A stretch of 64,000 nt of DNA from an uncultured Bacteriovoracaceae bacterium. Its GTDB lineage: Bacteria > Bdellovibrionota > UBA2394. Within the stretch, counting starts at the first letter, position 1; each line of letters begins with the position of its first letter. The stretch is from the NCBI GenBank assembly GCA_964598565.1, contig CAZRCG010000006.1, positions 37,624 through 101,623 of the forward strand. Direction: 5' to 3'. Positions 1 through 64,000 of the stretch are shown piece after piece. The position numbers were made by a program, and so were the translations under genes. The notes beneath the pieces were generated by a model. It searched no databases, had not been told where the DNA came from, and saw only the letters and a list, made by a program, of their open reading frames with translations.

Positions 1-13
1 CGGCGCATCTGCC

Positions 14-1354
14 ATGATCAAACTCGAACTTACGATATCTGACCTGCAACTAGCGTCCCAAGGATACAGTGGCAGTCAAGCTCGTACCGATGAGATTACG
101 ACGCGACGACTCTTCGAAGCGGGAGCGATGGTCAAGCAAAGAATCTTGGGTGCCAGCCAAGCTGAAGCCATCGATGAAACAATGAGAATGACCCGGCTTC
201 ACTGGCTGGGTGGCAAACCCAATCCTGTTGTCGTTGCCTTTCACGGCCCCACGGGCACTGGAAAGACTTCGACTGCTATAGAAATTGCAGCGGCCGTATT
301 TCCAGGGGAAGAAGATGCCATTGAAATCATTCCATTATCGGAATATTCAGAAGCGCACTTAGGGACACGGCTCACCGGGGGCTCAGCGACTTATATTGGC
401 TACGATGACGAACCGCTCTTGCCGATGGTCATTCGACGTCGTGGTGGAAAAGAATTTGTACTGGTTTTGGATGAAATCGAAAAGGCCCATCGGGATGTGT
501 TGAGAAAGGTCATGCAGTTCATCGATACAGGAAGAATTCAAGATCAAAAGAGCCAGATCCACATAGCAGAAAAAATGTTGGTTGTAATGACGAGCAACCT
601 TGCCGACAAGACAATCGCGGGCTTTTTGCATCACAATCAACAATTAGCCCGAGATCTAGAAAGTGTTTTGGGTAGACCTCCAACGGCGGCGGAAAAGGCT
701 GCAGTGAATAGCCTTGATTACGTGCAAAGAGCGGCAGTGGTAGAGGAAGTTCGCCGTCATTTTGAAGAGGCCGTTTTTGCCAGAATTCAAGCTAACTTTA
801 TACTTCAGCCAGTCGACGATATCAAAAAACTCATGCAACAGAAGTTTTCAGCCGCGCTGAAAGACTTTCCACGGCTTAGAGAGCACGGCATCTCCGAACT
901 GGTGTTAGATGAATCAATGGAGAAACTACTTGAAAAACGGGCTTATTCGGCCTTCCTGGGAGTTCGGGGGACAAATTCTTATATGGCGAGATATCTCCTT
1001 GCAGAGGCTACTGAACTTTTAGATCCGAGAGGCGGCTTTCGCTACGCTCCTGGTGACAAACTGTCTTATCGAGTACAAAAGATAGGAGATATAGAATCAG
1101 GAGACGATCAAGTCGTGTTTGAAATAGTGAGCGCAACACAAGAAATAAAATTCTCTAAAGTGCTCTTTAGTGTTGCTGATATGCCTTATGTAGATGACCG
1201 CTTAAATCCAAGATTGATAAAAGCTCGAGAAACTATGGCTAGCATGGCCGCTGCAACTTCAGCGCAACAACCTCGCGCTGAAGGGCAAGCACCTGGGCCT
1301 GATGCACCGACCAATCCGAACACTCGAAATGATCCCGAAACGTTCACACCATAA
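14..1354 (+). CDS. ClpA/ClpB-family AAA+ ATPase (Clp D2-type module); frame is open back to the window edge, so the gene may be 5'-partial
   Basis: Walker A GPTGTGKT, Walker B VLVLDEIEKAH, Clp-D2-like HRDVLRKVMQFIDTGRIQD and MTSNL segment; N-terminal TISDLQLASQGYSG resembles the linker preceding D2 in ClpB; no in-frame stop between position 2 and the first ATG. Confidence 0.7.
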   Translation: MIKLELTISDLQLASQGYSGSQARTDEITTRRLFEAGAMVKQRILGASQAEAIDETMRMTRLHWLGGKPNPVVVAFHGPTGTGKTSTAIEIAAAVFPGEEDAIEIIPLSEYSEAHLGTRLTGGSATYIGYDDEPLLPMVIRRRGGKEFVLVLDEIEKAHRDVLRKVMQFIDTGRIQDQKSQIHIAEKMLVVMTSNLADKTIAGFLHHNQQLARDLESVLGRPPTAAEKAAVNSLDYVQRAAVVEEVRRHFEEAVFARIQANFILQPVDDIKKLMQQKFSAALKDFPRLREHGISELVLDESMEKLLEKRAYSAFLGVRGTNSYMARYLLAEATELLDPRGGFRYAPGDKLSYRVQKIGDIESGDDQVVFEIVSATQEIKFSKVLFSVADMPYVDDRLNPRLIKARETMASMAAATSAQQPRAEGQAPGPDAPTNPNTRNDPETFTP

Positions 1355-1362
1355 GGGGGCCT

Positions 1363-1381
1363 CCTGCCATCGCCTGGCAGG
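1363..1381. terminator. Hairpin (7-bp stem cctgcca/tggcagg, 5-nt loop) between convergent Clp-like ATPase and topA; candidate bidirectional terminator
   Basis: Perfect inverted repeat read directly from sequence, located in the 38-bp gap between two convergent stop codons. Confidence 0.4.
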
Positions 1382-1392
1382 TTCGCGAAACC

Positions 1393-4221
1393 TTATCTAC
1401 GCGCCTCAATAAGTTCGATGGCGCGTTCGAGGGTCAGGGTTTCGATGGTTTCGCCCTTGGGAATGGAGGCATTGACTTTGCCACACTTCACATAGGGCCC
1501 GTAGGGCCCATCAAAAATTTCGAGGGGCTTTTTTTCGAGAGGATGATCGCCGAGGGTTTTGAGGGCCTGTCGTTTGGTGCGACCACGGCCGCCTCCGCGG
1601 GTACGCTCTTCTTGGAAAATATCGAGGGCTCGCTGGAGTGATATATTCAAAACATTGTCTTCTTTTTTTAGCGAACGATATTCGGGCTTTTCAAGATCGC
1701 CTCCACTGCGCACGACATAGGGCCCGAAGCGGCCCAGGCCGGCCTTGACGGTGTGGCCCTCGGCGTTCTGGCCGAGAGTGCGCGGTAAATAAAGATAACC
1801 TAAGGCCTCCTCAAGCGTCAGATTGGCGGGGTTCACGCCCTTAGGTACAACGGAGCGCTTCACTTTGAATGCGAGCTCGGCAGTATCGGCAGGTTCTTCT
1901 TGTTTCTTTGGTGTCTGCGATGCTTTTTTTGATTTCGTTTTAGATTTCTTTTTGGGAGCAGCCGCATCGGCGTCTTCGGCTTCGCCCAATTGCAAATAGG
2001 GACCATAGCGACCCGTCATGGCGTAGACCTTCTTGCCACTTTGAGGATCGATGCCCAAATGGGGCGGGCCGTCTTTCTTCTGCTGAATCAGTTGATCAAG
2101 TACCGCTACGTCCACATCGGCGGGAGCGAGGTCTTCAGGAAGAGAGGCTCGAACTTCGACTCCCTCGGAGCCACCGGAAGCGGCCTCTCGCTTCGAAAAG
2201 TAAGGTCCAAACTTACCGATACGAAATTGAATATCAGGAAATTTTTCGAGAGCGACCGAACGAGACTCGTCGGGATCAATATGTTTTGATTGAGCCGCAA
2301 TTTGTGCTCGAAGACCTCGCTTGGGCTCGGAATAAAAATCTCTCAAAAACTGAAGATAAGGTTTTTTTCCCTCAGCAATATCGTCCAAGGTATCTTCCAT
2401 CTGGGCCGTAAATCGCAAATCAATGAGCTCATTAAAGTGCTTCTTCAATAAACGAGTGACGGCAAACGCGGTGAAGGTCGGCACAAGAGCATTGCCCCCA
2501 CGACGAACATAACCACGATCGATGATCGTCGAAATAATGGCGGCATAAGTGGACGGTCGACCGATGCCCTCTTTTTCAAGAGTTTGAATAAGCGTGGCCT
2601 CAGTGAATCGTGCCGGAGGTTTGGTCTCATGCTCCGTAACCTCGAGCTCTGAATGGACCAGATTTTGGCCCACTTTCAGTGCAGGCAGCAAAACTTCACG
2701 CTCTTCGAGCGCGGCGTCGGTATCATCCCGGCCTTCCACATAACAGCGTAAAAATCCTGGAAACAAAATGCGCGTGCCGGTGGCCTGAAACTCTGCCTCG
2801 CCCGCTCGAATAGAAACCGTGGTGGTCATCTGCTTGGAGTCTGCCATTTGCGTGGCCATGGTTCGTTTCCAAATCAAATCATAGAGCTGCATCTCGAGAC
2901 CCGACAAACCACTCTCACTGGCTGTTTTAAAATCGGAGCCCGCCGGTCGTATGGCTTCATGTGCTTCTTGCGCGCCTCGAGACTTCGATTGATATTGCCT
3001 TGGGCCATCGGAAAGAAAGTCGGCACCATAAAGTTTTTGAATCGCTCGCCTCGCACCATCGAGCGCCTCTTGCGACAGCGTCACCGAGTCGGTACGCATA
3101 TAGGTGATAAACCCTTTTTCGTAAAGACCCTGCGCCACTCTCATCGCTTCGCGCCCCGAAAGACCCAGCTTACGATTCGCCTCTTGCTGGAGGGTCGATG
3201 TAATAAAAGGCGGGGCCGGTTTTCGAGCAAAGGGCTTTTCTTGAAGATCGGCCACAGTAAATGATTGCGCCTTAAGCGATTGCTTCAGTGTCTCAGCTTC
3301 GGGCTTTAATAAGAGACGAATATCTTTGCCTTCAAAAAGTTTTCCGGTTTGTTCGTCAAAATCTTTTCCAGTGGCAATTCGCTGCTCATTTATTTTAACT
3401 AATTTGGCTTCGAAACTGGCGGCGTCTTTCTGAGGGTCCGATGGAGTTTTAGCCTGTGAGAGCGTCGCTAACATTCCACAATAGGACGCCTTCTTAAATC
3501 GCATGCGCTCTTCTTCACGCTCAACAATAAGGCGGGTCGCCACCGACTGAACACGACCTGCACTAAGACCATACGCAATTTTGGTCCATAAGAGCGGCGA
3601 AAGCGAATACCCATAAAGACGATCGAGTATACGACGAGACTCTTGGGCCTCAACCAGTTTACGATCGACCTCTCTAAAATTATTCAGCGAGTCTTCGATC
3701 GCCTTGCGAGTAATTTCGTGAAAGACCATTCGTTTCACCGGAATGGTCGGCTTTAAAACCTCGACCAAATGATGAGAGATACTTTCTCCTTCACGGTCCT
3801 CGTCGGTAGCGAGAATCAACTCATCGGCATCGCGCAAACATTCTTTTAAATGGCGAATCACTTTGGCCTTCGCCGACGGAATTACATAGAGAGGTGTGAA
3901 ATCGGAATCGACATTAATGCCGAGACTCGCCCACTTTTCTTTTTTGTATTTTTCAGGAATTTCTTTGGCCGATGCGGGCAGATCGCGAATATGCCCGACA
4001 CAAGCTTCTACATGAAAGCCGGGGGGCAAAAATTTCTTGATGGTCTTAGCTTTCGTCGGTGATTCGACGATGACAAAGACTCGTTTGGCGCCGCGAGAAC
4101 TTGGTGTGGGGGCTGCCACGGATTTTTTTTGAGATGGAGAACTCTCGGTTTGAAGAGATTCCGCTTTTGGTTTTTTAGATTTTGTAGTTCGTTTTGTCAT
4201 TCTATTGTCATTGCTTCCCAA
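1393..4221 (-). CDS. topA: DNA topoisomerase I with C-terminal zinc-ribbon repeats and lysine-rich tail
   Basis: N-terminal TOPRIM VFVIVESPTKAKTIKKFL, central topo IA core, 942 aa, C-terminal KKKSKTKSKK basic tail. Confidence 0.95.
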   Translation of the reverse strand: MGSNDNRMTKRTTKSKKPKAESLQTESSPSQKKSVAAPTPSSRGAKRVFVIVESPTKAKTIKKFLPPGFHVEACVGHIRDLPASAKEIPEKYKKEKWASLGINVDSDFTPLYVIPSAKAKVIRHLKECLRDADELILATDEDREGESISHHLVEVLKPTIPVKRMVFHEITRKAIEDSLNNFREVDRKLVEAQESRRILDRLYGYSLSPLLWTKIAYGLSAGRVQSVATRLIVEREEERMRFKKASYCGMLATLSQAKTPSDPQKDAASFEAKLVKINEQRIATGKDFDEQTGKLFEGKDIRLLLKPEAETLKQSLKAQSFTVADLQEKPFARKPAPPFITSTLQQEANRKLGLSGREAMRVAQGLYEKGFITYMRTDSVTLSQEALDGARRAIQKLYGADFLSDGPRQYQSKSRGAQEAHEAIRPAGSDFKTASESGLSGLEMQLYDLIWKRTMATQMADSKQMTTTVSIRAGEAEFQATGTRILFPGFLRCYVEGRDDTDAALEEREVLLPALKVGQNLVHSELEVTEHETKPPARFTEATLIQTLEKEGIGRPSTYAAIISTIIDRGYVRRGGNALVPTFTAFAVTRLLKKHFNELIDLRFTAQMEDTLDDIAEGKKPYLQFLRDFYSEPKRGLRAQIAAQSKHIDPDESRSVALEKFPDIQFRIGKFGPYFSKREAASGGSEGVEVRASLPEDLAPADVDVAVLDQLIQQKKDGPPHLGIDPQSGKKVYAMTGRYGPYLQLGEAEDADAAAPKKKSKTKSKKASQTPKKQEEPADTAELAFKVKRSVVPKGVNPANLTLEEALGYLYLPRTLGQNAEGHTVKAGLGRFGPYVVRSGGDLEKPEYRSLKKEDNVLNISLQRALDIFQEERTRGGGRGRTKRQALKTLGDHPLEKKPLEIFDGPYGPYVKCGKVNASIPKGETIETLTLERAIELIEARR

Positions 4222-4339
4222 GATTCCTTAACTATTGTGAATCATTTCTCATTTCTTACAAGAAATTCAAAATGACAAGCATTCGAATGCTGTAAATCAT
4301 GCTTGATCTTTTATTCGTTTAGCGTCCAGAGTCACTCGC

Positions 4340-5881
4340 GTGACAGAAAAACCGTTGACACCCCTTTCAGCGTCATGGCCTGAGCTGGCTGCAAACTACG
4401 ATGTCGTCGTCATTGGAGCGGGACTCGCAGGGTCGGAGGCTGCGCTTCGCATTGCGGCAGAAGGTCGTCGCGTTTTATTGCTCGAGCAGAAACCTCAACG
4501 CTTTTCACCTGCCCACCGATTACCGGGAGCTGCAGAGTTAGTTTGCAGCAACAGCTTTAAATCGCTCGAGACGCGCTCAGCACATGGTCTGATGAAAGAA
4601 GAACTCAGGCGACTAGGCTCGCCCTTACTCAAATTGGCTCTTCAGTCTCGAGTTCCAGGCGGAAAAGCCTTGGCCGTGCATCGAGAGGCCTTTAGTGAGG
4701 CTGCTGAACATGCGATTTCTTCTCATTCGTTCATCACAAAGATGGGGCTAGAGGTGAAAGAGATTCCTCGTGTGCCAATTCCTGTCATTATTGCCAGCGG
4801 CCCTCTCACGTCGGATGCTCTGGCACAAGATCTCTGCCGACATCTGGGGGATGAATCACTTTATTTTTACGATGCCACCGCCCCGGTTGTGAGCTTGGAT
4901 TCTCTCGATCTTGATTTCTTCTTTTGGGGGAATCGCCATCAGGACGGACAAGACTATCTAAACTTGCCGTTAACGCAAAGTGAGTATCATTATTTTCGAG
5001 AGCAACTTTTGAAAGCAGAGAAAATGGAATCGCATATGACGGACGAACTTCGATTTTTCGAAGGCTGCCTGCCCGTCGAAGAACTCGCCTCACGCGGCGA
5101 AGAAACCTTGGCCTACAGCTGCATGCGTCCCGTGGGTCTTTCGATGAGCGAATGGCCATCCCCTCGGCGCGAGGCCTTTGCCCCTCGTTACCAGGCCCAT
5201 GCCGTGATTCAATTTCGTCGCGAACGAGCCAGTGGGGAGCTTCTCAATATGGTGGGCTTTCAAACCCGCATGAAGTGGCCCGAGCAGCAGCGCGTATTTC
5301 GAGAACTTCCGGGTATGGGCTCGGCGGATTTTGTTCGCCTTGGAGCGATGCATCGCAATACGTTTGTCAATACACCGAAGCATTGCCGCGATCATCTCGA
5401 ACTTAAAAATCTCGAAAGCTCGACGCTTGGCCCCGTATTTGTTGCCGGGCAAATTTCTGGGTCTGAAGGTTATACGGAGGCGATTGCCTCGGGCCATTAT
5501 GTCGCCCTTCGCGTGCTGGGGTATCCTTGTCTGCCTGAAACCTCGTGTTTAAGGTCGATGGTGCGCTTTCTTATAGAATCAGATTCTCGGTATTTTCAGC
5601 CCATGAATTTTAATTTTGGTCTCTTACCTTCGTCTCCCCCTGAAAGCCACGCTAACGCTACAATAAAAGAAGGGTCGCCTGCTGGCCGACCCCCGAAGAG
5701 GCGAAAACTCTCTAAAGCAGAGCGCATTGCCGAACGCGTGGAGTGCAGCCTGGGAGACTTAGATACGTGGATTTTAAGTCATTTCAAAGAGCCATTGAAA
5801 ACTACCTTAACGACGCAGTGGCCTTCGAACGATTTAGCCCCCATAGTCACCGAGCACGATGCACAGATCTTAAGCGCTTAG
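4340..5881 (+). CDS. trmFO: Methylenetetrahydrofolate--tRNA-(uracil-5-)-methyltransferase TrmFO (Gid), with extended C-terminal tail
   Basis: FAD-binding N-terminus YDVVVIGAGLAGSEAA, conserved FQPMNFNFGLLP near C-terminus; GTG start; 3' end overlaps the xerC reading frame. Confidence 0.9.
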   Translation: MTEKPLTPLSASWPELAANYDVVVIGAGLAGSEAALRIAAEGRRVLLLEQKPQRFSPAHRLPGAAELVCSNSFKSLETRSAHGLMKEELRRLGSPLLKLALQSRVPGGKALAVHREAFSEAAEHAISSHSFITKMGLEVKEIPRVPIPVIIASGPLTSDALAQDLCRHLGDESLYFYDATAPVVSLDSLDLDFFFWGNRHQDGQDYLNLPLTQSEYHYFREQLLKAEKMESHMTDELRFFEGCLPVEELASRGEETLAYSCMRPVGLSMSEWPSPRREAFAPRYQAHAVIQFRRERASGELLNMVGFQTRMKWPEQQRVFRELPGMGSADFVRLGAMHRNTFVNTPKHCRDHLELKNLESSTLGPVFVAGQISGSEGYTEAIASGHYVALRVLGYPCLPETSCLRSMVRFLIESDSRYFQPMNFNFGLLPSSPPESHANATIKEGSPAGRPPKRRKLSKAERIAERVECSLGDLDTWILSHFKEPLKTTLTTQWPSNDLAPIVTEHDAQILSA

Positions 5882-6678
5882 AAAATTTTTTAGAGGGCCA
5901 GCCTCTCTGCGTTAACATCTGGAATAAATTTTGCCACCATATTTCAAAAACCCTTTCGATAAACTCTCAAAAGAGAGCCTACTCGACATATCGAGTATTT
6001 TTTCAAAGCCTGAAGGCGCGTAATCGCCAGATCGATTTACCTCGACTAGAGATTCCTAAACTCCGTGGGCATCGAAAATTACCGCGTACGCTCAGCTACG
6101 ATGAAGTGGCCGAGACTTTAAGCGCTGAATCTAAGGTACAGCTTTTTGTGGAATTTCTTTATGCGACGGGGGCACGTGTTTCTGAGGCCTGTCATGCTCA
6201 GTGGTCCGATCTGGAGATGAATCCCCCCTCGATCCGACTCTATGGCAAAGGCCGGAAATGGCGAATCTGTCCGCTGCCAAAATCTCTGGTCGAGCGATTG
6301 CAAGAAGCGCGCAAAATTTGGGATGAAACTATTCGAGGTACCCCTTCGCGCAGTGGCACTTCGACCCTACAAAGCCAGGCGATGCCTGTCGTGAATCGCT
6401 ATATTTTTTCGTCTCAGAGAGATCCCGCGAAGCCGCTGTCAGATCGTTGGGTACGTAAACAACTTCGAGACCTTTCGCTAAAGATTTCGCACAAAAAGCA
6501 TTTGCATCCTCACCTCTTTCGGCATTCGATTGCCACCCACCTTCTAGATGCCGGGGCCCATCTTCGTTTCATTCAAGACATCTTGGGCCATGCATCGCTC
6601 TCGACCACTCAAAAATATCTGAATGTTTCGAAACAGCGGCTTATGGAAGTTTTCGATCGCTTTCATCCACGAGCTTAA
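5743..6678 (+). CDS. xerC: Tyrosine site-specific recombinase, XerC/XerD family (start uncertain, probably a GTG around 5767)
   Basis: Catalytic-domain motifs LYATGARVSEA, HLFRHSIATHLLDAGAHLRFIQDILGHASLSTTQKYL; N-terminal core-binding-like region; sits in the conserved topA-trmFO-xerC arrangement. Confidence 0.85.
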   Translation: MQPGRLRYVDFKSFQRAIENYLNDAVAFERFSPHSHRARCTDLKRLENFLEGQPLCVNIWNKFCHHISKTLSINSQKRAYSTYRVFFQSLKARNRQIDLPRLEIPKLRGHRKLPRTLSYDEVAETLSAESKVQLFVEFLYATGARVSEACHAQWSDLEMNPPSIRLYGKGRKWRICPLPKSLVERLQEARKIWDETIRGTPSRSGTSTLQSQAMPVVNRYIFSSQRDPAKPLSDRWVRKQLRDLSLKISHKKHLHPHLFRHSIATHLLDAGAHLRFIQDILGHASLSTTQKYLNVSKQRLMEVFDRFHPRA

Positions 6679-6763
6679 CGTTGAGATTACTATCGGGCTT
6701 CACGTTAAACCTAACGCTCAGCTTAACGCTGTCTTTTTTCACGATCATCGATAAAATCATTCT

Positions 6764-7780
6764 GTGGGGTCTGATCATACGCCAACCAATTCGGAGTCAA
6801 TGAAGAGCACAACTATTGACGGCAATGCCATTGAAAAGCAACTTGACGAAGACGACAAAGTTCCTGAACTAAAAAAAATTGATCGAGATTTTAGACGCAT
6901 GATTTTGCTGAGCCTCGCGAAGGCAAACGATGATAATCCGTATCTCATCCTCGACTTAAAGGTAGGCGTTTCGATTGAAACCGTTCGTTTGCGCTACCAC
7001 GATCTTTCTCGGTCGCTCCATCCTGATAAGCATTACCGTAAGGAACTTGGCCCCTACAAGCGCAAGCTCGAAAGTTTGTTCAGTCGCATTCAGAAGGCTT
7101 ACTCCAAACTGAAAGACCCCTACTCTAAGGAAGCTCTCGATAAACTTCTGAAGCTTAAAGATACACCGGCCAAAACCAGACCGATTCAAGGCGACGGCTC
7201 CACGTTCAAAGCCTCGTCCAAGCCGAAGCCACCCACGCAGTTATCGAAAGAGATGGAGCGATGGGGAAAAGCAGAAGCCGCTTACAAGAAGGGCCTTGAT
7301 TTTGAAAAGAACGGCTTTGCTTGGGACGCTTATATGCATTTTGTAGAGGCCGTCAAATTAGAACCTAAACGAGACACTTATAAGGCGGCTCACCAAAGAA
7401 TTCAAGCCGCCGCCTTTCGAGAGAGATCTCAAAGAGAAATTCAAGAATTGAAAAATGAGATTACTTCCTCAGGCGCTTCTCAGGCCATTTTGCGAAAATC
7501 GGAAGAACTCTTGCGACTCGAACCAGAGTCTCTGGATGCTAAAATTATTTTTAGTCGATGTATTGTCGAACGAAAAATGGAAGATCGCTACCACGAAGCC
7601 GAAGTCTTGTTGCAACGCTTAAAGTCGGCTCGTCCGCAAGATAGTGATCCGTGCTTATGGCTTGCACGGCTTTATGAAAATCGGGGCGAGAAAAAGGCGG
7701 CTATGAAAGAAGCTAAAGAGGCTCTGAATAGAAATCCAAAAAACTCGTCGGCTGAAAAACTCATTCAGCGATTGAAATAA
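6764..7780 (+). CDS. J-domain (DnaJ-like) co-chaperone with TPR-like C-terminal repeats
   Basis: J-domain with HPD tripeptide (LSRSLHPDKH); helical repeat-rich C-terminal half; not a canonical DnaJ (no Gly/Phe or zinc-finger region). Confidence 0.75.
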   Translation: MGSDHTPTNSESMKSTTIDGNAIEKQLDEDDKVPELKKIDRDFRRMILLSLAKANDDNPYLILDLKVGVSIETVRLRYHDLSRSLHPDKHYRKELGPYKRKLESLFSRIQKAYSKLKDPYSKEALDKLLKLKDTPAKTRPIQGDGSTFKASSKPKPPTQLSKEMERWGKAEAAYKKGLDFEKNGFAWDAYMHFVEAVKLEPKRDTYKAAHQRIQAAAFRERSQREIQELKNEITSSGASQAILRKSEELLRLEPESLDAKIIFSRCIVERKMEDRYHEAEVLLQRLKSARPQDSDPCLWLARLYENRGEKKAAMKEAKEALNRNPKNSSAEKLIQRLK

Positions 7781-8041
7781 ACTAGGGTAAAATGGGCCTA
7801 TCACCGATCTCCCGTTCGGTGCACCTCGACGCCAAAAACGAAACCTGCATCCTTGACTGCCTATCGCCTACCGCGCGAAAAGTTCTTAAGCCGTGGCGCA
7901 GTGCATTGATCTGTCGAAATGGCACCTCTTGCGGCGCTGGCTCTTGACGTCTTTGAGTCTCGAAGACTTTAAGTCGTAACGACTTTCACTCATGAGGACT
8001 TTTTGAGAGATTTCAACTGGCATCGGCGTTAAACTGAAAGC

Positions 8042-9646
8042 GTGTCAGAGATCGTTTTGGGTATTGATTTAGGAACGACCTATTCTTGTGTGGCGATAGC
8101 CGACAAAGATGGGCCCAGAGTTATTGAGCAACATGGAGGCTATCGCACCTTTCCTTCCGTCGTGGCCTTCACGGCCAATGGGTCTAAACTCATTGGTCAT
8201 ATTGCCAAGCGCCAATCGATTACGAATGCTGAAAATACGGTCTACTCCGCGAAGCGGCTAATCGGGCGAGGCTTCGAGGCTCCCGAGGTGCAAAAGGCAA
8301 TAAAATCGGTGCCCTATAAAATTGTTCAAGGCCCCAATAGAGATCCGAGAATATCTATTTTTGGCCGCAATCATCCAATCTCTGAAATTTCGGCGCTCAT
8401 TTTAAAGCAAATTAAAGAGATCGCCGAGGAGAGTCTTCACACCAAAATAGATAAGGCCGTGATTACCGTGCCAGCCTATTTTTCAGATGGTCAGAGGCAG
8501 GCAACCAAAGACGCAGGTTTCATTGCCGGCCTCGAGGTGCTGCGTATTATCAATGAACCTACGGCGGCGGCTCTTGCCTTCGGATACAAGCGTCGTATGG
8601 ACAAAAAGATTGTGGTTTACGATTTGGGTGGGGGTACGTTTGATGTTTCAATACTCGATATTTCTCGCGATACCTTCGAAGTATTGGCGACCGCAGGAAA
8701 TACCTTTCTGGGTGGAGAAGACTTTGATCAACGACTTATCGATTTTATTTCGAAATCGTTTGAAGCAGACCATGGCATTTCACTGAAAGATGATCGAATG
8801 GCCCTTCAGCGTCTGAAAGATGCTGCTGAAACCGCTAAGAGCCAGCTGTCGACTCTGCTTGAGACCGAAGTGAACTTACCCTTTCTCATTACCATCAACG
8901 GTGAGGCGAAACATTTGAAGATGACGCTTCATCGACTTGATCTTGAGCGAATCACTCAAGACTTGGTCGATGAAACTATCCGCATTTGTCGGGACGCCCT
9001 CGATATGGCAGCTCTCAAAGTGGGAGAAATCGATGATGTTTTGTTGGTGGGGGGTATGACTCGCATGCCGTTGGTTCAGCAAAAGGTGCGGGAATTCTTT
9101 GAACGCGTTCCATCGAAAAATATTCATCCGGATGAGGCTGTAGCTCTTGGGGCCGCCATTATGGGCGCCACTCTTCTAGAAGAAGAAATGCCTGTGACTC
9201 TTCTCGATGTGACTCCCTTCAGTTTGGGTATTCGAACAGCCGGTGGTTATACCAACTTTCTGATACCCAAAAATTCGACCATTCCGACCGAAGCCAGTCA
9301 TGTCTTTACGACGGTGAGCGAGGGGCAGACATCGGTGAAAATTCAGGTCCTGCAGGGTGAAAGCAAAGTCGCCATCGACAATATTTTACTGGGAGAATTC
9401 ACGCTCACTGATATTCCTCCCCTAAAAGCGGGAGAGCCTGAAATTAATGTGATTTTTAGCATCGATTCAAATGGTATTGTTCATGCGTCAGCGCAAGATA
9501 TGAAAACCATGAAAGAGCAATCGATTATGGTCACCTCAAAGTCGAGCTTAACCGAAGAAGAGCGAGATGAAATTGCCGAACGCTTTAACAGCGATAACGA
9601 TATGGGCGTCACTGAGAAAGTGGGACGACCTGAAGGCTCACAATGA
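8042..9646 (+). CDS. Hsp70-family chaperone, short-lid HscC-like type
   Basis: IDLGTTYS, DLGGGTFDVSIL, VGGMTRMPLVQQKV motifs; 534 aa, i.e. nucleotide-binding domain plus beta substrate-binding domain but truncated helical lid; GTG start. Confidence 0.85.
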   Translation: MSEIVLGIDLGTTYSCVAIADKDGPRVIEQHGGYRTFPSVVAFTANGSKLIGHIAKRQSITNAENTVYSAKRLIGRGFEAPEVQKAIKSVPYKIVQGPNRDPRISIFGRNHPISEISALILKQIKEIAEESLHTKIDKAVITVPAYFSDGQRQATKDAGFIAGLEVLRIINEPTAAALAFGYKRRMDKKIVVYDLGGGTFDVSILDISRDTFEVLATAGNTFLGGEDFDQRLIDFISKSFEADHGISLKDDRMALQRLKDAAETAKSQLSTLLETEVNLPFLITINGEAKHLKMTLHRLDLERITQDLVDETIRICRDALDMAALKVGEIDDVLLVGGMTRMPLVQQKVREFFERVPSKNIHPDEAVALGAAIMGATLLEEEMPVTLLDVTPFSLGIRTAGGYTNFLIPKNSTIPTEASHVFTTVSEGQTSVKIQVLQGESKVAIDNILLGEFTLTDIPPLKAGEPEINVIFSIDSNGIVHASAQDMKTMKEQSIMVTSKSSLTEEERDEIAERFNSDNDMGVTEKVGRPEGSQ

Positions 9647-10440
9647 CGAAGCCCCCGATGAGAGATGGTATTGAGCCCAAGATTTTAATTTCAAAACAAG
9701 AGTGGATGGTGGTCGCCAAGCCGGCAGGTTACCATACGCTTTCGGCCAAGGCATCTTCGGAGCCAGTGAAAGACCCTCACGGCTTATTTCATGATGATGA
9801 AATAAGCGGCGTCTATGACATAAGCCCTAAAGGGCCTCTTGTGATGGATGATTCAGATGATATTTCTGAGGGGCAAAGCTTGGAAGCTTGGTTGTTAGAG
9901 CAGTATCCCGAGCAGAAGTCGATTCCTGACTCGGGCATTGCGCATCGTCTCGATCAGAGGACCTCGGGATGCCTGTTAGTTGCAAGAACCGAAAGCTCCT
10001 ATATGCATCTGAGAGATGATATTCGTTCAGGAGCTATACGAAAAATATATTTGACCTATGTGAAGGGCCTTTGCCGATCGGGAGATTTCACGCTCTATTT
10101 TTCGAGTCGATATAAGCGGTCTCAAAAAGTAACCGTAGCTGAAACAGGTCCGGAAAAAGTTCGAGGTCGCTGTCAGTGGACTATGCTCAAAACCGATCGA
10201 GATCGCAGCCTCCTCGAAGTGGAACTTCTCGGCCGTGGCAAGCGACACCAAATACGCGCCGGCTTTGCGCATCTCGGTCATCCCCTTGTGGGCGATCGAC
10301 TCTACGGAGGTCCCGCTTGGAATTCGCGCTTTGGTCTGCATGCTTGGAAATTACTATGGAAGAAACATGAGGTCATTTGCCCCCCGCCCGATGACTGGCC
10401 AGAGGATTTTAAGAAGATAGGCGAGGAGGGAGAAGCCTAA
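9643..10440 (+). CDS. RluA-family pseudouridine synthase
   Basis: Catalytic HRLDQRTSGCLLVART motif and GRGKRHQIR motif; start ATG overlaps the Hsp70 stop (ATGA). Confidence 0.8.
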   Translation: MTKPPMRDGIEPKILISKQEWMVVAKPAGYHTLSAKASSEPVKDPHGLFHDDEISGVYDISPKGPLVMDDSDDISEGQSLEAWLLEQYPEQKSIPDSGIAHRLDQRTSGCLLVARTESSYMHLRDDIRSGAIRKIYLTYVKGLCRSGDFTLYFSSRYKRSQKVTVAETGPEKVRGRCQWTMLKTDRDRSLLEVELLGRGKRHQIRAGFAHLGHPLVGDRLYGGPAWNSRFGLHAWKLLWKKHEVICPPPDDWPEDFKKIGEEGEA

Positions 10441-10458
10441 GCCTGTTCATCGTCTTGG

Positions 10459-10505
10459 CCTGACCATACCCAATAAATGGCGGACCATTATTGGGTATGG
10501 TCCAG
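10459..10505. terminator. Strong near-perfect hairpin (15-bp perfect inverted repeat gaccatacccaataa/ttattgggtatggtc, extendable to about 19 bp with one bulge) directly downstream of the RluA gene; terminator or protein-binding palindrome
   Basis: Inverted repeat read directly at 10462-10476 and 10488-10502; no strong U-run follows. Confidence 0.45.
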
Positions 10506-10729
10506 CGGCTTCTTAATATTCCTCTGACGCGCAGTTTCTTTCTTTTTGGAGCCCGTTCCACAGGAAAATCTACGTTCATTGAATCCCTACTCCCCGACAC
10601 GAAAGCCATCTGAATTGACCTCCTCAACCCAGACCAAGAGACTGAGTTCTTAAAAAATCCTAGTCGCCTAGATTATCGAGCGGGGCAGAGCAAGACCCTT
10701 TGCAATTGAGATAAAGTCTTCAAACGTCG

Positions 10730-12385
10730 TTGACGAAGCCGAAGTTCGTAAATTTGAACGACTGGCCGCCGATGTTCCTTAAGCTGAGATGCTTTATCTT
10801 TCGAATGATCCCCGGGCTATGCGCATCAACGATGTGGGCTGCCTCCATTGGAAAGATGGAATGTCACGAATATTTGAGCGCGATTTATAGCCTGCAACTT
10901 GACACAATCAAACGTTTGTTTGAAAATCATCGGGTGACGCTGACGCTGGTCTCGCCTTTATTCGTTTTCTTTCTCGTAACCGCAGACGACAAATTACCTC
11001 CCCCTCCGAGCTTGTCGGAGAAAATTCTTTTGGAACGGCTTCAAGAGACAAGCCCGGCTATACAATCGATTCGAGCCCAGAGAGCCGATAGAGAGCTTGA
11101 GCGTTCTCTGCTGCGAGAGAGGTTTGAAAGCACGCTCAGCCCCTCGATATCTTATTTGAACACGAAAGAGCGAGCCATTTCAGCCCTTGAGCCTGTAATA
11201 AGCCCGCAGCTTCAAAGCGCACTGCGGATAAGCCGACGACTACCTTTCGGCGTTGAAATCATAGGTGAAGCTCAGGCGAGGCAGATCAGCGTAGAAGCTT
11301 CCCAGGTTTACGATGCCACTCAGGTGCGAGGCCTGGTGAGAGCCCAGTTTGATTTGTGGAATAATCTATTTGGTATTGCCGATCGAGCTCTGTTGTCAGC
11401 CCTTGTCGCCAGCGAGAAAGGTGCTGAACTTCGCGAAACGCTTCAACGAAAATCGTTGGAGTCTGATATTCGCATTCTCTATTGGCGATGGCTTGCGACC
11501 AATGAACGCCTTCGAGTATCTAAGGAGCTTCTGAGGGGCTCGGATGTGCAGCTGACCGATGCTCGACAGCGTCGGCGTCAATCGGCGGCTGACGAAGGCG
11601 ATGTCGCGCTACTCGAAGCGCAGTGGCTGCAACGCCAGCGCGATCTTGATTTTTTAACCCAGCAGAAAGTGGGGCTCTTAACGACGATTGAAGAGCTGTT
11701 GGGCCCCCTGCCGGTGGAGTGGAAGGCGGCGGACCCCCTCGATCTTGGTTCATTACTGCGAGAAAGAGTGGCCGACGCTCAGTCGTGCGCCGCCAATCCA
11801 TCGAATGAATGGCTGCGATCCGATTGGGACGATGTCGTAGCCCTCTTGCAAACAGAGCGAGATGGCCGAACGCGTTCGGCGCAGTATTCGCATCTACCAA
11901 CCGTTCAGGGCTTCGCGCAATTGCAAACGAGTGGAGCACGGTCGTCGCTTGGTGGAGCCTTCGATGATTGGCGTGACGATACCAAGCTGGGCTATGAGGT
12001 TGGTGTTCAGTTGAGTTTACCTCTGGAGGGCGATCGTTTCACAAGTCGACGAAAAATGATGGAATCGAACCACCTTCGCTTGGATGCTGAAAGTCAAAGA
12101 CTTCAATATCAGCTGAACTCTAAGCGAAGCCAATGGTCTCAAACACTCCCTCTTCTCTATCGCCAACTAGAGGCTCAGCAGAAGAGCTCGCTGGCGCTTG
12201 AAAAAGCCGTGCGATCAAAAAAGCGAAAGTTTGACCAAGCAAGAGCGTCTATTAACGACCTCATCCATGATCAGAACGCGTACTACCAAAGTCGACTTCA
12301 AGAGATCTCGCTGCAAGAAGAGATTCTGGTGACCGTACTCGACTTTAAAAAGACTCTCACTAAACTTTCGTGCTTGGAACTATGA
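10730..12385 (+). CDS. TolC-family outer membrane efflux protein (true start likely downstream of the annotated start)
   Basis: Coiled-coil and beta-barrel repeat pattern typical of outer membrane factor proteins; immediately upstream of an RND pump. Confidence 0.7.
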   Translation: MTKPKFVNLNDWPPMFLKLRCFIFRMIPGLCASTMWAASIGKMECHEYLSAIYSLQLDTIKRLFENHRVTLTLVSPLFVFFLVTADDKLPPPPSLSEKILLERLQETSPAIQSIRAQRADRELERSLLRERFESTLSPSISYLNTKERAISALEPVISPQLQSALRISRRLPFGVEIIGEAQARQISVEASQVYDATQVRGLVRAQFDLWNNLFGIADRALLSALVASEKGAELRETLQRKSLESDIRILYWRWLATNERLRVSKELLRGSDVQLTDARQRRRQSAADEGDVALLEAQWLQRQRDLDFLTQQKVGLLTTIEELLGPLPVEWKAADPLDLGSLLRERVADAQSCAANPSNEWLRSDWDDVVALLQTERDGRTRSAQYSHLPTVQGFAQLQTSGARSSLGGAFDDWRDDTKLGYEVGVQLSLPLEGDRFTSRRKMMESNHLRLDAESQRLQYQLNSKRSQWSQTLPLLYRQLEAQQKSSLALEKAVRSKKRKFDQARASINDLIHDQNAYYQSRLQEISLQEEILVTVLDFKKTLTKLSCLEL

Positions 12386-12397
12386 AAGGACGTCTCC

Positions 12398-15300
12398 ATG
12401 GAACGCCTTGCCCAGTTTTTTCTCGATAATAAAAAATTTACGTATGTCGTGACTCTTATTTTTGCCGTTTACGGAGGTCTCAATCTTCTTCAAATTCATA
12501 CCGAAGAATTTCCTAATGTGAATGTTGGCAACGCAATTGTCACCACCAACTATCCAGGGGCCTCAGCCACCGAAGTAGAGACGAAGATTACAAAGCCAAT
12601 CGAAGATGAAATTCGAAGTGTACGCGGCATTAAAATGGTTCGATCCCTGTCAAAGCCTGGCTTCAGCCAAATTTTCATCGAAGTAGATATCGATCGTTAT
12701 TCCGTTCAAGAAGTCATGGGCGATCTTCAGCGAGCCATCGATCGAACGAGAGACCTGCCCGGCGATTTAGATGAACTGCCGGCGTTTGTTGAAATAAAAA
12801 CTGAAGAATGGCCTGTGATCGAGTTAGCGATTGTGGGGTCCAATGATAATCGACTGCGAAATCGGGTGGCCGATGAACTCAAAGAGGTCATTGAGGAGCA
12901 TCCCGGCATTGTAGAGGTTCTTCCACTCGGCTATGCGCCGAGACAATTTACCATTCAGTTAGATCCCAAAAAACTACAGGCTTTCAATATTGGTATCGAT
13001 GAGGTTGTCGGCGCGATTCGATCGAGAAACGTGACAATTCCTGGCGGAGAGATTAAATCGGCAAGGGATCAGCGCCTTTTAAGAATTGAGGGTAAAGTTC
13101 ATAGTATTTCTGACCTTGAAACGCTTGTCGTGCGATCGACGTTTTCAGGCCGGCCTGTTCTTCTGAAGGATATCGCTCAGCTCTCGGACAACGAGCCCGA
13201 GCAAGACATTCTTTACCGATATGGCCAAGAGCCTGCTACTATGCTGGCGGCGAAGAAGCGAGGCGGCGCGGATATTCGCTCTCTTTCGAGCGACGTCGAA
13301 ACCATCATTGGTAGTTTTAGAGAAAAATATAAAGACGATCTTAAGTTTAATATTTACTTTAACTCCGGCGAACAGACCCATCAACGCATCACAATTTTAG
13401 GATCTAACGCGGTGGTGGGACTTGTCTTGGTATTCTTATTTCTCATGCTGTTTTTGCCAGGACGTCATGGATTTGTGGCGGGGCTATCGCTACCACTCGC
13501 GATGCTAGCGACCGTGGGCTTTATGAATACCGCAGGCCTCACGCTAAACTCTATGAGCATTCTGGCACTCATTATTGCGCTAGGCATGCTCGTCGATAAT
13601 GCGGTTGTCGTCGCAGAGAATACTATCTTTCTACAAAAGAAAGGCTTGCCCACGCGCGAAGCGCTTTTAAAAACGGTTCAGCAACTTTCCTTACCCATTA
13701 CCATGACGACGCTCACCACTATTTTTGCGTTCGTACCGATGCTGGTGACAACGGGGGGTATGGGTCAATTTATCCGAAGTCTTCCCATCATCATTAGTTT
13801 TGCTCTTGCCTTCAGTTTGTTTGAAGCATTTTTTCTGCTACCAACACGATTGGGATGGCTCAAGCTTAAGCTGCCCTCAGACTCCTCATTAAAATCATCC
13901 TCAGAATCTCGAAGTGAACATCATGATTGGTTCACTCGTTGGATAGAGCCCCCCTTTGCGCGCCTGATGACCCTTGTCGTTAAGCATCGCATAATAACGT
14001 TTGGCGTCTATACGGCGATTCTTCTGGGGTCGATGCTCTTGCTTGTGAAAGGCAATGATTTGATTTTATTTCCGGCTGATCAAGCAAAACGCTACTTAAT
14101 GCGTGTTGAAATGCCCGTAGGCACTCCTGTAACAAAAACGTCTGAAGCGCTGGCGCGACTGGCCCAGAAAGTCCAAGACAAGTTTGGAGCGGGCATTGAA
14201 CATATTAAAGTCATTGCTGGAGAGTCTGCGTTTGACCCCAATGATCCTAAAGCAAAGAAAGGGGCTCGCTTTGGTCTGCTCTATATTTTTATTTCAGACG
14301 AGCTAAAAGATACAGTTCCCTACAAGAAAACTTTGGCCGATCTACGAGCCATCACGATACCCGGTATAGAAAAAATTGGCGCTGAAGTGGAAATCATGGG
14401 ACCTCCTATTGGGGATCCCGTAAATATTAGTTTTCGCTCGAACGACGCAGCGGCATTACAAGCGGTTGCGCAGTCTATCGTCGACAAGCTTCGGGAGACG
14501 CCCGGTATTTTTGATGCGCAGGTCAACGAGATCATTGGCGACGAAGAAGTTTTCGTCAGCGTCGACTATCAAAAGGCAGCTCGCTTGGGATTAAATCTGG
14601 CCCATATTGGAGAGACCGTGCGAACGGCGATTGCAGGGACGAAAGTATCGGATATCACCTTGAACAACAAAAAGGTGGATCTCGTCGTTCAGTTTAACCC
14701 CGAAGGACGTGAGTCTTTAGAGAGCTTGAATCTCATTAAGATTCGAGATCCTCAGGGAAATTTGATTCCTCTATCGACCGTGGCCACCTTTAAAAAGGTA
14801 GTGGGCGAACCCCAGATTCAACGCTTTGACTACAAACGATCTAAAACCGTGACCGCCAATGTGAACCTTGATGAACTCACCGCAGTAGAAGCTAATGAAA
14901 TAGCCTTGGCCGCCTATGCTGCCATTCAAGCGGACTATCCAGAAGTAAGCCTCGAGCTAGGGGGTGAGGGAGAAAAAACTCAAGAGTCTATGCAGTCGCT
15001 CTTTCGGGCTCTAATGCTTTCTCTGCTCGCCATTTTTGGCCTGCTCGTTCTTCAATTTAATTCGTATCTCAGACCTCTGATCATTTTGAGCACCATTCCT
15101 CTCGGCATTGTCGGCGTATCCGTCGCGTTTTTCTTTCACGATCGCCCCATCAGCTTTCTCGCGCTTATTGGCATTTTGGGTCTCGGTGGAATCATCGTAA
15201 ATACGGGTATCATTCTCATTAGCTTCATTGATGAGCTACGCAAAGAGAGCGATCGAAGCCTACTAGAAATTGTTCTTGAAGCCGCCACGCGACGCCTTCG

Positions 15301-15556
15301 TGCCGTGGTGGTGACGTCGGTCACAACCGTCGCCGGCCTCATTCCCACAGCGTATGGCATGGGAGGTGCGGATGAATTTATTATTCCCATGTGTATGTCG
15401 CTGGCATGGGGCTTAGTGAGCGGTACGTTACTCTCTTTAATTTGGGTACCCTGCGCCTACATGATCACCGAAGATATCGCCCGCTGGTGTGGTCAAAAAA
15501 TGGGGCGATCGAGCAGAGAACAGTCCCTCAAAGTGCTTCAGTCCGTGAAGGCATAG
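12398..15556 (+). CDS. RND efflux transporter permease, AcrB/CzcA family
   Basis: 1052 aa, 12-TM RND architecture, conserved N-terminus FFLDNKKFTYVVTLIFAVYGG and large periplasmic loops. Confidence 0.9.
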   Translation: MERLAQFFLDNKKFTYVVTLIFAVYGGLNLLQIHTEEFPNVNVGNAIVTTNYPGASATEVETKITKPIEDEIRSVRGIKMVRSLSKPGFSQIFIEVDIDRYSVQEVMGDLQRAIDRTRDLPGDLDELPAFVEIKTEEWPVIELAIVGSNDNRLRNRVADELKEVIEEHPGIVEVLPLGYAPRQFTIQLDPKKLQAFNIGIDEVVGAIRSRNVTIPGGEIKSARDQRLLRIEGKVHSISDLETLVVRSTFSGRPVLLKDIAQLSDNEPEQDILYRYGQEPATMLAAKKRGGADIRSLSSDVETIIGSFREKYKDDLKFNIYFNSGEQTHQRITILGSNAVVGLVLVFLFLMLFLPGRHGFVAGLSLPLAMLATVGFMNTAGLTLNSMSILALIIALGMLVDNAVVVAENTIFLQKKGLPTREALLKTVQQLSLPITMTTLTTIFAFVPMLVTTGGMGQFIRSLPIIISFALAFSLFEAFFLLPTRLGWLKLKLPSDSSLKSSSESRSEHHDWFTRWIEPPFARLMTLVVKHRIITFGVYTAILLGSMLLLVKGNDLILFPADQAKRYLMRVEMPVGTPVTKTSEALARLAQKVQDKFGAGIEHIKVIAGESAFDPNDPKAKKGARFGLLYIFISDELKDTVPYKKTLADLRAITIPGIEKIGAEVEIMGPPIGDPVNISFRSNDAAALQAVAQSIVDKLRETPGIFDAQVNEIIGDEEVFVSVDYQKAARLGLNLAHIGETVRTAIAGTKVSDITLNNKKVDLVVQFNPEGRESLESLNLIKIRDPQGNLIPLSTVATFKKVVGEPQIQRFDYKRSKTVTANVNLDELTAVEANEIALAAYAAIQADYPEVSLELGGEGEKTQESMQSLFRALMLSLLAIFGLLVLQFNSYLRPLIILSTIPLGIVGVSVAFFFHDRPISFLALIGILGLGGIIVNTGIILISFIDELRKESDRSLLEIVLEAATRRLRAVVVTSVTTVAGLIPTAYGMGGADEFIIPMCMSLAWGLVSGTLLSLIWVPCAYMITEDIARWCGQKMGRSSREQSLKVLQSVKA

Positions 15557-15560
15557 ACCG

Positions 15561-16217
15561 ATGTCTCGCCTACGAACCAAAAAAGATACTAAATCGACTC
15601 GAGAGAAAATTCTTCGAGTCGCCTCGCAGATGTTTTCGAATCAAGGCTATGGCAGCACTTCTGTGCGTGATATCGCGAAAGAAGCAGGAGTAAACATTGC
15701 TGCCATCAATTATCACTTTCGTTCGAAACAAGAATTGCTGTGGCAGATTCTTCAAAACTCCAATCGGCATCTCCGAGAAATCGCCGACGAGATAGCGCGC
15801 TCCGATTTGGGCTTCGAGGATGCCAGTGTCGCTTTTTGTGAGCGAATGTTACGTTTATCGAGCGATGTGCGCACGGTCATGCGTGTCTTTATGTCTCCAG
15901 TCGAAGAGGGTTACGAAGCCAACTTTCAAGATATCTGTAAAAAAAGCACGGTGGGCCCCCCTGGCTATGAGGGCCTTTCTGCTATCTTGCAGAGGTCGAT
16001 CAAACGCTCTTTAAGTCCTTCGGAAATGCTCTTTGCCGTTCGCTCTCTCTTTCACTCGATTCTTCTATGGACGACGCTCTCGGACACCCCATTTTTGAAA
16101 ACGCAGTGTCGCTTACATCGCAAACACTTCAGCCGCACCGCGATTCTTAAGGAGATCAGAACGCTGGCACGCGCGCTACTCGTGTATCTTAAGGCCGAAC
16201 CTCGCACTATAGTATAA
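15561..16217 (+). CDS. TetR/AcrR-family transcriptional regulator
   Basis: N-terminal HTH SVRDIAKEAGVNIAAINYHFRSKQEL; 5 bp downstream of the RND gene. Confidence 0.85.
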   Translation: MSRLRTKKDTKSTREKILRVASQMFSNQGYGSTSVRDIAKEAGVNIAAINYHFRSKQELLWQILQNSNRHLREIADEIARSDLGFEDASVAFCERMLRLSSDVRTVMRVFMSPVEEGYEANFQDICKKSTVGPPGYEGLSAILQRSIKRSLSPSEMLFAVRSLFHSILLWTTLSDTPFLKTQCRLHRKHFSRTAILKEIRTLARALLVYLKAEPRTIV

Positions 16218-16261
16218 AGGTAGAATATTAGCGGAGACTAGTTTGCAGAGGGCACAAGAGT

Positions 16262-16289
16262 GCGGCTGGCGACCTTTGCGGCCAGCCGC
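16262..16289. terminator. GC-rich hairpin (9-bp stem gcggctggc/gccagccgc) followed by a T-run, between convergent TetR and efp genes; candidate bidirectional terminator
   Basis: Perfect inverted repeat read directly; ccattttt follows within 10 nt. Confidence 0.5.
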
Positions 16290-16355
16290 AACAGATAGCC
16301 ATTTTTCGGATGGGCTCTAAATAGAAACTCACTATGCTAACGGGTCTCGGCCCTG

Positions 16356-16916
16356 TTAGGCGCGACTCATGTATTCGCCGGTCTCTGTGTTCACGATGAT
16401 GGACTCTCCCTCGTTGATGAAGGCAGGAACCCCTACCGTAATACCTGTCTCTAGCTTCGCCGCTTTGTTCACATTAGTGGCGGTGGCGTTGCGGATGCCT
16501 GGCTCTGTCTCGACGACTTTCAGCGTGACGCGTGCGGGAGGTTCGACGCTCACCGGTTGCCCTTCAATATACGAGATAGTCACCTTCGAATTGGGAAGTA
16601 AATAACCCGCAATACTATCGACAAACTCCGCAGGCACGGGATTTTGTTCGTAGTTATCAGGATTCATGAAAACGTAGGCATCCCCATCTTTATAAAGAAA
16701 TTCCATGGTGATGACGTCCAAATTTAGTTTTTCGACGGTATCATCCGATCGAAATCGATGAGACACATTGCTGTTCGAAAGAATATCTTTCATTTCGACT
16801 TGCATCATAGCGCGTAAATTGCCCGGCGTATGGTGAGTTGCCGAAATGACCTTCACCATACGGTTCTTGTACTTTAAGACATAGCCTTTGCGAATATCGG
16901 TCGCTTTTATATTCAT
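16356..16916 (-). CDS. efp: Elongation factor P
   Basis: MNIKATDIRKGYVLKYKNRMVKVISATHHTPGNLRAMMQVEMKD is a typical EF-P N-terminus; 186 aa. Confidence 0.92.
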   Translation of the reverse strand: MNIKATDIRKGYVLKYKNRMVKVISATHHTPGNLRAMMQVEMKDILSNSNVSHRFRSDDTVEKLNLDVITMEFLYKDGDAYVFMNPDNYEQNPVPAEFVDSIAGYLLPNSKVTISYIEGQPVSVEPPARVTLKVVETEPGIRNATATNVNKAAKLETGITVGVPAFINEGESIIVNTETGEYMSRA

Positions 16917-16998
16917 AGAGGATAGTTTTCACGCAGGCCAATCGCTGTCAACAGATGGATCCTTGAGTTTTAGGGCGACTTCGACCAAATTGGACACC

Positions 16999-17358
16999 AT
17001 GACCATGGATGTCGAAAAAATTGCATCGCTTGCCTATCTCAAAGTAAAAAACGACGAGAAAGAGCGAATATCTTCCCATTTAGAGAAAATTCTTCATTAC
17101 GTGGAGCAGCTCAACGAGGTGCCGATGACGGCTGACGAAGCGCGTTCGATGGGTCAGTTTCATATTTTGTCGGCATTTTTTGAAGCCGAAGGTTGGACGT
17201 TTGGCCAGTCCCTAAGAGCGGATGATCTGGAAGGCAACCGTGCGAACAGCGTTGCCAAACTCAACCTGAGCAACTCGGAGGCGCTGAGCAATTCACCAGC
17301 CTCGGCAGGACTGCCGGAGGGCTTAATGTTTGAAGTGCCCTCTATTATTGAAAGGTAA
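16999..17358 (+). CDS. gatC: Asp/Glu-tRNA amidotransferase subunit C
   Basis: Small protein MTMDVEKIASLAYLKVKNDEKERISSHLEKILHYVEQLNEV immediately upstream of gatA; start refined to internal ATG of the longer ORF. Confidence 0.85.
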   Translation: MTMDVEKIASLAYLKVKNDEKERISSHLEKILHYVEQLNEVPMTADEARSMGQFHILSAFFEAEGWTFGQSLRADDLEGNRANSVAKLNLSNSEALSNSPASAGLPEGLMFEVPSIIER

Positions 17359-17366
17359 TCGCTGCC

Positions 17367-18803
17367 ATGGGTAGACTTTTTGACTTACGAAGAAAATTTA
17401 TTTCGAAAGAAATTCATCCGCGTGATTACTTTCGTAGCTTGCTGTTAGACGTGCGAAAGAAGAATGAGAAGCTCAACTGCTATTTAGAAATTTTTGAAGA
17501 CGACTTTGAGCGGGCTGCGGATCTTACGTTTGATGAAGCCAAACCGCTGTCGTGCATGCCAATCGCCATCAAAGATATGATTTCTATTCGAGGCAAACGC
17601 CTGTCAGCCGCCTCTCGTATGCTGGAAAACTATCGTGCGCCTCGCTCGGCTACTGTGACTGAGCGCCTCGAGGAGGCCGGCGCTTTTTTTGTGGGGCGTG
17701 CGCACTGTGATGAATTCGCCATGGGTTCTTCGAATGAAAATGGGCCGTTTGGACCCGCGAGAAATCCCTTTGATTTAACGCGCACGCCAGGGGGCAGTAG
17801 CGGCGGCTCCGCATCAGCCGTAGCGGCTGAAACCTGTGTTGGTTCTCTGGGCACAGATACCGGCGGCAGTATTCGCTTGCCCGCCGCCTTTTGTGGTCTG
17901 ACGGGCCTTAAACCCACCTATGGACGAGTCTCTCGCTCCGGGGTGATTGCATTTGCAAGTTCGCTTGATCAGGTGGGCCCTTTTGCAGACGACGCACTCG
18001 ACTGCGCCGCGCTGGCTCAAGTCATTGCCGGACGAGATCCTCGCGACGCCACAACGGCGCCAGCGGCCGTACCGTCATATACCGATGCCGTCGCTCGTGG
18101 CACTTTGAAGGGTCTACGCATTGGTTTGCCCAAAGAGTATTTTTTAAAAGACGGCGTTAGTGCCGATATTCAGAAATACTGCGAACAAGCGATCGATCTT
18201 TTTAAATCGCAAGGCGCCATTCTTTCAGAAGTCTCACTGCCCCATAGTCCTTACGGCATTGCGGCCTATTATCTTGTCGCCACCGCAGAGGCGGCGAGCA
18301 ATCTAGCACGCTACGATGGCATTCGTTACGGACATCGCGCTCGCTCGTATCAATCGCTCAAAGATCTGATTGCCGAGTCACGAACGGAAGGCTTTGGAGA
18401 AGAAGTCAAACGCCGCATTATGTTAGGAACTTTTGCGCTTAGCTCGGGCTACTACGATGCATTTTATTCGAAAGCTCAGTTTGTGCGATCGAAAATTCAG
18501 CAAGAATTTTTAGAAGCCTTTAAAAAGGTGGACGTGCTTTTCACACCTGTGTCACCCGTGAGCGCTTTTCCGCTTGGATCAAAAGTGAATGATCCACTCC
18601 AACTTTATTTATTGGATATTTTTACGGTGTCTTGCAATTTAGGCGGAGTGCCTGCGATTGCTTTTCCTATGGGCTATGATTCACTCAATCTGCCGGTAGG
18701 CGGACAATTCATTGCGGGCCCCTACCAAGAGGCTCGCCTCTTTGAGGCAGTCGGGGCATTTGAAAGAGCGTGTCCGTTTAAGAAGAGGGCCTTAGCATGC
18801 TGA
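17367..18803 (+). CDS. gatA: Glu-tRNA(Gln)/Asp-tRNA(Asn) amidotransferase subunit A
   Basis: Amidase-signature family, GGSSGGSASAVAA motif; 478 aa. Confidence 0.93.
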   Translation: MGRLFDLRRKFISKEIHPRDYFRSLLLDVRKKNEKLNCYLEIFEDDFERAADLTFDEAKPLSCMPIAIKDMISIRGKRLSAASRMLENYRAPRSATVTERLEEAGAFFVGRAHCDEFAMGSSNENGPFGPARNPFDLTRTPGGSSGGSASAVAAETCVGSLGTDTGGSIRLPAAFCGLTGLKPTYGRVSRSGVIAFASSLDQVGPFADDALDCAALAQVIAGRDPRDATTAPAAVPSYTDAVARGTLKGLRIGLPKEYFLKDGVSADIQKYCEQAIDLFKSQGAILSEVSLPHSPYGIAAYYLVATAEAASNLARYDGIRYGHRARSYQSLKDLIAESRTEGFGEEVKRRIMLGTFALSSGYYDAFYSKAQFVRSKIQQEFLEAFKKVDVLFTPVSPVSAFPLGSKVNDPLQLYLLDIFTVSCNLGGVPAIAFPMGYDSLNLPVGGQFIAGPYQEARLFEAVGAFERACPFKKRALAC

Positions 18804-20254
18804 GCGAAATTCTCGATCGTTATGAGCTAGTAATTGGACTCGAAGTTCATGCGCAGCTTCGAACTCATACTAAATTGATGAGCGCGGCATCGAATCAGTT
18901 TGGAGAAAATCCTAATACCGCTGTTTCAACCATATGCACCGGACTGCCAGGAGCGCTGCCTGTTCTCAATGAAGAAGCCGTCCGCCAAGCGCTTCTTGTG
19001 GCTATGGCTCTGGAGTGCTCCATTCAAAAAGTGTCAATTTTTTCTCGTAAGCATTATTTTTATCCTGATCTACCCAAGGGCTATCAAATTTCGCAGTACG
19101 ATCGACCCTATGCTTTAAAGGGCCGTGTGCCTTTTTATTTTAAAGGCGAAAAGAAATCGATCGGGCTGACGCGCATCCATATCGAAGAAGATGCGGGAAA
19201 AAATCTTCATTTTGAAGAACGAGGCGCTAGCTTGGTAGACCTTAATCGCTCGAGCGTGCCACTTATTGAGATTGTTTCAGAGCCCGAACTGCGATCGGCC
19301 GAAGAGGCTGCCGCTTATTTGAAAGCTTTGAGACTTATTTTGAGAACCTGCAACGTATGCGATGGAAATTTAGAAGAAGGTAATTTTCGTGTTGATGCCA
19401 ATGTGAGCTTGAGGCCTCTAAGTCAAAAAGCATTTGGTACTCGTGTGGAACTTAAGAACATCAACAGCTTTCGCAATCTTGAGAAAGCGATCGAGTACGA
19501 AGCCCTGAGGCAATTTGATGTCTTGGAACAGGGCGGCACCCTATCTCAAGAAACGAGACTCTGGGATGCCGAACAAAACAAATCGCATAGTATGCGCTCT
19601 AAAGAAGAGGCCTCGGACTATCGCTATATGCCAGAGCCAGATTTGCTGCCGCTTATTCTTGATGAGAGCCTCTGGCCTGAGATAAAAGCCAAACTGCCTC
19701 GCCTACCGATGGAAACGATGGATCATTTTATGACCACCTATGGTCGCAGTCTTTACGATGCCGAAGTGCTAACGGCTTCACGAGATTTAGCTGATTTGTA
19801 TGAGACGACTGCCACGGGTATTAATGACGCTCAATTGGCATCGAATTTCATTCAAACCCATGTTCTGGCAAAGATTGCAGATCCAGAACGAGATATCGCG
19901 ACGTTTTATCCGGACGCTCCGGCCCTCACTCTGCTACTGAAGCGTATTAAAGATGGTACGCTCTCTCTGAATCTGGCCAAAGATGTTTTTGAAGAGATGA
20001 TGATTTCCAAAAAATCGGCCGATGAAATTATCTCTGAGAAAAATCTCGCTCAAATCAGCGATGAAAGCGCGTTGGTGTCTGCACTACGAAGCGTATTGGC
20101 AGCTCATCCCACGCAAGTAAACGATTTTAGATCGGGTAAAGAAAAGATTTTTGGTTTTCTTATGGGACAGTGCCAGAAAGCTCTCGCTGGCAAAGCCAAT
20201 CCGGCCTTGCTAAAATCACTGCTTGAAAAGGAACTTAGAACAGGTTCTAACTAA
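18797..20254 (+). CDS. gatB: Glu-tRNA(Gln)/Asp-tRNA(Asn) amidotransferase subunit B
   Basis: Typical GatB N-terminus YELVIGLEVHAQL; 485 aa; overlaps gatA stop. Confidence 0.93.
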   Translation: MLSEILDRYELVIGLEVHAQLRTHTKLMSAASNQFGENPNTAVSTICTGLPGALPVLNEEAVRQALLVAMALECSIQKVSIFSRKHYFYPDLPKGYQISQYDRPYALKGRVPFYFKGEKKSIGLTRIHIEEDAGKNLHFEERGASLVDLNRSSVPLIEIVSEPELRSAEEAAAYLKALRLILRTCNVCDGNLEEGNFRVDANVSLRPLSQKAFGTRVELKNINSFRNLEKAIEYEALRQFDVLEQGGTLSQETRLWDAEQNKSHSMRSKEEASDYRYMPEPDLLPLILDESLWPEIKAKLPRLPMETMDHFMTTYGRSLYDAEVLTASRDLADLYETTATGINDAQLASNFIQTHVLAKIADPERDIATFYPDAPALTLLLKRIKDGTLSLNLAKDVFEEMMISKKSADEIISEKNLAQISDESALVSALRSVLAAHPTQVNDFRSGKEKIFGFLMGQCQKALAGKANPALLKSLLEKELRTGSN

Positions 20255-20271
20255 AATGAAGGAGGGTCGCT

Positions 20272-21261
20272 ATGTCAAAGATCGTACCACACACAAAGGC
20301 AAATGAAGGTGAGGCGGCTGTGACCACAAAACCTTACGGTTCCAAGCTCGGCAAAAAAATTTGGTTTAATGGTGAGCTCAAAAATGCGGAAGATACGAAT
20401 GTTCATATTACCGCACATTCGCTGCACTACGGCCTTGCGGCTTTTGAAGGGATTCGAGCTTACAAACTGACGGACGGATCGATTGGCATTTTTCGTTGCG
20501 AAGACCATATGCTTCGTTTCATTCAGAGCTGTCATACAGGAGTTTTGCCGCTCAAATATACGCTGGACGAGCTTGTAGAAGCTTGTCGACTCACGGTGAA
20601 AGAATCAGGTTTTGGCGCCTGCTACCTGCGACCTCTCGGATTTTTGGATGCTGGCCCCTTGGGCGTGTATTTTGATCCTCAGACGCATCCTTTTTCGGTA
20701 GCGATTATCGCGATGGATTGGGGCAAGTACCTCGGGGACAATGCCATGAAAAAGGGCTCGCGACTTAAAATTTCGTCCTTCACAAGACATCATCCCAATA
20801 TCGCGATGACCAAGGCTAAATTTACGGGAAATTATATTAACGGTGTTATGGCAAAAGCAGAAGCTCGATCGATGGGCTTTGATGAAGCGCTGATGCTTGA
20901 CCCTGAAGGTTATGTAGCCGAAGGCACCGGAGAGAATATTTTTCTCTACAGTCGAGGCAAAATATTCACTCCGTCCGTTGAGACCGTATTGTCCGGAATT
21001 ACTCGTGACACAGTGGGTCATATTTTAAAGGACATGAACCTCACGGTGGTCGAGCGTCGTCTCACCCGCGATGAACTTTATAATGCGGACGAGGTTTTTT
21101 TGACCGGCACGGCGGCCGAGATTACTCCTGTGGCCGAGATTGATATGCGTGCCATTGGCACAGGAAGGCCTGGCCCAATAACTCTTGAAGTTCAGCGACG
21201 ATTTTTTGACATTGTGACCGGCGTGGACTCACAATATAGCAAGTGGATTACCAAAGTCTGA
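20272..21261 (+). CDS. ilvE: Branched-chain amino acid aminotransferase (class IV)
   Basis: IWFNGELKNAEDTNVHITAHSLHYGLAAFEGIRAY matches the IlvE N-terminal signature. Confidence 0.88.
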   Translation: MSKIVPHTKANEGEAAVTTKPYGSKLGKKIWFNGELKNAEDTNVHITAHSLHYGLAAFEGIRAYKLTDGSIGIFRCEDHMLRFIQSCHTGVLPLKYTLDELVEACRLTVKESGFGACYLRPLGFLDAGPLGVYFDPQTHPFSVAIIAMDWGKYLGDNAMKKGSRLKISSFTRHHPNIAMTKAKFTGNYINGVMAKAEARSMGFDEALMLDPEGYVAEGTGENIFLYSRGKIFTPSVETVLSGITRDTVGHILKDMNLTVVERRLTRDELYNADEVFLTGTAAEITPVAEIDMRAIGTGRPGPITLEVQRRFFDIVTGVDSQYSKWITKV

Positions 21262-21839
21262 TTAAAAGAGATTCTAAAACGCGTTCTCATTTCGCTATTT
21301 TTTCCTACGGGATTGCTGTGCCTGTAGTCGTGGCGCTGGGCCTACTGGGTTTAACGGGATGTGCCGCCCATCAAGAACCTGTTCGTACATCAGATGCCCT
21401 CAATTTTAAGCGCATTTTTCTGCCGTTCACCTCTGTCACAAAAGCAACTCGCGACAGCCTTCTGTGGATCGAGGGCATGGAGCTTAGAGTAGAAGATATG
21501 GCCCGAGGTCTCTTTGTAACCGAGTGGCAAAACAATTCACCTGACAATCGCTTCAGAATCACCCTTCGAATTCAACAAGAGTTCTCATCCAGTGGGGAAA
21601 GCAGCATGATCTCTGCGCATGCTGAAGAGCAGGTTTTGATCAACAATAGCTGGCAAGAGGTACCCTCGTCGGGACAATGGGAGAAAGATATCATGAACGC
21701 CATTGAATCGAGACTCGTATCACGCTCGCCAGGCACGGGGCCAGACGCAGGCAGACATTTAAGCATAGGGACCGGTGCAGGGCCAGATATCGAGGCCCGC
21801 CCCATCCATACTAATCCTACCAAGAGGGCGCATGACTGA
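21243..21839 (+). CDS. Putative lipoprotein (hypothetical); start uncertain
   Basis: Signal peptide with lipobox-like LLGLTGC; no recognised domain. Confidence 0.5.
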   Translation: MDYQSLIKRDSKTRSHFAIFSYGIAVPVVVALGLLGLTGCAAHQEPVRTSDALNFKRIFLPFTSVTKATRDSLLWIEGMELRVEDMARGLFVTEWQNNSPDNRFRITLRIQQEFSSSGESSMISAHAEEQVLINNSWQEVPSSGQWEKDIMNAIESRLVSRSPGTGPDAGRHLSIGTGAGPDIEARPIHTNPTKRAHD

Positions 21840-23505
21840 GAAGCCAGGCGCTCCACTGCCACCTCCCCCTCAAGCACCGCAGGTTTTTGGACGTTACCAA
21901 ATTATAGAACCGCTGGCCAAGGGCGGTATGGCTCAGGTCTATCGAGCCAAATCCACTCAAGGCCGAATTTTCACTCTCAAGAAAATTTTGAAGGATTATT
22001 CAGACAATCCTGATTTTGTAAAAATGTTTTTGGAAGAAGCCAAGCTCTCCCTGTCGATGAAACATCCTCAGGTGGTTCGCGTATTAGACTTTGGACAAAT
22101 TGAAGAGTCTTACTTTTTAGCCATGGAATACGTCTTTGGCAGAGACTTAAGCGCGGTTCTTAAAAAATCAGCCGAGCTTAAAATTTTTATACCCATCGAT
22201 GTGGTCTGCAATATCATTTATCAGTGTTGTTTAGGTTTGCACTACGCTCATACCCTACAAGATACGTTTGGGAATCCGCTCAATATCGTTCACCGAGATA
22301 TTTCTCCTCCGAATGTGCTCGTGAGCTACAACGGCGAAGTAAAAATTCTCGATTTTGGCATTGCCAAAGCGGTGAGCTCCTCGCGACGGGAAGAAACGCG
22401 AAGTGGCGTTCTAAAAGGCAAATTTTCGTATATGTCTCCGGAGCAAGCCAGCGGCAAACCGCTCACCGCTCAAAGCGATGTATTTAGTTTAGGAACGGTT
22501 TTTTATGAGCTTCTCACCTCGAAGAATCTTTTCTACCGCCCCGATGAGTTAGAAACCCTAGAGGCCGTGAAAAAGGGAGTCATTCCACCCATTCGAAAAA
22601 TTCGAGGTGATGTAACGGCAGGTCTTGAAAAAATTGTTTTGAAGGCTTTGGCCGCTAAAACAAAAAATCGGTATTCGTCGGCCGCTGAGATGAGTGAAGA
22701 CGTTCGACTTTTTATGCACGAGCATTATTCGCATAGCGACGCGCGTATGACGGCTCGTTTTTTGAGAAAGCTTTTCTCTCAAGACTTTGAGGTTAGAAGC
22801 CCCGTGGCAATCAGCGAAGGCTGGCAAGATATTTTAGATGTAGGCGGCTTAGATGAAGACCTTCTTCTCGACGTTTCAGAGCCGGGTACCGAAACACAGT
22901 CGCTTCGACCCCTCGTTCGCCCGCATCAACTTCAGTGGCATGAGAAGCTTATTTATGATCCTCATATGGTGAGACGTATTCAAACGGGCTTTCTACAGTT
23001 CATTCTCTTGGTGGGTGTATTTTTAGCGTCATTCATGAGCTACGATTATATTCGTAGGTGGCAGGATGAACCTCTGACAACGAATCAAGTGGTCGTGGCG
23101 CCGATTGACTCACTTACACCTTCTGCCTCTCCTGCAGCCGTCGGCACCTTTCAATACTGGAAGAGTCAGGGAGAAAATCATGAGGCGCAGAAGAACCTCG
23201 AAGCCGCCCTACAAAGTTATAAGCGCGCTCTTGAAATCAGCCCCTTTGACGAAGACTTGCTGACGCGTGTCGATTTCTTGGAACTTGCGACCGGGGCCAT
23301 CACCTCATCGTGCGAGCGCTTGATGCGATCGACTAAATTGGCGACTCGAGAGCGTTTACTATCCGAGGCTTACTGCTTGCATGCCCAAGGCTTTCGAATG
23401 CGAGCACTCACAGCCTATAGCCAATTTATTTCTCGATTTCCTGAAGATCCTTTGGTGCCGGCGCTGCAACTGGCCCTCGCAGAACTAAAACGAAATCAGC
23501 CCTGA
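21832..23505 (+). CDS. Eukaryotic-like Ser/Thr protein kinase with C-terminal transmembrane segment and TPR-like region
   Basis: Kinase subdomains: AKGGMAQVYRA, HRDISPPNVLV, DFGIAKA, SYMSPEQ; hydrophobic segment FLQFILLVGVFLASF; start refined to ATG at 21832. Confidence 0.85.
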   Translation: MTEKPGAPLPPPPQAPQVFGRYQIIEPLAKGGMAQVYRAKSTQGRIFTLKKILKDYSDNPDFVKMFLEEAKLSLSMKHPQVVRVLDFGQIEESYFLAMEYVFGRDLSAVLKKSAELKIFIPIDVVCNIIYQCCLGLHYAHTLQDTFGNPLNIVHRDISPPNVLVSYNGEVKILDFGIAKAVSSSRREETRSGVLKGKFSYMSPEQASGKPLTAQSDVFSLGTVFYELLTSKNLFYRPDELETLEAVKKGVIPPIRKIRGDVTAGLEKIVLKALAAKTKNRYSSAAEMSEDVRLFMHEHYSHSDARMTARFLRKLFSQDFEVRSPVAISEGWQDILDVGGLDEDLLLDVSEPGTETQSLRPLVRPHQLQWHEKLIYDPHMVRRIQTGFLQFILLVGVFLASFMSYDYIRRWQDEPLTTNQVVVAPIDSLTPSASPAAVGTFQYWKSQGENHEAQKNLEAALQSYKRALEISPFDEDLLTRVDFLELATGAITSSCERLMRSTKLATRERLLSEAYCLHAQGFRMRALTAYSQFISRFPEDPLVPALQLALAELKRNQP

Positions 23506-23567
23506 CGATAGCGAATGGGGGAATGTCACTATGCGGCAGCCGATTGGGTGATTGAAGATGGCAGTTA

Positions 23568-25130
23568 TTACGGCTGGATCACCTCTATAAGGCGCGCCGC
23601 ACGTTCAGGACTAAAGCCGTGAAAAACGGGTGAGTCGGCAGGGCCTACGTTCGAGGAGTAGCCGATGATATCGTGAGAGGCGGGCAGTGGCTTGATACCC
23701 GAAAAAATCCATTGAGATTTTTGAGGCAATTCCTGGGGTGATTCTTGAGACGATTCTTGAGGAGCTTTTGAGCCCCCCGCAGGCTTAGGCCATGGGCTCG
23801 AAACCACCGTCTCTTTAAACTCAACCAAAAGACCTCGGTCGAATTGTTGGCTATTATTCTTAACAATGATTCCGTAGGCACGACGGCCTGACCCATCATC
23901 TTTCGAAGGCTGCGAGATCATCTCGGGTCGACTCACAATTTCAACTCCCGGATACCCCGCATTTAGCAAATGCCTATTTAGGGACTCCCATGACGCCCCC
24001 ATGGCTTTCCCGACTTGCGCATGAAACGGAGTTGTCATGACGTGAATCATTTCTGTCTGAAGGGCCTCTGAAATAATTTCACGTTGCTGAAGGTCGTTTG
24101 ATTCGGCGGCAAGAGCCCAAGCGTTCAGTTCAGACTCTAAAGACTTAGAACCTAACTGATGTATCAGAGAACCTCCGGCGAGCAGGCCGGCTGCAAGACT
24201 CAGGCCTTTAAGACGAGACCCACAAGAACGAAAATCTGAATAACTTCTCCACTCGGAGCCACTCATCTCTCGAGATGCTCGCAGCACCTGTCGACGTTCT
24301 TGAAAACTCCGAACCGTTTGTCTCAAATGGTTTCGATAGGTCTTTTCACTTGAAAGTGTCCATGAGCCCGCTTCGATGGCACTCTGCCTTTTTGCACCTA
24401 GTGCTTCGACGGCATTGATGGTCTGTTCCCACGGCTTCAAGATAAGTGATCCCACACGACCATAGTCTTTTTCAAAGGCTTTCTTTATTGAGACCAACAT
24501 CTGATTTTGTCGGCGCGCCGCATGAAGAGTCTGTTGAAATGCGGGCGACTGATTGCGAATCAACGATCTATCAGGCGCCGATAATTTTTTAGAGGTCATC
24601 CATTCTTGTATCTTCGATTCTTGAAGGCCCCCACTCGACAGGCTAAGGAGCCTGGATGATCTTAAACCTGCGTTTTGAAAACTGGGGGCCAAATTAGTTT
24701 TGGACGATAAGAACGTTTTCAGTTTCTGAACAGCGAACGGAACTGCCGCCAATACAAGAAGACTCTCGGTAAGTGTCACGACATCCAGCGAATCCCCATA
24801 GCGCTGTAAGACCGACGAATTATTCCACTCTTGTATTTTGGCCTGATAAGCTTGCGGCGATCGTTCGTAGACTTGAGCCGTCACCTCCGACGAAAGCTCT
24901 AAAGGACTCTGTTGGAGAGCGCGTTCGATGAGGCGTATCTCCGTGGGCGACCAAGAATCATCGGCTACCGAGGCTTGCAGTAAAATGGCCATGAAGACAG
25001 CGAAACCTACGGTAAGGAGACGCAAAAATGGCTGCGATAATTTGCACGCCGATAAGCAGGTTTCTAACGACGTACACAAGCTAAAGATCATACGCTCTAT
25101 ATAGAGAGCAAAGACTGTGCCAAATATCAA
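23568..25130 (-). CDS. Hypothetical protein, low-complexity Ser/Gln-rich, probably secreted or membrane-anchored
   Basis: Long ORF (520 aa) with N-terminal hydrophobic segment; no recognisable catalytic motifs. Confidence 0.45.
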   Translation of the reverse strand: MIFGTVFALYIERMIFSLCTSLETCLSACKLSQPFLRLLTVGFAVFMAILLQASVADDSWSPTEIRLIERALQQSPLELSSEVTAQVYERSPQAYQAKIQEWNNSSVLQRYGDSLDVVTLTESLLVLAAVPFAVQKLKTFLSSKTNLAPSFQNAGLRSSRLLSLSSGGLQESKIQEWMTSKKLSAPDRSLIRNQSPAFQQTLHAARRQNQMLVSIKKAFEKDYGRVGSLILKPWEQTINAVEALGAKRQSAIEAGSWTLSSEKTYRNHLRQTVRSFQERRQVLRASREMSGSEWRSYSDFRSCGSRLKGLSLAAGLLAGGSLIHQLGSKSLESELNAWALAAESNDLQQREIISEALQTEMIHVMTTPFHAQVGKAMGASWESLNRHLLNAGYPGVEIVSRPEMISQPSKDDGSGRRAYGIIVKNNSQQFDRGLLVEFKETVVSSPWPKPAGGSKAPQESSQESPQELPQKSQWIFSGIKPLPASHDIIGYSSNVGPADSPVFHGFSPERAARLIEVIQP

Positions 25131-25264
25131 TTATCTGTGAGCGCACCCTAAAGATGATCAGTCCAATTGAAATTGGTCTAGAGCACGTATTGCACGCAAT
25201 TGCATAACCAGGATTTTGAGGAGATGGCCCTGTAGCGCCCTTATAAATAGCCTGGCCTTTAAAC

Positions 25265-25335
25265 AAGGCGGCACCCGGATTTGAACCGGGGATGAGGATT
25301 TTGCAGACCCTTGCCTTACCACTTGGCTATGCCGC
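25265..25335 (-). tRNA. tRNA-Cys (anticodon GCA)
   Basis: Manual fold of the minus-strand sequence GGCGGCAUAGCCAAGUGGUAAGGCAAGGGUCUGCAAAAUCCUCAUCCCCGGUUCAAAUCCGGGUGCCGCCU: 7-bp acceptor stem, anticodon loop CUGCAAA, T-loop UUCAAAU, U discriminator typical of tRNA-Cys; no encoded CCA. Confidence 0.9.
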
Positions 25336-25426
25336 CATCATCTTGCGCGAGGACCAAGCCGTCTCGATTGAGTCGCCATGGTTCGTCGCCATCAAACCCC
25401 TAAAACTACGCACTACTCTCTTCGTC

Positions 25427-25765
25427 CTACGCACCGTCTTCTTCGTCGACAAGTGAAATGATTCGCTGTCGATCGGACTCTTTGAGGTCTAAAAACTGAA
25501 TACCAAAGCCTGCCGGCAGAGAGCCATAACTATGTTCGAGAGAATGCCGCACTTCTCCCGTTACTTCAATGGGGTGACCATCAGGCAACTCAAACGATAC
25601 ACGAATTAGCGCGGCTAAAGGGGGCGGAAGTAAGGTCTGCGCATAAAGCCCCCCTTCCCCAAGCGTGGTGGTTAAACAAGAACGGGCTTCTCCGTCCACC
25701 ACAAATTTAATAGGAATTGAGAGATCTCGACGTAAGTAACGTCGTTTAATTGACGGAGCATCCAT
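25427..25765 (-). CDS. PilZ-domain protein (putative c-di-GMP receptor)
   Basis: RRYLRR (RxxxR-like) and TTLGEGGLY (DxSxxG-like) motifs in a 112-aa protein. Confidence 0.65.
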   Translation of the reverse strand: MDAPSIKRRYLRRDLSIPIKFVVDGEARSCLTTTLGEGGLYAQTLLPPPLAALIRVSFELPDGHPIEVTGEVRHSLEHSYGSLPAGFGIQFLDLKESDRQRIISLVDEEDGA

Positions 25766-25799
25766 AGGATGAAGTTAGACGAGAGTCTTTTGTTCTGTC

Positions 25800-26345
25800 A
25801 TGATCAAAAAGGTGCTGCCTCTTCTCATCGATGGCTATAATCTTCTGCATGCTGTCTTTAAAGATACATCGTCCACGACCCTTGAAGCCCAGCGTGGAGC
25901 TCTTTTACGGCAATTGAGCGCCTACCAAGCCACCAAAGAGGTGGCGATCACCATCGTCTTCGACGGTTCTGAAGAGGCGGCCGTCTTTCAACCTCGAGAC
26001 CGTTATGGCGCGATTGACATCGTTTTTACTCACCGAGGCGTTACGGCCGACGACTGGATTATTGGGGAATGTGAGGCAAAGCCTGGCGCTTTTGTGGTGG
26101 TCACGAACGATCGTCAGATTGCCACCACCGTCGAGACGTATTCGTGCTGGGTCGTATCGTGCCAAGAATTTTTGTCGAGACTTCGCGCCAATCTCGAAGA
26201 AAATGACGACAACTTCATTGCCTTCGAAAAACTAGAAATGGAAGACCTGCCGCTTTATCCAAAGGTATCGACAAAAAAAAGAGGCTCCGCAAAAAAGCTT
26301 CCTAAACGAGCGCGTAAGAAACAGCAGTTTCTCAATCGACTCTAG
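25800..26345 (+). CDS. NYN-domain protein (YacP/Rae1-like predicted ribonuclease)
   Basis: N-terminal LLIDGYNLLHA motif typical of YacP-like NYN domains; basic C-terminal tail. Confidence 0.7.
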   Translation: MIKKVLPLLIDGYNLLHAVFKDTSSTTLEAQRGALLRQLSAYQATKEVAITIVFDGSEEAAVFQPRDRYGAIDIVFTHRGVTADDWIIGECEAKPGAFVVVTNDRQIATTVETYSCWVVSCQEFLSRLRANLEENDDNFIAFEKLEMEDLPLYPKVSTKKRGSAKKLPKRARKKQQFLNRL

Positions 26346-26637
26346 GGGAAAAATTCTCTACGGCTGCCAGACGAAAAACCACGATGAGAAGTCATCCCCA
26401 AGCTCAAACGAGTGGTCAGCGACCAAACCCACCCATGGGCCCTAGAATGACTCCAACTTGTCATTCGTTTATGAAATCGTCATAACGATTCGTGGGAAGA
26501 AAGAAGTACGCACCCAGCTCAGAAAAAGAGGAACAACCAGGGCATCTCCCCATTTGGATCGATGGCCATCGTGAGCGAGGCAGATACATCACCATTTGCT
26601 TGTTGATTGCCTCATTGATTACACACGTCAACCGTCA

Positions 26638-27447
26638 CTACTTCGCCTTGTGCGAAGCCATATAGGGCCACTCCGAAAAACTGAGTGAAACAGGATTTAC
26701 CGGACTACCGTCGCGACGGACCTCAAAATGTAAATGGGGTCCTGAGGTACGACCACTCTGACCCGCGCTTCCCACTATATCCCCACGATCTACCGAAGCT
26801 CCGCGACGCAGACTCAGCTCTGAAAGATGCGCGTAAAGACTCGACCAGCCATCACCATGGTATACGACCACGGTCTTTCCATAGCCCGACATCGTACCCG
26901 AAAAAACAACGCGACCCGGTAAGGTCGAACGCACCGGCGTCCCGTAAGCCGCACGAAGATCGAGTCCCTCATGCACGCGACCCCGTCGTAGGCCGAAACC
27001 TGAAATAATTCTTGCGTTCTCAACGGGCCAAAGCCAACTGGCTTGCTTTTTGATGCGAGGATAGAGCGTGCGATGCGAGGCCCATGGAATTTCTTTGAGG
27101 TCCGCACGCTCCTCGACGGTGACTGTGGTGGGAGCGATGACTGTGGAGGAATCTGCACCAGAAGCGGTACCTGGCGTAGAAGTCGTGGTTGACGTCGAAG
27201 GTACAGTCGAAGATGCAATCGCCGTGGCCGCTTTCGATGCCGATCGCTTGGAAGATGTCTTTGACGAGTTACCCTTGGAATTAGACGAAGGTGTGATAGC
27301 CGACAGACCATCGTTCAAACTTTTAAAGAAAATTTGGCGAGCATTTTCTCGTTCACGAGAGACCCAGGGGGCGGAAGCTTGAGAACCGTTTTGCCAGGGC
27401 GTCGCGGCCACAAGAAAGGTGAGACAGAGAGAAAACATCTGCCTCAT
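26638..27447 (-). CDS. M23-family metallopeptidase with signal peptide and Ser/Thr-rich linker
   Basis: HEGLDLRA ... GYGKTVVVYHGDGWSSLYAHLS ... GPHLHFEV motifs of the M23/LytM fold. Confidence 0.85.
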   Translation of the reverse strand: MRQMFSLCLTFLVAATPWQNGSQASAPWVSRERENARQIFFKSLNDGLSAITPSSNSKGNSSKTSSKRSASKAATAIASSTVPSTSTTTSTPGTASGADSSTVIAPTTVTVEERADLKEIPWASHRTLYPRIKKQASWLWPVENARIISGFGLRRGRVHEGLDLRAAYGTPVRSTLPGRVVFSGTMSGYGKTVVVYHGDGWSSLYAHLSELSLRRGASVDRGDIVGSAGQSGRTSGPHLHFEVRRDGSPVNPVSLSFSEWPYMASHKAK

Positions 27448-27565
27448 TGTAACTCATTCCAAAACATGACCTGCAGTGTTAAACTGGCACTATATTTGTC
27501 ACTTTTCTGGCATCCTTCTTGCCGCTCTTATGGAAGTGAATGAGCCTCACCCCCCAAGTTTTGTA

Positions 27566-27892
27566 TCAAAAAGGCCCAAGCTCTTGAGAAAATGCCGCTG
27601 AGTCAGAATGCGGCCTAAGAAACTGGACACCCACTTGATAGCCCTGAGCGACACGACGACAATAGGTGACAACCGCCTGACGTTCTTGCTTTTGAGACAT
27701 TTCGGCACCGCGGCGCAGCGTGAAACAAATCAGCAAGGACATTCCAATGGGAAAGTCGGCGTCTGATAAGAGCTGAAGGCCTCCCGCCCCTAAATCTTGA
27801 GCTGTGGCATATTCAATGCCTCGAGAAGAAACAATACGTAGGGCCTCAGAAAACTGGCTCCGAGGAAACGATCTTTTTGCGCTGTATGCCAT
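27566..27892 (-). CDS. PilZ-domain-like small protein
   Basis: KRSFPRSQF and AQDLGAGGLQL resemble PilZ RxxxR and DxSxxG motifs; weaker match than the other two PilZ proteins. Confidence 0.55.
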   Translation of the reverse strand: MAYSAKRSFPRSQFSEALRIVSSRGIEYATAQDLGAGGLQLLSDADFPIGMSLLICFTLRRGAEMSQKQERQAVVTYCRRVAQGYQVGVQFLRPHSDSAAFSQELGPF

Positions 27893-27973
27893 AGAGGGCT
27901 TTATTAGACTATTATTTCAAGGTTCACAAGCCCCCCCATACCGTTAACGACTAAGGCCCTTTACAATAAAAGA

Positions 27974-28927
27974 GTGAACAAGGGACGCTTTATTCCACCC
28001 ATCGACTCTGAAGACAGCTCGGTCGACGAAGAATCACAATTCATGGAACGAACGATTGTTAGTCCCATTGAGTCGATTGATCCTATTGCTGCAGAAACGA
28101 CTCCCGCCCTACTTGTGATTTCGGGCCCGCAGATTGGTCGATCGTATCCCCTCGAAAAAGAAGAATTCATGGTCGGTCGAGGCGAACACTGCGATTTGAT
28201 GGTAGAAGATGATCTTGTTTCCAGACATCACTGCAAGCTTGTCATTACCAAAGAGAAAACGCTTTTAGTCGATTTGGCTAGTACCAATGGGACTCTCGTC
28301 AATGGCCGCAAAACCGATCGCTGCATCCTCAATGAGGGGGATCAAATTCAAGTAGGTTCCTCGTTTATATGTAAGTATCACCTACAAGAAGATGTTCAAC
28401 GAAAGTTTCTGGCAGAGCTATTCGACGCCGCCACGAAAGATTTTTTAACGGGAGCCTACAATAAGAGATTTTTTCTAGACCGCCTTCAGGGAGAATTCTC
28501 GTATATTCTGCGCAACGAAGGCCTCATGTCGATTATTGTATGCGATCTCGACCATTTCAAATTGGTCAACGATACCCACGGCCACTTAGCGGGCGATTTT
28601 GTCTTGAAGAAAGTGGCTCAGCATCTCACCCAGAACACGCGACGCCATGATATTGTGGCGCGATTTGGGGGTGAAGAATTTGTGATTTTCTTAAGAGATT
28701 GTGATCACAAACAAGCCTTCATTTTGGCCGAACATCTTCGACAGGGTATCGACAGGTTGAAACTCATGTTCAATAACAAATCAATTCCTATAACGATTTC
28801 GATGGGCATTGGAACCGTCGATAATGATACGAGGGCTCAGTTTAAGACAATCGAAAACCTTCTGGCCAAAGCGGATGAGAAGCTTTACGAAGCTAAAACT
28901 CAGGGCCGAAATCGAGTTTGTATTTAG
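27974..28927 (+). CDS. FHA-domain diguanylate cyclase (FHA-GGDEF)
   Basis: FHA core (GRSYPLEKEEFMVGRGEHCDLMVEDDLVSRHHCKL ... NGTLVNG) followed by GGDEF domain with intact GGEEF active-site motif. Confidence 0.88.
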   Translation: MNKGRFIPPIDSEDSSVDEESQFMERTIVSPIESIDPIAAETTPALLVISGPQIGRSYPLEKEEFMVGRGEHCDLMVEDDLVSRHHCKLVITKEKTLLVDLASTNGTLVNGRKTDRCILNEGDQIQVGSSFICKYHLQEDVQRKFLAELFDAATKDFLTGAYNKRFFLDRLQGEFSYILRNEGLMSIIVCDLDHFKLVNDTHGHLAGDFVLKKVAQHLTQNTRRHDIVARFGGEEFVIFLRDCDHKQAFILAEHLRQGIDRLKLMFNNKSIPITISMGIGTVDNDTRAQFKTIENLLAKADEKLYEAKTQGRNRVCI

Positions 28928-29475
28928 GGCCCATCAGACTGAATCCGCCGTTTCAATGAGTCGTTTGGCGTGATCAAATCTCCAGCACGAATCTTCCAAT
29001 GCTTGGCAAGACCACCGCGAATTTCAAGAACATGATGAACCGGATTCTTTGAGCGCTGTGGAGATTCCGTCAGAGGTTCTGCATTTTCAATGAGAGAATC
29101 GACAATCCAACGCGGCTTCTTTTGGGCATCTAATTCAACTCGAATAAAAATCATATCGAGAGAAATGAGAGTATTTTTCATCCAAAAACTTCGAAGCTCA
29201 GCTCTTTGCCCTATGAAAAGCATCCCTTCATGATCGGCCAATTTCTTTTCGTACATAAGACCGCGCTGCCATTCGTTCGGGCTAATCGCCAAACGCAAAT
29301 AGATAGTTTGACCTCGAATCGTCACCGAGGGCCTGTCGCCGAGAGGTTGAGCTACGAGCGGCTGACCGATGCAAGCTGCGAATGTCGCACACAAAAGAAT
29401 CTGCCCTAGAGCTCGTTTTGCCAATGCCCTAGCCCCAAAACAGTGTTTGGCAACAGTTTCATTAACGAACTTCAT
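28924..29475 (-). CDS. DUF192-family protein (secreted); start placed at internal ATG
   Basis: Signal peptide then GMLFIGQRAELRSFWMKNTLISLDMIF, matching the DUF192 (COG1430) core pattern. Confidence 0.65.
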   Translation of the reverse strand: MKFVNETVAKHCFGARALAKRALGQILLCATFAACIGQPLVAQPLGDRPSVTIRGQTIYLRLAISPNEWQRGLMYEKKLADHEGMLFIGQRAELRSFWMKNTLISLDMIFIRVELDAQKKPRWIVDSLIENAEPLTESPQRSKNPVHHVLEIRGGLAKHWKIRAGDLITPNDSLKRRIQSDGP

Positions 29476-30562
29476 GGAGAAACCGCTGCAAGAGCCCCAT
29501 CGGGACCAAACCCGAGAACCGCCTGCCATTTAAGAAAAAGGTGGGTGTGCTCTCTATATTAAGTTCTTGGCCCACACGCACGATCGACAATAGACGCTCT
29601 TGGGTCTCGGGCTCTTGCATACATCGATCAAGCGCCCCTCGGTCGATCCCAATTTCGGGGAACCACTCCCCCATTGAAACCAGCCGTTGTCCCTTCAAAA
29701 CTCTTTCGAAGATCGCGTCGTGCAAGGCCCATGATTTATCTTGCTGTTGAGCACAGAGAACCGCCTTTGACCACTCACAGGAATAAGGATGCACGGGACG
29801 AGGCAACTTTGAATTGCACGCAGAATCTAAGGGATACGGAAAAAAAACATAGGTAATATCGGGCTGACTCTTTATGAACGGAACAATGACTTGATTGGCT
29901 TTAGCACAGAAAGGGCAACCAAAATCCGAAAATTTTACGACGGTCAGTCGACTTTGATCACTGGCCTTATTCATTAACGGCGAAACCAAAGGCACGACTT
30001 CTTCATAAGCCAGCCATCGAGAGAACTCCTCTTCCGAAAATCGCTTCGACAAAATCGATCGCTCATGGGCTACAAAGGCGGCAAGACCCAAAACGACCAC
30101 AAAGACGGCCGTCACAGCGGCTCGCACAGAGATGATGCGAGAAAAGCCCTTCCAACCAATCACCGCCATCAACCCAATCAGCCCATAGGAGACATAACAC
30201 ACGACGCAACCTGCTTCGACGACAATAACTAAATACGCGCCCATAAAAATGGCCATGGCCATACCAAAGGCCAGCCAGCCGCGAAGATAGCGTGTACCCA
30301 AGAGGGCCAAAATCGCCGCTAGCAAAAACCAAAAGGCCCCAAAGACGCCAATCGGTATCGAAAAAATCGACCCCGCCGCTGAGAGACTGGCTCGATCGCA
30401 GTTCCAGTAGGCACTAATGGTACAGGCCGACGCACCAAGTCGATCGCCACTAAGAAGTGCAAAAAAATCATTCGCAGACCAAAGCAGCGCTGCGCATCCC
30501 GCCGCCGCCGCCAACAAAAAAATAATACGCCGCACCGATGACATGATATTCATCCTGCACAA
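29462..30562 (-). CDS. Vitamin K epoxide reductase (VKOR) domain fused to a DsbA-like thioredoxin domain
   Basis: N-terminal polytopic region with CxxC (CVVCY) followed by periplasmic thioredoxin-like domain with FGCPFC active site. Confidence 0.8.
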   Translation of the reverse strand: MCRMNIMSSVRRIIFLLAAAAGCAALLWSANDFFALLSGDRLGASACTISAYWNCDRASLSAAGSIFSIPIGVFGAFWFLLAAILALLGTRYLRGWLAFGMAMAIFMGAYLVIVVEAGCVVCYVSYGLIGLMAVIGWKGFSRIISVRAAVTAVFVVVLGLAAFVAHERSILSKRFSEEEFSRWLAYEEVVPLVSPLMNKASDQSRLTVVKFSDFGCPFCAKANQVIVPFIKSQPDITYVFFPYPLDSACNSKLPRPVHPYSCEWSKAVLCAQQQDKSWALHDAIFERVLKGQRLVSMGEWFPEIGIDRGALDRCMQEPETQERLLSIVRVGQELNIESTPTFFLNGRRFSGLVPMGLLQRFLHEVR

Positions 30563-30711
30563 AAGCCCCCCACACGTCCATCAGCGGTAATCTCAAATAC
30601 GCCATCAACAACGATGCTTCATCAACCCTCCCAATCTCCAGCGAATGACATTTAGATAACGATGGCCATTTCTTTTCTCAAAGTGTGATATTTCCGATAA
30701 AGTAAACTGAG

Positions 30712-31626
30712 ATGCAAAAAATAGGGCTCTTCTTTTCATCGCTGCTTCAAACCATGCAGAGGCATCAGTCGGCGCTGTGGCGCTGGGCCACCTTGGTGAC
30801 CGTTACTTATTTTCTTGCCAGAGCCATCAATACGGTGGTGGCCTACTACTATTTTCCGATCGAAGCTCCGCCGCGAAAAATTAGTACTGAACCCCTCACC
30901 GCCCCCAAAGAGACTAATACCCAGGTGATCACCTCTCGAAACCTCTTTGATTCTGAAGCTCCGGGCCGTCTTCGAAACGCCTTTACAAATGCCACCACAG
31001 CGATTGTACCGAGTCAGCTGCCTCTGGAACTTATTGGCACGGTCGTTTTTCAAAACTCTCGTTTCTCGGTCGCTCTGATTCGCGAGCGTAGCCAAAAAGG
31101 AGCCCAGTATTATGCTTTGGGTGAGCAAGTGCTGAGCGCTCGAATCCACAAAATTGAGCGGCATCGCGTTATATTAGAAAACGGCGCACGATTAGAAAGT
31201 CTTGAACTAAAAGCGGCCGAAAGCAAACTTTCTGCGTCTAAACCTCTATCGAGCCAACCCACGATAGGCATTTCGCCTGCCACAGATTTTGAAGAACTCA
31301 GCCCCAATCGTTATGTGATTCCTCAGAGCACCGTCGACGATGTGCTTGCTAATTTCAATTTAGTGCTCACGCAGGCACGAATGGTTCCAAATATTACACC
31401 TGAAGGCAAGACCGAGGGCTTCAAAGTCTTTCAAATTCGTGATGGGAGCATTTACCAAAAACTCCAAATGAAGGATAACGATATCATTCGTCGCGTCAAT
31501 GGCGTCGATCTCGATACATTTGAGAAAGCGACGGGTCTTTTTACCGCATTGCGCAATGAAAAATCTATTTCCATCGATTTAGTCCGCAATGGACAAAGGA
31601 TAAACTATACTTATGAAATTCGTTAA
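30712..31626 (+). CDS. Type II secretion system protein C-like (N-terminal TM, C-terminal PDZ)
   Basis: Single N-terminal TM segment, C-terminal PDZ-like region (DNDIIRRVNGVDL); overlaps the start of the secretin gene. Confidence 0.55.
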   Translation: MQKIGLFFSSLLQTMQRHQSALWRWATLVTVTYFLARAINTVVAYYYFPIEAPPRKISTEPLTAPKETNTQVITSRNLFDSEAPGRLRNAFTNATTAIVPSQLPLELIGTVVFQNSRFSVALIRERSQKGAQYYALGEQVLSARIHKIERHRVILENGARLESLELKAAESKLSASKPLSSQPTIGISPATDFEELSPNRYVIPQSTVDDVLANFNLVLTQARMVPNITPEGKTEGFKVFQIRDGSIYQKLQMKDNDIIRRVNGVDLDTFEKATGLFTALRNEKSISIDLVRNGQRINYTYEIR

Positions 31627-34267
31627 GGTTTTGGCGATCGTCGCCCTGCTTCCTCTTTCACTTGAAGCTCAAGATGATTTCATCGAAAACGAAGGGAGCG
31701 CCCCCGATATGGGAGGCCTTTTCGACGAAGAGCTCGAACCTCTCGAACCTCAACCAGCCCCCGCGGCACCAGAACGTCCAAGCCCACAAGCTCGCGCTGT
31801 TGAGTTTCCGGAAGCCAAAAAAGTAACGTCCAATTCTGGCAAAAGGGTTTCCGATCTTCCCGCCGGTGCGATTCCCAATAGCCATGAAAAACTGCGCATG
31901 GATTTTGTTCAGGTCGAAATGGAAGAGTTAGTGAAATATTTCGCCGAGCGTTTGAAGAAAAAATTCATTTATGATCCAGCAGGCCTTCAGGGAAAAATCA
32001 CAATTATTTCTCCAACCGAAGTCACGCTGCAAGAAGCTTGGGGCGCCTTTCTTTCGGCTCTCGAAGTTCGCGGTTACGTGGTCTATCCTGCCGGGGCCTA
32101 TTTAAAACTAGAGAAAGCCGCCAACGCGCGAAAATCGGCTGTTCCTGTCATGGACGGTGTCACTCCCAACGACGACAGTTATGTCACCCGCATCATCACG
32201 CTTAAATATCTTCAGGCGAACGATATTCAAACGGCGGTGCGCACCTTGTTGTCTCGCACAGGTGGCGATCTGATCGTTCATCCTCCCACCAATACACTCA
32301 TTGTGAGCGATTATGCGTTCAATATTCGTCGAGTTATTCGTATCTTGAATATCCTCGATGTCGAAGGATTCCAGGAGCAAATAGAGATCATCACTCTCAG
32401 AAATGCCTCCGCCCAAGATATCGCTAAGAAAGTAAGCGACTTTTTCCCATCGGGCTCGTCCGCGGCCCCCTCTGGTCCAGCGGCGCGTCGTCGACGGGGT
32501 GCTGAGTCGGACGGCGTGATTCAAAAGGTGGTTGCCGACGAACGAACAAATTCTCTTATTGTACTTGGTAGTGAACGGGGCATTGAGCAAGTACGGCGTT
32601 TTGTCACTCGTATTGATGTACCTACCGAAAGTGGCGGTGGGCGCATTCACGTGTATCCCGTTCAAAATGTGAAAGCGAAAGACATTGCGGCAACACTTTC
32701 GGCGCTCACAGCGGCCAAAGGCACGACCTCCCGCTTTCCTACCCCCATGCCAAATATGCCTCCGATGCCCGGGTCTGCTGAGCCTGATGTGGCAAATCTT
32801 GGAGACGTTAAAATTACCGCCGACGAAGCCACCAACTCGCTGGTCATTCAGAGTTCTCCTCGTGACTTCGAAATTCTTAAGTCCATTATTCGAAAATTAG
32901 ATATTCGACGACGTCAGGTATTTATCGAGGGTGCGATTTTAGAGGCGTCAGTTTCAAAGGGCTCCAGTTTCGGCATTCAGGCCGCAGGCCCTCTCGCTCA
33001 AACCTCGGCGTTACAACGTGGCACGGGCCCCAACTCAGGCATCGTGGGAACACTCAACGGTCTAGGCTTTGATTCACTTCTTACCGGAGCCATGCGAGAT
33101 CCCAAGATGCTAACAGGTATGGCTCTGGGTTTTAGGTCGGGCGGCAATTACGAAGTAAACTACCGCGATAGTACCGGTGCTTCTAAAACGATGGAGCTGC
33201 CGCTGCTGTCGGCAGTTCTTCAACTGGCGGCCGTTAATACCGGGGTAAATGTTTTATCGACGCCCCATATTCTGGCCACGGCAAACGAAGAGGCATCGAT
33301 CATCATCGGAAATGAAGTCCCTCAGCTCGCCGGAACCGAAACCACCACCGGAGGCAATGTCTCTCGCAATATTACACGAATGCGAGTAGCGACGGAGCTG
33401 AAGATCAAACCTCAAATCAATGCGGGTGATTATTTAACTTTAAAGATTGATCAAAAAATTGACGATGCGGGCGAAAAATTTCCGGATGGCAATATTTCAA
33501 CCGTAAAACGCGAAGTAAGCACGACAGTCATTATCAAAGATCAACAAACGGTCGTCATTGGCGGCCTCATGCGCGATCGAAAGCGAACCGTCGTATCGAA
33601 GGTGCCCTTCTTGGGGGATATTCCCATTTTAGGCTGGTTATTTAAAACAAGGTCGACCGATACAGAAAAAGTAAACCTCATATTGTTTTTAACCCCCTAT
33701 ATTATTCGCAATACGGGCGATATGAATGATCAGTTCTTTAGAAAACTTAAAGACCGAGAGGGTTTCTTAAAGGATATTGGAATCGGCGAAATGAAGGGGG
33801 TTCCTTCTTTGGGCTTAACCGATGTGCAAAAGAAACTACTCGACCCTGAGTATGTGAAGAGCCTCGATCAATCTCATGTTCCTGCTGAGGCAAAGACGCC
33901 AGTTTCAGACAGTGACAAAGATCCCTTGGATTCGCTTTTGAAGAACGAGTCCGAAGCAAACTCTAAGACGGCACCTGAGACAGCGGGCGAGGCGAATTCT
34001 TCGCTCGTACCCGCCACTTCCGATAGTTCAACTGCACCCGCTACGTCGCCCGAACCAGCGCATGAAAAGATCTTTGTGCCTCGCATGTCGACACCATCGT
34101 CAGGCTCAGTAAGCCCCGCGGAAAGTTTTCGGCCTTCTCCAGGTTCAGATGTTCTCGATGGCATGCCCCCTCCTCTCGGGCTGCCTCCTTCACCGCTCGA
34201 TTTACCACCGCCCGAAGGTGCTGAAGATTTTTTCATTGATACCCCTCCTCCGGGTGAGAACCCTTAA
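31613..34267 (+). CDS. gspD: Type II secretion system secretin GspD with long Pro/Ser-rich C-terminal tail
   Basis: N0-N3 domains and secretin core (VPFLGDIPILGWLFK); about 150 aa low-complexity C-terminal extension. Confidence 0.9.
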   Translation: MKFVKVLAIVALLPLSLEAQDDFIENEGSAPDMGGLFDEELEPLEPQPAPAAPERPSPQARAVEFPEAKKVTSNSGKRVSDLPAGAIPNSHEKLRMDFVQVEMEELVKYFAERLKKKFIYDPAGLQGKITIISPTEVTLQEAWGAFLSALEVRGYVVYPAGAYLKLEKAANARKSAVPVMDGVTPNDDSYVTRIITLKYLQANDIQTAVRTLLSRTGGDLIVHPPTNTLIVSDYAFNIRRVIRILNILDVEGFQEQIEIITLRNASAQDIAKKVSDFFPSGSSAAPSGPAARRRRGAESDGVIQKVVADERTNSLIVLGSERGIEQVRRFVTRIDVPTESGGGRIHVYPVQNVKAKDIAATLSALTAAKGTTSRFPTPMPNMPPMPGSAEPDVANLGDVKITADEATNSLVIQSSPRDFEILKSIIRKLDIRRRQVFIEGAILEASVSKGSSFGIQAAGPLAQTSALQRGTGPNSGIVGTLNGLGFDSLLTGAMRDPKMLTGMALGFRSGGNYEVNYRDSTGASKTMELPLLSAVLQLAAVNTGVNVLSTPHILATANEEASIIIGNEVPQLAGTETTTGGNVSRNITRMRVATELKIKPQINAGDYLTLKIDQKIDDAGEKFPDGNISTVKREVSTTVIIKDQQTVVIGGLMRDRKRTVVSKVPFLGDIPILGWLFKTRSTDTEKVNLILFLTPYIIRNTGDMNDQFFRKLKDREGFLKDIGIGEMKGVPSLGLTDVQKKLLDPEYVKSLDQSHVPAEAKTPVSDSDKDPLDSLLKNESEANSKTAPETAGEANSSLVPATSDSSTAPATSPEPAHEKIFVPRMSTPSSGSVSPAESFRPSPGSDVLDGMPPPLGLPPSPLDLPPPEGAEDFFIDTPPPGENP

Positions 34268-34311
34268 AGGAGAAGCCTTCGAGAAGAACTCTTCGAGGAG
34301 AATCGACCATT

Positions 34312-36201
34312 ATGTCTGAAGAAAAAACCGACGTTCTCCAACTGACCGAACCCATCTCTCCCACTCTTGAGACGACCGATCGTCAGACGTCGAATCCAAA
34401 AGAGCATCCCGGTGACAGAGATAGCAACTTGATTTCTCACCGTGAGCGATTGCGAGAAAGTTTAGCGGACCGCAGCATTCATATTGATTCAGCAGAAGAA
34501 CTCGATCTAGGCGAGCTACTCATTAAAGCCGAATTCATTAACGAAGACCAACTGGCTCAAGCCTTGCAGATTCAGCAAGAACGCGGCGGCTCCACTCGAC
34601 TCGGTGAAGTTCTCATGCAAATGAAGGCGATCACCGAAGCCCAACTTCTTGAGTTGCTAGCCAAACAACTGGGCATACCATTTGTACGATCCATTCACGA
34701 CCGAGATATTCCCGAAGAACTCATTAAGAAAGTTCCGACCCGTTTCGCAAAAAAATTTCAGATGCTTCCTATAGCCTACCGCCATAATGGAGTTTTGGTG
34801 GTCACCTCCGATCCGCTCAACGCGACTGCGCTTGATGATATTCGACTTCTTTTGGAGATGCCGGTGCAAGTAGCGGCCACCCCGAGCGCCGTGATTGTAG
34901 AAGCAATCAATCGATCGTACGATCGAGCCAGCACGACCGATACATCGATGGAAGACTTAGGCCAAGATGTTATTGATGACGGCGCACTTCAAGAGCCCGT
35001 CGATCTCTTAGATTCCGAAGATGAGGCCCCAATTATTCGGCTGGTCAATTCGATTCTGTTTAGAGCCGTCAAAGAGCGAGCCAGTGATATTCACGTCGAG
35101 CCCTACGAGCGAGAAGTATCGGTTCGGTTTCGAATCGACGGCAATCTCTACGATATTTTGAAAATTCCAAAGAGACTTCAAAACTCGGTAGGCTCGCGCA
35201 TCAAACTCTTGGGGGCTCTTAATATTGCGGAGAAGCGTTTACCTCAAGACGGTCGCATTCGAATCAAGATCGCCGGCAAGGACGTTGACCTGCGTCTATC
35301 GACCCTGCCGACAGCTCATGGCGAGCGCATCGTTATGCGTATTCTCGACAAATCGTCGATTGTTCTCGATTTGACGAATTTGGGATTTGAAGAGTCTATG
35401 CTTCGTGCGACCGAAGAACTTATCACGAAACCTTTTGGAATCATTTTGGTCACTGGCCCTACGGGCTCAGGAAAAACGACCACCTTGTATGCGGCCCTCT
35501 CAAAAATTAACAAAGAAGATATTAATATTATTACGGTAGAAGACCCCATTGAATACCAATTGCCCGGCATTGGACAAATTCAAGTTAATGAAAAGATCGG
35601 ACTCACCTTTGCGAATGGTCTTCGATCAATTTTACGTCAAGACCCCGATGTGGTGCTCATCGGAGAAATTCGAGATCGAGAAACCGCCGAGATTGCCGTC
35701 CAGGCCTCTCTCACAGGTCACTTGGTTTTATCTTCGATTCACACCAACGATGCCTGTTCATCGGTGACCCGTTTGGTCGATATGGGCGTAGAGCCCTTTC
35801 TTGTATCCACCTCGCTTATTGGTATTGTGGCTCAACGACTCGTGCGCCGTATTTGTTCCGCTTGCCGAATCCCCCATCAAGCGACGAGCGATCAATTGGC
35901 TCGTTTGGGCTTAGACAAAATTCCTTCGAAAGCCACCGTCTACAAAGCCGTGGGCTGCGACGAATGCTATCATACGGGCTACCGTGGTCGAGTGGGTATC
36001 TACGAACTTCTACCCATTGATGATGAACTGCGATCGGTCATTTTAAAGACCCCCGATGCAGTTCATTTACGAAAGTCGGCCATCGCCAAGGGCTTTAAAC
36101 CCATGCGCTACGATGGCCTCTTGAAGATTCTTCAGGGGGTGACCACTATTGAAGAGGTACTGGCCACCACTCAAGAAGACTCTCGTGTTGATTTTGGTTA
36201 A
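34312..36201 (+). CDS. gspE: Type II secretion system ATPase GspE
   Basis: Walker A GPTGSGKTTT, Asp and His boxes, C-terminal CxxC tetracysteine motif (CSAC ... CDEC). Confidence 0.9.
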   Translation: MSEEKTDVLQLTEPISPTLETTDRQTSNPKEHPGDRDSNLISHRERLRESLADRSIHIDSAEELDLGELLIKAEFINEDQLAQALQIQQERGGSTRLGEVLMQMKAITEAQLLELLAKQLGIPFVRSIHDRDIPEELIKKVPTRFAKKFQMLPIAYRHNGVLVVTSDPLNATALDDIRLLLEMPVQVAATPSAVIVEAINRSYDRASTTDTSMEDLGQDVIDDGALQEPVDLLDSEDEAPIIRLVNSILFRAVKERASDIHVEPYEREVSVRFRIDGNLYDILKIPKRLQNSVGSRIKLLGALNIAEKRLPQDGRIRIKIAGKDVDLRLSTLPTAHGERIVMRILDKSSIVLDLTNLGFEESMLRATEELITKPFGIILVTGPTGSGKTTTLYAALSKINKEDINIITVEDPIEYQLPGIGQIQVNEKIGLTFANGLRSILRQDPDVVLIGEIRDRETAEIAVQASLTGHLVLSSIHTNDACSSVTRLVDMGVEPFLVSTSLIGIVAQRLVRRICSACRIPHQATSDQLARLGLDKIPSKATVYKAVGCDECYHTGYRGRVGIYELLPIDDELRSVILKTPDAVHLRKSAIAKGFKPMRYDGLLKILQGVTTIEEVLATTQEDSRVDFG

Positions 36202-36429
36202 TTATTCGTACACTTGTTCAAAAGACTGATAAGAAAATACCATATCTCCTCTAACATCACCTGCTTCAGGTTTACACATGTCGACGGGGCATCTTTTTTT
36301 GCTCTCAGATCACCCGTCTCATTTTAATGCTGCCACTGATTCTTCTTGATCTGACAGATCACTCATGGTTCTAATCCTTTAGGGTTTTTAAGTTTTAGTG
36401 GCTTTCAGTATTGGTTTGGGGGTGACTTC

Positions 36430-38505
36430 GTGAATTCGTCGTTATTGGCATCGATTGTTTTTTTTCTTTCATTCGTATTTTCAACAGATAATCTCAGGGG
36501 TGGAACCCCGCCCAGAACCAAAGTCGCTCGCCAGGGTATCTATGTCGTTAAGCAACTGGTGACTCCCGATTTTGACCTCCTCCCCCTTCATCGAAAACTT
36601 TTTGCTTACTATTTGAGTAAAGCTATCTCGGCTGGTCGAGACATCGCATGGACTCAACATTCAAAGGGTGGTCTCGAAATTAGACGACTCTTAGAGGGTA
36701 TTTACGCTCATTCCGAATATCTTTCTCCAGTTCAAAAAGCTGCGCTTGAGCAATACTTTTTTAAGGTGCTCCGAAGCCATGGAAACTACGATAAGAAAAA
36801 GAATGAGAAGTTCATTCCTGAGGATCTAGATTTTAAGACTTTTCTTAGAATGGCGGAAAGTGCGGAGGCTGCTGCTAAGAAAAAGGGCGTCATTCTGTCG
36901 CTCGTCGACCAAGCCAAGTCGCTTGAGAGAAATATTTTTGATCTGTCTTATAGGAGAGCTTATCAAGCGAATGCCCCCGCGGATTTAATCGCCGACACCA
37001 ATAGCAATTACTATGGCGATGGTGTGACACAAGCCGATCTCGAATCCCTACCTGAGAACTTGAGAGATCACTTCCTTAGTTATCCCTATAAAGAAGGTAA
37101 TGAAGTCAAAGTGGAGCTCCATCGCATAAATGGGCGTTTCGATCGCGAACTTCGGGCGGTGCACTATTATTTTGAACGGGCGAAACAATTTGCTACCGAG
37201 GAGGAAAAGACGATCATTTCGGCTTTTCAAAAGGCTATTGAAACTGGAGATCCCAAAGATGATTTAGCAGCCGAAGAGCTTTGGGTTCAATACCAACCCG
37301 TCGACATCGACTTCGTTATTGGCTTCAAAGAAGTTTATGATGATCGCCTAGGCAAGCGGGGAGCTTGGGAAGGCTTTATTCTTTTGAAAACACAGAACCC
37401 TGAGACACTTCACCGTACAAAACAGATTCGCTCCAATTCAAACTACTTCGAAGAACAGATGCCTGTGAACCCTGCCTACAAAAAGGCTCCTGGTTTTACG
37501 CCACCCCATGCTGAAGGTGCCTATCTTCTCTTTAGTGGCGGTGCCAGCGGAGAAACTCCATTTTCTGGGGTTAACCTTCCCAATGATCCGTCGATTCGAG
37601 AGCGTTTGGGCTCAAAAAGTTTTACCGCCATCAATGTTATGAATCCGATCGGCCCGAAGGACAAAGCAGAGGCTGCGCTAGAAAACAGAACATTCTATCA
37701 TCCCCGATACTGGGAGGCATTGAGTGAGTGGAACGACGTTCTTGCGGGGGATCTTATGGTGGAATTTCACGAAATTTTGGGCCATGGCTCAGGAAAAAAT
37801 ATGGAAGGAATCACCGATTTAAATCTCAAGGACTATTATAGCTCTCTCGAAGAAGCGCGAGCTGAAATTGCCGCTCTTTACCACGTGCTTGACCCTAAAT
37901 TAATCGAGCTTGAGATCCTCCCGAAGATGACGCCTGAGGCCTTTGCAACTTTTACTGAATTGGTTGTGGTCGATTTTTTTACGAGCCATATTGGTAGCTA
38001 TCGACTTCTTGCTGACACCACGGAGCGAATTAATCAAGCCCACCAATGGGGTCGGCAAGTGATACTCAACCATTTGCTGGCAGGTGGATCATTAAAAATC
38101 TCTTACTCAGAATCAGGCACACCTCTCGTTGAAATCACTGACCTCGCTAAGATTCGTAACGACTTAGGCACCTTGTGGCGAGATATTCAAGAAGCAAAAT
38201 CTACCGGCAATTATGAGATGGCCAAGTCGCTTTTTGAGACACTAGGAGTCTATGGTGATTTACATCGACAGTGGAGGGTCGGGATTAATGCTGCCACTGC
38301 AAAATTAAATTTGCCCAAGGAGGGCGCCTTTTTGAATCCACGCTTCGTTGTGAAAGAGAATTCAGACGGCTCCCCACAGGCCGTGCGACTGAGTTATCAT
38401 CGTGGAAAAGGTTTAGGAGTTTTCTTAGACGCCCAACTTAAAATGGCAGAAGAAAATGAACGTCTCTTGAAGTGTAGAGACTCTTTTAAGGCAATGGCAA
38501 GATAG
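36430..38505 (+). CDS. Secreted zinc metallopeptidase, M49 (dipeptidyl-peptidase III) family
   Basis: HEILGHGSGK (M49 HExxGH zinc motif) and downstream EEARAE second zinc-ligand motif; N-terminal signal peptide. Confidence 0.8.
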   Translation: MNSSLLASIVFFLSFVFSTDNLRGGTPPRTKVARQGIYVVKQLVTPDFDLLPLHRKLFAYYLSKAISAGRDIAWTQHSKGGLEIRRLLEGIYAHSEYLSPVQKAALEQYFFKVLRSHGNYDKKKNEKFIPEDLDFKTFLRMAESAEAAAKKKGVILSLVDQAKSLERNIFDLSYRRAYQANAPADLIADTNSNYYGDGVTQADLESLPENLRDHFLSYPYKEGNEVKVELHRINGRFDRELRAVHYYFERAKQFATEEEKTIISAFQKAIETGDPKDDLAAEELWVQYQPVDIDFVIGFKEVYDDRLGKRGAWEGFILLKTQNPETLHRTKQIRSNSNYFEEQMPVNPAYKKAPGFTPPHAEGAYLLFSGGASGETPFSGVNLPNDPSIRERLGSKSFTAINVMNPIGPKDKAEAALENRTFYHPRYWEALSEWNDVLAGDLMVEFHEILGHGSGKNMEGITDLNLKDYYSSLEEARAEIAALYHVLDPKLIELEILPKMTPEAFATFTELVVVDFFTSHIGSYRLLADTTERINQAHQWGRQVILNHLLAGGSLKISYSESGTPLVEITDLAKIRNDLGTLWRDIQEAKSTGNYEMAKSLFETLGVYGDLHRQWRVGINAATAKLNLPKEGAFLNPRFVVKENSDGSPQAVRLSYHRGKGLGVFLDAQLKMAEENERLLKCRDSFKAMAR

Positions 38506-38577
38506 GTCTGCCTGCCTTTCTACATCCGGGTTTGCGTGATAAGTCATAGTGACATTCTGTCTTTCCATCTGGGTGGA

Positions 38578-40476
38578 CTAACGATGAAAGAGATTCGGCA
38601 CCGAAGGCAGCTTTTTCTGAAGGTTTTGAAGTCCCTCACCCACTTTAGACTCAACCGCACGCTGAGAACGGGCTTTCAAGTCGGCTTCGAGTTTTTTCAC
38701 CTCACGCACTTGCGCATCCAAGAGCGACTGCAATTCATTGGCCTTGGCCTGCACATCACTCGAGAATCGGTCTAATTCATCGAGTGATTTCTTTTTATAA
38801 ACGTCTAAGCGGTTCTCAATTTCTCTCTGAAGTCGCGCTTGAAGATCACTCAACTTTTTCTTTAGCTGAGCCTCAATACCTTGTTTTACGAGAGCGTCCA
38901 TATTGCTCTCGACAGAGAATCCAAGATCCTTGTCATTGAGTTTCATGGTGATTGTCAGAAAGAAATCGTTCACCCCTTTAAAGATATCTTGCAAGATCGG
39001 CACTAAAATACCCTTGTTGGGCACCTCTGAAAAATCCCAGCGCACGTTCGCAAACGATACTTTAGTCGCCCATGAAAAATCACTGCCTTCAAAACGAAGA
39101 TCCGAATCGCTTGCCAGCATCCCCTCTCCCAATCGAACTGGAAATAGACGGGGAATCCCGACCGGCCATGCCTCAATCTTGATTCCTTCAACCGAAGTTT
39201 TAAAGCGCTCTCGATCGACTGCCTCCGTATAATTAAGATCAGCAGTGAACGAAGCTCGCTCGAGCAAGGAGTCTTTCAGTTCAGCTTTTAACGCTACGAG
39301 TGTCGGCTTTCCATAAAGCTTCGGATTAGAGTTCACATCTCGCACCTTGAGCTGGTAAAGCTGATTGACCACTTTACGATCGCCATCTTGAAGACCCTTC
39401 ACACTAAACTCAGACTTTGCCCACACAAAGGAGGGCTGTTTTTTTTCTGTTACAAAAATAATATCTCGTCCTTTGGCGCGCTGTTTCACTTCAACCTTCG
39501 GATCGGGTGACGAAGCCGTCATAAATCGCCGTAGTTTGGCATGAAAGCGAAGAACCTCTTCGGCGCGCTGAATCCATACATCCCCAAAAAGAAGTCGCGA
39601 AAGATTAGAGACTTGAAGGTCTTCAAGACCTACCAGCCGCTGGGCCCGCTCGATATCCGCCTTGAGAGCGGCCTCCGCCTTATCATAGTCTGCCTTGACG
39701 CGTGAATAATCGCTGCGAGCCGCTCCCATCAGCTCATCAACCTTTTTCTTTTCATCCTCAAAAAAGGTTTGTAGTTCTCTCGCCGTCTGAAGGGCTGAGA
39801 CAATGGCCTGAGGATCTTGCGGTGGATTAGACGTAAGGGCTTTTACTTCTCGAGCCCGCCGTTGATATTCTGAAATATCCCTAAAAGCCTTATAGCGCTC
39901 TACCCACTCGCCTCTGAGCTTCTGAGAGGTATCCACCATCGCCATAAACACTTTTTCAGATTCGAGATTAAATTCTTTCAGCAACTCACGCGGGCTATCG
40001 GGCAGACTAAAGTTTGTCCATTTAGAAACCGGGGTTTTAGCCATCTCCTTTTTTAGTGAGCCCATCGCCACGTCCAACTGCTCGCTGAACCACGATGGCT
40101 CTTTAGATTTTTTTCGAGGAGGAAGTCGCCCGGAGGTACGACGCTTCGTGCCCCACTGGATACCCTTCAGTGAAAAATCGTCTACAACGACTCGTTTTCT
40201 CAAAAGAGGAAGCGCTTGAAAATCGACGACGATATCTTCGAACTCCAAGAGATTCTTCCATTCATCATTCTTGGAAGCGATCTCGAGTCGATCGATCGTT
40301 AGGCTTGAATTCTTAAACGAAATCGTGAGAGATCGGATATCTGTTTTAGTATCCGTGATGGCGGATATACCATCTTCAATCCAACCTTTCACCCAAGCAT
40401 CGATGCGGTACAAAACCACAAAGGCCACCAAAACCACCAAAAGAAACGCGGGAATGAACACCTTAAATCGAATCAT
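38578..40476 (-). CDS. Hypothetical membrane-anchored protein with AsmA/DUF748-like N-terminal region and long coiled-coil C-terminus
   Basis: N-terminal TM FIPAFLLVVLVAFVVL; helical heptad-rich C-terminal half; start overlaps the stop of the upstream DUF2062-like gene. Confidence 0.5.
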   Translation of the reverse strand: MIRFKVFIPAFLLVVLVAFVVLYRIDAWVKGWIEDGISAITDTKTDIRSLTISFKNSSLTIDRLEIASKNDEWKNLLEFEDIVVDFQALPLLRKRVVVDDFSLKGIQWGTKRRTSGRLPPRKKSKEPSWFSEQLDVAMGSLKKEMAKTPVSKWTNFSLPDSPRELLKEFNLESEKVFMAMVDTSQKLRGEWVERYKAFRDISEYQRRAREVKALTSNPPQDPQAIVSALQTARELQTFFEDEKKKVDELMGAARSDYSRVKADYDKAEAALKADIERAQRLVGLEDLQVSNLSRLLFGDVWIQRAEEVLRFHAKLRRFMTASSPDPKVEVKQRAKGRDIIFVTEKKQPSFVWAKSEFSVKGLQDGDRKVVNQLYQLKVRDVNSNPKLYGKPTLVALKAELKDSLLERASFTADLNYTEAVDRERFKTSVEGIKIEAWPVGIPRLFPVRLGEGMLASDSDLRFEGSDFSWATKVSFANVRWDFSEVPNKGILVPILQDIFKGVNDFFLTITMKLNDKDLGFSVESNMDALVKQGIEAQLKKKLSDLQARLQREIENRLDVYKKKSLDELDRFSSDVQAKANELQSLLDAQVREVKKLEADLKARSQRAVESKVGEGLQNLQKKLPSVPNLFHR

Positions 40477-41018
40477 GAAAAAGCACTCAAACGGTTACGG
40501 AAGTTTTCGTATTTTAAATAGACTCCATACAGCGGAGTTGCCTTGAGCGACTTGACCAAGGCACTCTTTTGAATCTGCTCGCGCCATTTACTTCGATAAA
40601 TTTTTATAAAATGAATGCCCGCGACAAAGAGCGGTACGAAGAGCAAGAGTCCAAAGCCGAGCGATCCCATGACAATGGTATTGTTGAAATTGAAAAAGGG
40701 CCAAATGGCTCCCGTGGTAATGCTAATCCAAAACGGACGCAAAGAAGTAAAATCAACCAGTAGCCAGTAGCCCAATCGATCAAAGATGGGGTCGCCAAAA
40801 AACCCCAGAATACTAAAGAACGCTAAGCTCATAAAAAACATGGAGAAGTTCACTCGGAACAAACAGACAATCATAAAAATAAAGAGATTGTGCAAACTGA
40901 GAAAGGGGCTGAGACCCACCAACATTCCAAACGTCATTCCAGCTGACAATTGCGAAGGGGCTGTTTCAGAGTTCAAAAGTTTAATAAGACTATTCAGAGT
41001 CTTTAGAAGAAAAAACAT
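40473..41018 (-). CDS. Small polytopic membrane protein, DUF2062-like
   Basis: About 4 hydrophobic segments, GMTFGMLVGLSPF ... FFGDPIFDR pattern; translationally coupled to the downstream 632-aa gene. Confidence 0.55.
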   Translation of the reverse strand: MFFLLKTLNSLIKLLNSETAPSQLSAGMTFGMLVGLSPFLSLHNLFIFMIVCLFRVNFSMFFMSLAFFSILGFFGDPIFDRLGYWLLVDFTSLRPFWISITTGAIWPFFNFNNTIVMGSLGFGLLLFVPLFVAGIHFIKIYRSKWREQIQKSALVKSLKATPLYGVYLKYENFRNRLSAFS

Positions 41019-41078
41019 TCTCCACTATTAAACCTGAGACGATATTCTTCGCCAAGAGAAACCCCTGAAAGTTTACCT

Positions 41079-42863
41079 CTATGAACGACTCTGCAGAGCA
41101 AGAACCAAACGGTGAAAGCCTCCTGGTGAATCCAACGCCGTCTTACCCACCGCCTTAAAAGCATTGTCCGCCCGCTCTTTATAAGTCGCCTCATGCGTGA
41201 GCGCCGCCAATTTATACAGAGCTTCGATCGCTACGGCATAGGCCGACGGCAGAGCCCCATCGCGCACCGTCTTATATCGCACCAAAAGATCCGAGACACT
41301 CTCAGCCGTAAACCAGAAGCCACCCTGCGTTTCATCTGAAAAGGTTTTGATTAGACGGTCCACCGTCACACGGGCCCGATCAAGCCAGAGCTGAGACGCC
41401 TCGCCTTTCATTGATTGAGCGAGATCTAAAAATCCCAAAGCTCCGTAGGCCGAATCTTCTAAGAAAGAGAACGCCTGACGCGAATCTGCCAGATGCCAAA
41501 GCCCCCCTTTGTCCGTATTATGAAGAGTCCAAAGTCGGTTGGCAGCCCTTTCTGCCATCGCTCGCCAATCTTCGATGCCAACGACAGTCGAAGCCCTTGC
41601 GAGTGCCGAGATCATAAGCCCGTTCCACGATGCTTGAATTTTTGTGTCGGTCAGTGGTCGAGTCCGCTGCATTCGTGCGCGCTTCAAAGACTCGAGAGCG
41701 CCTAAAAGCGATTCTTCTTCGGCGAGAGAGAGTGCTTCTTTAGTCACCAAAACTCGCCGACCTTCTAAAACGGCCCCCTCGTCATCGAAACGAAATAAGC
41801 GAGCCAGCTCTTGTTGCTGCTCAATACTATGTCCGCCGGCTCCGAGGACCTGCGCCCATTCATCCAGACTCCACGTATAAAAGAGGCCTTCTTCATGGTC
41901 GCTGTCGGCATCGATGGCCGAGAAAAAACCTCCGTCGCTGGCCGTCATCTCACGACGAATCCACTCAACCGTTTTCTTTAGGACTCGTTCCACTCGCGCA
42001 CAGGTTCTGAGCTCCAGGAGTTCGGCTCCCCAGAGCAGCATCAAGGCATTGTCATAGAGCATCTTCTCAAAATGCGGCACCTTCCAAGCGCGATCGGTTG
42101 AGTAACGATGAAATCCCCCTTCAAGTTGATCAAAAATACCGCCCGCCGCCATTTTTAGATAACTGCGATAGCTAAGGTCGAACGACTCTTCATGACCTTT
42201 GAATCGCCGAGATTCACGAATCAATAGTCGAAAGGCATCGACATGAAAAAACTTAGGGGCCGTGCCTAAGCCCCCTTCTTCAGCGTCGATCTGCGCTTTG
42301 ATATTGAGAAGCACTTTATTTTCGAGTTGATCATCTATCTCGTCGACGCGATCAAAGAACTGGGATTCCTGCGCCAATAAATGTGCCACTTGAAGAGCGT
42401 TCTTGGCCACAAGGTCTCGTTGTTCTTGAAACGTGGCCGCTACCCGCAGCAAAACATCTCGAAAAGGTGGGCGCCCATAGCGAGCATCAGGAGCAAAGTA
42501 GGTTCCCCCAAAGAACGGTTTGAGGTCGGGGGTCAAAAATATTGTTAAGGGCCAGCCTCCCTGTCCTGTCATCATTTGCAAGGCGGACATATAGACATGA
42601 TCTAAATCGGGGCGCTCCTCTCGGTCGAGCTTGATCGAAATGAAGTGGTCTTTGAGGATTTTGGCCACCCGCTCGTCGCAAAAGCTTTCACGCTCCATGA
42701 CATGACACCAATGACAGGTCGAATAGCCGATACTTAAGAAAATGGGTTTGTTTTCAGAACGCGCTCTTTCAAGTGGCTCGGGGCCCCAGGCATACCAATC
42801 GACAGGATTGTCTTTGTGCTGCAACAAATAGGGGGAACTTTCGTTGGCAAGACGATTTTGCAT
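41079..42863 (-). CDS. Thioredoxin-domain protein of the YyaL/DUF255 family
   Basis: N-terminal [39 protein letters not shown] (thioredoxin-like with CxxC) followed by six-hairpin glycosidase-like region. Confidence 0.85.
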
Positions 42864-42980
42864 GGAATCTACCCTAATGGGCCAGCAAGTTGTGGGTCGA
42901 TGCCTAAATCAGCGGAATTTATCTTTCGGGGCTTTTCTTCTTGAAATGCTTGGAAGTTCTTCTTAACGTGAAGGGGCTCC

Positions 42981-44480
42981 ATGGGGTTAATAAGCCTGCT
43001 AAAGCTATTTAAAGGAAAGAAAAAGGAGTCGAAGACCAGAATGAAGAGCGCCCGAGCCTTAAAGCAGAAATCACGTTCACTTAAAAACCCTGCCACCAAG
43101 GCCGCCAAAAAGCCCCCGAAGGCTGTCTCTTCAAAATCATCGTCTAAATCTTCCAAGACCGCCGCCATAAAAAGCACGGTCCCAAAGTCGGTCAAAGAAG
43201 CAGCGTCAAAAGTGGTGTTAACGAGCAAAGCTGGAAAGGCCCTCGCTTCAAAAAGTTTAAAGAAAATGGAAAGTCCCACGATAGAAAGAAAGCCTCTGAC
43301 TGCCAAAAAAGGGGACGCCAAAAAGGTAGACCTTTCTAAAAAAGGAGACGCCAAAAAAATCGACGCAAAGTCGTTGAGCCAGCCTTTTGAGCCATTTATG
43401 GCACAGTGGAAGCCCAAGGCCGAGTCGTTTGACGTCGCGCTCGACCGATTTTTTGATACGGCGGGCATTGAAGCCGCTGACAGTCGCGAAGCCACGCTCG
43501 AGAAACTCCTGTCGGCGATGCGTAAGCAGGAACTACCCGCTCTAGCCGAAGAATTGCTTTTGGAGCGCTATCAGCGTGACCGCGTGCATAAACTATTCTC
43601 TATTCTGTCGATGCGCCCCAAGACGACGGTGCGCCTCAATTTCTTGCGGGCCGATTTGGTAGGATTCTCTGAGAGTCAGGTCGCTAAGGACCTCAAGATC
43701 AAACGTTCGTCGCTTAGTCCTTGGTCTTTTGATGTGGCGAAACCCGAACTACTGTCATCCCATCCATCGTACGGGAAGGGTCTCTATGAGATTCATGAAG
43801 AAAGCTCGCAGCTCATCGCCCTTTTGTCGAACGCGCGTCCGGGTCAACGTATTTTAGCACTCAATGCAGGATCGGGTGAGGCGGCTCTCACTATGGCCAC
43901 CATGATGAAAAATACGGGCTCTCTCTTTGTCTACGAAAGTGACCCAAAAAATATTCGGCGGTTTAAAGAAATGGCCGAGCGCGCTCCTATCGATAACTTC
44001 AGACTATTGTCCGATAACCAGATCGGCGAAGTAAAGAGTCTTGATACCTGTGTCATTCAGGCTCCCTCCACGGGTTTGGGACTCTTAGCCCATCATCCTG
44101 AGTTAAAGTGGAAGCTGAGCAAAGAAGAATCATCTCGTCTTCAAAAACTGCAAGCCGCTCTCTTGAGAGAAGCCGGTCGAAAGTTGAAATTGGGTGGCTA
44201 TATCATTTATGCCAGTCATACCCTGGATAAGAGTGAGAATGAAAACCAGATCGACCATTTTATTCGGGGATCTCATTCGTCGTTTCGTTTAGTATCGATG
44301 TCGACGCACTTAAAGGATTTTGTCATACCCTACATGACCAATCACTTTCAATTTTCATGGGACGATAAAACCTATTTGTCTCTGATTGAGAATGATCCGT
44401 TCTTGCTATTATCTCCGGATGTCCAAGGAACGGCGGGACTCTTTGTGAGCGTACTTCAGCGAATTCGCATCAGTTCGTAA
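42981..44480 (+). CDS. RsmB/NOP2/Sun-fold protein with substituted catalytic cysteines and Lys-rich N-terminal tail (predicted non-canonical or inactive RNA m5C methyltransferase homolog)
   Basis: Clear motif IV and VI homology (CVIQAPSTGLGLLAHHPELKW; LKLGGYIIYASHTL) but PC is PS and TC is SH; motif I is ILALNAGSGEAAL rather than DxCAAPGGKT; first ~120 aa are K/A/S-rich. Confidence 0.7.
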   Translation: MGLISLLKLFKGKKKESKTRMKSARALKQKSRSLKNPATKAAKKPPKAVSSKSSSKSSKTAAIKSTVPKSVKEAASKVVLTSKAGKALASKSLKKMESPTIERKPLTAKKGDAKKVDLSKKGDAKKIDAKSLSQPFEPFMAQWKPKAESFDVALDRFFDTAGIEAADSREATLEKLLSAMRKQELPALAEELLLERYQRDRVHKLFSILSMRPKTTVRLNFLRADLVGFSESQVAKDLKIKRSSLSPWSFDVAKPELLSSHPSYGKGLYEIHEESSQLIALLSNARPGQRILALNAGSGEAALTMATMMKNTGSLFVYESDPKNIRRFKEMAERAPIDNFRLLSDNQIGEVKSLDTCVIQAPSTGLGLLAHHPELKWKLSKEESSRLQKLQAALLREAGRKLKLGGYIIYASHTLDKSENENQIDHFIRGSHSSFRLVSMSTHLKDFVIPYMTNHFQFSWDDKTYLSLIENDPFLLLSPDVQGTAGLFVSVLQRIRISS

Positions 44481-44610
44481 GCGAAGTGTCAGACCACGAG
44501 AATAAGCCCCCGTTAATGGGGCCTTAACCCTCTAAAATAATGAGATTTTTCCTCATTGCCGAAGATTTAGACGATGTTTTATGACGCGCTGCCGATAGAT
44601 CTTAAGATCT

Positions 44611-45672
44611 ATGCGACTCTCTAAGAACAACTACGATAGCTTGGCAGGACTATTATCGGTTCGATCGTCTTCTCAATCGTATGCCGGCATCGCTCGAGGT
44701 TCAGATAGGCGCTCCATTGAAGGTCAAAGAAACCAAGCAAGGATCGAGACGCCGAAAAGCCCTATAGAGCTGCTTCCTTCACACGAAAGTCCCACTCAAA
44801 TTGAGCGCCTGAAGACCCTGGGCTCAGGCTCACTGGTCGATAGCCAGCGCCGTCATGAATTTCGGGGACCAGCCATTTCGTACGAGATAGACACGTCACT
44901 CTATAAAAACTATCTCGACCGGGTTCAGGGGCGGGCGTCGCAAGAAGTCGGGCTTGTTCAACCTGAATTTTTAGGACTCGATAGAGAGCTCGAAGAGGCC
45001 CCTCTTTCGAATACTGATATCTCGCTTACTCAGGATGATCTTCATTTTCTTCGCGGCGCAATCGAATCGGCACTTTCAAGAGCGCTGCGAGATAATCGAG
45101 AATCTACCGAAGACGATATTAATTCGTTTGTAGATGAATCATTTGGATCTGGAACGTCCGAGATACTCGCTGCATCGCGAGTCGATGTGGGCGATGGCCA
45201 CTCGGAAATGCGAATAAGTCAAATCGCCATCGAAGACTTATCTCAAGATGACAAAGAGACCCTTGCCCTGGCGTTCACCAATGCCAAAATGTTTTTCGTT
45301 CAGACCCAAGAACCTCGCCCAATCATCCACAATCTTGAAGTAGCTTCTAAGATGAAGTCGCTAGAGAACCTCTTAGGCCCTGTCTATCACTCCGAGATGA
45401 ATAAGCTAGCCCAGGGCCTTTCAGGATCTGGCGATGGTGGCCCGAGTGAGGCCCTGGCACGGCTGCGCCAAACTATAGAAGACGATACGACTTTAAGCTT
45501 CTCTGTACAGAATCAGGCTCTCGAGCGAATCGATGAACTGTCTGAATTTGCGGAATCTCTGAAGAATACCGTAAGCTCTCCACCCCTATTTGAAGACCTC
45601 GTTATAAGCTTCAAAAGCGGCTCTTATCGACGGGCCTTCACGCCCGATGAGATTCTCTCCGTTTTGGAGTGA
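44611..45672 (+). CDS. Hypothetical protein (acidic, no recognised domain)
   Basis: 353-aa ORF between convergent/divergent neighbours; no motif matches. Confidence 0.4.
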   Translation: MRLSKNNYDSLAGLLSVRSSSQSYAGIARGSDRRSIEGQRNQARIETPKSPIELLPSHESPTQIERLKTLGSGSLVDSQRRHEFRGPAISYEIDTSLYKNYLDRVQGRASQEVGLVQPEFLGLDRELEEAPLSNTDISLTQDDLHFLRGAIESALSRALRDNRESTEDDINSFVDESFGSGTSEILAASRVDVGDGHSEMRISQIAIEDLSQDDKETLALAFTNAKMFFVQTQEPRPIIHNLEVASKMKSLENLLGPVYHSEMNKLAQGLSGSGDGGPSEALARLRQTIEDDTTLSFSVQNQALERIDELSEFAESLKNTVSSPPLFEDLVISFKSGSYRRAFTPDEILSVLE

Positions 45673-45779
45673 GATTTTTGATTGGCAGATAAGGATATAA
45701 ATCGGATCACGGTATCATTTGGCGCACGATTTTCGTTTTCTAATATTCAAGAATTCCGCTTGGGTCTATAAGTTGCTTT

Positions 45780-46367
45780 ATGGCGGTAAACATGATTTCT
45801 CCTCTCACCCAAATCGAAAACTGGATCCAAGAAGCCGAGAAGGCGGGCGAAATCGAAGCTACGGCCGCAGCCCTTGCAACTACAAAAGCCAACCATCAGC
45901 CGAGTGTTCGATTCGTACTGACCAAGGGCTTTCACGAGGGCCGTCTGGCCTTTGTGACAAACTATGAAAGTCCTAAAGCTCACGATTTGAACTCTATTCC
46001 GTACGCCGAACTTTGTTTTTATTGGAAGACACTCTTTAAGCAGGCCCGTATTGCAGGGCGCGTAGAAAGAGCGCCGGCCAACTTCTCAGATACCTACTGG
46101 AGAAGTCGGCCTCGTGAGAGTCAGCTCGGGGCTTGGGCATCCAATCAAAGCGCCCCCATTGAATCGTATGAATCCTTAGAGTCAAAACTCTCTGAGATTT
46201 CTCAAAAATATATAGATCTTGAAGTCCCTCGCCCTCCTCACTGGGGCGCTTACTTTTTGATTCCCGAGCGTGTGGAGCTTTGGTTGGGGCAGAAATTTCG
46301 CATTCACCAACGCTATTTATTTACGCGAGAAGGTGATTATTGGAAGAAAGAGATTCTAGCACCTTAG
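45780..46367 (+). CDS. pdxH: Pyridoxamine 5'-phosphate oxidase
   Basis: Conserved C-terminus HWGAYFLIPERVELWLGQKFRIHQRYLF and FMN-binding fold pattern. Confidence 0.85.
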   Translation: MAVNMISPLTQIENWIQEAEKAGEIEATAAALATTKANHQPSVRFVLTKGFHEGRLAFVTNYESPKAHDLNSIPYAELCFYWKTLFKQARIAGRVERAPANFSDTYWRSRPRESQLGAWASNQSAPIESYESLESKLSEISQKYIDLEVPRPPHWGAYFLIPERVELWLGQKFRIHQRYLFTREGDYWKKEILAP

Positions 46368-46405
46368 ACACTGTCGCCGAAGCTCTAAAGGCCCTATCCC
46401 TTATC

Positions 46406-47182
46406 TCAGAGTCCCATGATATGAAATCCAGAGTCGGCGTAAATGACTTCGCCCGTGATTGATCGAGACTTATCTGATGCTAAAAACGCTGCCAAATCTC
46501 CGACCTCATCGATGGTAACATTTTTTCGTAAGGGCGCCTTTTCTTCAACTTTCGAAAGCATGGAACGAAAATCTTTCACACCACTTGCCGCCAAAGTACG
46601 AATGGGCCCGGCTGAAATTGCATTCACTCGAATGCCATGAGGCCCTCCATCAGCCGCTAAATACCGAACCGACGCCTCCAGACCTGCCTTAGCCACCCCC
46701 ATCACATTATAATTGGGAATCACTCTCTCGGCTCCGTAGTACGACAGAGTAACGACCGAGCCCTTGGCATAACGTAGAGGCTCCCACAGAGCCTGGCAGG
46801 CTCCCACTAAAGAATAGACAGAAATATCCATCGCCATTTGGAATCCGGCTCTCGAGGTCATGACAAAATCTCTTTCTAAATCGGCTCGATCTGCAAAGGC
46901 CACGGAGTGTATTAAAATGTCCAGTCGGTTGTCCCATACGGCCTTCACGGCTTGACCTAAACGCCGAAGATCATCGTCGCTCGAAACATCACATTTCTCG
47001 CAAAGTTTGACGCCCCATTCATCCGCCAGCGGCTTCACGCGCTTCTCCATCGCTTCTAAATAGGTCAACCCTAGCTCGGCACCTTGTTCCTTTAAGGCCT
47101 GCGCAATTCCAAACGCGATGCTTCGCTCATTCGCCAAGCCCATGATCAACGCTCGCTTTCCTTGTAGATTCATGGCTCCCAT
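46406..47182 (-). CDS. fabI: Enoyl-[acyl-carrier-protein] reductase (NADH)
   Basis: LQGKRALIMGLANERSIAFGIAQAL N-terminus and SDR-like catalytic region; 258 aa. Confidence 0.92.
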   Translation of the reverse strand: MGAMNLQGKRALIMGLANERSIAFGIAQALKEQGAELGLTYLEAMEKRVKPLADEWGVKLCEKCDVSSDDDLRRLGQAVKAVWDNRLDILIHSVAFADRADLERDFVMTSRAGFQMAMDISVYSLVGACQALWEPLRYAKGSVVTLSYYGAERVIPNYNVMGVAKAGLEASVRYLAADGGPHGIRVNAISAGPIRTLAASGVKDFRSMLSKVEEKAPLRKNVTIDEVGDLAAFLASDKSRSITGEVIYADSGFHIMGL

Positions 47183-47221
47183 TGAACATAGGATGAGGTC
47201 GTCTGTAAAGAGTCCAGGGAC

Positions 47222-48457
47222 TTAATCCCAGAGAATACTCTCTTCTGAATAGGCTTTTGTCGCTGAGGACAGCCTCTTTCGATACTCTGGATAACGCAAC
47301 AGAAAATCGAGAATGAGATCGCGTCGCCACTCCAACAAATAAAGATCGGTCTTTGCCATCCAAGTCGACAAAAAATTTCGGCTGCCCAAGTAATCATTCA
47401 AGCCCACAAAATCGCCTGCAATTCTGATATCGCCCGCCCCAGACTCAAGCGATTCTTCTACTCGCCCCTGAACAATAAAGTACAATCGATCGGCGCGCTG
47501 ACCACCTTTCGCTAAAGCACGATCTTTAGGAATATTCGTCGCAAGCGCGGCATCATATAAATCGACCAAGGCCTCTTGAGAGAATGGCTTGAACAGCTCG
47601 TGATCTTTTAAACATGATAGATAGAGTCGCCTTTCGTACATTTGATAGAATCGCTCTTTCAAATGAGGAAAATCGGAAAGCAACGAACGAAAAAGTCCTC
47701 TTTCAAATCGAAGGACGGCCGAAGGGCTCCAGGCGATGACACGACTTTGCCGTTGCACTCCTGAAAAGAAAGTGAGATCTCCAAAAAAATCTTCGGGCTT
47801 CAATGTGATAGAGCCGCTTTCTTTTTGCTTTTCAAGATCGCCTTCCAATACTAAATAAAAAGCATCGGGTTGATCTCCCCTATCAAAGACGATCTGTTCG
47901 GCATGTAGGGTTTTGTAATCTGATCGATGAATCAAAATTTCTAGCTCTTGAGGCTTAAACTGAGAGAATATAGAGAAGGCCCGTGGTGGCGTCACCGGTG
48001 ATAACAAACGGGACATTGAAAAATCCTCTGTCTCAAACGATATCGAGGCCTTAATTTCTTGAAATGGGGTGGGCGGCGGAAGCGTATCATCCGTTTTTCG
48101 AGTCTGACGTCGTTGCCCGAAAGCGCGTGCAAACTGCGACAGCAGGTCTGACGCTTCTACCTCAGAGCCCGCACGCTGACGCAACCAATGATAGACACGT
48201 AGAGCTGCAGGGGCCATCCCCAGCTTGATATACCCTTCACCCGCAAGCTTGGCGTAGTGCAAGGCCTTGTCGTGAATATCAGCGACCTGAGGTGACTCTC
48301 TCTCAAGCAAATAATAAATTTGAGCGAGGTCTTCTGCCAAACGACAACCTTCGACAGGATCATCGGCATCGGCCAGTCGATTACGCATTTCGCTTAACGC
48401 AAACTCCAGATCGCCTTGATCCACCAAAGCTTGCGTTGACTTCAAAACAAAGGCCAC
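47222..48457 (-). CDS. Tandem cyclic-nucleotide-binding (CAP-type) domain protein without recognised output domain
   Basis: Two cNMP-binding-like beta-roll segments (FGDLTFFSG..., GDFVGLNDYLG...) after a helical N-terminal region. Confidence 0.7.
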   Translation of the reverse strand: MAFVLKSTQALVDQGDLEFALSEMRNRLADADDPVEGCRLAEDLAQIYYLLERESPQVADIHDKALHYAKLAGEGYIKLGMAPAALRVYHWLRQRAGSEVEASDLLSQFARAFGQRRQTRKTDDTLPPPTPFQEIKASISFETEDFSMSRLLSPVTPPRAFSIFSQFKPQELEILIHRSDYKTLHAEQIVFDRGDQPDAFYLVLEGDLEKQKESGSITLKPEDFFGDLTFFSGVQRQSRVIAWSPSAVLRFERGLFRSLLSDFPHLKERFYQMYERRLYLSCLKDHELFKPFSQEALVDLYDAALATNIPKDRALAKGGQRADRLYFIVQGRVEESLESGAGDIRIAGDFVGLNDYLGSRNFLSTWMAKTDLYLLEWRRDLILDFLLRYPEYRKRLSSATKAYSEESILWD

Positions 48458-48571
48458 GTGAATCCCCCCTTTTTATTGTGCCAGAAGTCCTGCTAAAGTT
48501 CTCAGATGGCCCAGCAATCTCCTAAAAGCAGTGGCATAGCCGCTCGTTCTCACCGCTCTGCACCGAAGCGA

Positions 48572-49528
48572 ATGGCCCATCGGTTCGCAGGGGCGGCGCG
48601 TCACCTGGTGATTGTGGGGCAAGGACCCTGGGGATCCGCACTTCATAAACTTTGGCAATCTAAGTTTGAAAGTGCCCAATTTCTACACTCTCAATCGAAC
48701 TCCACGCAGTGGTCTGCGGTCTTCAACAGCGCCACCGTGGCAGTGCTGGCCTGTCCCTTTCGTGCTCTGCCTTCGATTGTGGCGCAACTCAAAGATCGAC
48801 CAATAGCTCTGGTAATCAATGCCTCTAAAGGCATTGACCCGAAGAGCTTGAGCCCCTTTTCAAGTTTTGCGCCCAAAAGCTTGGCGTGTCCGATACTGTC
48901 CTTATCAGGGCCCACGTTTGCCGCAGAAATTCTTCAGCATAAGCCGGCTGCCGCTGTGATGGCTTCTCGAAATTTTGACTTGGCTAAGCACTGGGCCCAT
49001 AAACTTTCATCCCCTGATCTGCGGCTTTATGCTAGTGAAGATCCCCAAGGTGTCGAGGCATGTGGAGCCTTGAAGAATGTCTTGGCGATAGCCTGCGGTC
49101 TTTCCGACGGATTAAAATTAGGTCAGAATGCTCGAGCGGCTCTTCTGACTCGCGGACTTCGAGAACTACAGATTCTTTCTACCTTTTTGGGAGGTCAGGC
49201 GACGACGGCATTTGGTTTGGCGGGTATTGGAGATCTTTGGCTCACGGCCACAGGCGACCTCAGTCGCAATCGCCAGGTGGGTTTACGTTTAGCAAAGGGA
49301 ATGACGGTGGAAGAAGCTCAGCAGGATATAGGGTCCACCTGTGAAGGTCCCTTCACCTTGCTGCACGTCATGAAACTGGCGAAGAAATTCAAGCTGGATC
49401 TACCCATTACAAAAGAGGTTTTTTCAATTTGCTACCGAGGCAAAGAGCCCCGACAAAGTTTACACGATCTTATGACTCGCGCGCCACGCCGCGAGGAGAC
49501 CATTGTTTCGCCAAAACGTCGAAAATAG
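48572..49528 (+). CDS. gpsA: Glycerol-3-phosphate dehydrogenase [NAD(P)+]
   Basis: LVIVGQGPWGSALH dinucleotide-binding N-terminus, GALKNVLAIACGLSDGL core; start refined to internal ATG. Confidence 0.9.
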   Translation: MAHRFAGAARHLVIVGQGPWGSALHKLWQSKFESAQFLHSQSNSTQWSAVFNSATVAVLACPFRALPSIVAQLKDRPIALVINASKGIDPKSLSPFSSFAPKSLACPILSLSGPTFAAEILQHKPAAAVMASRNFDLAKHWAHKLSSPDLRLYASEDPQGVEACGALKNVLAIACGLSDGLKLGQNARAALLTRGLRELQILSTFLGGQATTAFGLAGIGDLWLTATGDLSRNRQVGLRLAKGMTVEEAQQDIGSTCEGPFTLLHVMKLAKKFKLDLPITKEVFSICYRGKEPRQSLHDLMTRAPRREETIVSPKRRK

Positions 49529-50132
49529 ATTTCCACACGGTGAGTTCCGACTTGAAGGTGCCATCAAGAGCCTTGCGAAACTCGTCCCAGTTTTGCGACC
49601 CTAAATAGAAATGGATCTGAACCAACTGGTACTGCATTCGCGTAATCGATTCCATGAGGTCTGTCTTAGACCATTTTTCACGATTCGCCTCGACATCGCC
49701 CAACGATTGAGCACCCATCATCAACTGAATCAACCACTCCAAGAGAGCCGTCATTTCAATCACACGCTCATGAGCTTCTTCAAACTGACTATTGTTCATA
49801 AACGTCTGCACATCGTCACAATCTTGTACCAATACCTGACATATCGAGGGCGCCGATTGAAGCGACTCGCGAAACAGATCGTCCACATTGCGCGTTCTCA
49901 GCACCACACGACCCAGATCTTTCACGAATTGACTATTTAACTGCTCCTCTTCAGAAATATCGATCGATCGATCATCCACAAAAATCTCCGCAAGAACTCG
50001 ATCGGCGGACAATGAGCCACGAATCTGATCAGAGATCAAACCAAAGGTGAGATTTGAATCAAACTCTTTCAATTCTCCGTCTATCTCTATCGACTTCAAT
50101 GTTGATTCCATACTGTAATTTCCTCCGCGCAA
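49470..50132 (-). CDS. Hypothetical protein
   Basis: 220-aa ORF, helical, no recognised motifs; 3' end overlaps gpsA 3' end. Confidence 0.4.
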   Translation of the reverse strand: MRGGNYSMESTLKSIEIDGELKEFDSNLTFGLISDQIRGSLSADRVLAEIFVDDRSIDISEEEQLNSQFVKDLGRVVLRTRNVDDLFRESLQSAPSICQVLVQDCDDVQTFMNNSQFEEAHERVIEMTALLEWLIQLMMGAQSLGDVEANREKWSKTDLMESITRMQYQLVQIHFYLGSQNWDEFRKALDGTFKSELTVWKSIFDVLAKQWSPRGVARES

Positions 50133-50145
50133 AAACCCCTTGTGT

Positions 50146-50505
50146 TTATCCCCGTGCCTTTAGTCGCTGCCCCTTTTGACTACTGCTTTCCACCAACAAC
50201 TCTTTTTTGAGGGTCTCAAGAAATTTAAGATCCCTTTTTGTCTTCGAGTATTGATAGGCGACTAAACCTTTAATTTCCTCATCGAGGCCCTGAACCATGG
50301 ATATCGAATCGGCTGCCTTTAGGCGTAAAACCTCATCGAGATGGTGGGAGTTCTGCAGCGATGTTTCGAGACGGTGCAAAACAAGATCGCGATGCAACGT
50401 TGATTGTTCGAGCAAGACAGGATTACCAGAACGAGCGGCATCCAGTATTTGCACCGTCAATGTCACGATAGACTCTAAGTCATGTTTTAACTGCAAGGCT
50501 TCCAT
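50146..50505 (-). CDS. Hypothetical protein (small helical protein, weakly FlgN/chaperone-like)
   Basis: 119-aa ORF immediately upstream of the 220-aa hypothetical on the same strand. Confidence 0.4.
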   Translation of the reverse strand: MEALQLKHDLESIVTLTVQILDAARSGNPVLLEQSTLHRDLVLHRLETSLQNSHHLDEVLRLKAADSISMVQGLDEEIKGLVAYQYSKTKRDLKFLETLKKELLVESSSQKGQRLKARG

Positions 50506-50613
50506 ACCTACTTGACTATTCTAACATTGATCGCTCGATTGAGGAGATCTTCCTTTAACGAACCTTCATTGACACGCCGAGTCTTTCGAACTATCAGGCC
50601 TTGAGAGGCTGGC

Positions 50614-51747
50614 ATGGTGCATCAACAGGGCGATATTTTGGAAGTGACGATTGAAGGACTGGGATCTTTTGGTGAGGGCCTCGGGCGCGTCCAAAACACC
50701 GAGATTTTTGTTCCCAAAACGGCTCGTGGCGACAAGATCGAATGTCAGTTATTAGAACAGAAAAAAGGGCGATGGCGTGCTCGCCTCGTCAGACTGATTG
50801 AACCTGGGCCTTCGCGTGTACAGGCTCCCTGCAAACACTTTGATGCATGCGGAGGCTGTGATTTTCAGCATCTCGCGAACGACGAACAGCGCGCCTGGAA
50901 AATGCGCATCATCAAACATTGGATTCGACGTTCTCCCCTAGCCCCTCAGCTCGAATCGATAATATTCGATCAAATTACGTCACCTCACGCCTACCACTAT
51001 CGACATCGAGTGCGATTGCAAGTTCAAGACCATAAGCTCCATTTTTTTAAACCCCACTCTCATGACCTACTGCACCTTGAAGAATGCCCTATCTTGGTAG
51101 ACGGTTTCTTTGACGCTTTGAGTGATCGTGCCCGGTCTTTAGGCGATACCAAGAATTGGAATCAAAGCTATTCCAATCATGCCTTGGTCGACGACGCTGG
51201 ATATTATGAAATCGATGGATGCATGATTCGCTTTGGCCCTGATTGCTTCACTCAAGCCAATGAAAGTGTCAATCAACTCATGTGGCAGCGAATCAAGGAA
51301 GATGCTGTAGGCCAGCATTTCAGACGGCACGCGCTTGATTTATTCTGTGGCGTCGGAAATTTTTCACTGCCTCTGAAGACGATGTTTGAAAAGGTAACAG
51401 GCATTGAGAATTATGCCCCCGCGATTGAATGGGCTAAGAAAAATTCATCGGACATTGAATGGAAATGTATGGATTCTCATGACGGCGTCTTAGAGTTCAT
51501 TCGCGATAGAAGAGCCGTCGATTTTGTATTGCTCGATCCGCCCCGTCTGGGGGCCCTTCGTGAAATACAGGCCCTCAGTCAACTTATGCCGCCGATCATC
51601 GTTTACGTCTCGTGCCATCCTGAAACTTTGGTACGAGACCTTATCCAACTGCGTAAAAAATCGCCTTATAAAATCAAACGTTGGACAGTCGTTGATCTAT
51701 TTCCCCAGACGCATCATATCGAAAGCATTGTCACGCTCACTCTTTGA
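50614..51747 (+). CDS. 23S rRNA (uracil-C5)-methyltransferase, RlmD/RumA family (TRAM plus class I MTase)
   Basis: N-terminal TRAM, four Cys CKHFDACGGCDFQH, SAM motif LDLFCGVGNFSLPL, catalytic-Cys region VYVSCHPETL. Confidence 0.85.
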   Translation: MVHQQGDILEVTIEGLGSFGEGLGRVQNTEIFVPKTARGDKIECQLLEQKKGRWRARLVRLIEPGPSRVQAPCKHFDACGGCDFQHLANDEQRAWKMRIIKHWIRRSPLAPQLESIIFDQITSPHAYHYRHRVRLQVQDHKLHFFKPHSHDLLHLEECPILVDGFFDALSDRARSLGDTKNWNQSYSNHALVDDAGYYEIDGCMIRFGPDCFTQANESVNQLMWQRIKEDAVGQHFRRHALDLFCGVGNFSLPLKTMFEKVTGIENYAPAIEWAKKNSSDIEWKCMDSHDGVLEFIRDRRAVDFVLLDPPRLGALREIQALSQLMPPIIVYVSCHPETLVRDLIQLRKKSPYKIKRWTVVDLFPQTHHIESIVTLTL

Positions 51748-51759
51748 TATAATGAGGTC

Positions 51760-52290
51760 ATGGACAAAAGATCCTTTCTTCGGGGTATTTCCGAAGGCAT
51801 TCAGAACTCTGATGAGAGACCGATGCAGGCAGCCTTTCTGCTGTGGGCCGGACTATTTATTTTGGTGATCATTGCCATTTATATCATTCAGCTTAAGCGC
51901 ATGCACTTGAAGCACCTCTGGATTCGGTTGAAAAAACAGTTTCAAGGAGCCTTCGTCACTACCAATCGCTACCGATTAAAAACCGAGGTGACGCTCGAGC
52001 TTCCCGGCTATGATTCTGAGTTGCTTCGCACATCCACCACCAACATGAGTAGCCACGGTATGTTTGTGAAATTGAATCCTCCCGCACAGATGGGTGAACG
52101 TCTGCGCTTTCATTTGTTTTTAGAGACTGGACTCACGATTTCGGGTGATGGAGAGGTGAGATGGGTTCAAGATGGCTGGTCGGAGCACCATCCCACCGGC
52201 ATCGGTATAAAATTTCTTAATATTCCTGCGGAGCAAGAGAATCGACTGCGCCTCTGGATTCAGAAGAAAAAGCTGAAGCGAGCCGCGTAG
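51760..52290 (+). CDS. Membrane-anchored PilZ-domain protein
   Basis: N-terminal TM (AAFLLWAGLFILVIIAIYII), then NRYRL and TTNMSSHGMFV PilZ-like motifs. Confidence 0.6.
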   Translation: MDKRSFLRGISEGIQNSDERPMQAAFLLWAGLFILVIIAIYIIQLKRMHLKHLWIRLKKQFQGAFVTTNRYRLKTEVTLELPGYDSELLRTSTTNMSSHGMFVKLNPPAQMGERLRFHLFLETGLTISGDGEVRWVQDGWSEHHPTGIGIKFLNIPAEQENRLRLWIQKKKLKRAA

Positions 52291-52944
52291 AGATTTGAGG
52301 GTACTTTTTTCTACTTCAGACTCTAAAGTAGCTCTCTATTTTTGCCGAACCGTAATATTGAACTGCCATCAGGCGAATTGATTTTAGGATATAGCGCGAC
52401 TGAGGCGCAGTTATCTCTGCGACGGCGTCCTTTGGGCTTTGCTGGTTCAGTTCTTCTTGTTTCTCATGCGAACTTTCCTCTAGATGAACCGCCTTCAACT
52501 TTGGCGTGTTGACTGTGGCCGGAAAAGGTCAATTTCGAGAGAATAGCTCTCTAATACCCTTAGCAGCTGAGACTATTACAAAATGGTTTTCTGATATTGA
52601 GTCTGGTCTTCAGAACGCTATCAATGACGGCCCATCTTCAGACATTGCAGACTATCAACCGAGACTTCTCATTTATGCGACCAGCTATCGACGGCAGTCG
52701 ATACACCCATTATGGGGGTCCTTTCAGAACACGTTATAAATTATTCAGTCTTGGTTTCCGCACTTGAAGATTCCGTCAAACTCAACAAAAGCTTGAGTGC
52801 GGCCACACAGGACCCTGTAACGGTTGTGAATTCAGTGATGAATACGAGTGGGCCTGCGGCCTGTGATTTGCCCTGAGGCAATCGGGTGAGTATAGGGCAC
52901 AGGCATGGAGCACGCTCCTTGGTCGTTTCAACCTTTAATCACAA

Positions 52945-53814
52945 TTAAAAAACTTTTCTAACTTCGTCTTCCACCGCGACGACGAGATCGGCCTTACGAG
53001 CTATACTTGGTTTCAAGCCAGCTTGTCTAACAACAGCGGCCGTGGTGGCTCCCAGCGTAACGAAACGAGCTCGCAGGCTTGTTAAGCGGCGCACTGAAAC
53101 ACTAGACACAAGGGCCTTAAACGCCGAAGGGCTGGTCACCACAAAAATGAAGTTGCGTGAGAGACTCGTGGTATCATCGTGACGATCGAGGCTACTGCGC
53201 CGACTGGGGAGACTGTAACCACGATGCCGACTCGAAAGTTTAAGCCGGCCGTGACGACTTAAGCGTCTGCGCTGATCTATATAATCTCTCAATCGCGATT
53301 GAATCGCCACGAGGCTGGTCTCGTAGTGGATACCCTCCTCCACGAGCAGCGGAGAGCCTCGCTTTCCACGCAAGCCACACTGCAACCATGGTTCGGCGAG
53401 CGACGAATGCGGATACAGCAGTGTTCCACGTAGAGTCTTTACCAGACGAAGAACGCCCTTCTGATCGCTTTGCTGAAGCACGGTGAGCCGACTCCAAAAT
53501 GCGGCCGCCTTAAATCTTTCTTTCAGAGCTTTGGCGGTTTGAGCGCCGATGGCAATGACGTGAGTGGCTTTCAAGGTCTTCGGCAAAAAATGGACCGCAC
53601 GTGCAGAAGTCACCAAGAGGTGATCATAGTGGCATTGCTTGGGTTTCCATGAGACTCGCTTGTACTTTAATACCGTAAACTCCTTAATAGAAAATCCCGA
53701 AGCCCTAGCCGCTTTCCGTAGTGAAGCCTTTAGGCTCTTCACTACGGTGGGCTTTCGAGGCCCCCTCAGGATGACGAGGAAAGTTTGTTTAGAATTTCTT
53801 TTGCGCCGTAGCAT
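52945..53814 (-). CDS. hemD: Uroporphyrinogen-III synthase with Arg/Ser-rich internal insertion (start uncertain)
   Basis: Two HemD-like half-domains (LLVTSARAV; FIFVVTSPSAF ... FVTLGATTAA); immediately downstream of hemC in a hemA-hemC-hemD operon. Confidence 0.7.
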   Translation of the reverse strand: MLRRKRNSKQTFLVILRGPRKPTVVKSLKASLRKAARASGFSIKEFTVLKYKRVSWKPKQCHYDHLLVTSARAVHFLPKTLKATHVIAIGAQTAKALKERFKAAAFWSRLTVLQQSDQKGVLRLVKTLRGTLLYPHSSLAEPWLQCGLRGKRGSPLLVEEGIHYETSLVAIQSRLRDYIDQRRRLSRHGRLKLSSRHRGYSLPSRRSSLDRHDDTTSLSRNFIFVVTSPSAFKALVSSVSVRRLTSLRARFVTLGATTAAVVRQAGLKPSIARKADLVVAVEDEVRKVF

Positions 53815-54695
53815 AAAAATCGATCGGCCAAGACCTCGCCCAAATCTTGGGCATAGCCCACAGGCGCCACGGCTCGGTCCATAAGAACCATGGTGCCATC
53901 AAGATTACCCACAAAGGCCTGAAGCCGCATTTGAAACTGCTCAATCTCGCACCAGGCTCCAATAGGCAAATGGCAGTCAGCGCCCAAGACTCGTAGAAAA
54001 GCTCGTTCGGCATCTACCGCTTGTCCGCTCTCGTCATGATGAATACGGCGAAGCTTGATACGTAAATCTTCATCGTCTGATCGACACTCCACCGCAATCG
54101 CACCTTGGCCGGGCGATGGAATAAAGAGACGAGGATCTAAATATTCTGTAATCTCATTTTCGAGACCCAAGCGCAGAAGACCCGCCGCTGCTAAAATGAG
54201 TCCGTCTACTTCTCCCTCTTTCATCTTTCGAATCCGAGTGTCGACATTGCCTCGAATAGGAACAATGGCAGATCGATTATCGATTGATCTTAAAAGGCTC
54301 GTACGACGCAAGCTTGAGGTTCCAATTTTCATGGTTTCATTGAACGCCGACAGGGGCCGACGATCTCGGCTTAAGAAAACGTCTCGCACCTCACCGCGCT
54401 CCACAATGGCAGCGAGAGCCAAACCATTTTGAGCCACCGTCGGATAATCTTTAAGACTATGCACACAAAAATCGACACGCTTTTCAATAAGAGCCTGTTG
54501 AAGCTCCTTCACATAAAGCCCTTTACCACCCTGCTCTGAAATTGAGATCGATGTATCATCGCCACTCGTTTTAATACCCACCACCGTAAAGTGGTCCTCC
54601 GGCCATCGTTCTTCCATCAACCATTGCACAAACTGAGCCTGCCAAAGAGCCAGCGGCGAAGCTCGCGTTCCTAAAATATAGGTTCGACTCGACAT
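53766..54695 (-). CDS. hemC: Hydroxymethylbilane synthase (porphobilinogen deaminase)
   Basis: ILGTRASPLALWQA N-terminus, cofactor-binding Cys region; 309 aa. Confidence 0.92.
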   Translation of the reverse strand: MSSRTYILGTRASPLALWQAQFVQWLMEERWPEDHFTVVGIKTSGDDTSISISEQGGKGLYVKELQQALIEKRVDFCVHSLKDYPTVAQNGLALAAIVERGEVRDVFLSRDRRPLSAFNETMKIGTSSLRRTSLLRSIDNRSAIVPIRGNVDTRIRKMKEGEVDGLILAAAGLLRLGLENEITEYLDPRLFIPSPGQGAIAVECRSDDEDLRIKLRRIHHDESGQAVDAERAFLRVLGADCHLPIGAWCEIEQFQMRLQAFVGNLDGTMVLMDRAVAPVGYAQDLGEVLADRFLCYGAKEILNKLSSSS

Positions 54696-54773
54696 TAGGT
54701 TATCTTATCCATCGTTCGCATTCTGGCTCAATCGTTATACCTTGGGTCGCGATTTCAAAACGCCCCTCTCACT

Positions 54774-55997
54774 CTAAACCTTAAAGAGGTGTCGAAAGTA
54801 AGACACCAGCCCCTCTCCTTCTCGATTATCCGACGTCTCAAGTTGCTGCTTCACGGTCTGCATGGGCTCCTGCAAGACTCGGTAAATCATTCGCTGCGCA
54901 GTCTTTTCAATCATTATCCAATCAGACTCGGAAAGATCCGACAATCGACTTCGCAACTCTTTCAACTCTTCTTGACGAATAACCTTCAACTTCTCTTCTA
55001 AACTCTCAAAGATATCTTGAAATAAGAAAGCTTTGAGAGACTGCCAAAAACGCTCGGTCTCTTGCTGAATAATGGTCTCAGCTCTATCAAGCTCAGCTTG
55101 GCGAAACGATCGATTCTCCTCAGCAATTTTTCGAAGGTCATCAATAGAAAAATGGTAATGATCTCCCCAGTCGGCAACATTCAAACTCGTCGGCACAGAC
55201 AAATCGATAAAGACCCGTTGAGACAGGCCTTCCAATTGCCGGGCATCTAAAGAAACTTCTGTGGAAGCCGCCGATACAATCACTTGAGCCTGACTAAGAA
55301 CGGAGGCGACATCTTGTGCTACGACTGCCTGAACTTTCTCAGCCCTAAGTTTTGCTACTAGATCATGGCTTATTTCCTGACGCCGACTGAGCAATAGCAA
55401 GCGCTGAGGCTGCAATGAGCCAAAGTACTCCGCGGCTAGGCGGCCCATATCGCCGAGTCCTACGACGGCCACTGTCTTGCGACTTAAATCTCCCACCACT
55501 TTCTCAGCCAGTTTCACTGCGATGGAGGGAATACTTACCGGAAATCGTCCCACTTCTGTTTCAGACCGAATCTTTTTTGCCACGCGAAAGGCCCTCTGAA
55601 AGAGTCGGTGAAGAATGGTACCCGCACTGCGACTTTCACTGGCACGTTCATAGGCCGCTTTGACCTGACCGATGATTTGTGTCTCACCCACTACCATCGA
55701 CTCCAAACTGGAAGCCACCCGAAACAAATGTCGGACAGCATCAAAATCTTGATAGCAAACAAAGGCCTCTTTGGATCCTACCAAGTCAGACCAGGCATTA
55801 ATAATTCGCTGAGAGTCCCCAGCGTCAAACGATACAATCTCAACGCGATTGCAGGTCGATATCTCCACAAACTCAGCGACCGATGGCAAAATGGAACTAC
55901 GAAGGTCGATCAGCGTTTGAAGCCCCTTCACGCGCATATCCAAACTGGCCTCTTGAAAATCGAGACCTACAATAGAAAGTCGACCCCTAAGTGTCAT
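54774..55997 (-). CDS. hemA: Glutamyl-tRNA reductase
   Basis: EISTCNRVEI catalytic-Cys motif, NAD(P)-binding VAVVGLGDMG. Confidence 0.92.
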   Translation of the reverse strand: MTLRGRLSIVGLDFQEASLDMRVKGLQTLIDLRSSILPSVAEFVEISTCNRVEIVSFDAGDSQRIINAWSDLVGSKEAFVCYQDFDAVRHLFRVASSLESMVVGETQIIGQVKAAYERASESRSAGTILHRLFQRAFRVAKKIRSETEVGRFPVSIPSIAVKLAEKVVGDLSRKTVAVVGLGDMGRLAAEYFGSLQPQRLLLLSRRQEISHDLVAKLRAEKVQAVVAQDVASVLSQAQVIVSAASTEVSLDARQLEGLSQRVFIDLSVPTSLNVADWGDHYHFSIDDLRKIAEENRSFRQAELDRAETIIQQETERFWQSLKAFLFQDIFESLEEKLKVIRQEELKELRSRLSDLSESDWIMIEKTAQRMIYRVLQEPMQTVKQQLETSDNREGEGLVSYFRHLFKV

Positions 55998-56826
55998 AGA
56001 TCTCCATCATTGACCTCTGAAAGGGATGCCGGGATGGAAGAATTGTATCCATACCCAAAGCAAGAAAGAGCAATAAAACAAAAACCACAAGGGCCGCCCA
56101 AGACAGAGATTTTCCATGAGTGAGCATACCTCGCCATCGAAGGCCAAGAATGATGGCATAGGTAAGCCACGTCGCCATGGCCACTAAGACCTTAGGGTCC
56201 GCTAACCACTGGCCATCCCAAAACTGATTGGCGAAGAAAATTCCTAAAACCAGGCCACCCGTCATCAAGCAAAACCCCCACTGCAAAGTCTGCACCAGGA
56301 CACGTTCAAAATCTGCGAGACTTGCCATGCGGGCAACAAAAATGGACGGAACTTTCTTTCTCAAAGTCCAATCGGCCGCCAAATAAGCCATGGCTACTAG
56401 TGCCGCCACGATTAACAGAATTTCCCCACTTAGCGCCAAGGCGATATGAAGCCAGAGCCATGGCGATACCATAACGGAGTATTCCACAGAGTCTCCAAAG
56501 ATCTGAACATAGCTCCAAAAAAGAGCCACCAGTGGAATGAGAAAAAAATTGATTGAGTTAAGACTCGATCGCAGCGAAAAAAACCATGCAACCCACGTAA
56601 GTATAGAAGCCAGGAGAAGCTGCCCCTCCACAGCGGCCGTGATTACCAAAGCGTGTTTTGAGAAAAACCAAGAACCAATAAATACGGCAGATGCAAAAGC
56701 CGCCAGAAAGAGAATTCGCTGCGCCCATAATCGAGACTCGAGGGTGGAGCGGCGCCACAAATCGATTTCTAGCGCCCATGCCAAAATCAACAGCACTACC
56801 ACAATGACAGGAAAATAGGAGTTCAT
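55987..56826 (-). CDS. Cytochrome c assembly protein family membrane protein (CcsA/HemX-like) upstream of hemA
   Basis: Polytopic membrane protein with Trp-rich segments (WLWLHIALALSG..., LWSYVQIFGD); position equivalent to hemX-type genes of hem operons. Confidence 0.7.
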   Translation of the reverse strand: MNSYFPVIVVVLLILAWALEIDLWRRSTLESRLWAQRILFLAAFASAVFIGSWFFSKHALVITAAVEGQLLLASILTWVAWFFSLRSSLNSINFFLIPLVALFWSYVQIFGDSVEYSVMVSPWLWLHIALALSGEILLIVAALVAMAYLAADWTLRKKVPSIFVARMASLADFERVLVQTLQWGFCLMTGGLVLGIFFANQFWDGQWLADPKVLVAMATWLTYAIILGLRWRGMLTHGKSLSWAALVVFVLLLFLALGMDTILPSRHPFQRSMMEIYDT

Positions 56827-56874
56827 GAGACAAACTTTCTCTGGCTAAATTTTTTATGAACAAACTTTCTCACG

Positions 56875-58413
56875 TTAGACTTTCTTTTGAATTCTCATTC
56901 TCAATACTCGCGCCTCTGATTGAGCCTCGCTGTGATTAGGATCAATGGCAATCGCTCGATCAAAATCTTTCACGGCTTGCTCCAATTGGCCATCCATTTT
57001 TGATAACATTCCTCGATAATAATAGCCCGACGCATACGTTGCTCGATTTTCTAAGGCTTGATTGATCCACTGTCGAAGACGGCCTATCTCTCCCTTGAGA
57101 TTTTGTTTCGTTTCAATCATCCACATCATTTCAGCGTAAACTCGGTCAGCTAAGATCTCTCCGTCAGTGGGCATAACTTCTCGAATCGAATCGAGAAGCT
57201 CGAGCGCGTGCTTAAAATGCCGCTTGCGAAGAAGCTGCTGCGCGTGAGGAATCTGCATCTCAGCTTCTACTCTCTTCTGAAGGGCCTCAACACCCCCCAT
57301 CTGTTCAAGTTCCATCGCCGCAATAAACTCAGCGCGCTTACCAGGATGAATCATCGTATCGTAAGCCAAGTTGATAATAGGAAAAGTCGCCTCGGCGAGC
57401 TTTCGTAGCTCGGGAGTTGGCATTCGGTCGGGATGAAAACGACGGATGAGCCGATTGAAAGTGCTTCGAATCTTGTCGTCTGTTTCGATCAGTCCTAAGC
57501 CTAAAATTTCGTGATAGCGCTTCTTGGGAGCCATAGCTCGCAAGTTCAATAGCTCTTTTTCCAAAATATGAGGCTCAGCGGCCTCATAGACTTCTTCGGC
57601 CTCTTCATTTTTCCACTCGAGGCCTCCACCTATCTGCAACAGCAGAAGGAGTTTCAATTTCAAACCTTGCAACGTGGAAGGTGATTTAATCTTCACTTTC
57701 ATCTCTTGAAATGCTTTTTCCTCCTCGTCTTTGAGAGGAAAGTAAAATTGATCGACCGTTACTTTGGCAGATCCTTCTCGCCTAAGGCTCTCATGCCCCA
57801 TAAACAAACTATCTTTGAGACTGCGAAGCTTCTCCATAAGATGAGCGCCAAAGGGCGTGGGCCACGTCATGAGATCAGAACCAAATGAATGGCATTTATC
57901 GAGCTCCTGAAACGACCAGCGTCCCAGAAGCTGTGGTGTTGTCTGTAGCAAACGATAAATCGAATAGAGATTCTGAAGTTCCGCCATGCGGGCCCCATCC
58001 ATGCCAGCCGCCTGAATAAGATAGACTCGAATATCTGGTTTTGGCTGTAAGACCTCGTAATCTTTGACGATCGTTTTTAATTGCTCGAGAGAGAGAACTT
58101 TCTCAACCGACAGAAATCGCAGAAAACTGTCTTCGGGATCGTTCGAACGCACAATCACAGGACTGCCTTCTACAAAGCCAATCTGCTTTTTCAGGGCGTC
58201 CCGCTCGACGGTTAAGAGCCCAGATCCACGTTGTGCAGCGATTTTAGCCAGCAGAAGAAGTCCCTGAAGGGGTGCCGACTTAACCACACAGTCCCACGCG
58301 ATTTTCTTTGTAGCTTGCGCCGATGGCGCTTTAGGCTGGGGCTTCACTTCGGCCATACTCCACTTTACACCAGAGGCAGTTTCACGTTCTATGAAGCATG
58401 GCAGCAGATTCAT
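56875..58413 (-). CDS. DUF4388-domain protein fused to a J-domain and TPR repeats
   Basis: N-terminal LQGLLLLAKIAAQRGSGLLTVERDALKKQIGFVEGSPVIV (DUF4388-like), central J-domain with HPD (RRFHPDRMP), C-terminal TPR-like repeats. Confidence 0.7.
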   Translation of the reverse strand: MNLLPCFIERETASGVKWSMAEVKPQPKAPSAQATKKIAWDCVVKSAPLQGLLLLAKIAAQRGSGLLTVERDALKKQIGFVEGSPVIVRSNDPEDSFLRFLSVEKVLSLEQLKTIVKDYEVLQPKPDIRVYLIQAAGMDGARMAELQNLYSIYRLLQTTPQLLGRWSFQELDKCHSFGSDLMTWPTPFGAHLMEKLRSLKDSLFMGHESLRREGSAKVTVDQFYFPLKDEEEKAFQEMKVKIKSPSTLQGLKLKLLLLLQIGGGLEWKNEEAEEVYEAAEPHILEKELLNLRAMAPKKRYHEILGLGLIETDDKIRSTFNRLIRRFHPDRMPTPELRKLAEATFPIINLAYDTMIHPGKRAEFIAAMELEQMGGVEALQKRVEAEMQIPHAQQLLRKRHFKHALELLDSIREVMPTDGEILADRVYAEMMWMIETKQNLKGEIGRLRQWINQALENRATYASGYYYRGMLSKMDGQLEQAVKDFDRAIAIDPNHSEAQSEARVLRMRIQKKV

Positions 58414-58742
58414 CCGTTACTGAGGTTAGCGATCAAAGTTTTCAAAAAGAAGTACTCGAATCGTCGGTTCCCGTTCTCGTCGATTTCTGGGCGCCCTGGT
58501 GTGCGCCGTGTCGAGCCATAGCGCCTATTATTGAAGACGTGTCCAAAGAATTGGGCGGTAAAGTTAAAATCTTAAAGATGAACGTCGACGATAACGCTGA
58601 AGTTCCGAGCAAGCTTTCGATACGTAGTATTCCGACCCTTAAAGTTTTTGTCGGTGGCAAAGAAGTTAATCAAATGGTAGGTGCCGCTTCAAAAGATGCG
58701 TTACTTCAACTTTTGAAGCCCTACACCGCGTCAGTTAATTAG
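58398..58742 (+). CDS. trxA: Thioredoxin
   Basis: VLVDFWAPWCAPCR active-site motif; 114 aa. Confidence 0.9.
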   Translation: MAADSSVTEVSDQSFQKEVLESSVPVLVDFWAPWCAPCRAIAPIIEDVSKELGGKVKILKMNVDDNAEVPSKLSIRSIPTLKVFVGGKEVNQMVGAASKDALLQLLKPYTASVN

Positions 58743-59660
58743 AGACATCAACCCCTTCTGCAATTCAAAACATAGTTCGGACAGAAGACGAAGGCGCTGC
58801 TGGTCGCGCTTTGGATTTTCTGAAAACCGTAGGCGTAGGACCGAGGGCAATCTAACCTCGAGTAAATCTCGAGCGAGGGATTGTGCGGCTGATAAGGCGA
58901 CTGAATCGTTGTTAACACGTAAAATCAGAGAAATTGCCGCTCGCAAGGCGGCCTCAAAACTGAGGGAATGGTCCAATACGACACTAGCATCTACAATACC
59001 GCCCTCCTCGCTTAGTGAAACAATCTGCCTTCGGCCGTGCGTCAATGCCTTGATCGCCTCTTGAATCTGTGTGGTCACCTTTTTCGCCTGCTTAGGATGA
59101 ATAAAGAGATCGCTGGCGTGGGTGGCTAACAATAATGCAGCGCTAGTGTCTTGAGGCTCTGGGGCTAAAAAAATCCAAGGCATGGCTTCGCTCCAATGAG
59201 CTTCGGCAATGCGAATCACCTTATTATGACCGACGATTGTCTCTTCAATTACCGGCGCTCCTAAATTCTCAAGCACCAACGTCAACCACCGCTGCGTACT
59301 ACGGGCGAGCGACGGCCTGGCTTCTAATAAACGAATCACCTCAAGATAGTCGTCGAACGAGCCTGAATAGGGCCTTTGCAACAAAGATCGCGACAAGGCC
59401 GCTGCCGAGGGCGAGAGCTTGAAAACTCGTCTCGCAAATTCAAAATAAACTTTCAAAGGAGATTGCTTTCCAAGAACCTCTCCCAACGTTTCATAGTTGC
59501 TATGTGACAGCGATTTCTCAGATGTCAGCCGTCTAAATTCTGAAAAACAGCCCTGCGGCCCACTCGCCCCATCGTCGCCATCTCGCGCCGATGCGACTTC
59601 GTGAAACGCCAATAATCCTAAAAGACAATAATAGCCAGAACCCCTAGATATCGACCCCAT
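58731..59660 (-). CDS. Hypothetical protein
   Basis: 309-aa ORF directly downstream of the HD-GYP gene on the same strand; no recognised motifs. Confidence 0.4.
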   Translation of the reverse strand: MGSISRGSGYYCLLGLLAFHEVASARDGDDGASGPQGCFSEFRRLTSEKSLSHSNYETLGEVLGKQSPLKVYFEFARRVFKLSPSAAALSRSLLQRPYSGSFDDYLEVIRLLEARPSLARSTQRWLTLVLENLGAPVIEETIVGHNKVIRIAEAHWSEAMPWIFLAPEPQDTSAALLLATHASDLFIHPKQAKKVTTQIQEAIKALTHGRRQIVSLSEEGGIVDASVVLDHSLSFEAALRAAISLILRVNNDSVALSAAQSLARDLLEVRLPSVLRLRFSENPKRDQQRLRLLSELCFELQKGLMSLIN

Positions 59661-59680
59661 AAAACCCCACAGAAAAAAAA

Positions 59681-60667
59681 CTAGCGTTTTTTATCGACGT
59701 TGAGAAGTAAAATGAAATGCTCGACGATACGAGAATTAAAATGGCCGGCCATTTGCTGAGTGATGATAGAAAAGGCCTCAAAGGGCGTTTTAGCCCGTTG
59801 ATAACAGCGATTCGTCGTCATGGCATCGTAGGCATCACAGATTGAAACGACCTGCGAAACCATTTGAATTTTATCGCCTCGAAGCCCGTAAGGGTAGCCT
59901 ATGCCATTTACCTTTTCGTGATGCTGAAGAATAATATCTTTGCCTCGTTCAGGAATCGGCCGGGCGTGAAGCAAATCAATGCCCCATTCAGGATGCTTCT
60001 TCATGATGCGCCACTCATCTTCGGTGAGGGGCCCTGGTTTATTCAATACGGCCAGCGGCACTTTCGTTTTACCTACATCATGCAAAAACGCCCCTATGGC
60101 CGCTTCTTCCAAGATCTTGCGATCGCGAATTCCAAGTGACGAAAGCAGGCCCAGAGTAAAGGTCATCACGTTTACACAATGGGTATAGGTATAGTAATCG
60201 TGCGACGAAAGAGTGATCATACTTACGAAGGCTTCCGAGTCTTTCGCTAAAAGCTCTATGGTGTGATTCACCACCTTCTTAGTTTTAGTAAACGTCTCTG
60301 AGCTTGAGGGATTCTTAAATATATTTTCAGCAATTCCCGTGGCACACTGATACAGGGCGGATGTTTTCTTGATGAGAGGCGCTTTAGGTTCGCTCAACAA
60401 GCGACTAAGATTGCTCTCCAAAAACTGAAAGTGCTCAATCTCGGTTTCACATAAAATAAACAACTCTTGGGCGCCAAACTCTTGCAGCTTTTCAGCGTCC
60501 TCTGCCGTCCATCGGCTCCCCTTCGCTCGATACACCAAGTAGTTACCCTGATAGAGCATAAAGAGATCTTTATCTAAGATATTGCCCTCTCGATAAAGAT
60601 CGACCGGCACCCGAAAATACTGAGCTCCAGAATCAGCGACTGGAAGGTTTTCTGGAGTCGTGGCCAC
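59681..60667 (-). CDS. HD-GYP domain protein (putative c-di-GMP phosphodiesterase)
   Basis: HD motif (GAFLHDVGK), HHEKVNGIGYP (GYP signature), about 150-aa N-terminal sensor-like region. Confidence 0.85.
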   Translation of the reverse strand: MATTPENLPVADSGAQYFRVPVDLYREGNILDKDLFMLYQGNYLVYRAKGSRWTAEDAEKLQEFGAQELFILCETEIEHFQFLESNLSRLLSEPKAPLIKKTSALYQCATGIAENIFKNPSSSETFTKTKKVVNHTIELLAKDSEAFVSMITLSSHDYYTYTHCVNVMTFTLGLLSSLGIRDRKILEEAAIGAFLHDVGKTKVPLAVLNKPGPLTEDEWRIMKKHPEWGIDLLHARPIPERGKDIILQHHEKVNGIGYPYGLRGDKIQMVSQVVSICDAYDAMTTNRCYQRAKTPFEAFSIITQQMAGHFNSRIVEHFILLLNVDKKR

Positions 60668-60859
60668 TACCCCCTAGTGTATCACGAGCGCCCTCCTACC
60701 CTAGAAAGAGGGTTTGGCGACTAACGCTGCGCCACTAAAGACCATCCTTAGGTGCCATTATAAGCTGGTCCAATAAACCTGCGGAGTCGCCTGTTTTTAA
60801 TAAGTTCAATAGTTTCATTGGCTTAGAAAGCCCGCAATGATTGTCTGGCACTGTCTCAC

Positions 60860-63055
60860 CTACCCTCGACTTCTTTCTGCCGAGATAATTCCATCAATCT
60901 TCTCTAAATTTTGCAAAATAATATGAAGATGCGAAATATTTTTTACTACGACTTCTAACTCAATCGAAGCTCGCTTATCGCGAGAGGTTTCAACATTGGC
61001 CGATGTTATATTGCCATCAAGGTTCGATACCGTTTTAGTTACCTGAGCCAGGATGCCAGGCTTATCAACCGACAAGACTCGAATGGAAGCTCGAAACTCT
61101 TGAGACTCATCTCCACGTTCCCAGTCCAGCTCCACTTTTCGCGCCGAATCAAAGGTCAGGGCTTTTTCACAGTCAGACGAATGCACTGAGATGCCACGTC
61201 CTATAGAAACAAAACCAATAATGGGTTCGCCTGGCAGTGGATTACAACATTTCGCAAAACGAATGAGCATATTCTCAATGCCTTGAACTCGCACCGGCGA
61301 ACGAGACTTCTTTTGCGTGACCCTCTTGAAAATATTTCGAATGAATGATCCCGACCCCTCTTTGCCTGCGTCTTCATCAGGGGACGCCTCTAGATTTACA
61401 TCAGCTCCTCCCGCTAACTTTGAAAAAGATCGCGCAATATCGAGAGCCAATAATTTGCCGTATCCAATTTTTGTCAGCAGATCTTCTTCGTTGGATGCAC
61501 CCACCGACGAAGCCCACTCATTGAGCTTACCGTCTTTCTTCAGGCGATTCAGATTGAGTTTTACTCGCTTCAGCTCGCGCTCTAGCAATTTTACGCCGAG
61601 CTCATGTGATCGATCTCGCTGCTCTTTCTTAATAATTTGCCGAATTTTATTTTTAGCTCGGCTTGTCACCACAAACTCGAGCCAATCTTTGCGCGGGCTC
61701 TGCGCCTCTGAAGTGACGATCTCTACTTCGTCCCCGCTTCGAAGCTTTTCTCTCAGCGGCACGATGCGGCCGTTGACTTTTGCCCCCACACAACGATCAC
61801 CAACTTTAGAGTGAATCGAATAGGCGAAATCGACCGGCGTGGCCCCCTTTGGCAGCGCCATAACGTCGCCTTTCGGGGTAAACACAAAAACCTCTTCTTC
61901 AAAAAGATCAATCTTAAGAGTCTTCATGAACTCGTGTGAGTCTTTCACCTCTTCTTGATCTTCTAAAAGCTTTCGAAGCCAAGCAAACTTCTGCAAGTCG
62001 CCTGCCGAGACCGAGCCGTCTTCTTTGTAGGTCCAGTGCGCTGCAATCCCCTGCTCTGCAATTCGATGCATCTCGAACGTACGAATTTGAATCTCCATTC
62101 TCTCGCCCGACGGGCTGATCACGGTGGTATGCAAACTTTGATAAAGATTGGCCTTCGGCATCGCGATATAATCTTTAAAGCGTCCGGGAACCGGCTTCCA
62201 CATCGAATGCACAATTCCGAGGGCCTGATAGCAACCCCGAATATCGTCACAGACAATACGAAACGCCAACAAATCATGAACTTGCTCAAAGGGAACCTGA
62301 TTTTTCTCCATCTTTTTATAAATGGAATAAAAGTTTTTAGAACGACCCGAAATTTCGAAACGTGATCCAACGCTCTCCTTCATTCGTTCCTGCAAGACAT
62401 TCATGACTTCTTCGACGTATTTCTCACGCGCCTTTCGTGTTTTGGCAACCAGCTGAACCAGGCGAAAATAAACATCGGGCTTTGCATATCGAAGACATAG
62501 ATCTTCGAGCTCAATTTTGATCCAATGAATTCCCAAGCGATGCGCTAGAGGCGCATAGATATCTTCAGTCTCTTCGGCAATTTCAATTTGCTTCTCAGAG
62601 CTCATGAATTGAAGCGTGCGCATATTGTGAAGACGGTCGGCGAGTTTAATGAGAATCACGCGGACATCTTTACCCATGGCCAAAATCATCTTTCGAAAGT
62701 TTTCAGCTTGCGCGGTGGCTTTCGAGTGAAACGAAAGTTTCGAAAGTTTGGTCACACCATCGACGAGAAATGCGATGTCGGCTCCAAAATCTCTCTTGAT
62801 ATCGTCCAGTGTAAGAAAAGTATCTTCTACGGTATCGTGTAGTAAACCCGCCACCAGTGAAGGCAGGTCTAAATTCATTTTCAATAGAATGCGAACGACT
62901 TCGACCGGATGAACAATATAGGGCTCGCCACTTTTTCGGGTCTGATTGCCATGGCAACGCACGGCGATATCAAAAGCCTTCTCAAGGGGCTCGACTTTAA
63001 AATCGGGATGAGCAGCTTTGACCTCTTTGAGCAGGTCCCCAAGTATGTTCACCAA
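60860..63055 (-). CDS. spoT: Bifunctional (p)ppGpp synthetase/hydrolase, RelA/SpoT (RSH) family
   Basis: HD hydrolase domain (RKSGEPYIVHPVEV ... LLHDTVEDT), synthetase domain, TGS and ACT regions; 731 aa; gmk-rpoZ-spoT synteny. Confidence 0.93.
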   Translation of the reverse strand: MVNILGDLLKEVKAAHPDFKVEPLEKAFDIAVRCHGNQTRKSGEPYIVHPVEVVRILLKMNLDLPSLVAGLLHDTVEDTFLTLDDIKRDFGADIAFLVDGVTKLSKLSFHSKATAQAENFRKMILAMGKDVRVILIKLADRLHNMRTLQFMSSEKQIEIAEETEDIYAPLAHRLGIHWIKIELEDLCLRYAKPDVYFRLVQLVAKTRKAREKYVEEVMNVLQERMKESVGSRFEISGRSKNFYSIYKKMEKNQVPFEQVHDLLAFRIVCDDIRGCYQALGIVHSMWKPVPGRFKDYIAMPKANLYQSLHTTVISPSGERMEIQIRTFEMHRIAEQGIAAHWTYKEDGSVSAGDLQKFAWLRKLLEDQEEVKDSHEFMKTLKIDLFEEEVFVFTPKGDVMALPKGATPVDFAYSIHSKVGDRCVGAKVNGRIVPLREKLRSGDEVEIVTSEAQSPRKDWLEFVVTSRAKNKIRQIIKKEQRDRSHELGVKLLERELKRVKLNLNRLKKDGKLNEWASSVGASNEEDLLTKIGYGKLLALDIARSFSKLAGGADVNLEASPDEDAGKEGSGSFIRNIFKRVTQKKSRSPVRVQGIENMLIRFAKCCNPLPGEPIIGFVSIGRGISVHSSDCEKALTFDSARKVELDWERGDESQEFRASIRVLSVDKPGILAQVTKTVSNLDGNITSANVETSRDKRASIELEVVVKNISHLHIILQNLEKIDGIISAERSRG

Positions 63056-63083
63056 TTTAGACTATCAGAAACTAGCGACGGCT

Positions 63084-63305
63084 CTAGACTTTAGTTTGAA
63101 GCGAACCATTCGAAGGCGATCGCTTTACAAAACCCGCTGCCACTTCTCTCAAGGACAAGACGATCAAGCGGTTTTGAGTAAAGGTATTGTCTACTAAGGC
63201 TCTGGAACCTTTCAACAATTGCCTGGCTCTTTGCGAACCGACGTGAACGAGTTCAAAACGACTTTTACAGTTCTTAAGACAGTCTTCGACAGTAATACGC
63301 GCCAT
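63084..63305 (-). CDS. rpoZ: DNA-directed RNA polymerase subunit omega
   Basis: MARITVEDCLKNCKSRFELVHVGSQRARQL is the typical omega N-terminus; start refined to internal ATG. Confidence 0.85.
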   Translation of the reverse strand: MARITVEDCLKNCKSRFELVHVGSQRARQLLKGSRALVDNTFTQNRLIVLSLREVAAGFVKRSPSNGSLQTKV

Positions 63306-63359
63306 ATATGATGCATAGCGAGCCTGGTCGCCTTTCTGCAACAAGAACCTATGCCAATT

Positions 63360-63980
63360 TTAAGCTAAGGCCCAAGGGGCCTTCAATCTGCTGACTCGCT
63401 GTCGCTCGGCCACGACGATACCTTCGAGCTCTCGGTAGGCACGGGCGAAATCGCAGTTTTGAATAATATAATCGAACTTGGAGGCATCTCGAATCTCACT
63501 CTCGGCCATTTTGAGACGATGCGAGAGGTCGTCGGCCGAGTTCTTGCCTCGCGCTCGCAAGCGCTTCTCAAGTTCGGCCATCGAAGGCGGCACAATAAAA
63601 AGTAATACCGTGTCCTGAGGCTTGAGACTTTTAATGCGTAAGGCCCCCACCGTATCAATATCCATGACAATCACACGCCCTTTAGAAAGGGCGTCTTCGA
63701 CGGGCTGCCGAGGGGTGCCGTACCAATTCTTGAAGACCTGAGCGGTTTCAAGAAAGTGACCTTCGCTTTCGAGTTTCTTAAACCGTTCTTCATCGACAAA
63801 CTCATAATCGCGCTTCGATAATTCCCCCTCACGCTGAGGCCTAGTCGTTACAGAAATCGAGCGAGTCGCAAACGCATGATCTTCAGCCAAACGATCGCAA
63901 AGACTTGTCTTGCCCGTGCCACTGGGCGCGGACACTGCCAAAATATACCCTCGCTCTACAATGATTGGACCTAACTCCAT
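63360..63980 (-). CDS. gmk: Guanylate kinase
   Basis: P-loop SAPSGTGKTSL, guanylate kinase core (TTRPQREGE ... YEFV); 206 aa. Confidence 0.92.
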   Translation of the reverse strand: MELGPIIVERGYILAVSAPSGTGKTSLCDRLAEDHAFATRSISVTTRPQREGELSKRDYEFVDEERFKKLESEGHFLETAQVFKNWYGTPRQPVEDALSKGRVIVMDIDTVGALRIKSLKPQDTVLLFIVPPSMAELEKRLRARGKNSADDLSHRLKMAESEIRDASKFDYIIQNCDFARAYRELEGIVVAERQRVSRLKAPWALA

Positions 63981-64000
63981 AGCTATTCCCCATTCTGAAG

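Follow-up and report, generated by a model that had tools for sequence, protein, structure and literature searches.

The TIGR03546/TIGR03545 gene pair of an uncultured Bacteriovoracaceae bacterium: a conserved two-gene unit with a candidate role in the handling of envelope lipid

Eukaryotic bridge-like lipid-transfer proteins (BLTPs) work with membrane scramblases, and in the ATG2-ATG9 and VPS13-XK/Mcp1 pairs a chorein-N/AsmA-type entry module is coupled to a polytopic protein of the donor membrane. [quoted passage not shown] TamB, YhdP and YdbH have their known partners, TamA and YnbE, on the side of the outer membrane (PMC10345924, PMC11126948). For the families considered here, literature searches with TIGR03545, TIGR03546, TP0481, FTT_0505, DUF2062, DUF748 and COG3216 retrieved no functional study, and for the TIGR03546/TIGR03545 pair only a domain-clustering paper and a proteomics table were found. 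FTT0505 appears in the literature only as a membrane protein with zero cysteines that co-purifies with FipB. Fusions of the two proteins were previously reported as Nautilia NAMH_0533 and Francisella FTT_0505 (PMC4035852). PF09835, the Pfam model of DUF2062, is not found in the main text of PMC7818093 despite a text match to that paper.

The window analyzed here is a stretch of 64,000 nucleotides from an uncultured Bacteriovoracaceae bacterium (GCA_964598565.1 CAZRCG010000006.1:37624-101623). An ORF listing recovered three ORFs on the minus strand, at 41079-42863 (594 aa), 40473-41018 (181 aa) and 38578-40476 (632 aa). A gap of 60 bp (41019-41078) separates the first two, and the last two share 4 bp (40473-40476, minus strand). 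These coordinates reproduce exactly the tightly linked same-strand arrangement described in the initial annotation, and the same three genes were obtained from a separate gene call on the Logan contig SRR15237806 covering the region. The junction reads ...TTTTC ATGA TTCG..., so that the stop codon of the small gene overlaps the start codon of the large gene, and this ATGA overlap likely couples the translation of the two. The 60-bp gap showed no terminator-like or promoter-like site; the promoter and terminator scans gave counts equal to the shuffle expectation and are uninformative.

The small gene (40473..41018, minus strand) encodes a 181-aa polytopic inner-membrane protein of the TIGR03546 subfamily of DUF2062. 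The protein scores 128.9 bits against TIGR03546 (E 1.5e-37; residues 7-159 on model positions 2-153 of 154), the NCBIfam curated whole-protein cutoff being 79.45 bits. Against DUF2062 (PF09835) it scores 26.4 bits over model positions 8-144 of 147, 1 bit short of the local Pfam gathering score (GA) of 27.4. The identical protein P0037 carries a precomputed PF09835.15 assignment, and all homologs examined (38/38) match DUF2062, with a best E of 3e-14. Judged from these profile matches, the protein appears to be a DUF2062 member at the superfamily level, and its earlier description as a DUF2062-like or TIGR03546 membrane protein is upheld. The AlphaFold2 (AF2) model is all-helical (pLDDT 90.7, pTM 0.79), and the protein is a compact all-helical DUF2062-type membrane protein. 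Ten polar, glycine or proline residues are invariant (S17, P21, G35, P38, N112, N113, G118, P129, Y141 and R142) and six more are near-invariant (N16, Q23, H43, N44, N57 and D76); the invariant ones are located at helix ends or in short loops inside the hydrophobic region. The single cysteine lies outside the conserved columns. No solved structural relative was found for this protein. A relationship to DedA/TMEM41B, prompted by the helix pattern and by the motifs PF..HN and PFFNFNN, was set aside, as no DedA or other Pfam signal was obtained among the 38 homologs. An internal pseudo-repeat was likewise rejected, the comparison of the N-terminal with the C-terminal half by hhalign giving a probability of 0.07%.

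The large gene (38578..40476, minus strand) encodes a 632-aa N-terminally anchored protein of the TIGR03545 family, as had been proposed in the initial annotation: the score is 229.3 bits (E 8e-68; residues 1-557 on model positions 1-542 of 556) against a curated whole-protein cutoff of 173.35 bits. Thirty-six homologs were collected, the closer of which carry precomputed assignments to PF05359 (DUF748) and/or PF27335 (TP_0481_C), the latter covering the C-terminal domain and presumably named after Treponema pallidum TP_0481. The protein contains no cysteine. Its AF2 model has a pLDDT of 76.9 and a pTM of 0.55. The protein has one N-terminal transmembrane helix, seen as a single hydropathy peak of 2.85 (19-residue window) centered on residues 10-22 and preceded by R3 and K5, and the predicted helix at residues 3-41 agrees with it. 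Long helices are predicted at residues 222-281, 292-319 and 525-621, and a heptad-like periodicity stands out at 222-281 (z about 3), not at the C-terminal helix. Of the "anchored coiled-coil protein" first proposed, the anchor is thus borne out and the coiled coil only in part.

Beyond the anchor and the first strands (residues 1-111; 40144..40476, minus strand), the AF2 secondary structure places a helical region of about 190 residues (129-319; 39520..40092, minus strand) that holds the near-universal D274. In a gap and conservation profile of 38 diverse members, this region was observed to be the most variable and indel-rich part of the protein, and part of it is missing in short fused forms. 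It is followed by a hallmark motif, R333-x-x-G336-R-D-I-x-F ... P348-x-F (39427..39480, minus strand), at the entry to a second beta-domain. Among the same 38 members, conservation is 100% for G336, 97% for P348 and 86% for R333. The motif lies in and just after the only internal stretch of the model with a pLDDT below 50 (residues 324-339). The beta-domain itself (residues 350-524; 38905..39429, minus strand) is predicted to be built from long antiparallel strands; its counterpart in homologs is Pfam TP_0481_C. The protein then continues into one predicted charged, amphipathic helix of 97 residues (525-621; 38614..38904, minus strand), about 146 A long if straight. No solved structural relative was found for the helical insert, the TP_0481_C beta-domain or this C-terminal helix. 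Profile matches of the C-terminal helix to ApoA-IV and ApoA-I (E 6e-5 and weaker) are most likely compositional, both being amphipathic helices, and an apolipoprotein-like relationship was therefore set aside.

Residues 4-111 share homology with TamB/AsmA-like proteins, in which they correspond to the N-terminal anchor and the first beta-strands. In hhalign, the family profile aligned residues 4-111 with positions 6-116 of Prevotella TamB (probability 93.2%, E 3e-7), and the Prevotella proteins with this N-terminus are bona fide TamB, matching PF04357 at 125-133 bits. A fragment of residues 1-130 matched DUF748 over model positions 17-126 (E 1.2e-6, 27.3 bits), and a Nitrospirota homolog of the large protein matched AsmA positions 4-119. 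The Pfam gathering scores of AsmA, DUF748 and TamB were not reached, the best being the 27.3 bits for DUF748 against a GA of 50, and the large protein itself had no AsmA or TamB match in Pfam. The initial description of the protein as AsmA/DUF748-like therefore holds for the first 110 residues or so, and not for the rest; demonstrable likeness to TamB is limited to about 110 of the 632 residues. No further match to the TamB groove emerged from full-profile hhalign, which counts against a lipid carrier, and comparison with solved structures of TamB and other BLTPs gave no structural match. The predicted strands are only weakly amphipathic in a simple alternation analysis, so that a greasy groove is not evident from sequence. 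The 14 strands correspond to roughly 67 A of sheet, too short alone to bridge the periplasm.

The pairing of the two genes, on which the initial annotation had staked its proposal, proved to be conserved. At all 27 loci examined, which come from at least five phyla (Bdellovibrionota, Spirochaetota, Campylobacterota, Nitrospirota, Ignavibacteria and others), the small gene either lies immediately ahead of the large one, overlaps it or forms a fusion with it, and the flanking genes are unrelated. Overlaps of 4 bp or 1 bp were also observed in loci L001-L008, L022-L025 and L027. About 23 of the top 150 cluster representatives (~15%) are single-chain fusions of 577-811 aa, always in the order small then large, with the small domain N-terminal, and all eight long proteins tested hold both TIGR03546 and TIGR03545. 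Named examples are a fusion from a Leptospirillia MAG and Selin_0246 of Desulfurispirillum indicum. All named hosts of the pair are diderms. A conserved third gene was sought among the neighbors and rejected: OmpA is particular to the Treponema lineage and an ABC-2 transporter to Ignavibacteria, and nothing recurs across phyla. The functional unit is two genes, TIGR03546 then TIGR03545, not three, and this locus is a typical member of an already catalogued family pair.

Hydropathy and charge distribution suggest how the two proteins are placed in the membrane. Given the fusion order and the positive-inside rule, the small protein would have its C-terminal Lys/Arg-rich tail, and the large protein its N-terminus, on the cytoplasmic side, and the bulk of the large protein would consequently be periplasmic. 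Treponema large proteins have a Lys-rich extension of about 85 aa ahead of the transmembrane helix. Our best guess is that the pair forms an obligate inner-membrane complex handling envelope lipid. In the mechanism envisaged, the small subunit would be a membrane-embedded portal for a lipid or lipid-linked molecule, which it would equilibrate or present at the outer leaflet of the inner membrane and pass to the large subunit. The large subunit would receive the lipid on its TamB-like N-terminal module and then use its beta-sheet and long helices to shield it or carry it toward the peptidoglycan/outer-membrane side, by analogy with eukaryotic bridge-like lipid-transfer proteins and their scramblases. 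The parts of this proposal differ in strength. A role of the pair in cell-envelope or outer-membrane biology is somewhat favored, and the envelope assembly or repair first suggested is a plausible idea, whereas the specific hand-off of lipid from the small to the large subunit is doubtful enough to be put forward only tentatively. Taken as a whole, a self-contained two-gene module forming an obligate inner-membrane complex with lipid hand-off is the best explanation, one in which we place slightly less than even confidence.

Could the locus be no functional unit at all, through chance juxtaposition or mis-called ORFs? Nothing was found in favor of this explanation, which is already refuted and has a negligible probability, since both ORFs of the pair score far above the curated HMM cutoffs, homologs number in the hundreds to thousands, and the pair is adjacent or fused at every locus sampled. 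The upstream gene (41079..42863, minus strand) poses a more substantial question, as the initial annotation had read all three genes as one operon for an envelope redox, assembly or repair module, with a YyaL protein as the functional partner of the membrane pair. Its identification as YyaL stands: the protein matches PF03190 (Thioredox_DsbH) at 247.4 bits over residues 2-163, the GA being 27, and is a YyaL/DUF255 thioredoxin-domain protein. The coupling can appeal to the same strand and the mere 60 bp between the genes with no promoter-like or terminator-like site detected there, to one relative (L002) in which the direct arrangement is repeated, and to the occurrence of YyaL at some upstream position in five Bdellovibrionota relatives whose upstream sequence was readable. 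However, in four of six Bdellovibrionota relatives (L003, L005, L007 and L008) YyaL is separated from the pair by a divergent panD (PF02261, 121-128 bits). YyaL was found near the pair only in Bdellovibrionota, and was absent from its neighborhood in Treponema, Arcobacteraceae, Nitrospirota, Ignavibacteria and five further sampled contexts. No hydrophobic or transmembrane segment and no signal peptide was detected in YyaL, indicating a cytoplasmic protein, and the pair offers it no thiol substrate, the large protein having no cysteine and the small protein an unconserved one. The neighborhood data largely refute YyaL as a functional partner, and the three-gene reading is highly improbable. YyaL is a cytoplasmic neighbor by local synteny only, outside the conserved module, and the pair very probably forms an obligate two-protein inner-membrane complex unrelated to it.

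The remaining explanations accept the pair as a unit and differ from lipid hand-off in its task. In one, which we consider unlikely, the pair is a structural or scaffolding complex whose large protein serves as an inner-membrane-anchored periplasmic spacer, tether or adaptor, not as a lipid carrier. The beta-alpha-beta-alpha layout of the large protein loosely recalls membrane-fusion/periplasmic adaptor proteins; its long helices would oligomerize and reach peptidoglycan or the outer membrane, and the small protein would be a membrane dock or regulator. However, the large protein matched neither the models nor the fold of the HlyD family of such adaptors, and no Pfam match to HlyD/MFP, OmpA-like, LysM or other peptidoglycan- or outer-membrane-binding domains was obtained. 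The variability and partial loss of the helical region, the least conserved of all, would be surprising in a functional core; conservation resides in the TamB-like N-terminus and in the hallmark motif with the beta-domain. The ABC and OmpA neighbors, moreover, are confined to single lineages. It is also improbable, in our estimate, that the pair is a transporter or channel for a small solute or lipid-linked glycan. The DUF2062-type small protein would then be the active element, using its polar residues on short or broken helices, and the large protein a periplasmic accessory, gate or chaperone.

As a locus, the present one is ordinary, a typical family member with a YyaL link due to local synteny. 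It pairs a small polytopic membrane protein obligately, and often by covalent fusion, with a TamB-type entry module, and the pair spans many diderm phyla, including host-associated Treponema, with a published occurrence in Francisella. If lipid hand-off is true, the pair would offer a compact, genetically simple system for phospholipid entry into AsmA-like carriers and would assign a role to DUF2062. Should the lipid idea prove wrong, the pair would remain a two-component envelope complex of wide distribution, with clear target residues: H43/N44, N112/N113 and D76 for the small subunit, and D274 and R333-G336-P348 for the large one.

How does the pair compare with known systems? Like TamB/AsmA/DUF748 proteins, the large protein begins with a signal-anchor helix at its N-terminus and continues into homologous first beta-strands, has the motif L-P-L-L-x-K-R-x-V-(I/V)-D-E-(L/F)-S in common with AsmA-like proteins, and is anchored in the inner membrane with a periplasmic bulk; the distribution so far is likewise restricted to diderms. 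Unlike them, it is predicted to have a helical insert of ~190 residues and a family-specific beta-domain in place of a long uninterrupted groove, and unlike TamB, YhdP and YdbH, for which no such partner is known, it has an obligate polytopic inner-membrane partner. The comparison with ATG2-ATG9 and VPS13-XK/Mcp1 is a conceptual analogy only, of a kind discussed for bacteria (PMC10345924): the small protein is related to no scramblase in sequence or fold, and the large protein falls far below the length of any BLTP. A speculative and rather unlikely proposition is that the pair constitutes a minimal bridge-like lipid-transfer system of bacteria, with the DUF2062-type subunit as its dedicated, obligate inner-membrane lipid portal or scramblase. 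If true, this would give the AsmA-like superfamily its first identified class of inner-membrane partners, make the pair a prokaryotic counterpart of ATG2-ATG9 and VPS13-XK, and assign to DUF2062 a function as a new lipid-mobilizing membrane fold.

YyaL is a clear member of the YyaL/DUF255/SPATA20-type proteins with a CxxC-containing N-terminal domain, and is shorter (594 aa) than the YyaL proteins of relatives (611-663 aa). The small protein resembles DUF2062 proteins, including Brucella BspA, in covering nearly the whole model (positions 8-144 of 147), and one of its homologs also gives a weak BspA match. This comparison adds no mechanism, and within DUF2062 it is the coupling to TIGR03545 that sets TIGR03546 apart as a subfamily. 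With the TIGR03546/TIGR03545 pair itself, the agreement is close: both proteins score above the cutoffs over essentially the full model length, and gene order, overlap and the existence of fused forms all agree with the record of the two families (PMC4035852). There is no difference in kind, and the locus described here is a Bdellovibrionota member of this pair.

Three closely spaced genes occupy the minus strand of the window: a YyaL/DUF255 gene (594 aa; 41079-42863), a small gene (181 aa; 40473-41018) and a large gene (632 aa; 38578-40476). The YyaL and small genes are separated by 60 bp, and the small and large genes were read to overlap by four bases, ATGA. These three linked minus-strand ORFs, already described in the initial annotation, were confirmed by agreement among the ORF table, the junction sequence and the genes called independently on a public Logan assembly that contains this region. 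A divergent RsmB-type methyltransferase gene lies upstream of the YyaL gene, an M49 peptidase gene lies downstream and convergent with the large gene, and the base composition of the region is unremarkable. The family names TIGR03546 and TIGR03545, given in that annotation for the second and third genes, are correct: the small protein scored 128.9 bits against NCBIfam TIGR03546 (cutoff 79.45) and the large protein 229.3 bits against TIGR03545 (cutoff 173.35), both above the curated cutoffs, and every membership test for the two families was positive. The small protein also aligned with almost the entire Pfam DUF2062 model, at 1 bit below the local gathering score; DUF2062 is pre-assigned to an identical database protein and was matched in 38 of 38 aligned homologs. 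The first gene encodes a clear YyaL/DUF255 protein (PF03190, 247 bits). Hydropathy of its sequence revealed no hydrophobic segment, which makes it a cytoplasmic protein.

The small and large genes form a pair across distant lineages. Loci were gathered by a genome scan and by look-up of exact protein sequences, and the window proteins were then located in each. In all 27 loci with both positions readable, from Bdellovibrionota, Treponema and other Spirochaetaceae, Arcobacteraceae, Nitrospirota, Ignavibacteria and several metagenomic lineages, the small gene was found immediately 5' of the large gene on the same strand, mostly with a 4-bp or 1-bp overlap. The flanking genes differ between lineages and are unrelated: MatE and OmpA in Treponema, an ABC-2 transporter in Ignavibacteria, and elsewhere TrkH, tRNA synthetases and toxin-antitoxin genes. 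The two genes are also recurrently fused. In one Arcobacteraceae locus (L017) they constitute a single 583-aa ORF. When the small-protein profile was searched against 1.84 billion cluster representatives, it returned 2106 clusters at E <= 1e-3 (1290 at E <= 1e-10), and about 23 of the best 150 clusters are proteins of 577-811 aa that begin with the small domain; all eight long proteins tested contain TIGR03546 followed by TIGR03545. Named fusions include one from a Leptospirillia MAG and Selin_0246 of Desulfurispirillum indicum, and those of Nautilia profundicola (NAMH_0533) and Francisella tularensis (FTT_0505) were already noted in 2014 (PMC4035852). The pairing and the fusions were catalogued before this analysis; a literature search found no functional study of TIGR03546/TIGR03545 proteins. 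That the two genes are always adjacent, are probably coupled in translation and have repeatedly fused in the same order is strong evidence for a physical complex, and the pair is very probably an obligate two-protein inner-membrane complex that is independent of YyaL.

Some lineages show peculiarities at the edges of the pair. In Treponema (L009-L016 and L026), the small and large ORFs share a reading frame in at least eight of nine loci. Where the junction was read (L014, 5194-6060; L026, 3702-4400), one stop and four codons separate the ORFs (...AAKKD*GGNIMKKIP...), an arrangement resembling a fusion that has recently split, or a candidate site of stop-codon readthrough. The Treponema large protein has a Lys-rich cytoplasmic extension of ~85 aa preceding its transmembrane helix. 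In two Ignavibacteria loci (L024:6466-8659 and L025:3074-5267), an ABC-2 transporter (ATPase and ABC2_membrane_3 permease) begins at the base after the pair and may be a lineage-specific operon extension.

The initial annotation had tentatively coupled YyaL to the pair as part of a three-gene envelope operon, a reading that did not hold. Only in Bdellovibrionota relatives does YyaL lie upstream of the pair, the divergent RsmB gene being farther out, and no YyaL gene was found near the pair in the other lineages sampled. Even among the relatives, four of the six with a readable upstream region carry a divergent panD (aspartate 1-decarboxylase; PF02261, 121-128 bits) inserted between YyaL and the small gene, on the minus strand in each case (L003:4939-5373, L005:4905-5366, L007:372-800 and L008:421-867). 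YyaL is directly 5' of the pair only in the window and in one relative (L002), in which panD is absent from this position; this distribution suggests that an indel or rearrangement took place in this clade. The large protein contains no cysteine and the small protein a single one outside the conserved columns, so the pair offers no conserved thiol to a thioredoxin-type enzyme. The link of YyaL to the pair is local synteny, and the functional unit consists of two genes, not three.

Several other features surround these genes. Immediately 5' of YyaL, a 208-aa ORF (42869-43495, minus strand) covers ~170 codons at the beginning of the longest RsmB-type ORF (42981-44480, plus strand); the Logan gene call includes a 99-aa form of this 208-aa ORF. 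The RsmB-type ORF opens with ~110-130 residues that are rich in Lys, Ala and Ser and lack conservation in relatives, whose alignment begins at residues 114-132. One of these two overlapping ORFs is probably a shadow ORF. Just downstream of the pair and transcribed toward it is a type II secretion-like cluster (30712-36201, plus strand), comprising a GspC-like gene (30712-31626), an 884-aa secretin whose C-terminal tail is long and rich in Pro and Ser (31613-34267) and a GspE/MshE-type ATPase (34312-36201), followed by the M49 (DPP III-type) peptidase, which has a hydrophobic N-terminus (36430-38505). A VKOR-thioredoxin/DsbA fusion (29462-30562, minus strand; PF07884 and PF01323/PF13462, Logan gene call), ~8 kb from the pair, is a periplasmic disulfide-forming system unrelated to YyaL. 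No Pfam match at E <= 1e-5 was found for the ORFs at 44611-45672 (plus strand, 353 aa) and 23568-25130 (minus strand, 520 aa); the former is also a Logan gene call, again with no Pfam match. On the plus strand at 8042-16217 are an Hsp70 gene and RND efflux genes for an outer-membrane efflux protein (10730-12385) and an AcrB-family pump (12398-15556); they are unremarkable housekeeping or efflux genes that fit a diderm host.

The AF2 model of the small protein is all-helical and confident (pLDDT 90.7, pTM 0.79). An amphipathic N-terminal helix is followed by two short hydrophobic helices with a conserved G-x-x-P-x-x-S-L-H-N turn between them, a hydrophobic helix (residues 58-74) leading into a conserved D-P-x-F, two short, less hydrophobic helices, an invariant F-N-N-T turn, and a long final transmembrane helix continuing into a Lys/Arg-rich tail. 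The large protein was modeled from a 30-sequence alignment (pLDDT 76.9, pTM 0.55) as a helix forming the transmembrane anchor and stalk (residues 3-41), five beta-strands (45-108), a helical region (129-319), a low-confidence linker (320-349), nine beta-strands, the longest of 20 residues (350-524), and a single helix (525-621). The bulk of this protein is predicted to be periplasmic. Its homologs and its own residues 1-130 match the start of DUF748 (model positions 17-126 of 1037, E 1e-6 to 2e-10), all below the gathering score of the model, and one Nitrospirota homolog also matches the start of AsmA. Prevotella proteins of ~1,560 aa were recovered in the genome scan on the strength of their first ~104 residues, and these are bona fide TamB proteins (PF04357, 125-133 bits). 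In a profile-profile comparison, family residues 4-111 aligned to TamB 6-116 (93.2% probability, E 3e-7), with no TamB match beyond them. On this basis, the anchor and first strands form an AsmA/TamB-type module and the remainder is family-specific; the second beta-domain corresponds in homologs to the recent Pfam family PF27335, 'TP_0481_C'. In an alignment of 38 members that includes both fused and separate proteins, near-universal conservation is limited to R3, K30 and L91 (all in the TamB-like module), L171, D274, R333, G336 (100%), P348 (97%) and P391. The most universally conserved TIGR03545 motif, R-x-x-G-R-D-I-x-F...P-x-F (residues 333-350; 39427-39480, minus strand), falls in the sole internal stretch with pLDDT below 50, a coincidence suggesting that this stretch may need a partner or ligand to become ordered.

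What might the pair do? One partner is a polytopic inner-membrane protein and the other a bitopic protein bearing a TamB-like membrane-proximal module, a combination found so far in diderm lineages only; a role in envelope or outer-membrane biology is favored, if not strongly. In TamB, YhdP and YdbH, the equivalent N-terminal module is the presumed site at which lipid passes from the inner membrane into the groove, and whether inner-membrane scramblases or floppases supply these proteins is being asked in the field (PMC10345924). At the inner membrane, the small subunit could present or equilibrate a lipid or lipid-linked molecule and pass it to the large subunit, which would take it in at its TamB-like entry and shield it or relay it outward with its beta-sheet and helices. 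This specific hand-off is the best supported of the mechanisms but stays tentative; among its main weaknesses are the short sheet, predicted to span ~67 A from fourteen strands, the confinement of TamB-likeness to ~110 residues, and the putative nature of both the hydrophobic groove and the small protein's tie to lipid. Strand amphipathicity, by a simple alternation analysis, is also modest. A structural spacer or adaptor, with the long helices as drivers, is a doubtful alternative; no other part of the large protein varies as much as the helical region, which is partly deleted in short fused forms. A transporter or channel would instead place the small, polytopic subunit at the center, and we consider it unlikely.

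The locus is ordinary for the TIGR03546/TIGR03545 family. Although the large protein does not reach the gathering scores of the Pfam families AsmA, TamB and DUF748, so that membership is not demonstrable, the N-terminal module is common to these families and the large protein, and the TIGR03546/TIGR03545 family provides a credible, compact handle on the inner-membrane partners of AsmA-like proteins.

What the first reader, a model, noticed from the sequence alone, without database searches (positions are those of the whole stretch)
42981..44480. RsmB/NOP2/Sun-fold protein with both catalytic cysteines replaced and a histone-H1-like lysine-rich tail
The C-terminal 380 aa align motif-by-motif with RNA m5C methyltransferases, but the motif IV Pro-Cys is Pro-Ser (QAPSTG) and the motif VI Thr-Cys nucleophile is Ser-His (YASHTL). 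The glycine-rich SAM loop is also altered. Both cysteines are required for m5C catalysis in this family (established knowledge). The N-terminal ~120 residues are a K/A/S-rich low-complexity tail typical of nucleic-acid-binding domains. This looks like a repurposed, probably non-methylating RNA- or DNA-binding protein.
Basis: partly seen in the sequence, partly recalled or inferred. Interest (0 to 1): 0.6.

Follow-up and report, generated by a model that had tools for sequence, protein, structure and literature searches.

The report
Dead RsmB-like methyltransferase with lysine tail
This gene encodes a well-conserved protein with the fold of an RNA cytosine-5 methyltransferase that has lost every residue needed for that chemistry and carries a long lysine-rich disordered tail, so it is most likely a non-catalytic RNA-binding protein specific to a group of uncultured predatory bacteria.

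Summary
ORF 42981-44480 (+) has an RsmB/NOP2/NSUN fold (PF01189 1e-19; Foldseek probability 1.0 to 2yxl, Nop2 and E. coli Fmu). In the window protein all four active-site residues that are strictly conserved in RNA m5C methyltransferases are replaced: motif I Lys→Ala, motif IV Asp→Gln, motif IV Cys→Ser, motif VI Cys→His.

This is neither an error nor decay. An independent assembly encodes the identical protein. About 35 syntenic orthologs in uncultured Bacteriovoracaceae/Bdellovibrionota MAGs all lack the motif VI Cys. No Cys is conserved anywhere in the family, and four members have none. The folded domain is more conserved (median 54% identity) than the flanking gpsA and DUF255 genes.

Among 1.84 billion representative proteins the family is sharply bounded (≥477 bits against ≤203 bits for canonical enzymes, which all keep both Cys). 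Every full-length member carries a 57-109 aa disordered tail (net +16 to +50) and none has a NusB domain.

The true start is probably M21 (43041). "H1-like" describes composition only.

Best reading: a lineage-specific pseudo-methyltransferase that binds RNA, probably in ribosome biogenesis. That function is inferred. Whether a canonical rsmB coexists in these genomes could not be determined.

The parts
42941..42969 (+). Promoter-like element, TTGAAA-N17-TAACGT
   Evidence: The same TTGAnn-N17/18-TAAC[GT]T lies upstream of the ortholog in L001, L002, L003, L008, L009 and L011. One-mismatch versions are visible in L004, L007, L010 and L012. There are only 3 such motifs in the whole window (shuffle mean 1.5). 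Its function is inferred; the consensus scan did not list it.
42981..43040 (+). First 20 codons of the listed ORF, probably not translated (over-extension)
   Evidence: No ortholog has an equivalent. They all start at the position of window M21. The -10-like hexamer ends only 11 nt before ATG 42981. M1 is not strictly excluded.
43023..43028 (+). Shine-Dalgarno-like AAGGAG, 12 nt upstream of ATG 43041
   Evidence: Read directly from the sequence.
43041..44480 (+). Most likely CDS: 479-aa Cys-less RsmB/NOP2-like protein (includes the stop codon)
43041..43355 (+). Lysine-rich intrinsically disordered N-terminal tail (residues 21-125 in 499-aa numbering)
   Evidence: pLDDT is 37-47 across residues 1-120. 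The tail has 29 K + 3 R against 7 D/E. All 33 full-length orthologs have a tail of 57-109 aa, 29-51% basic, without sequence conservation.
43302..43358 (+). 15-nt tandem repeat (3.6 copies) encoding A-K-K-G-D units inside the tail
   Evidence: Tandem Repeats Finder. It explains why the window's tail is the longest in the family.
43362..43610 (+). Family-specific helical N-terminal subdomain (residues ~128-210), with a conserved NP..F...WKPK.ESF block
   Evidence: Helices 129-209 are modelled at pLDDT above 90. W123 in 479-aa numbering is invariant and P115, K126, E128 and F130 are nearly invariant. There is no PF01029 NusB hit in 0/34 members.
43617..43790 (+). RRM/ferredoxin-like domain preceding the catalytic core (residues ~213-270)
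   Evidence: A beta/alpha pattern at residues 215-271 is modelled with high confidence. PF17125 is hit by 21/34 members and PF22458 by 8/34. The NSun6 paper proposes this element as a common RNA-binding module of the family.
43791..44477 (+). Rossmann-type methyltransferase-like core (residues ~271-499)
   Evidence: PF01189 1e-19, residues 284-443. Foldseek matches to 2yxl, Nop2, Fmu and RsmF at probability 1.0.
43854..43892 (+). Degenerate motif I, LALNAGSGEAALT (canonical LD.CAAPGGKT)
   Evidence: At the G247 equivalent, 0/35 family members have Gly (window Glu300). At the K248 equivalent, 3/35 have Lys (window Ala301). All 9 outgroups have Lys and 8 of 9 have Gly.
44052..44081 (+). Degenerate motif IV, VIQAPSTGLG (canonical LvDAPCSG)
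   Evidence: Asp→Gln360 and Cys→Ser363. Across the family the Asp position reads D20/E9/H3/Q2/N1 and the Cys position reads C10/S25. Ala-Pro is invariant.
44202..44225 (+). Degenerate motif VI, IIYASHTL (canonical lvYsTCSl)
   Evidence: The nucleophile Cys is His413 in the window. 0/34 family members have Cys here (S16, T7, N4, Y4, H1, F1, Q1), while all 9 outgroups have Cys.
44460..44477 (+). Family-specific basic C-terminal motif, R-[TI]-R-I-S-[STN] (window RIRISS)
   Evidence: R474, R476, I477 and S478 (479-aa numbering) are invariant in 34 sequences. The motif is absent from canonical outgroups. Its function is unknown.

Best explanation
The gene encodes a lineage-specific pseudo-methyltransferase.

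Shown:
- It descends from an RsmB/NOP2-type RNA m5C methyltransferase. Its nearest canonical relatives are NusB-less PF22458+PF01189 enzymes.
- It keeps the RRM-like and Rossmann scaffold under purifying selection.
- It cannot carry out m5C chemistry, because the nucleophile Cys was lost at the base of the family. The remaining catalytic and SAM-methionine-side residues were then lost step by step: motif I Gly-Lys, then the motif IV Cys several times independently, then the motif IV Asp in the window's lineage.
- Every member carries a polycationic disordered N-terminal tail and lacks a NusB-like RNA-binding domain.

Inferred:
- The protein acts by binding RNA rather than modifying it. The retained RRM-like domain and the former substrate cleft (invariant Ala-Pro of motif IV, and the invariant Phe that stacks on the target base in NSun6) would provide specific recognition. 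The tail would provide high-affinity, non-specific electrostatic binding or chaperone activity.
- The most likely client is ribosomal RNA during subunit assembly. This would parallel the catalysis-independent assembly roles known for Nop2 (my own knowledge) and shown for RlmB and RlmKL.
For: Fold and descent:
- PF01189 1e-19.
- RsmB equivalog models match at 139 bits against a cutoff of 319.
- PDB sequence hits to 2yxl, RsmF, Nop2 and Fmu.
- AF2 model with pLDDT above 90 for residues 128-499, and Foldseek probability 1.0 to the same structures.

Loss of catalysis:
- Site table: motif VI Cys 0/34, motif IV Cys 10/35, motif IV Asp 20/35 (window Gln), motif I Lys 3/35 (window Ala).
- No Cys is conserved in the family, four members have zero Cys, and the window has one non-conserved Cys in strand beta4.
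- NSun6 mutagenesis: K248A is inactive, D323A does not bind SAM, and both Cys are essential. NSUN7 Asp→Leu and NSUN6 Asp→Asn abolish SAM binding.

Real and selected:
- An identical protein occurs in an independent assembly.
- 12 syntenic orthologous loci.
- Folded domain median 54% identity, against gpsA 47, DUF255 47 and the 632-aa gene 42.
- 56 invariant columns across 34 sequences.
- The tree shows one basal loss of the motif VI Cys and at least 4 independent motif IV Cys→Ser losses.

Family boundary: 477-677 bits for members against at most 203 bits for all others among 1.84e9 representatives. All non-members that cover the motifs keep GGK, PC and TC.

Tail: conserved in composition but not in sequence, and disordered.

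Retained RNA-side features: RRM-like domain, invariant AP of motif IV and the F458-equivalent Phe.

Precedent: catalytically inactive RlmB and RlmL stimulate ribosome assembly.
Against: - No direct evidence of RNA binding or ribosome association. The gene is not in a ribosome or translation operon; its neighbours are unrelated housekeeping genes.
- The adenosine-side SAM contacts are retained: the motif II acid in 35/35 and the motif III Asp in 34/35. Subclade A keeps the motif IV Asp and a conserved CAREGDHT loop. Some ligand binding, at least in that subclade, is therefore not excluded.
- A K/A-rich tail could equally well bind DNA.
- Whether a canonical RsmB coexists in these genomes is unknown.
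Confidence: 0.6

Rival explanations
1. It is a nucleoid-associated, DNA-binding protein. The lysine/alanine-rich tail would act like the H1-like tails of bacterial proteins such as Chlamydia Hc1/Hc2 or Pseudomonas AlgP, compacting or organising DNA. The dead methyltransferase domain would serve as a dimerisation or recognition module.
For: The tail composition is 29-51% basic, rich in A, S and P, with net charge +16 to +50, and it is conserved as a feature. It is disordered. The literature on bacterial H1-like tails concerns DNA or polyphosphate binders (list; knowledge of Hc1/AlgP is my own).
Against: No member hits any linker-histone or Hc-type Pfam family. The folded part derives from an RNA-specific enzyme family and keeps its RRM-like RNA-binding module. 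Polycationic tails are equally typical of RNA-binding and ribosome-associated proteins (my own knowledge).
Confidence: 0.15
2. It still binds SAM or an adenosine-containing ligand. It would then either be an enzyme with different, cysteine-independent chemistry or a ligand-sensing RNA-binding protein.
For: The motif II acid (D28/E7 of 35), the motif III Asp (34/35), the first motif I Gly (35/35) and Ala-Pro of motif IV (35/35) are retained. Subclade A keeps the motif IV Asp and a strictly conserved, remodelled loop CAREGDHT, which suggests constraint on the pocket.
Against: - In the window protein the motif IV Asp is Gln. Even Asp→Asn abolishes SAM binding in NSUN6, and Asp→Leu does so in NSUN7.
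- The second motif I Gly, whose backbone contacts the SAM carboxylate, is an acidic residue in 27/35 members. The motif I Lys is lost in 32/35. The K271-equivalent ribose contact is Asn in the window.
- Pocket residues are variable within the window's subclade (Q, E, H, N, D at motif IV; a variable motif I loop), which is the pattern of relaxed rather than retargeted constraint.
Confidence: 0.12
3. It is an artefact or a decaying pseudogene: a sequencing or assembly error, or an rsmB gene drifting toward loss.
For: None beyond the loss of the catalytic residues themselves.
Against: An identical protein is found in an independent assembly, and the key substitutions need two base changes each. 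The intact ORF is conserved and syntenic in 12 species-level genomes. The folded domain is more conserved than its housekeeping neighbours, with 56 invariant columns and a confident fold prediction.
Confidence: 0.01

Closest known systems
Bacterial and archaeal RsmB/Fmu-type 16S rRNA m5C967 methyltransferases (PF01189; e.g. E. coli Fmu 1sqf/1sqg, P. horikoshii PH0851 2yxl), in particular the NusB-less PF22458+PF01189 'RsmB/NOP family' enzymes of Myxococcota, 'Deltaproteobacteria' and Planctomycetota MAGs
   Same: Same fold, and the same order of RRM-like domain plus Rossmann core. They are the closest sequence relatives, at 203 bits to the family profile and about 27-36% identity. The motif II acid, Ala-Pro of motif IV and the C-terminal G.F motif are conserved.
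   Different: All four strictly conserved active-site residues are replaced in the window protein, and the nucleophile Cys is absent family-wide. It scores far below every NCBIfam RsmB/RsmF equivalog cutoff. It has no NusB domain. It carries a polycationic disordered tail, a family-specific helical subdomain and a C-terminal RTRIS motif.
Vertebrate NSUN7, a catalytically inactive NSUN-family protein (PMC12804707)
   Same: Both are members of the same superfamily that are conserved yet non-methylating. In both, the motif IV Asp that binds SAM is replaced: Leu in NSUN7, Gln in the window protein.
   Different: NSUN7 keeps both catalytic cysteines and is inactive only because it cannot bind SAM. 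Here the cysteines themselves are gone, and the motif I Gly-Lys as well. The two are not orthologous: this family is bacterial and nests next to RsmB-type enzymes. NSUN7 has no lysine-rich tail that I know of (my own knowledge).
rRNA modification enzymes with catalysis-independent assembly roles (E. coli RlmB and RlmKL, PMC11194073; yeast Nop2 and Pet56p)
   Same: They provide the functional model. A protein with an rRNA methyltransferase fold can promote ribosome assembly through binding alone. Nop2 in pre-60S particles is among the best structural matches.
   Different: Those proteins remain active enzymes in nature, and the non-catalytic role was shown with engineered mutants. Here the inactive state is the natural, conserved one. 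Ribosome association is not shown for this family.
Bacterial proteins with histone-H1-like lysine-rich regions (Chlamydia Hc1/Hc2, Pseudomonas AlgP, Streptomyces DdbA)
   Same: A K/A/P/S-rich, highly basic, low-complexity segment with short tandem repeats.
   Different: There is no detectable homology to those families. In this family the segment is an N-terminal appendage on an RNA-enzyme-derived fold.

Membership tests
RsmB/NOP2/NSUN superfamily (PF01189 fold) | PF01189 domain above the Pfam gathering score, and a Rossmann core preceded by an RRM-like domain | tested here: met
   71.4 bits against a cutoff of 27. 34/34 family members hit PF01189. Foldseek probability 1.0 to 2yxl, Nop2, Fmu and RsmF.
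Active RNA m5C methyltransferase (RsmB/RsmF/NSUN1-6 type) | Motif VI Thr-Cys nucleophile | tested here: not met
   His413 in the window and 0/34 Cys in the family, while all 9 outgroups and about 146 nearest representatives have Cys.
Active RNA m5C methyltransferase (RsmB/RsmF/NSUN1-6 type) | Motif IV Pro-Cys general base | tested here: not met
   Ser363 in the window. The family reads C10/S25, with at least 4 independent losses on the tree.
Active RNA m5C methyltransferase (RsmB/RsmF/NSUN1-6 type) | Motif IV Asp (contacts the SAM amino group and cytosine N3/N4) | tested here: not met
   Gln360 in the window. The family reads D20/E9/H3/Q2/N1. The requirement is documented.
Active RNA m5C methyltransferase (RsmB/RsmF/NSUN1-6 type) | Motif I Pro-Gly-Gly-Lys loop (SAM carboxylate and cytosine O2) | tested here: not met
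   Ser-Gly-Glu-Ala in the window. Lys is kept in 3/35 members and the second Gly in 0/35. K248A is inactive in NSun6.
Active RNA m5C methyltransferase (RsmB/RsmF/NSUN1-6 type) | SAM binding and methyl transfer | not testable with these tools
   This needs ITC and activity assays.
RsmB proper (16S rRNA m5C967 methyltransferase; NCBIfam equivalogs) | Score above the equivalog cutoff | tested here: not met
   The best score is 139.3 bits against a cutoff of 319 (NF011494). All 9 RsmB, RsmF and tRNA-m5C models fall far below their cutoffs.
RsmB proper (16S rRNA m5C967 methyltransferase) | N-terminal NusB-like RNA-binding domain (PF01029) | tested here: not met
   0/34 members hit PF01029 at E≤0.1. 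The N-terminus is a disordered Lys-rich tail.
NSUN7-type pseudo-methyltransferase | Orthology to NSUN7, with both Cys retained but the motif IV Asp lost | tested here: not met
   Both Cys are lost here. The nearest relatives are bacterial RsmB-type enzymes, not NSUN7. The resemblance is functional (a natural inactive member) and is not shared descent.
Histone-H1-like / Hc-type nucleoid proteins | Homology to linker-histone or Hc1/Hc2 families | tested here: not met
   No such Pfam family is hit by the window protein at E≤1 or by any of the 34 members at E≤0.1.
Histone-H1-like / Hc-type nucleoid proteins | Lys/Ala-rich, strongly basic, low-complexity composition | tested here: met
   29-51% K+R and net +16 to +50 across 33 tails. 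15-nt tandem repeat.
Histone-H1-like / Hc-type nucleoid proteins | DNA binding and compaction | not testable with these tools
   Requires EMSA or localisation experiments.

The most novel reading that the evidence does not exclude
This is the first natural pseudo-methyltransferase of the RsmB/NOP2/NSUN family described in bacteria. It would be an rRNA-methyltransferase scaffold turned into a dedicated RNA-binding assembly factor or chaperone, or a 'reader' of an unmodified site, by complete loss of the active site and gain of a polycationic disordered tail. It may have replaced the canonical RsmB in a clade of uncultured predatory Bacteriovoracaceae.
Probability: 0.4. Interest if true: 0.6.

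Novelty: new variant of a known kind. Interest (0 to 1): 0.45.

Why it matters
rRNA methyltransferases are widely suspected of having a second, binding-only role in ribosome assembly. In bacteria this has been shown only with engineered dead mutants. A naturally dead RsmB-type protein that is strongly conserved would be a clean natural experiment, showing that the scaffold alone is worth keeping. Its stepwise loss of catalytic residues across a small clade also records how an enzyme becomes a pseudoenzyme.

In practical terms, databases currently label these proteins "16S rRNA (cytosine967-C5)-methyltransferase" or "RsmB/NOP family class I SAM-dependent RNA methyltransferase". For this family that label is almost certainly wrong.

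Tried and rejected
- **A canonical rsmB in the same genome.** tblastn with 7 canonical RsmB proteins found only the gene itself in the window and in each of L001-L012. The window has no def/fmt locus. This remains unresolved.
- **Taxonomy of the nearest canonical relatives.** The listing of cluster members gave no organism names. The look-up of encoding contigs on P0051 and P0040 gave only metagenome record names. A homolog search with P0051 returned 'Deltaproteobacteria', Myxococcota, Planctomycetota and Rhodothermus labels but no Bacteriovoracaceae. The paralog-or-ortholog question stays open.
- **afdb50 fold search.** The library was not available.
- **Rfam scan of 42500-46000 at E≤1.** No matches, so there is no riboswitch or leader element.
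- **Consensus promoter and terminator scan.** Nothing useful at the gene's 5' end. The conserved upstream motif emerged only from comparing loci.
- **A relocated catalytic cysteine.** Rejected, because no Cys column is conserved. The 'YCTSS' Cys two residues upstream occurs in only two members.
- **Sequencing error or pseudogene.** Rejected.
- **Operon partner.** The downstream 353-aa ORF is present in only 3 of 12 related loci, so it is not an obligate partner.
- **Literature.** Searches found no description of a bacterial Cys-less RsmB family.
Full report
**1. What is there**

The ORF listing gives a 499-aa ORF at 42981..44480 on the + strand. It is transcribed divergently from a DUF255/thioredoxin-like gene (41079..42863, -). 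It is followed by a 353-aa ORF with no Pfam match, then pdxH and a convergent fabI-like gene.

The window as a whole is ordinary bacterial chromosome at about 48% GC. It carries topA, dnaK, efp, gatAB, type II secretion genes, hemACD, relA/spoT and several normal RNA-modification genes.

The closest related loci all come from uncultured Bacteriovoracaceae/Bdellovibrionota MAGs, so the window most likely comes from such an organism. That is an inference.

**2.

- Pfam assigns residues 284-443 to PF01189, the RsmB/F methyltransferase domain (1e-19, 71 bits against a cutoff of 27).
- NCBIfam RsmB, RsmF and tRNA-m5C equivalog models all match, but far below their cutoffs. The best is 139 bits against 319.
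- phmmer against PDB sequences finds P. horikoshii PH0851 (2yxl, 3.8e-25), then 1ixk, T. thermophilus RsmF, Nop2, YebU and E. coli Fmu.
- In these alignments DAPCTSSG pairs with QAPSTGLG, YTTCSI with YASHTL, and AAPGGKT with AGSGEAA. MAFFT with nine canonical outgroups and a family HMM aligned to 149 representatives give the same register.
- An AlphaFold2 model is confident for residues 128-499 (block pLDDT 92-98) and disordered for residues 1 to ~120 (block pLDDT 37-47).
- Foldseek matches the model to 2yxl, yeast, human and Chaetomium Nop2 in pre-60S particles, E. coli Fmu, RsmF, YebU, NSun6 and NSUN4 at probability 1.0.

**3.

The NSun6 structural paper states that Lys248 (motif I), Asp323 and Cys326 (motif IV) and Cys373 (motif VI) are strictly conserved across RNA m5C methyltransferases. 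It reports that K248A is inactive, that D323A cannot bind SAM, and that both Cys are essential. The NSUN7 paper shows that replacing only the motif IV Asp (Leu in NSUN7, Asn in a disease allele of NSUN6) abolishes SAM binding.

The window protein has Ala301, Gln360, Ser363 and His413 at these four positions. It also has Glu300 in place of the second motif I Gly, and Asn324 at the Lys271-equivalent ribose contact.

The codons are GCG, CAG, TCC and CAT, mostly two substitutions away from the canonical ones. P0001, from an independent assembly, is identical over residues 96-499. Sequencing error is excluded.

**4. It is a conserved family**

A word-indexed search of 5.8 billion proteins returned about 35 relatives at 43-65% identity. 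Where a source named them, the name was Bacteriovoracaceae or 'Deltaproteobacteria' MAGs. After these there is a jump to canonical RsmB-like proteins at about 20-30% identity.

An exhaustive HMM search of 1.84 billion 50%-identity representatives shows the same discontinuity. Family members score 477-677 bits, plus an N-terminal fragment at 215 bits. Everything else scores at most 203 bits. Every non-member that covers the motifs has GGK, PC and TC.

A scan of one genome per GTDB species found the gene in 12 species-level MAGs and no cultured isolate. That scan is pattern-based, so divergent members could have been missed.

Gene order around the gene is conserved in all of these loci: 632-aa gene, DUF2062 and DUF255 upstream on the other strand, then fabI-like, a cNMP-binding protein and gpsA downstream. 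These are vertically inherited orthologs.

Identity of the folded domain to the window has a median of 54%. That is higher than gpsA (47%), DUF255 (47%) and the 632-aa gene (42%), and lower than fabI (66%). Across 34 sequences, 56 alignment columns are invariant. The protein is therefore under purifying selection.

**5. The pattern of active-site decay**

- 0/34 members have the motif VI Cys (S16, T7, N4, Y4, H1, F1, Q1).
- 10/35 retain the motif IV Cys and the rest have Ser.
- The motif IV Asp position reads D20/E9/H3/Q2/N1.
- The motif I Lys survives in 3/35, and the preceding Gly in 0/35, where it is mostly Asp or Glu.

A neighbour-joining tree rooted on canonical enzymes places the family on a long stem. 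It shows one basal loss of the nucleophile, at least four independent Cys→Ser changes at motif IV, and loss of the motif IV Asp only in derived lineages of the window's subclade. The other subclade has a fixed, remodelled motif I (CAREGDHT).

No cysteine column is conserved anywhere in the family. P0002, P0004, P0008 and P0009 contain no cysteine at all. The window's only Cys (C357, strand beta4) is not conserved. Any thiol-dependent mechanism is therefore excluded for the family.

Some features are retained:
- the first motif I Gly (35/35)
- the motif II acid (35/35 D or E)
- a motif III Asp (34/35)
- Ala-Pro of motif IV (35/35)
- the C-terminal Phe that stacks on the target cytosine in NSun6 (34/34)

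The fold and the base/adenosine-side architecture thus persist, while the catalytic and methionine-side residues do not.

**6. Architecture outside the core**

None of 34 members hits the NusB domain (PF01029) that characterises RsmB proper. 21/34 hit PF17125 and 8/34 hit PF22458, the RRM/ferredoxin-like domain next to the core. The NSun6 authors propose that domain as a common RNA-binding element.

The nearest canonical relatives are themselves NusB-less PF22458+PF01189 proteins of about 420 aa, from 'Deltaproteobacteria', Myxococcota and Planctomycetota MAGs.

All 33 full-length members carry an N-terminal tail of 57-109 residues that is 29-51% Lys+Arg with net charge +16 to +50. The tail's sequence does not align between members. 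The window's tail is the longest and contains a 15-nt tandem repeat encoding AKKGD units. No other ORF in the 64-kb window has a comparable segment.

No linker-histone or Hc-type family is detected, so 'H1-like' is a description of composition.

Family-specific conserved elements are a helical block around an invariant Trp (NP..F...WKPK.ESF) and a C-terminal R-T-R-I-S-[ST] motif. Their roles are unknown.

**7. Gene boundaries and expression signals**

All orthologs begin MKSAR.../MKQAR.../MAKKK.... L001 begins MKSARALKAKS, nearly identical to the window sequence from Met21. An AAGGAG lies 12 nt upstream of that ATG at 43041.

A TTGAnn-N17-TAAC[GT]T element lies upstream of the gene in the window (42941-42969) and in six other loci. 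One-mismatch versions are visible in four more. Its -10-like hexamer ends 11 nt before ATG 42981 and 71 nt before ATG 43041.

I therefore take 43041 as the likely start (479 aa), without excluding 42981.

The 208-aa antisense ORF at 42869..43495 is a mirror artefact of the Lys-codon-rich region. No Rfam family matches the region.

**8. Mechanism**

Shown:
- The protein cannot be an m5C methyltransferase.
- It is a folded, selected, lineage-specific derivative of one.
- A polycationic disordered tail is part of its conserved design.

Inferred: it works by binding nucleic acid. RNA, and specifically rRNA or pre-ribosomal particles, is the most economical guess for three reasons. Its ancestors are rRNA enzymes. 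The RRM-like module and the former substrate cleft are retained. And binding-only roles in assembly are documented for rRNA methyltransferases: catalytically dead RlmB and RlmL stimulate 50S assembly, and Nop2, a top structural match, is a structural component of pre-60S particles.

I put about 0.85 on 'non-catalytic pseudoenzyme' and about 0.55-0.6 on the full statement that includes RNA or ribosome binding.

Rivals:
- a DNA/nucleoid role driven by the tail (0.15)
- residual SAM or adenosine-ligand binding, or a different chemistry, more plausible for subclade A than for the window protein (0.12)
- artefact or pseudogene (0.01)

**9. Comparison with what is known, and novelty**

The protein belongs to the PF01189 superfamily by fold and descent. 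It fails every tested defining feature of an active RNA m5C methyltransferase and of RsmB proper, so it should not be filed as RsmB.

The nearest conceptual precedent is vertebrate NSUN7. NSUN7 keeps both cysteines and is unrelated in origin.

My literature searches found no description of a bacterial Cys-less RsmB-type family. The library searched is incomplete, so this is absence of evidence only.

I rate it a new variant of a known kind: a natural pseudoenzyme within a well-known family, with an added disordered polycationic tail. Pseudoenzymes are common, and this family is small and confined to uncultured organisms, so the interest is moderate.

**10. What remains open**

- Whether these genomes also encode a canonical RsmB.
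- What the protein binds.
- Whether subclade A still binds a ligand.
- The roles of the conserved Trp block and the C-terminal RTRIS motif.

Noticed in passing
window 42941-42969 (+), and upstream of the orthologs in L001-L004 and L007-L012: A conserved TTGAnn-N17/18-TAAC[GT]T element precedes the gene in the window and 6 loci exactly, and in 4 more with one mismatch in the second hexamer. The distance to the start codon varies from 10 to 119 nt. It is likely a promoter with an unusual -10 (TAACGT). The L002 spacing (10 nt) would imply a nearly leaderless mRNA.
   Followed up: partly
window 44611-45672 (+): A 353-aa acidic ORF with no Pfam match lies 130 nt downstream on the same strand. Weak homologs (26-30% identity) occupy the same position only in L008, L009 and L011. 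In most other loci the fabI-like gene follows directly. It is a fast-evolving, optional neighbour of unknown function.
   Followed up: partly
window 42869-43495 (-): A 208-aa antisense ORF overlaps the lysine-rich coding region. Its Phe/Leu-rich translation is the mirror image of AAG/AAA-rich codons. It is almost certainly not a gene.
   Followed up: no
window 43302-43358 (+): A 15-nt tandem repeat (3.6 copies, consensus GCCAAAAAAGGAGAC) encodes AKKGD units inside the tail. It suggests that the tail changes length by repeat expansion. The window's tail (109 aa after M21) is the longest of the 33 compared.
   Followed up: partly
family alignment A2 (window residues 494-499 and 135-150 in 499-aa numbering): Two family-specific invariant elements have no counterpart in canonical RsmB. 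One is a C-terminal R-T-R-I-S-[ST] motif. The other is an N-terminal block, NP..F...WKPK.ESF, with an invariant Trp. Both are unexplained.
   Followed up: no
P0020-P0035 (subclade A of the family): Motif I is remodelled to a strictly conserved CAREGDHT (canonical CAAPGGKT), and the motif IV Asp is kept. This suggests the former SAM pocket is under a new constraint in this subclade, in contrast to the variable pocket in the window's subclade.
   Followed up: partly
database annotations of P0005, P0008, P0010, P0013, P0017, P0019, P0024, P0047: Family members are labelled '16S rRNA (cytosine967-C5)-methyltransferase' or 'RsmB/NOP family class I SAM-dependent RNA methyltransferase' by JGI and NCBI, although they lack the catalytic nucleophile. 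These are probably systematic misannotations.
   Followed up: yes
window 50614-51747 (+), 9643-10440 (+), 4340-5881 (+): The window also encodes apparently ordinary RNA-modification enzymes: a TRAM + m5U methyltransferase (PF05958), an RluA-type pseudouridine synthase and a GidA/TrmFO-like protein. I did not examine their active sites.
   Followed up: no
L012 (REDG01000051.1): This MAG is labelled 'Bradymonadales' but shares the full gene order of the Bacteriovoracaceae loci around the gene. It may be taxonomically mislabelled.
   Followed up: no
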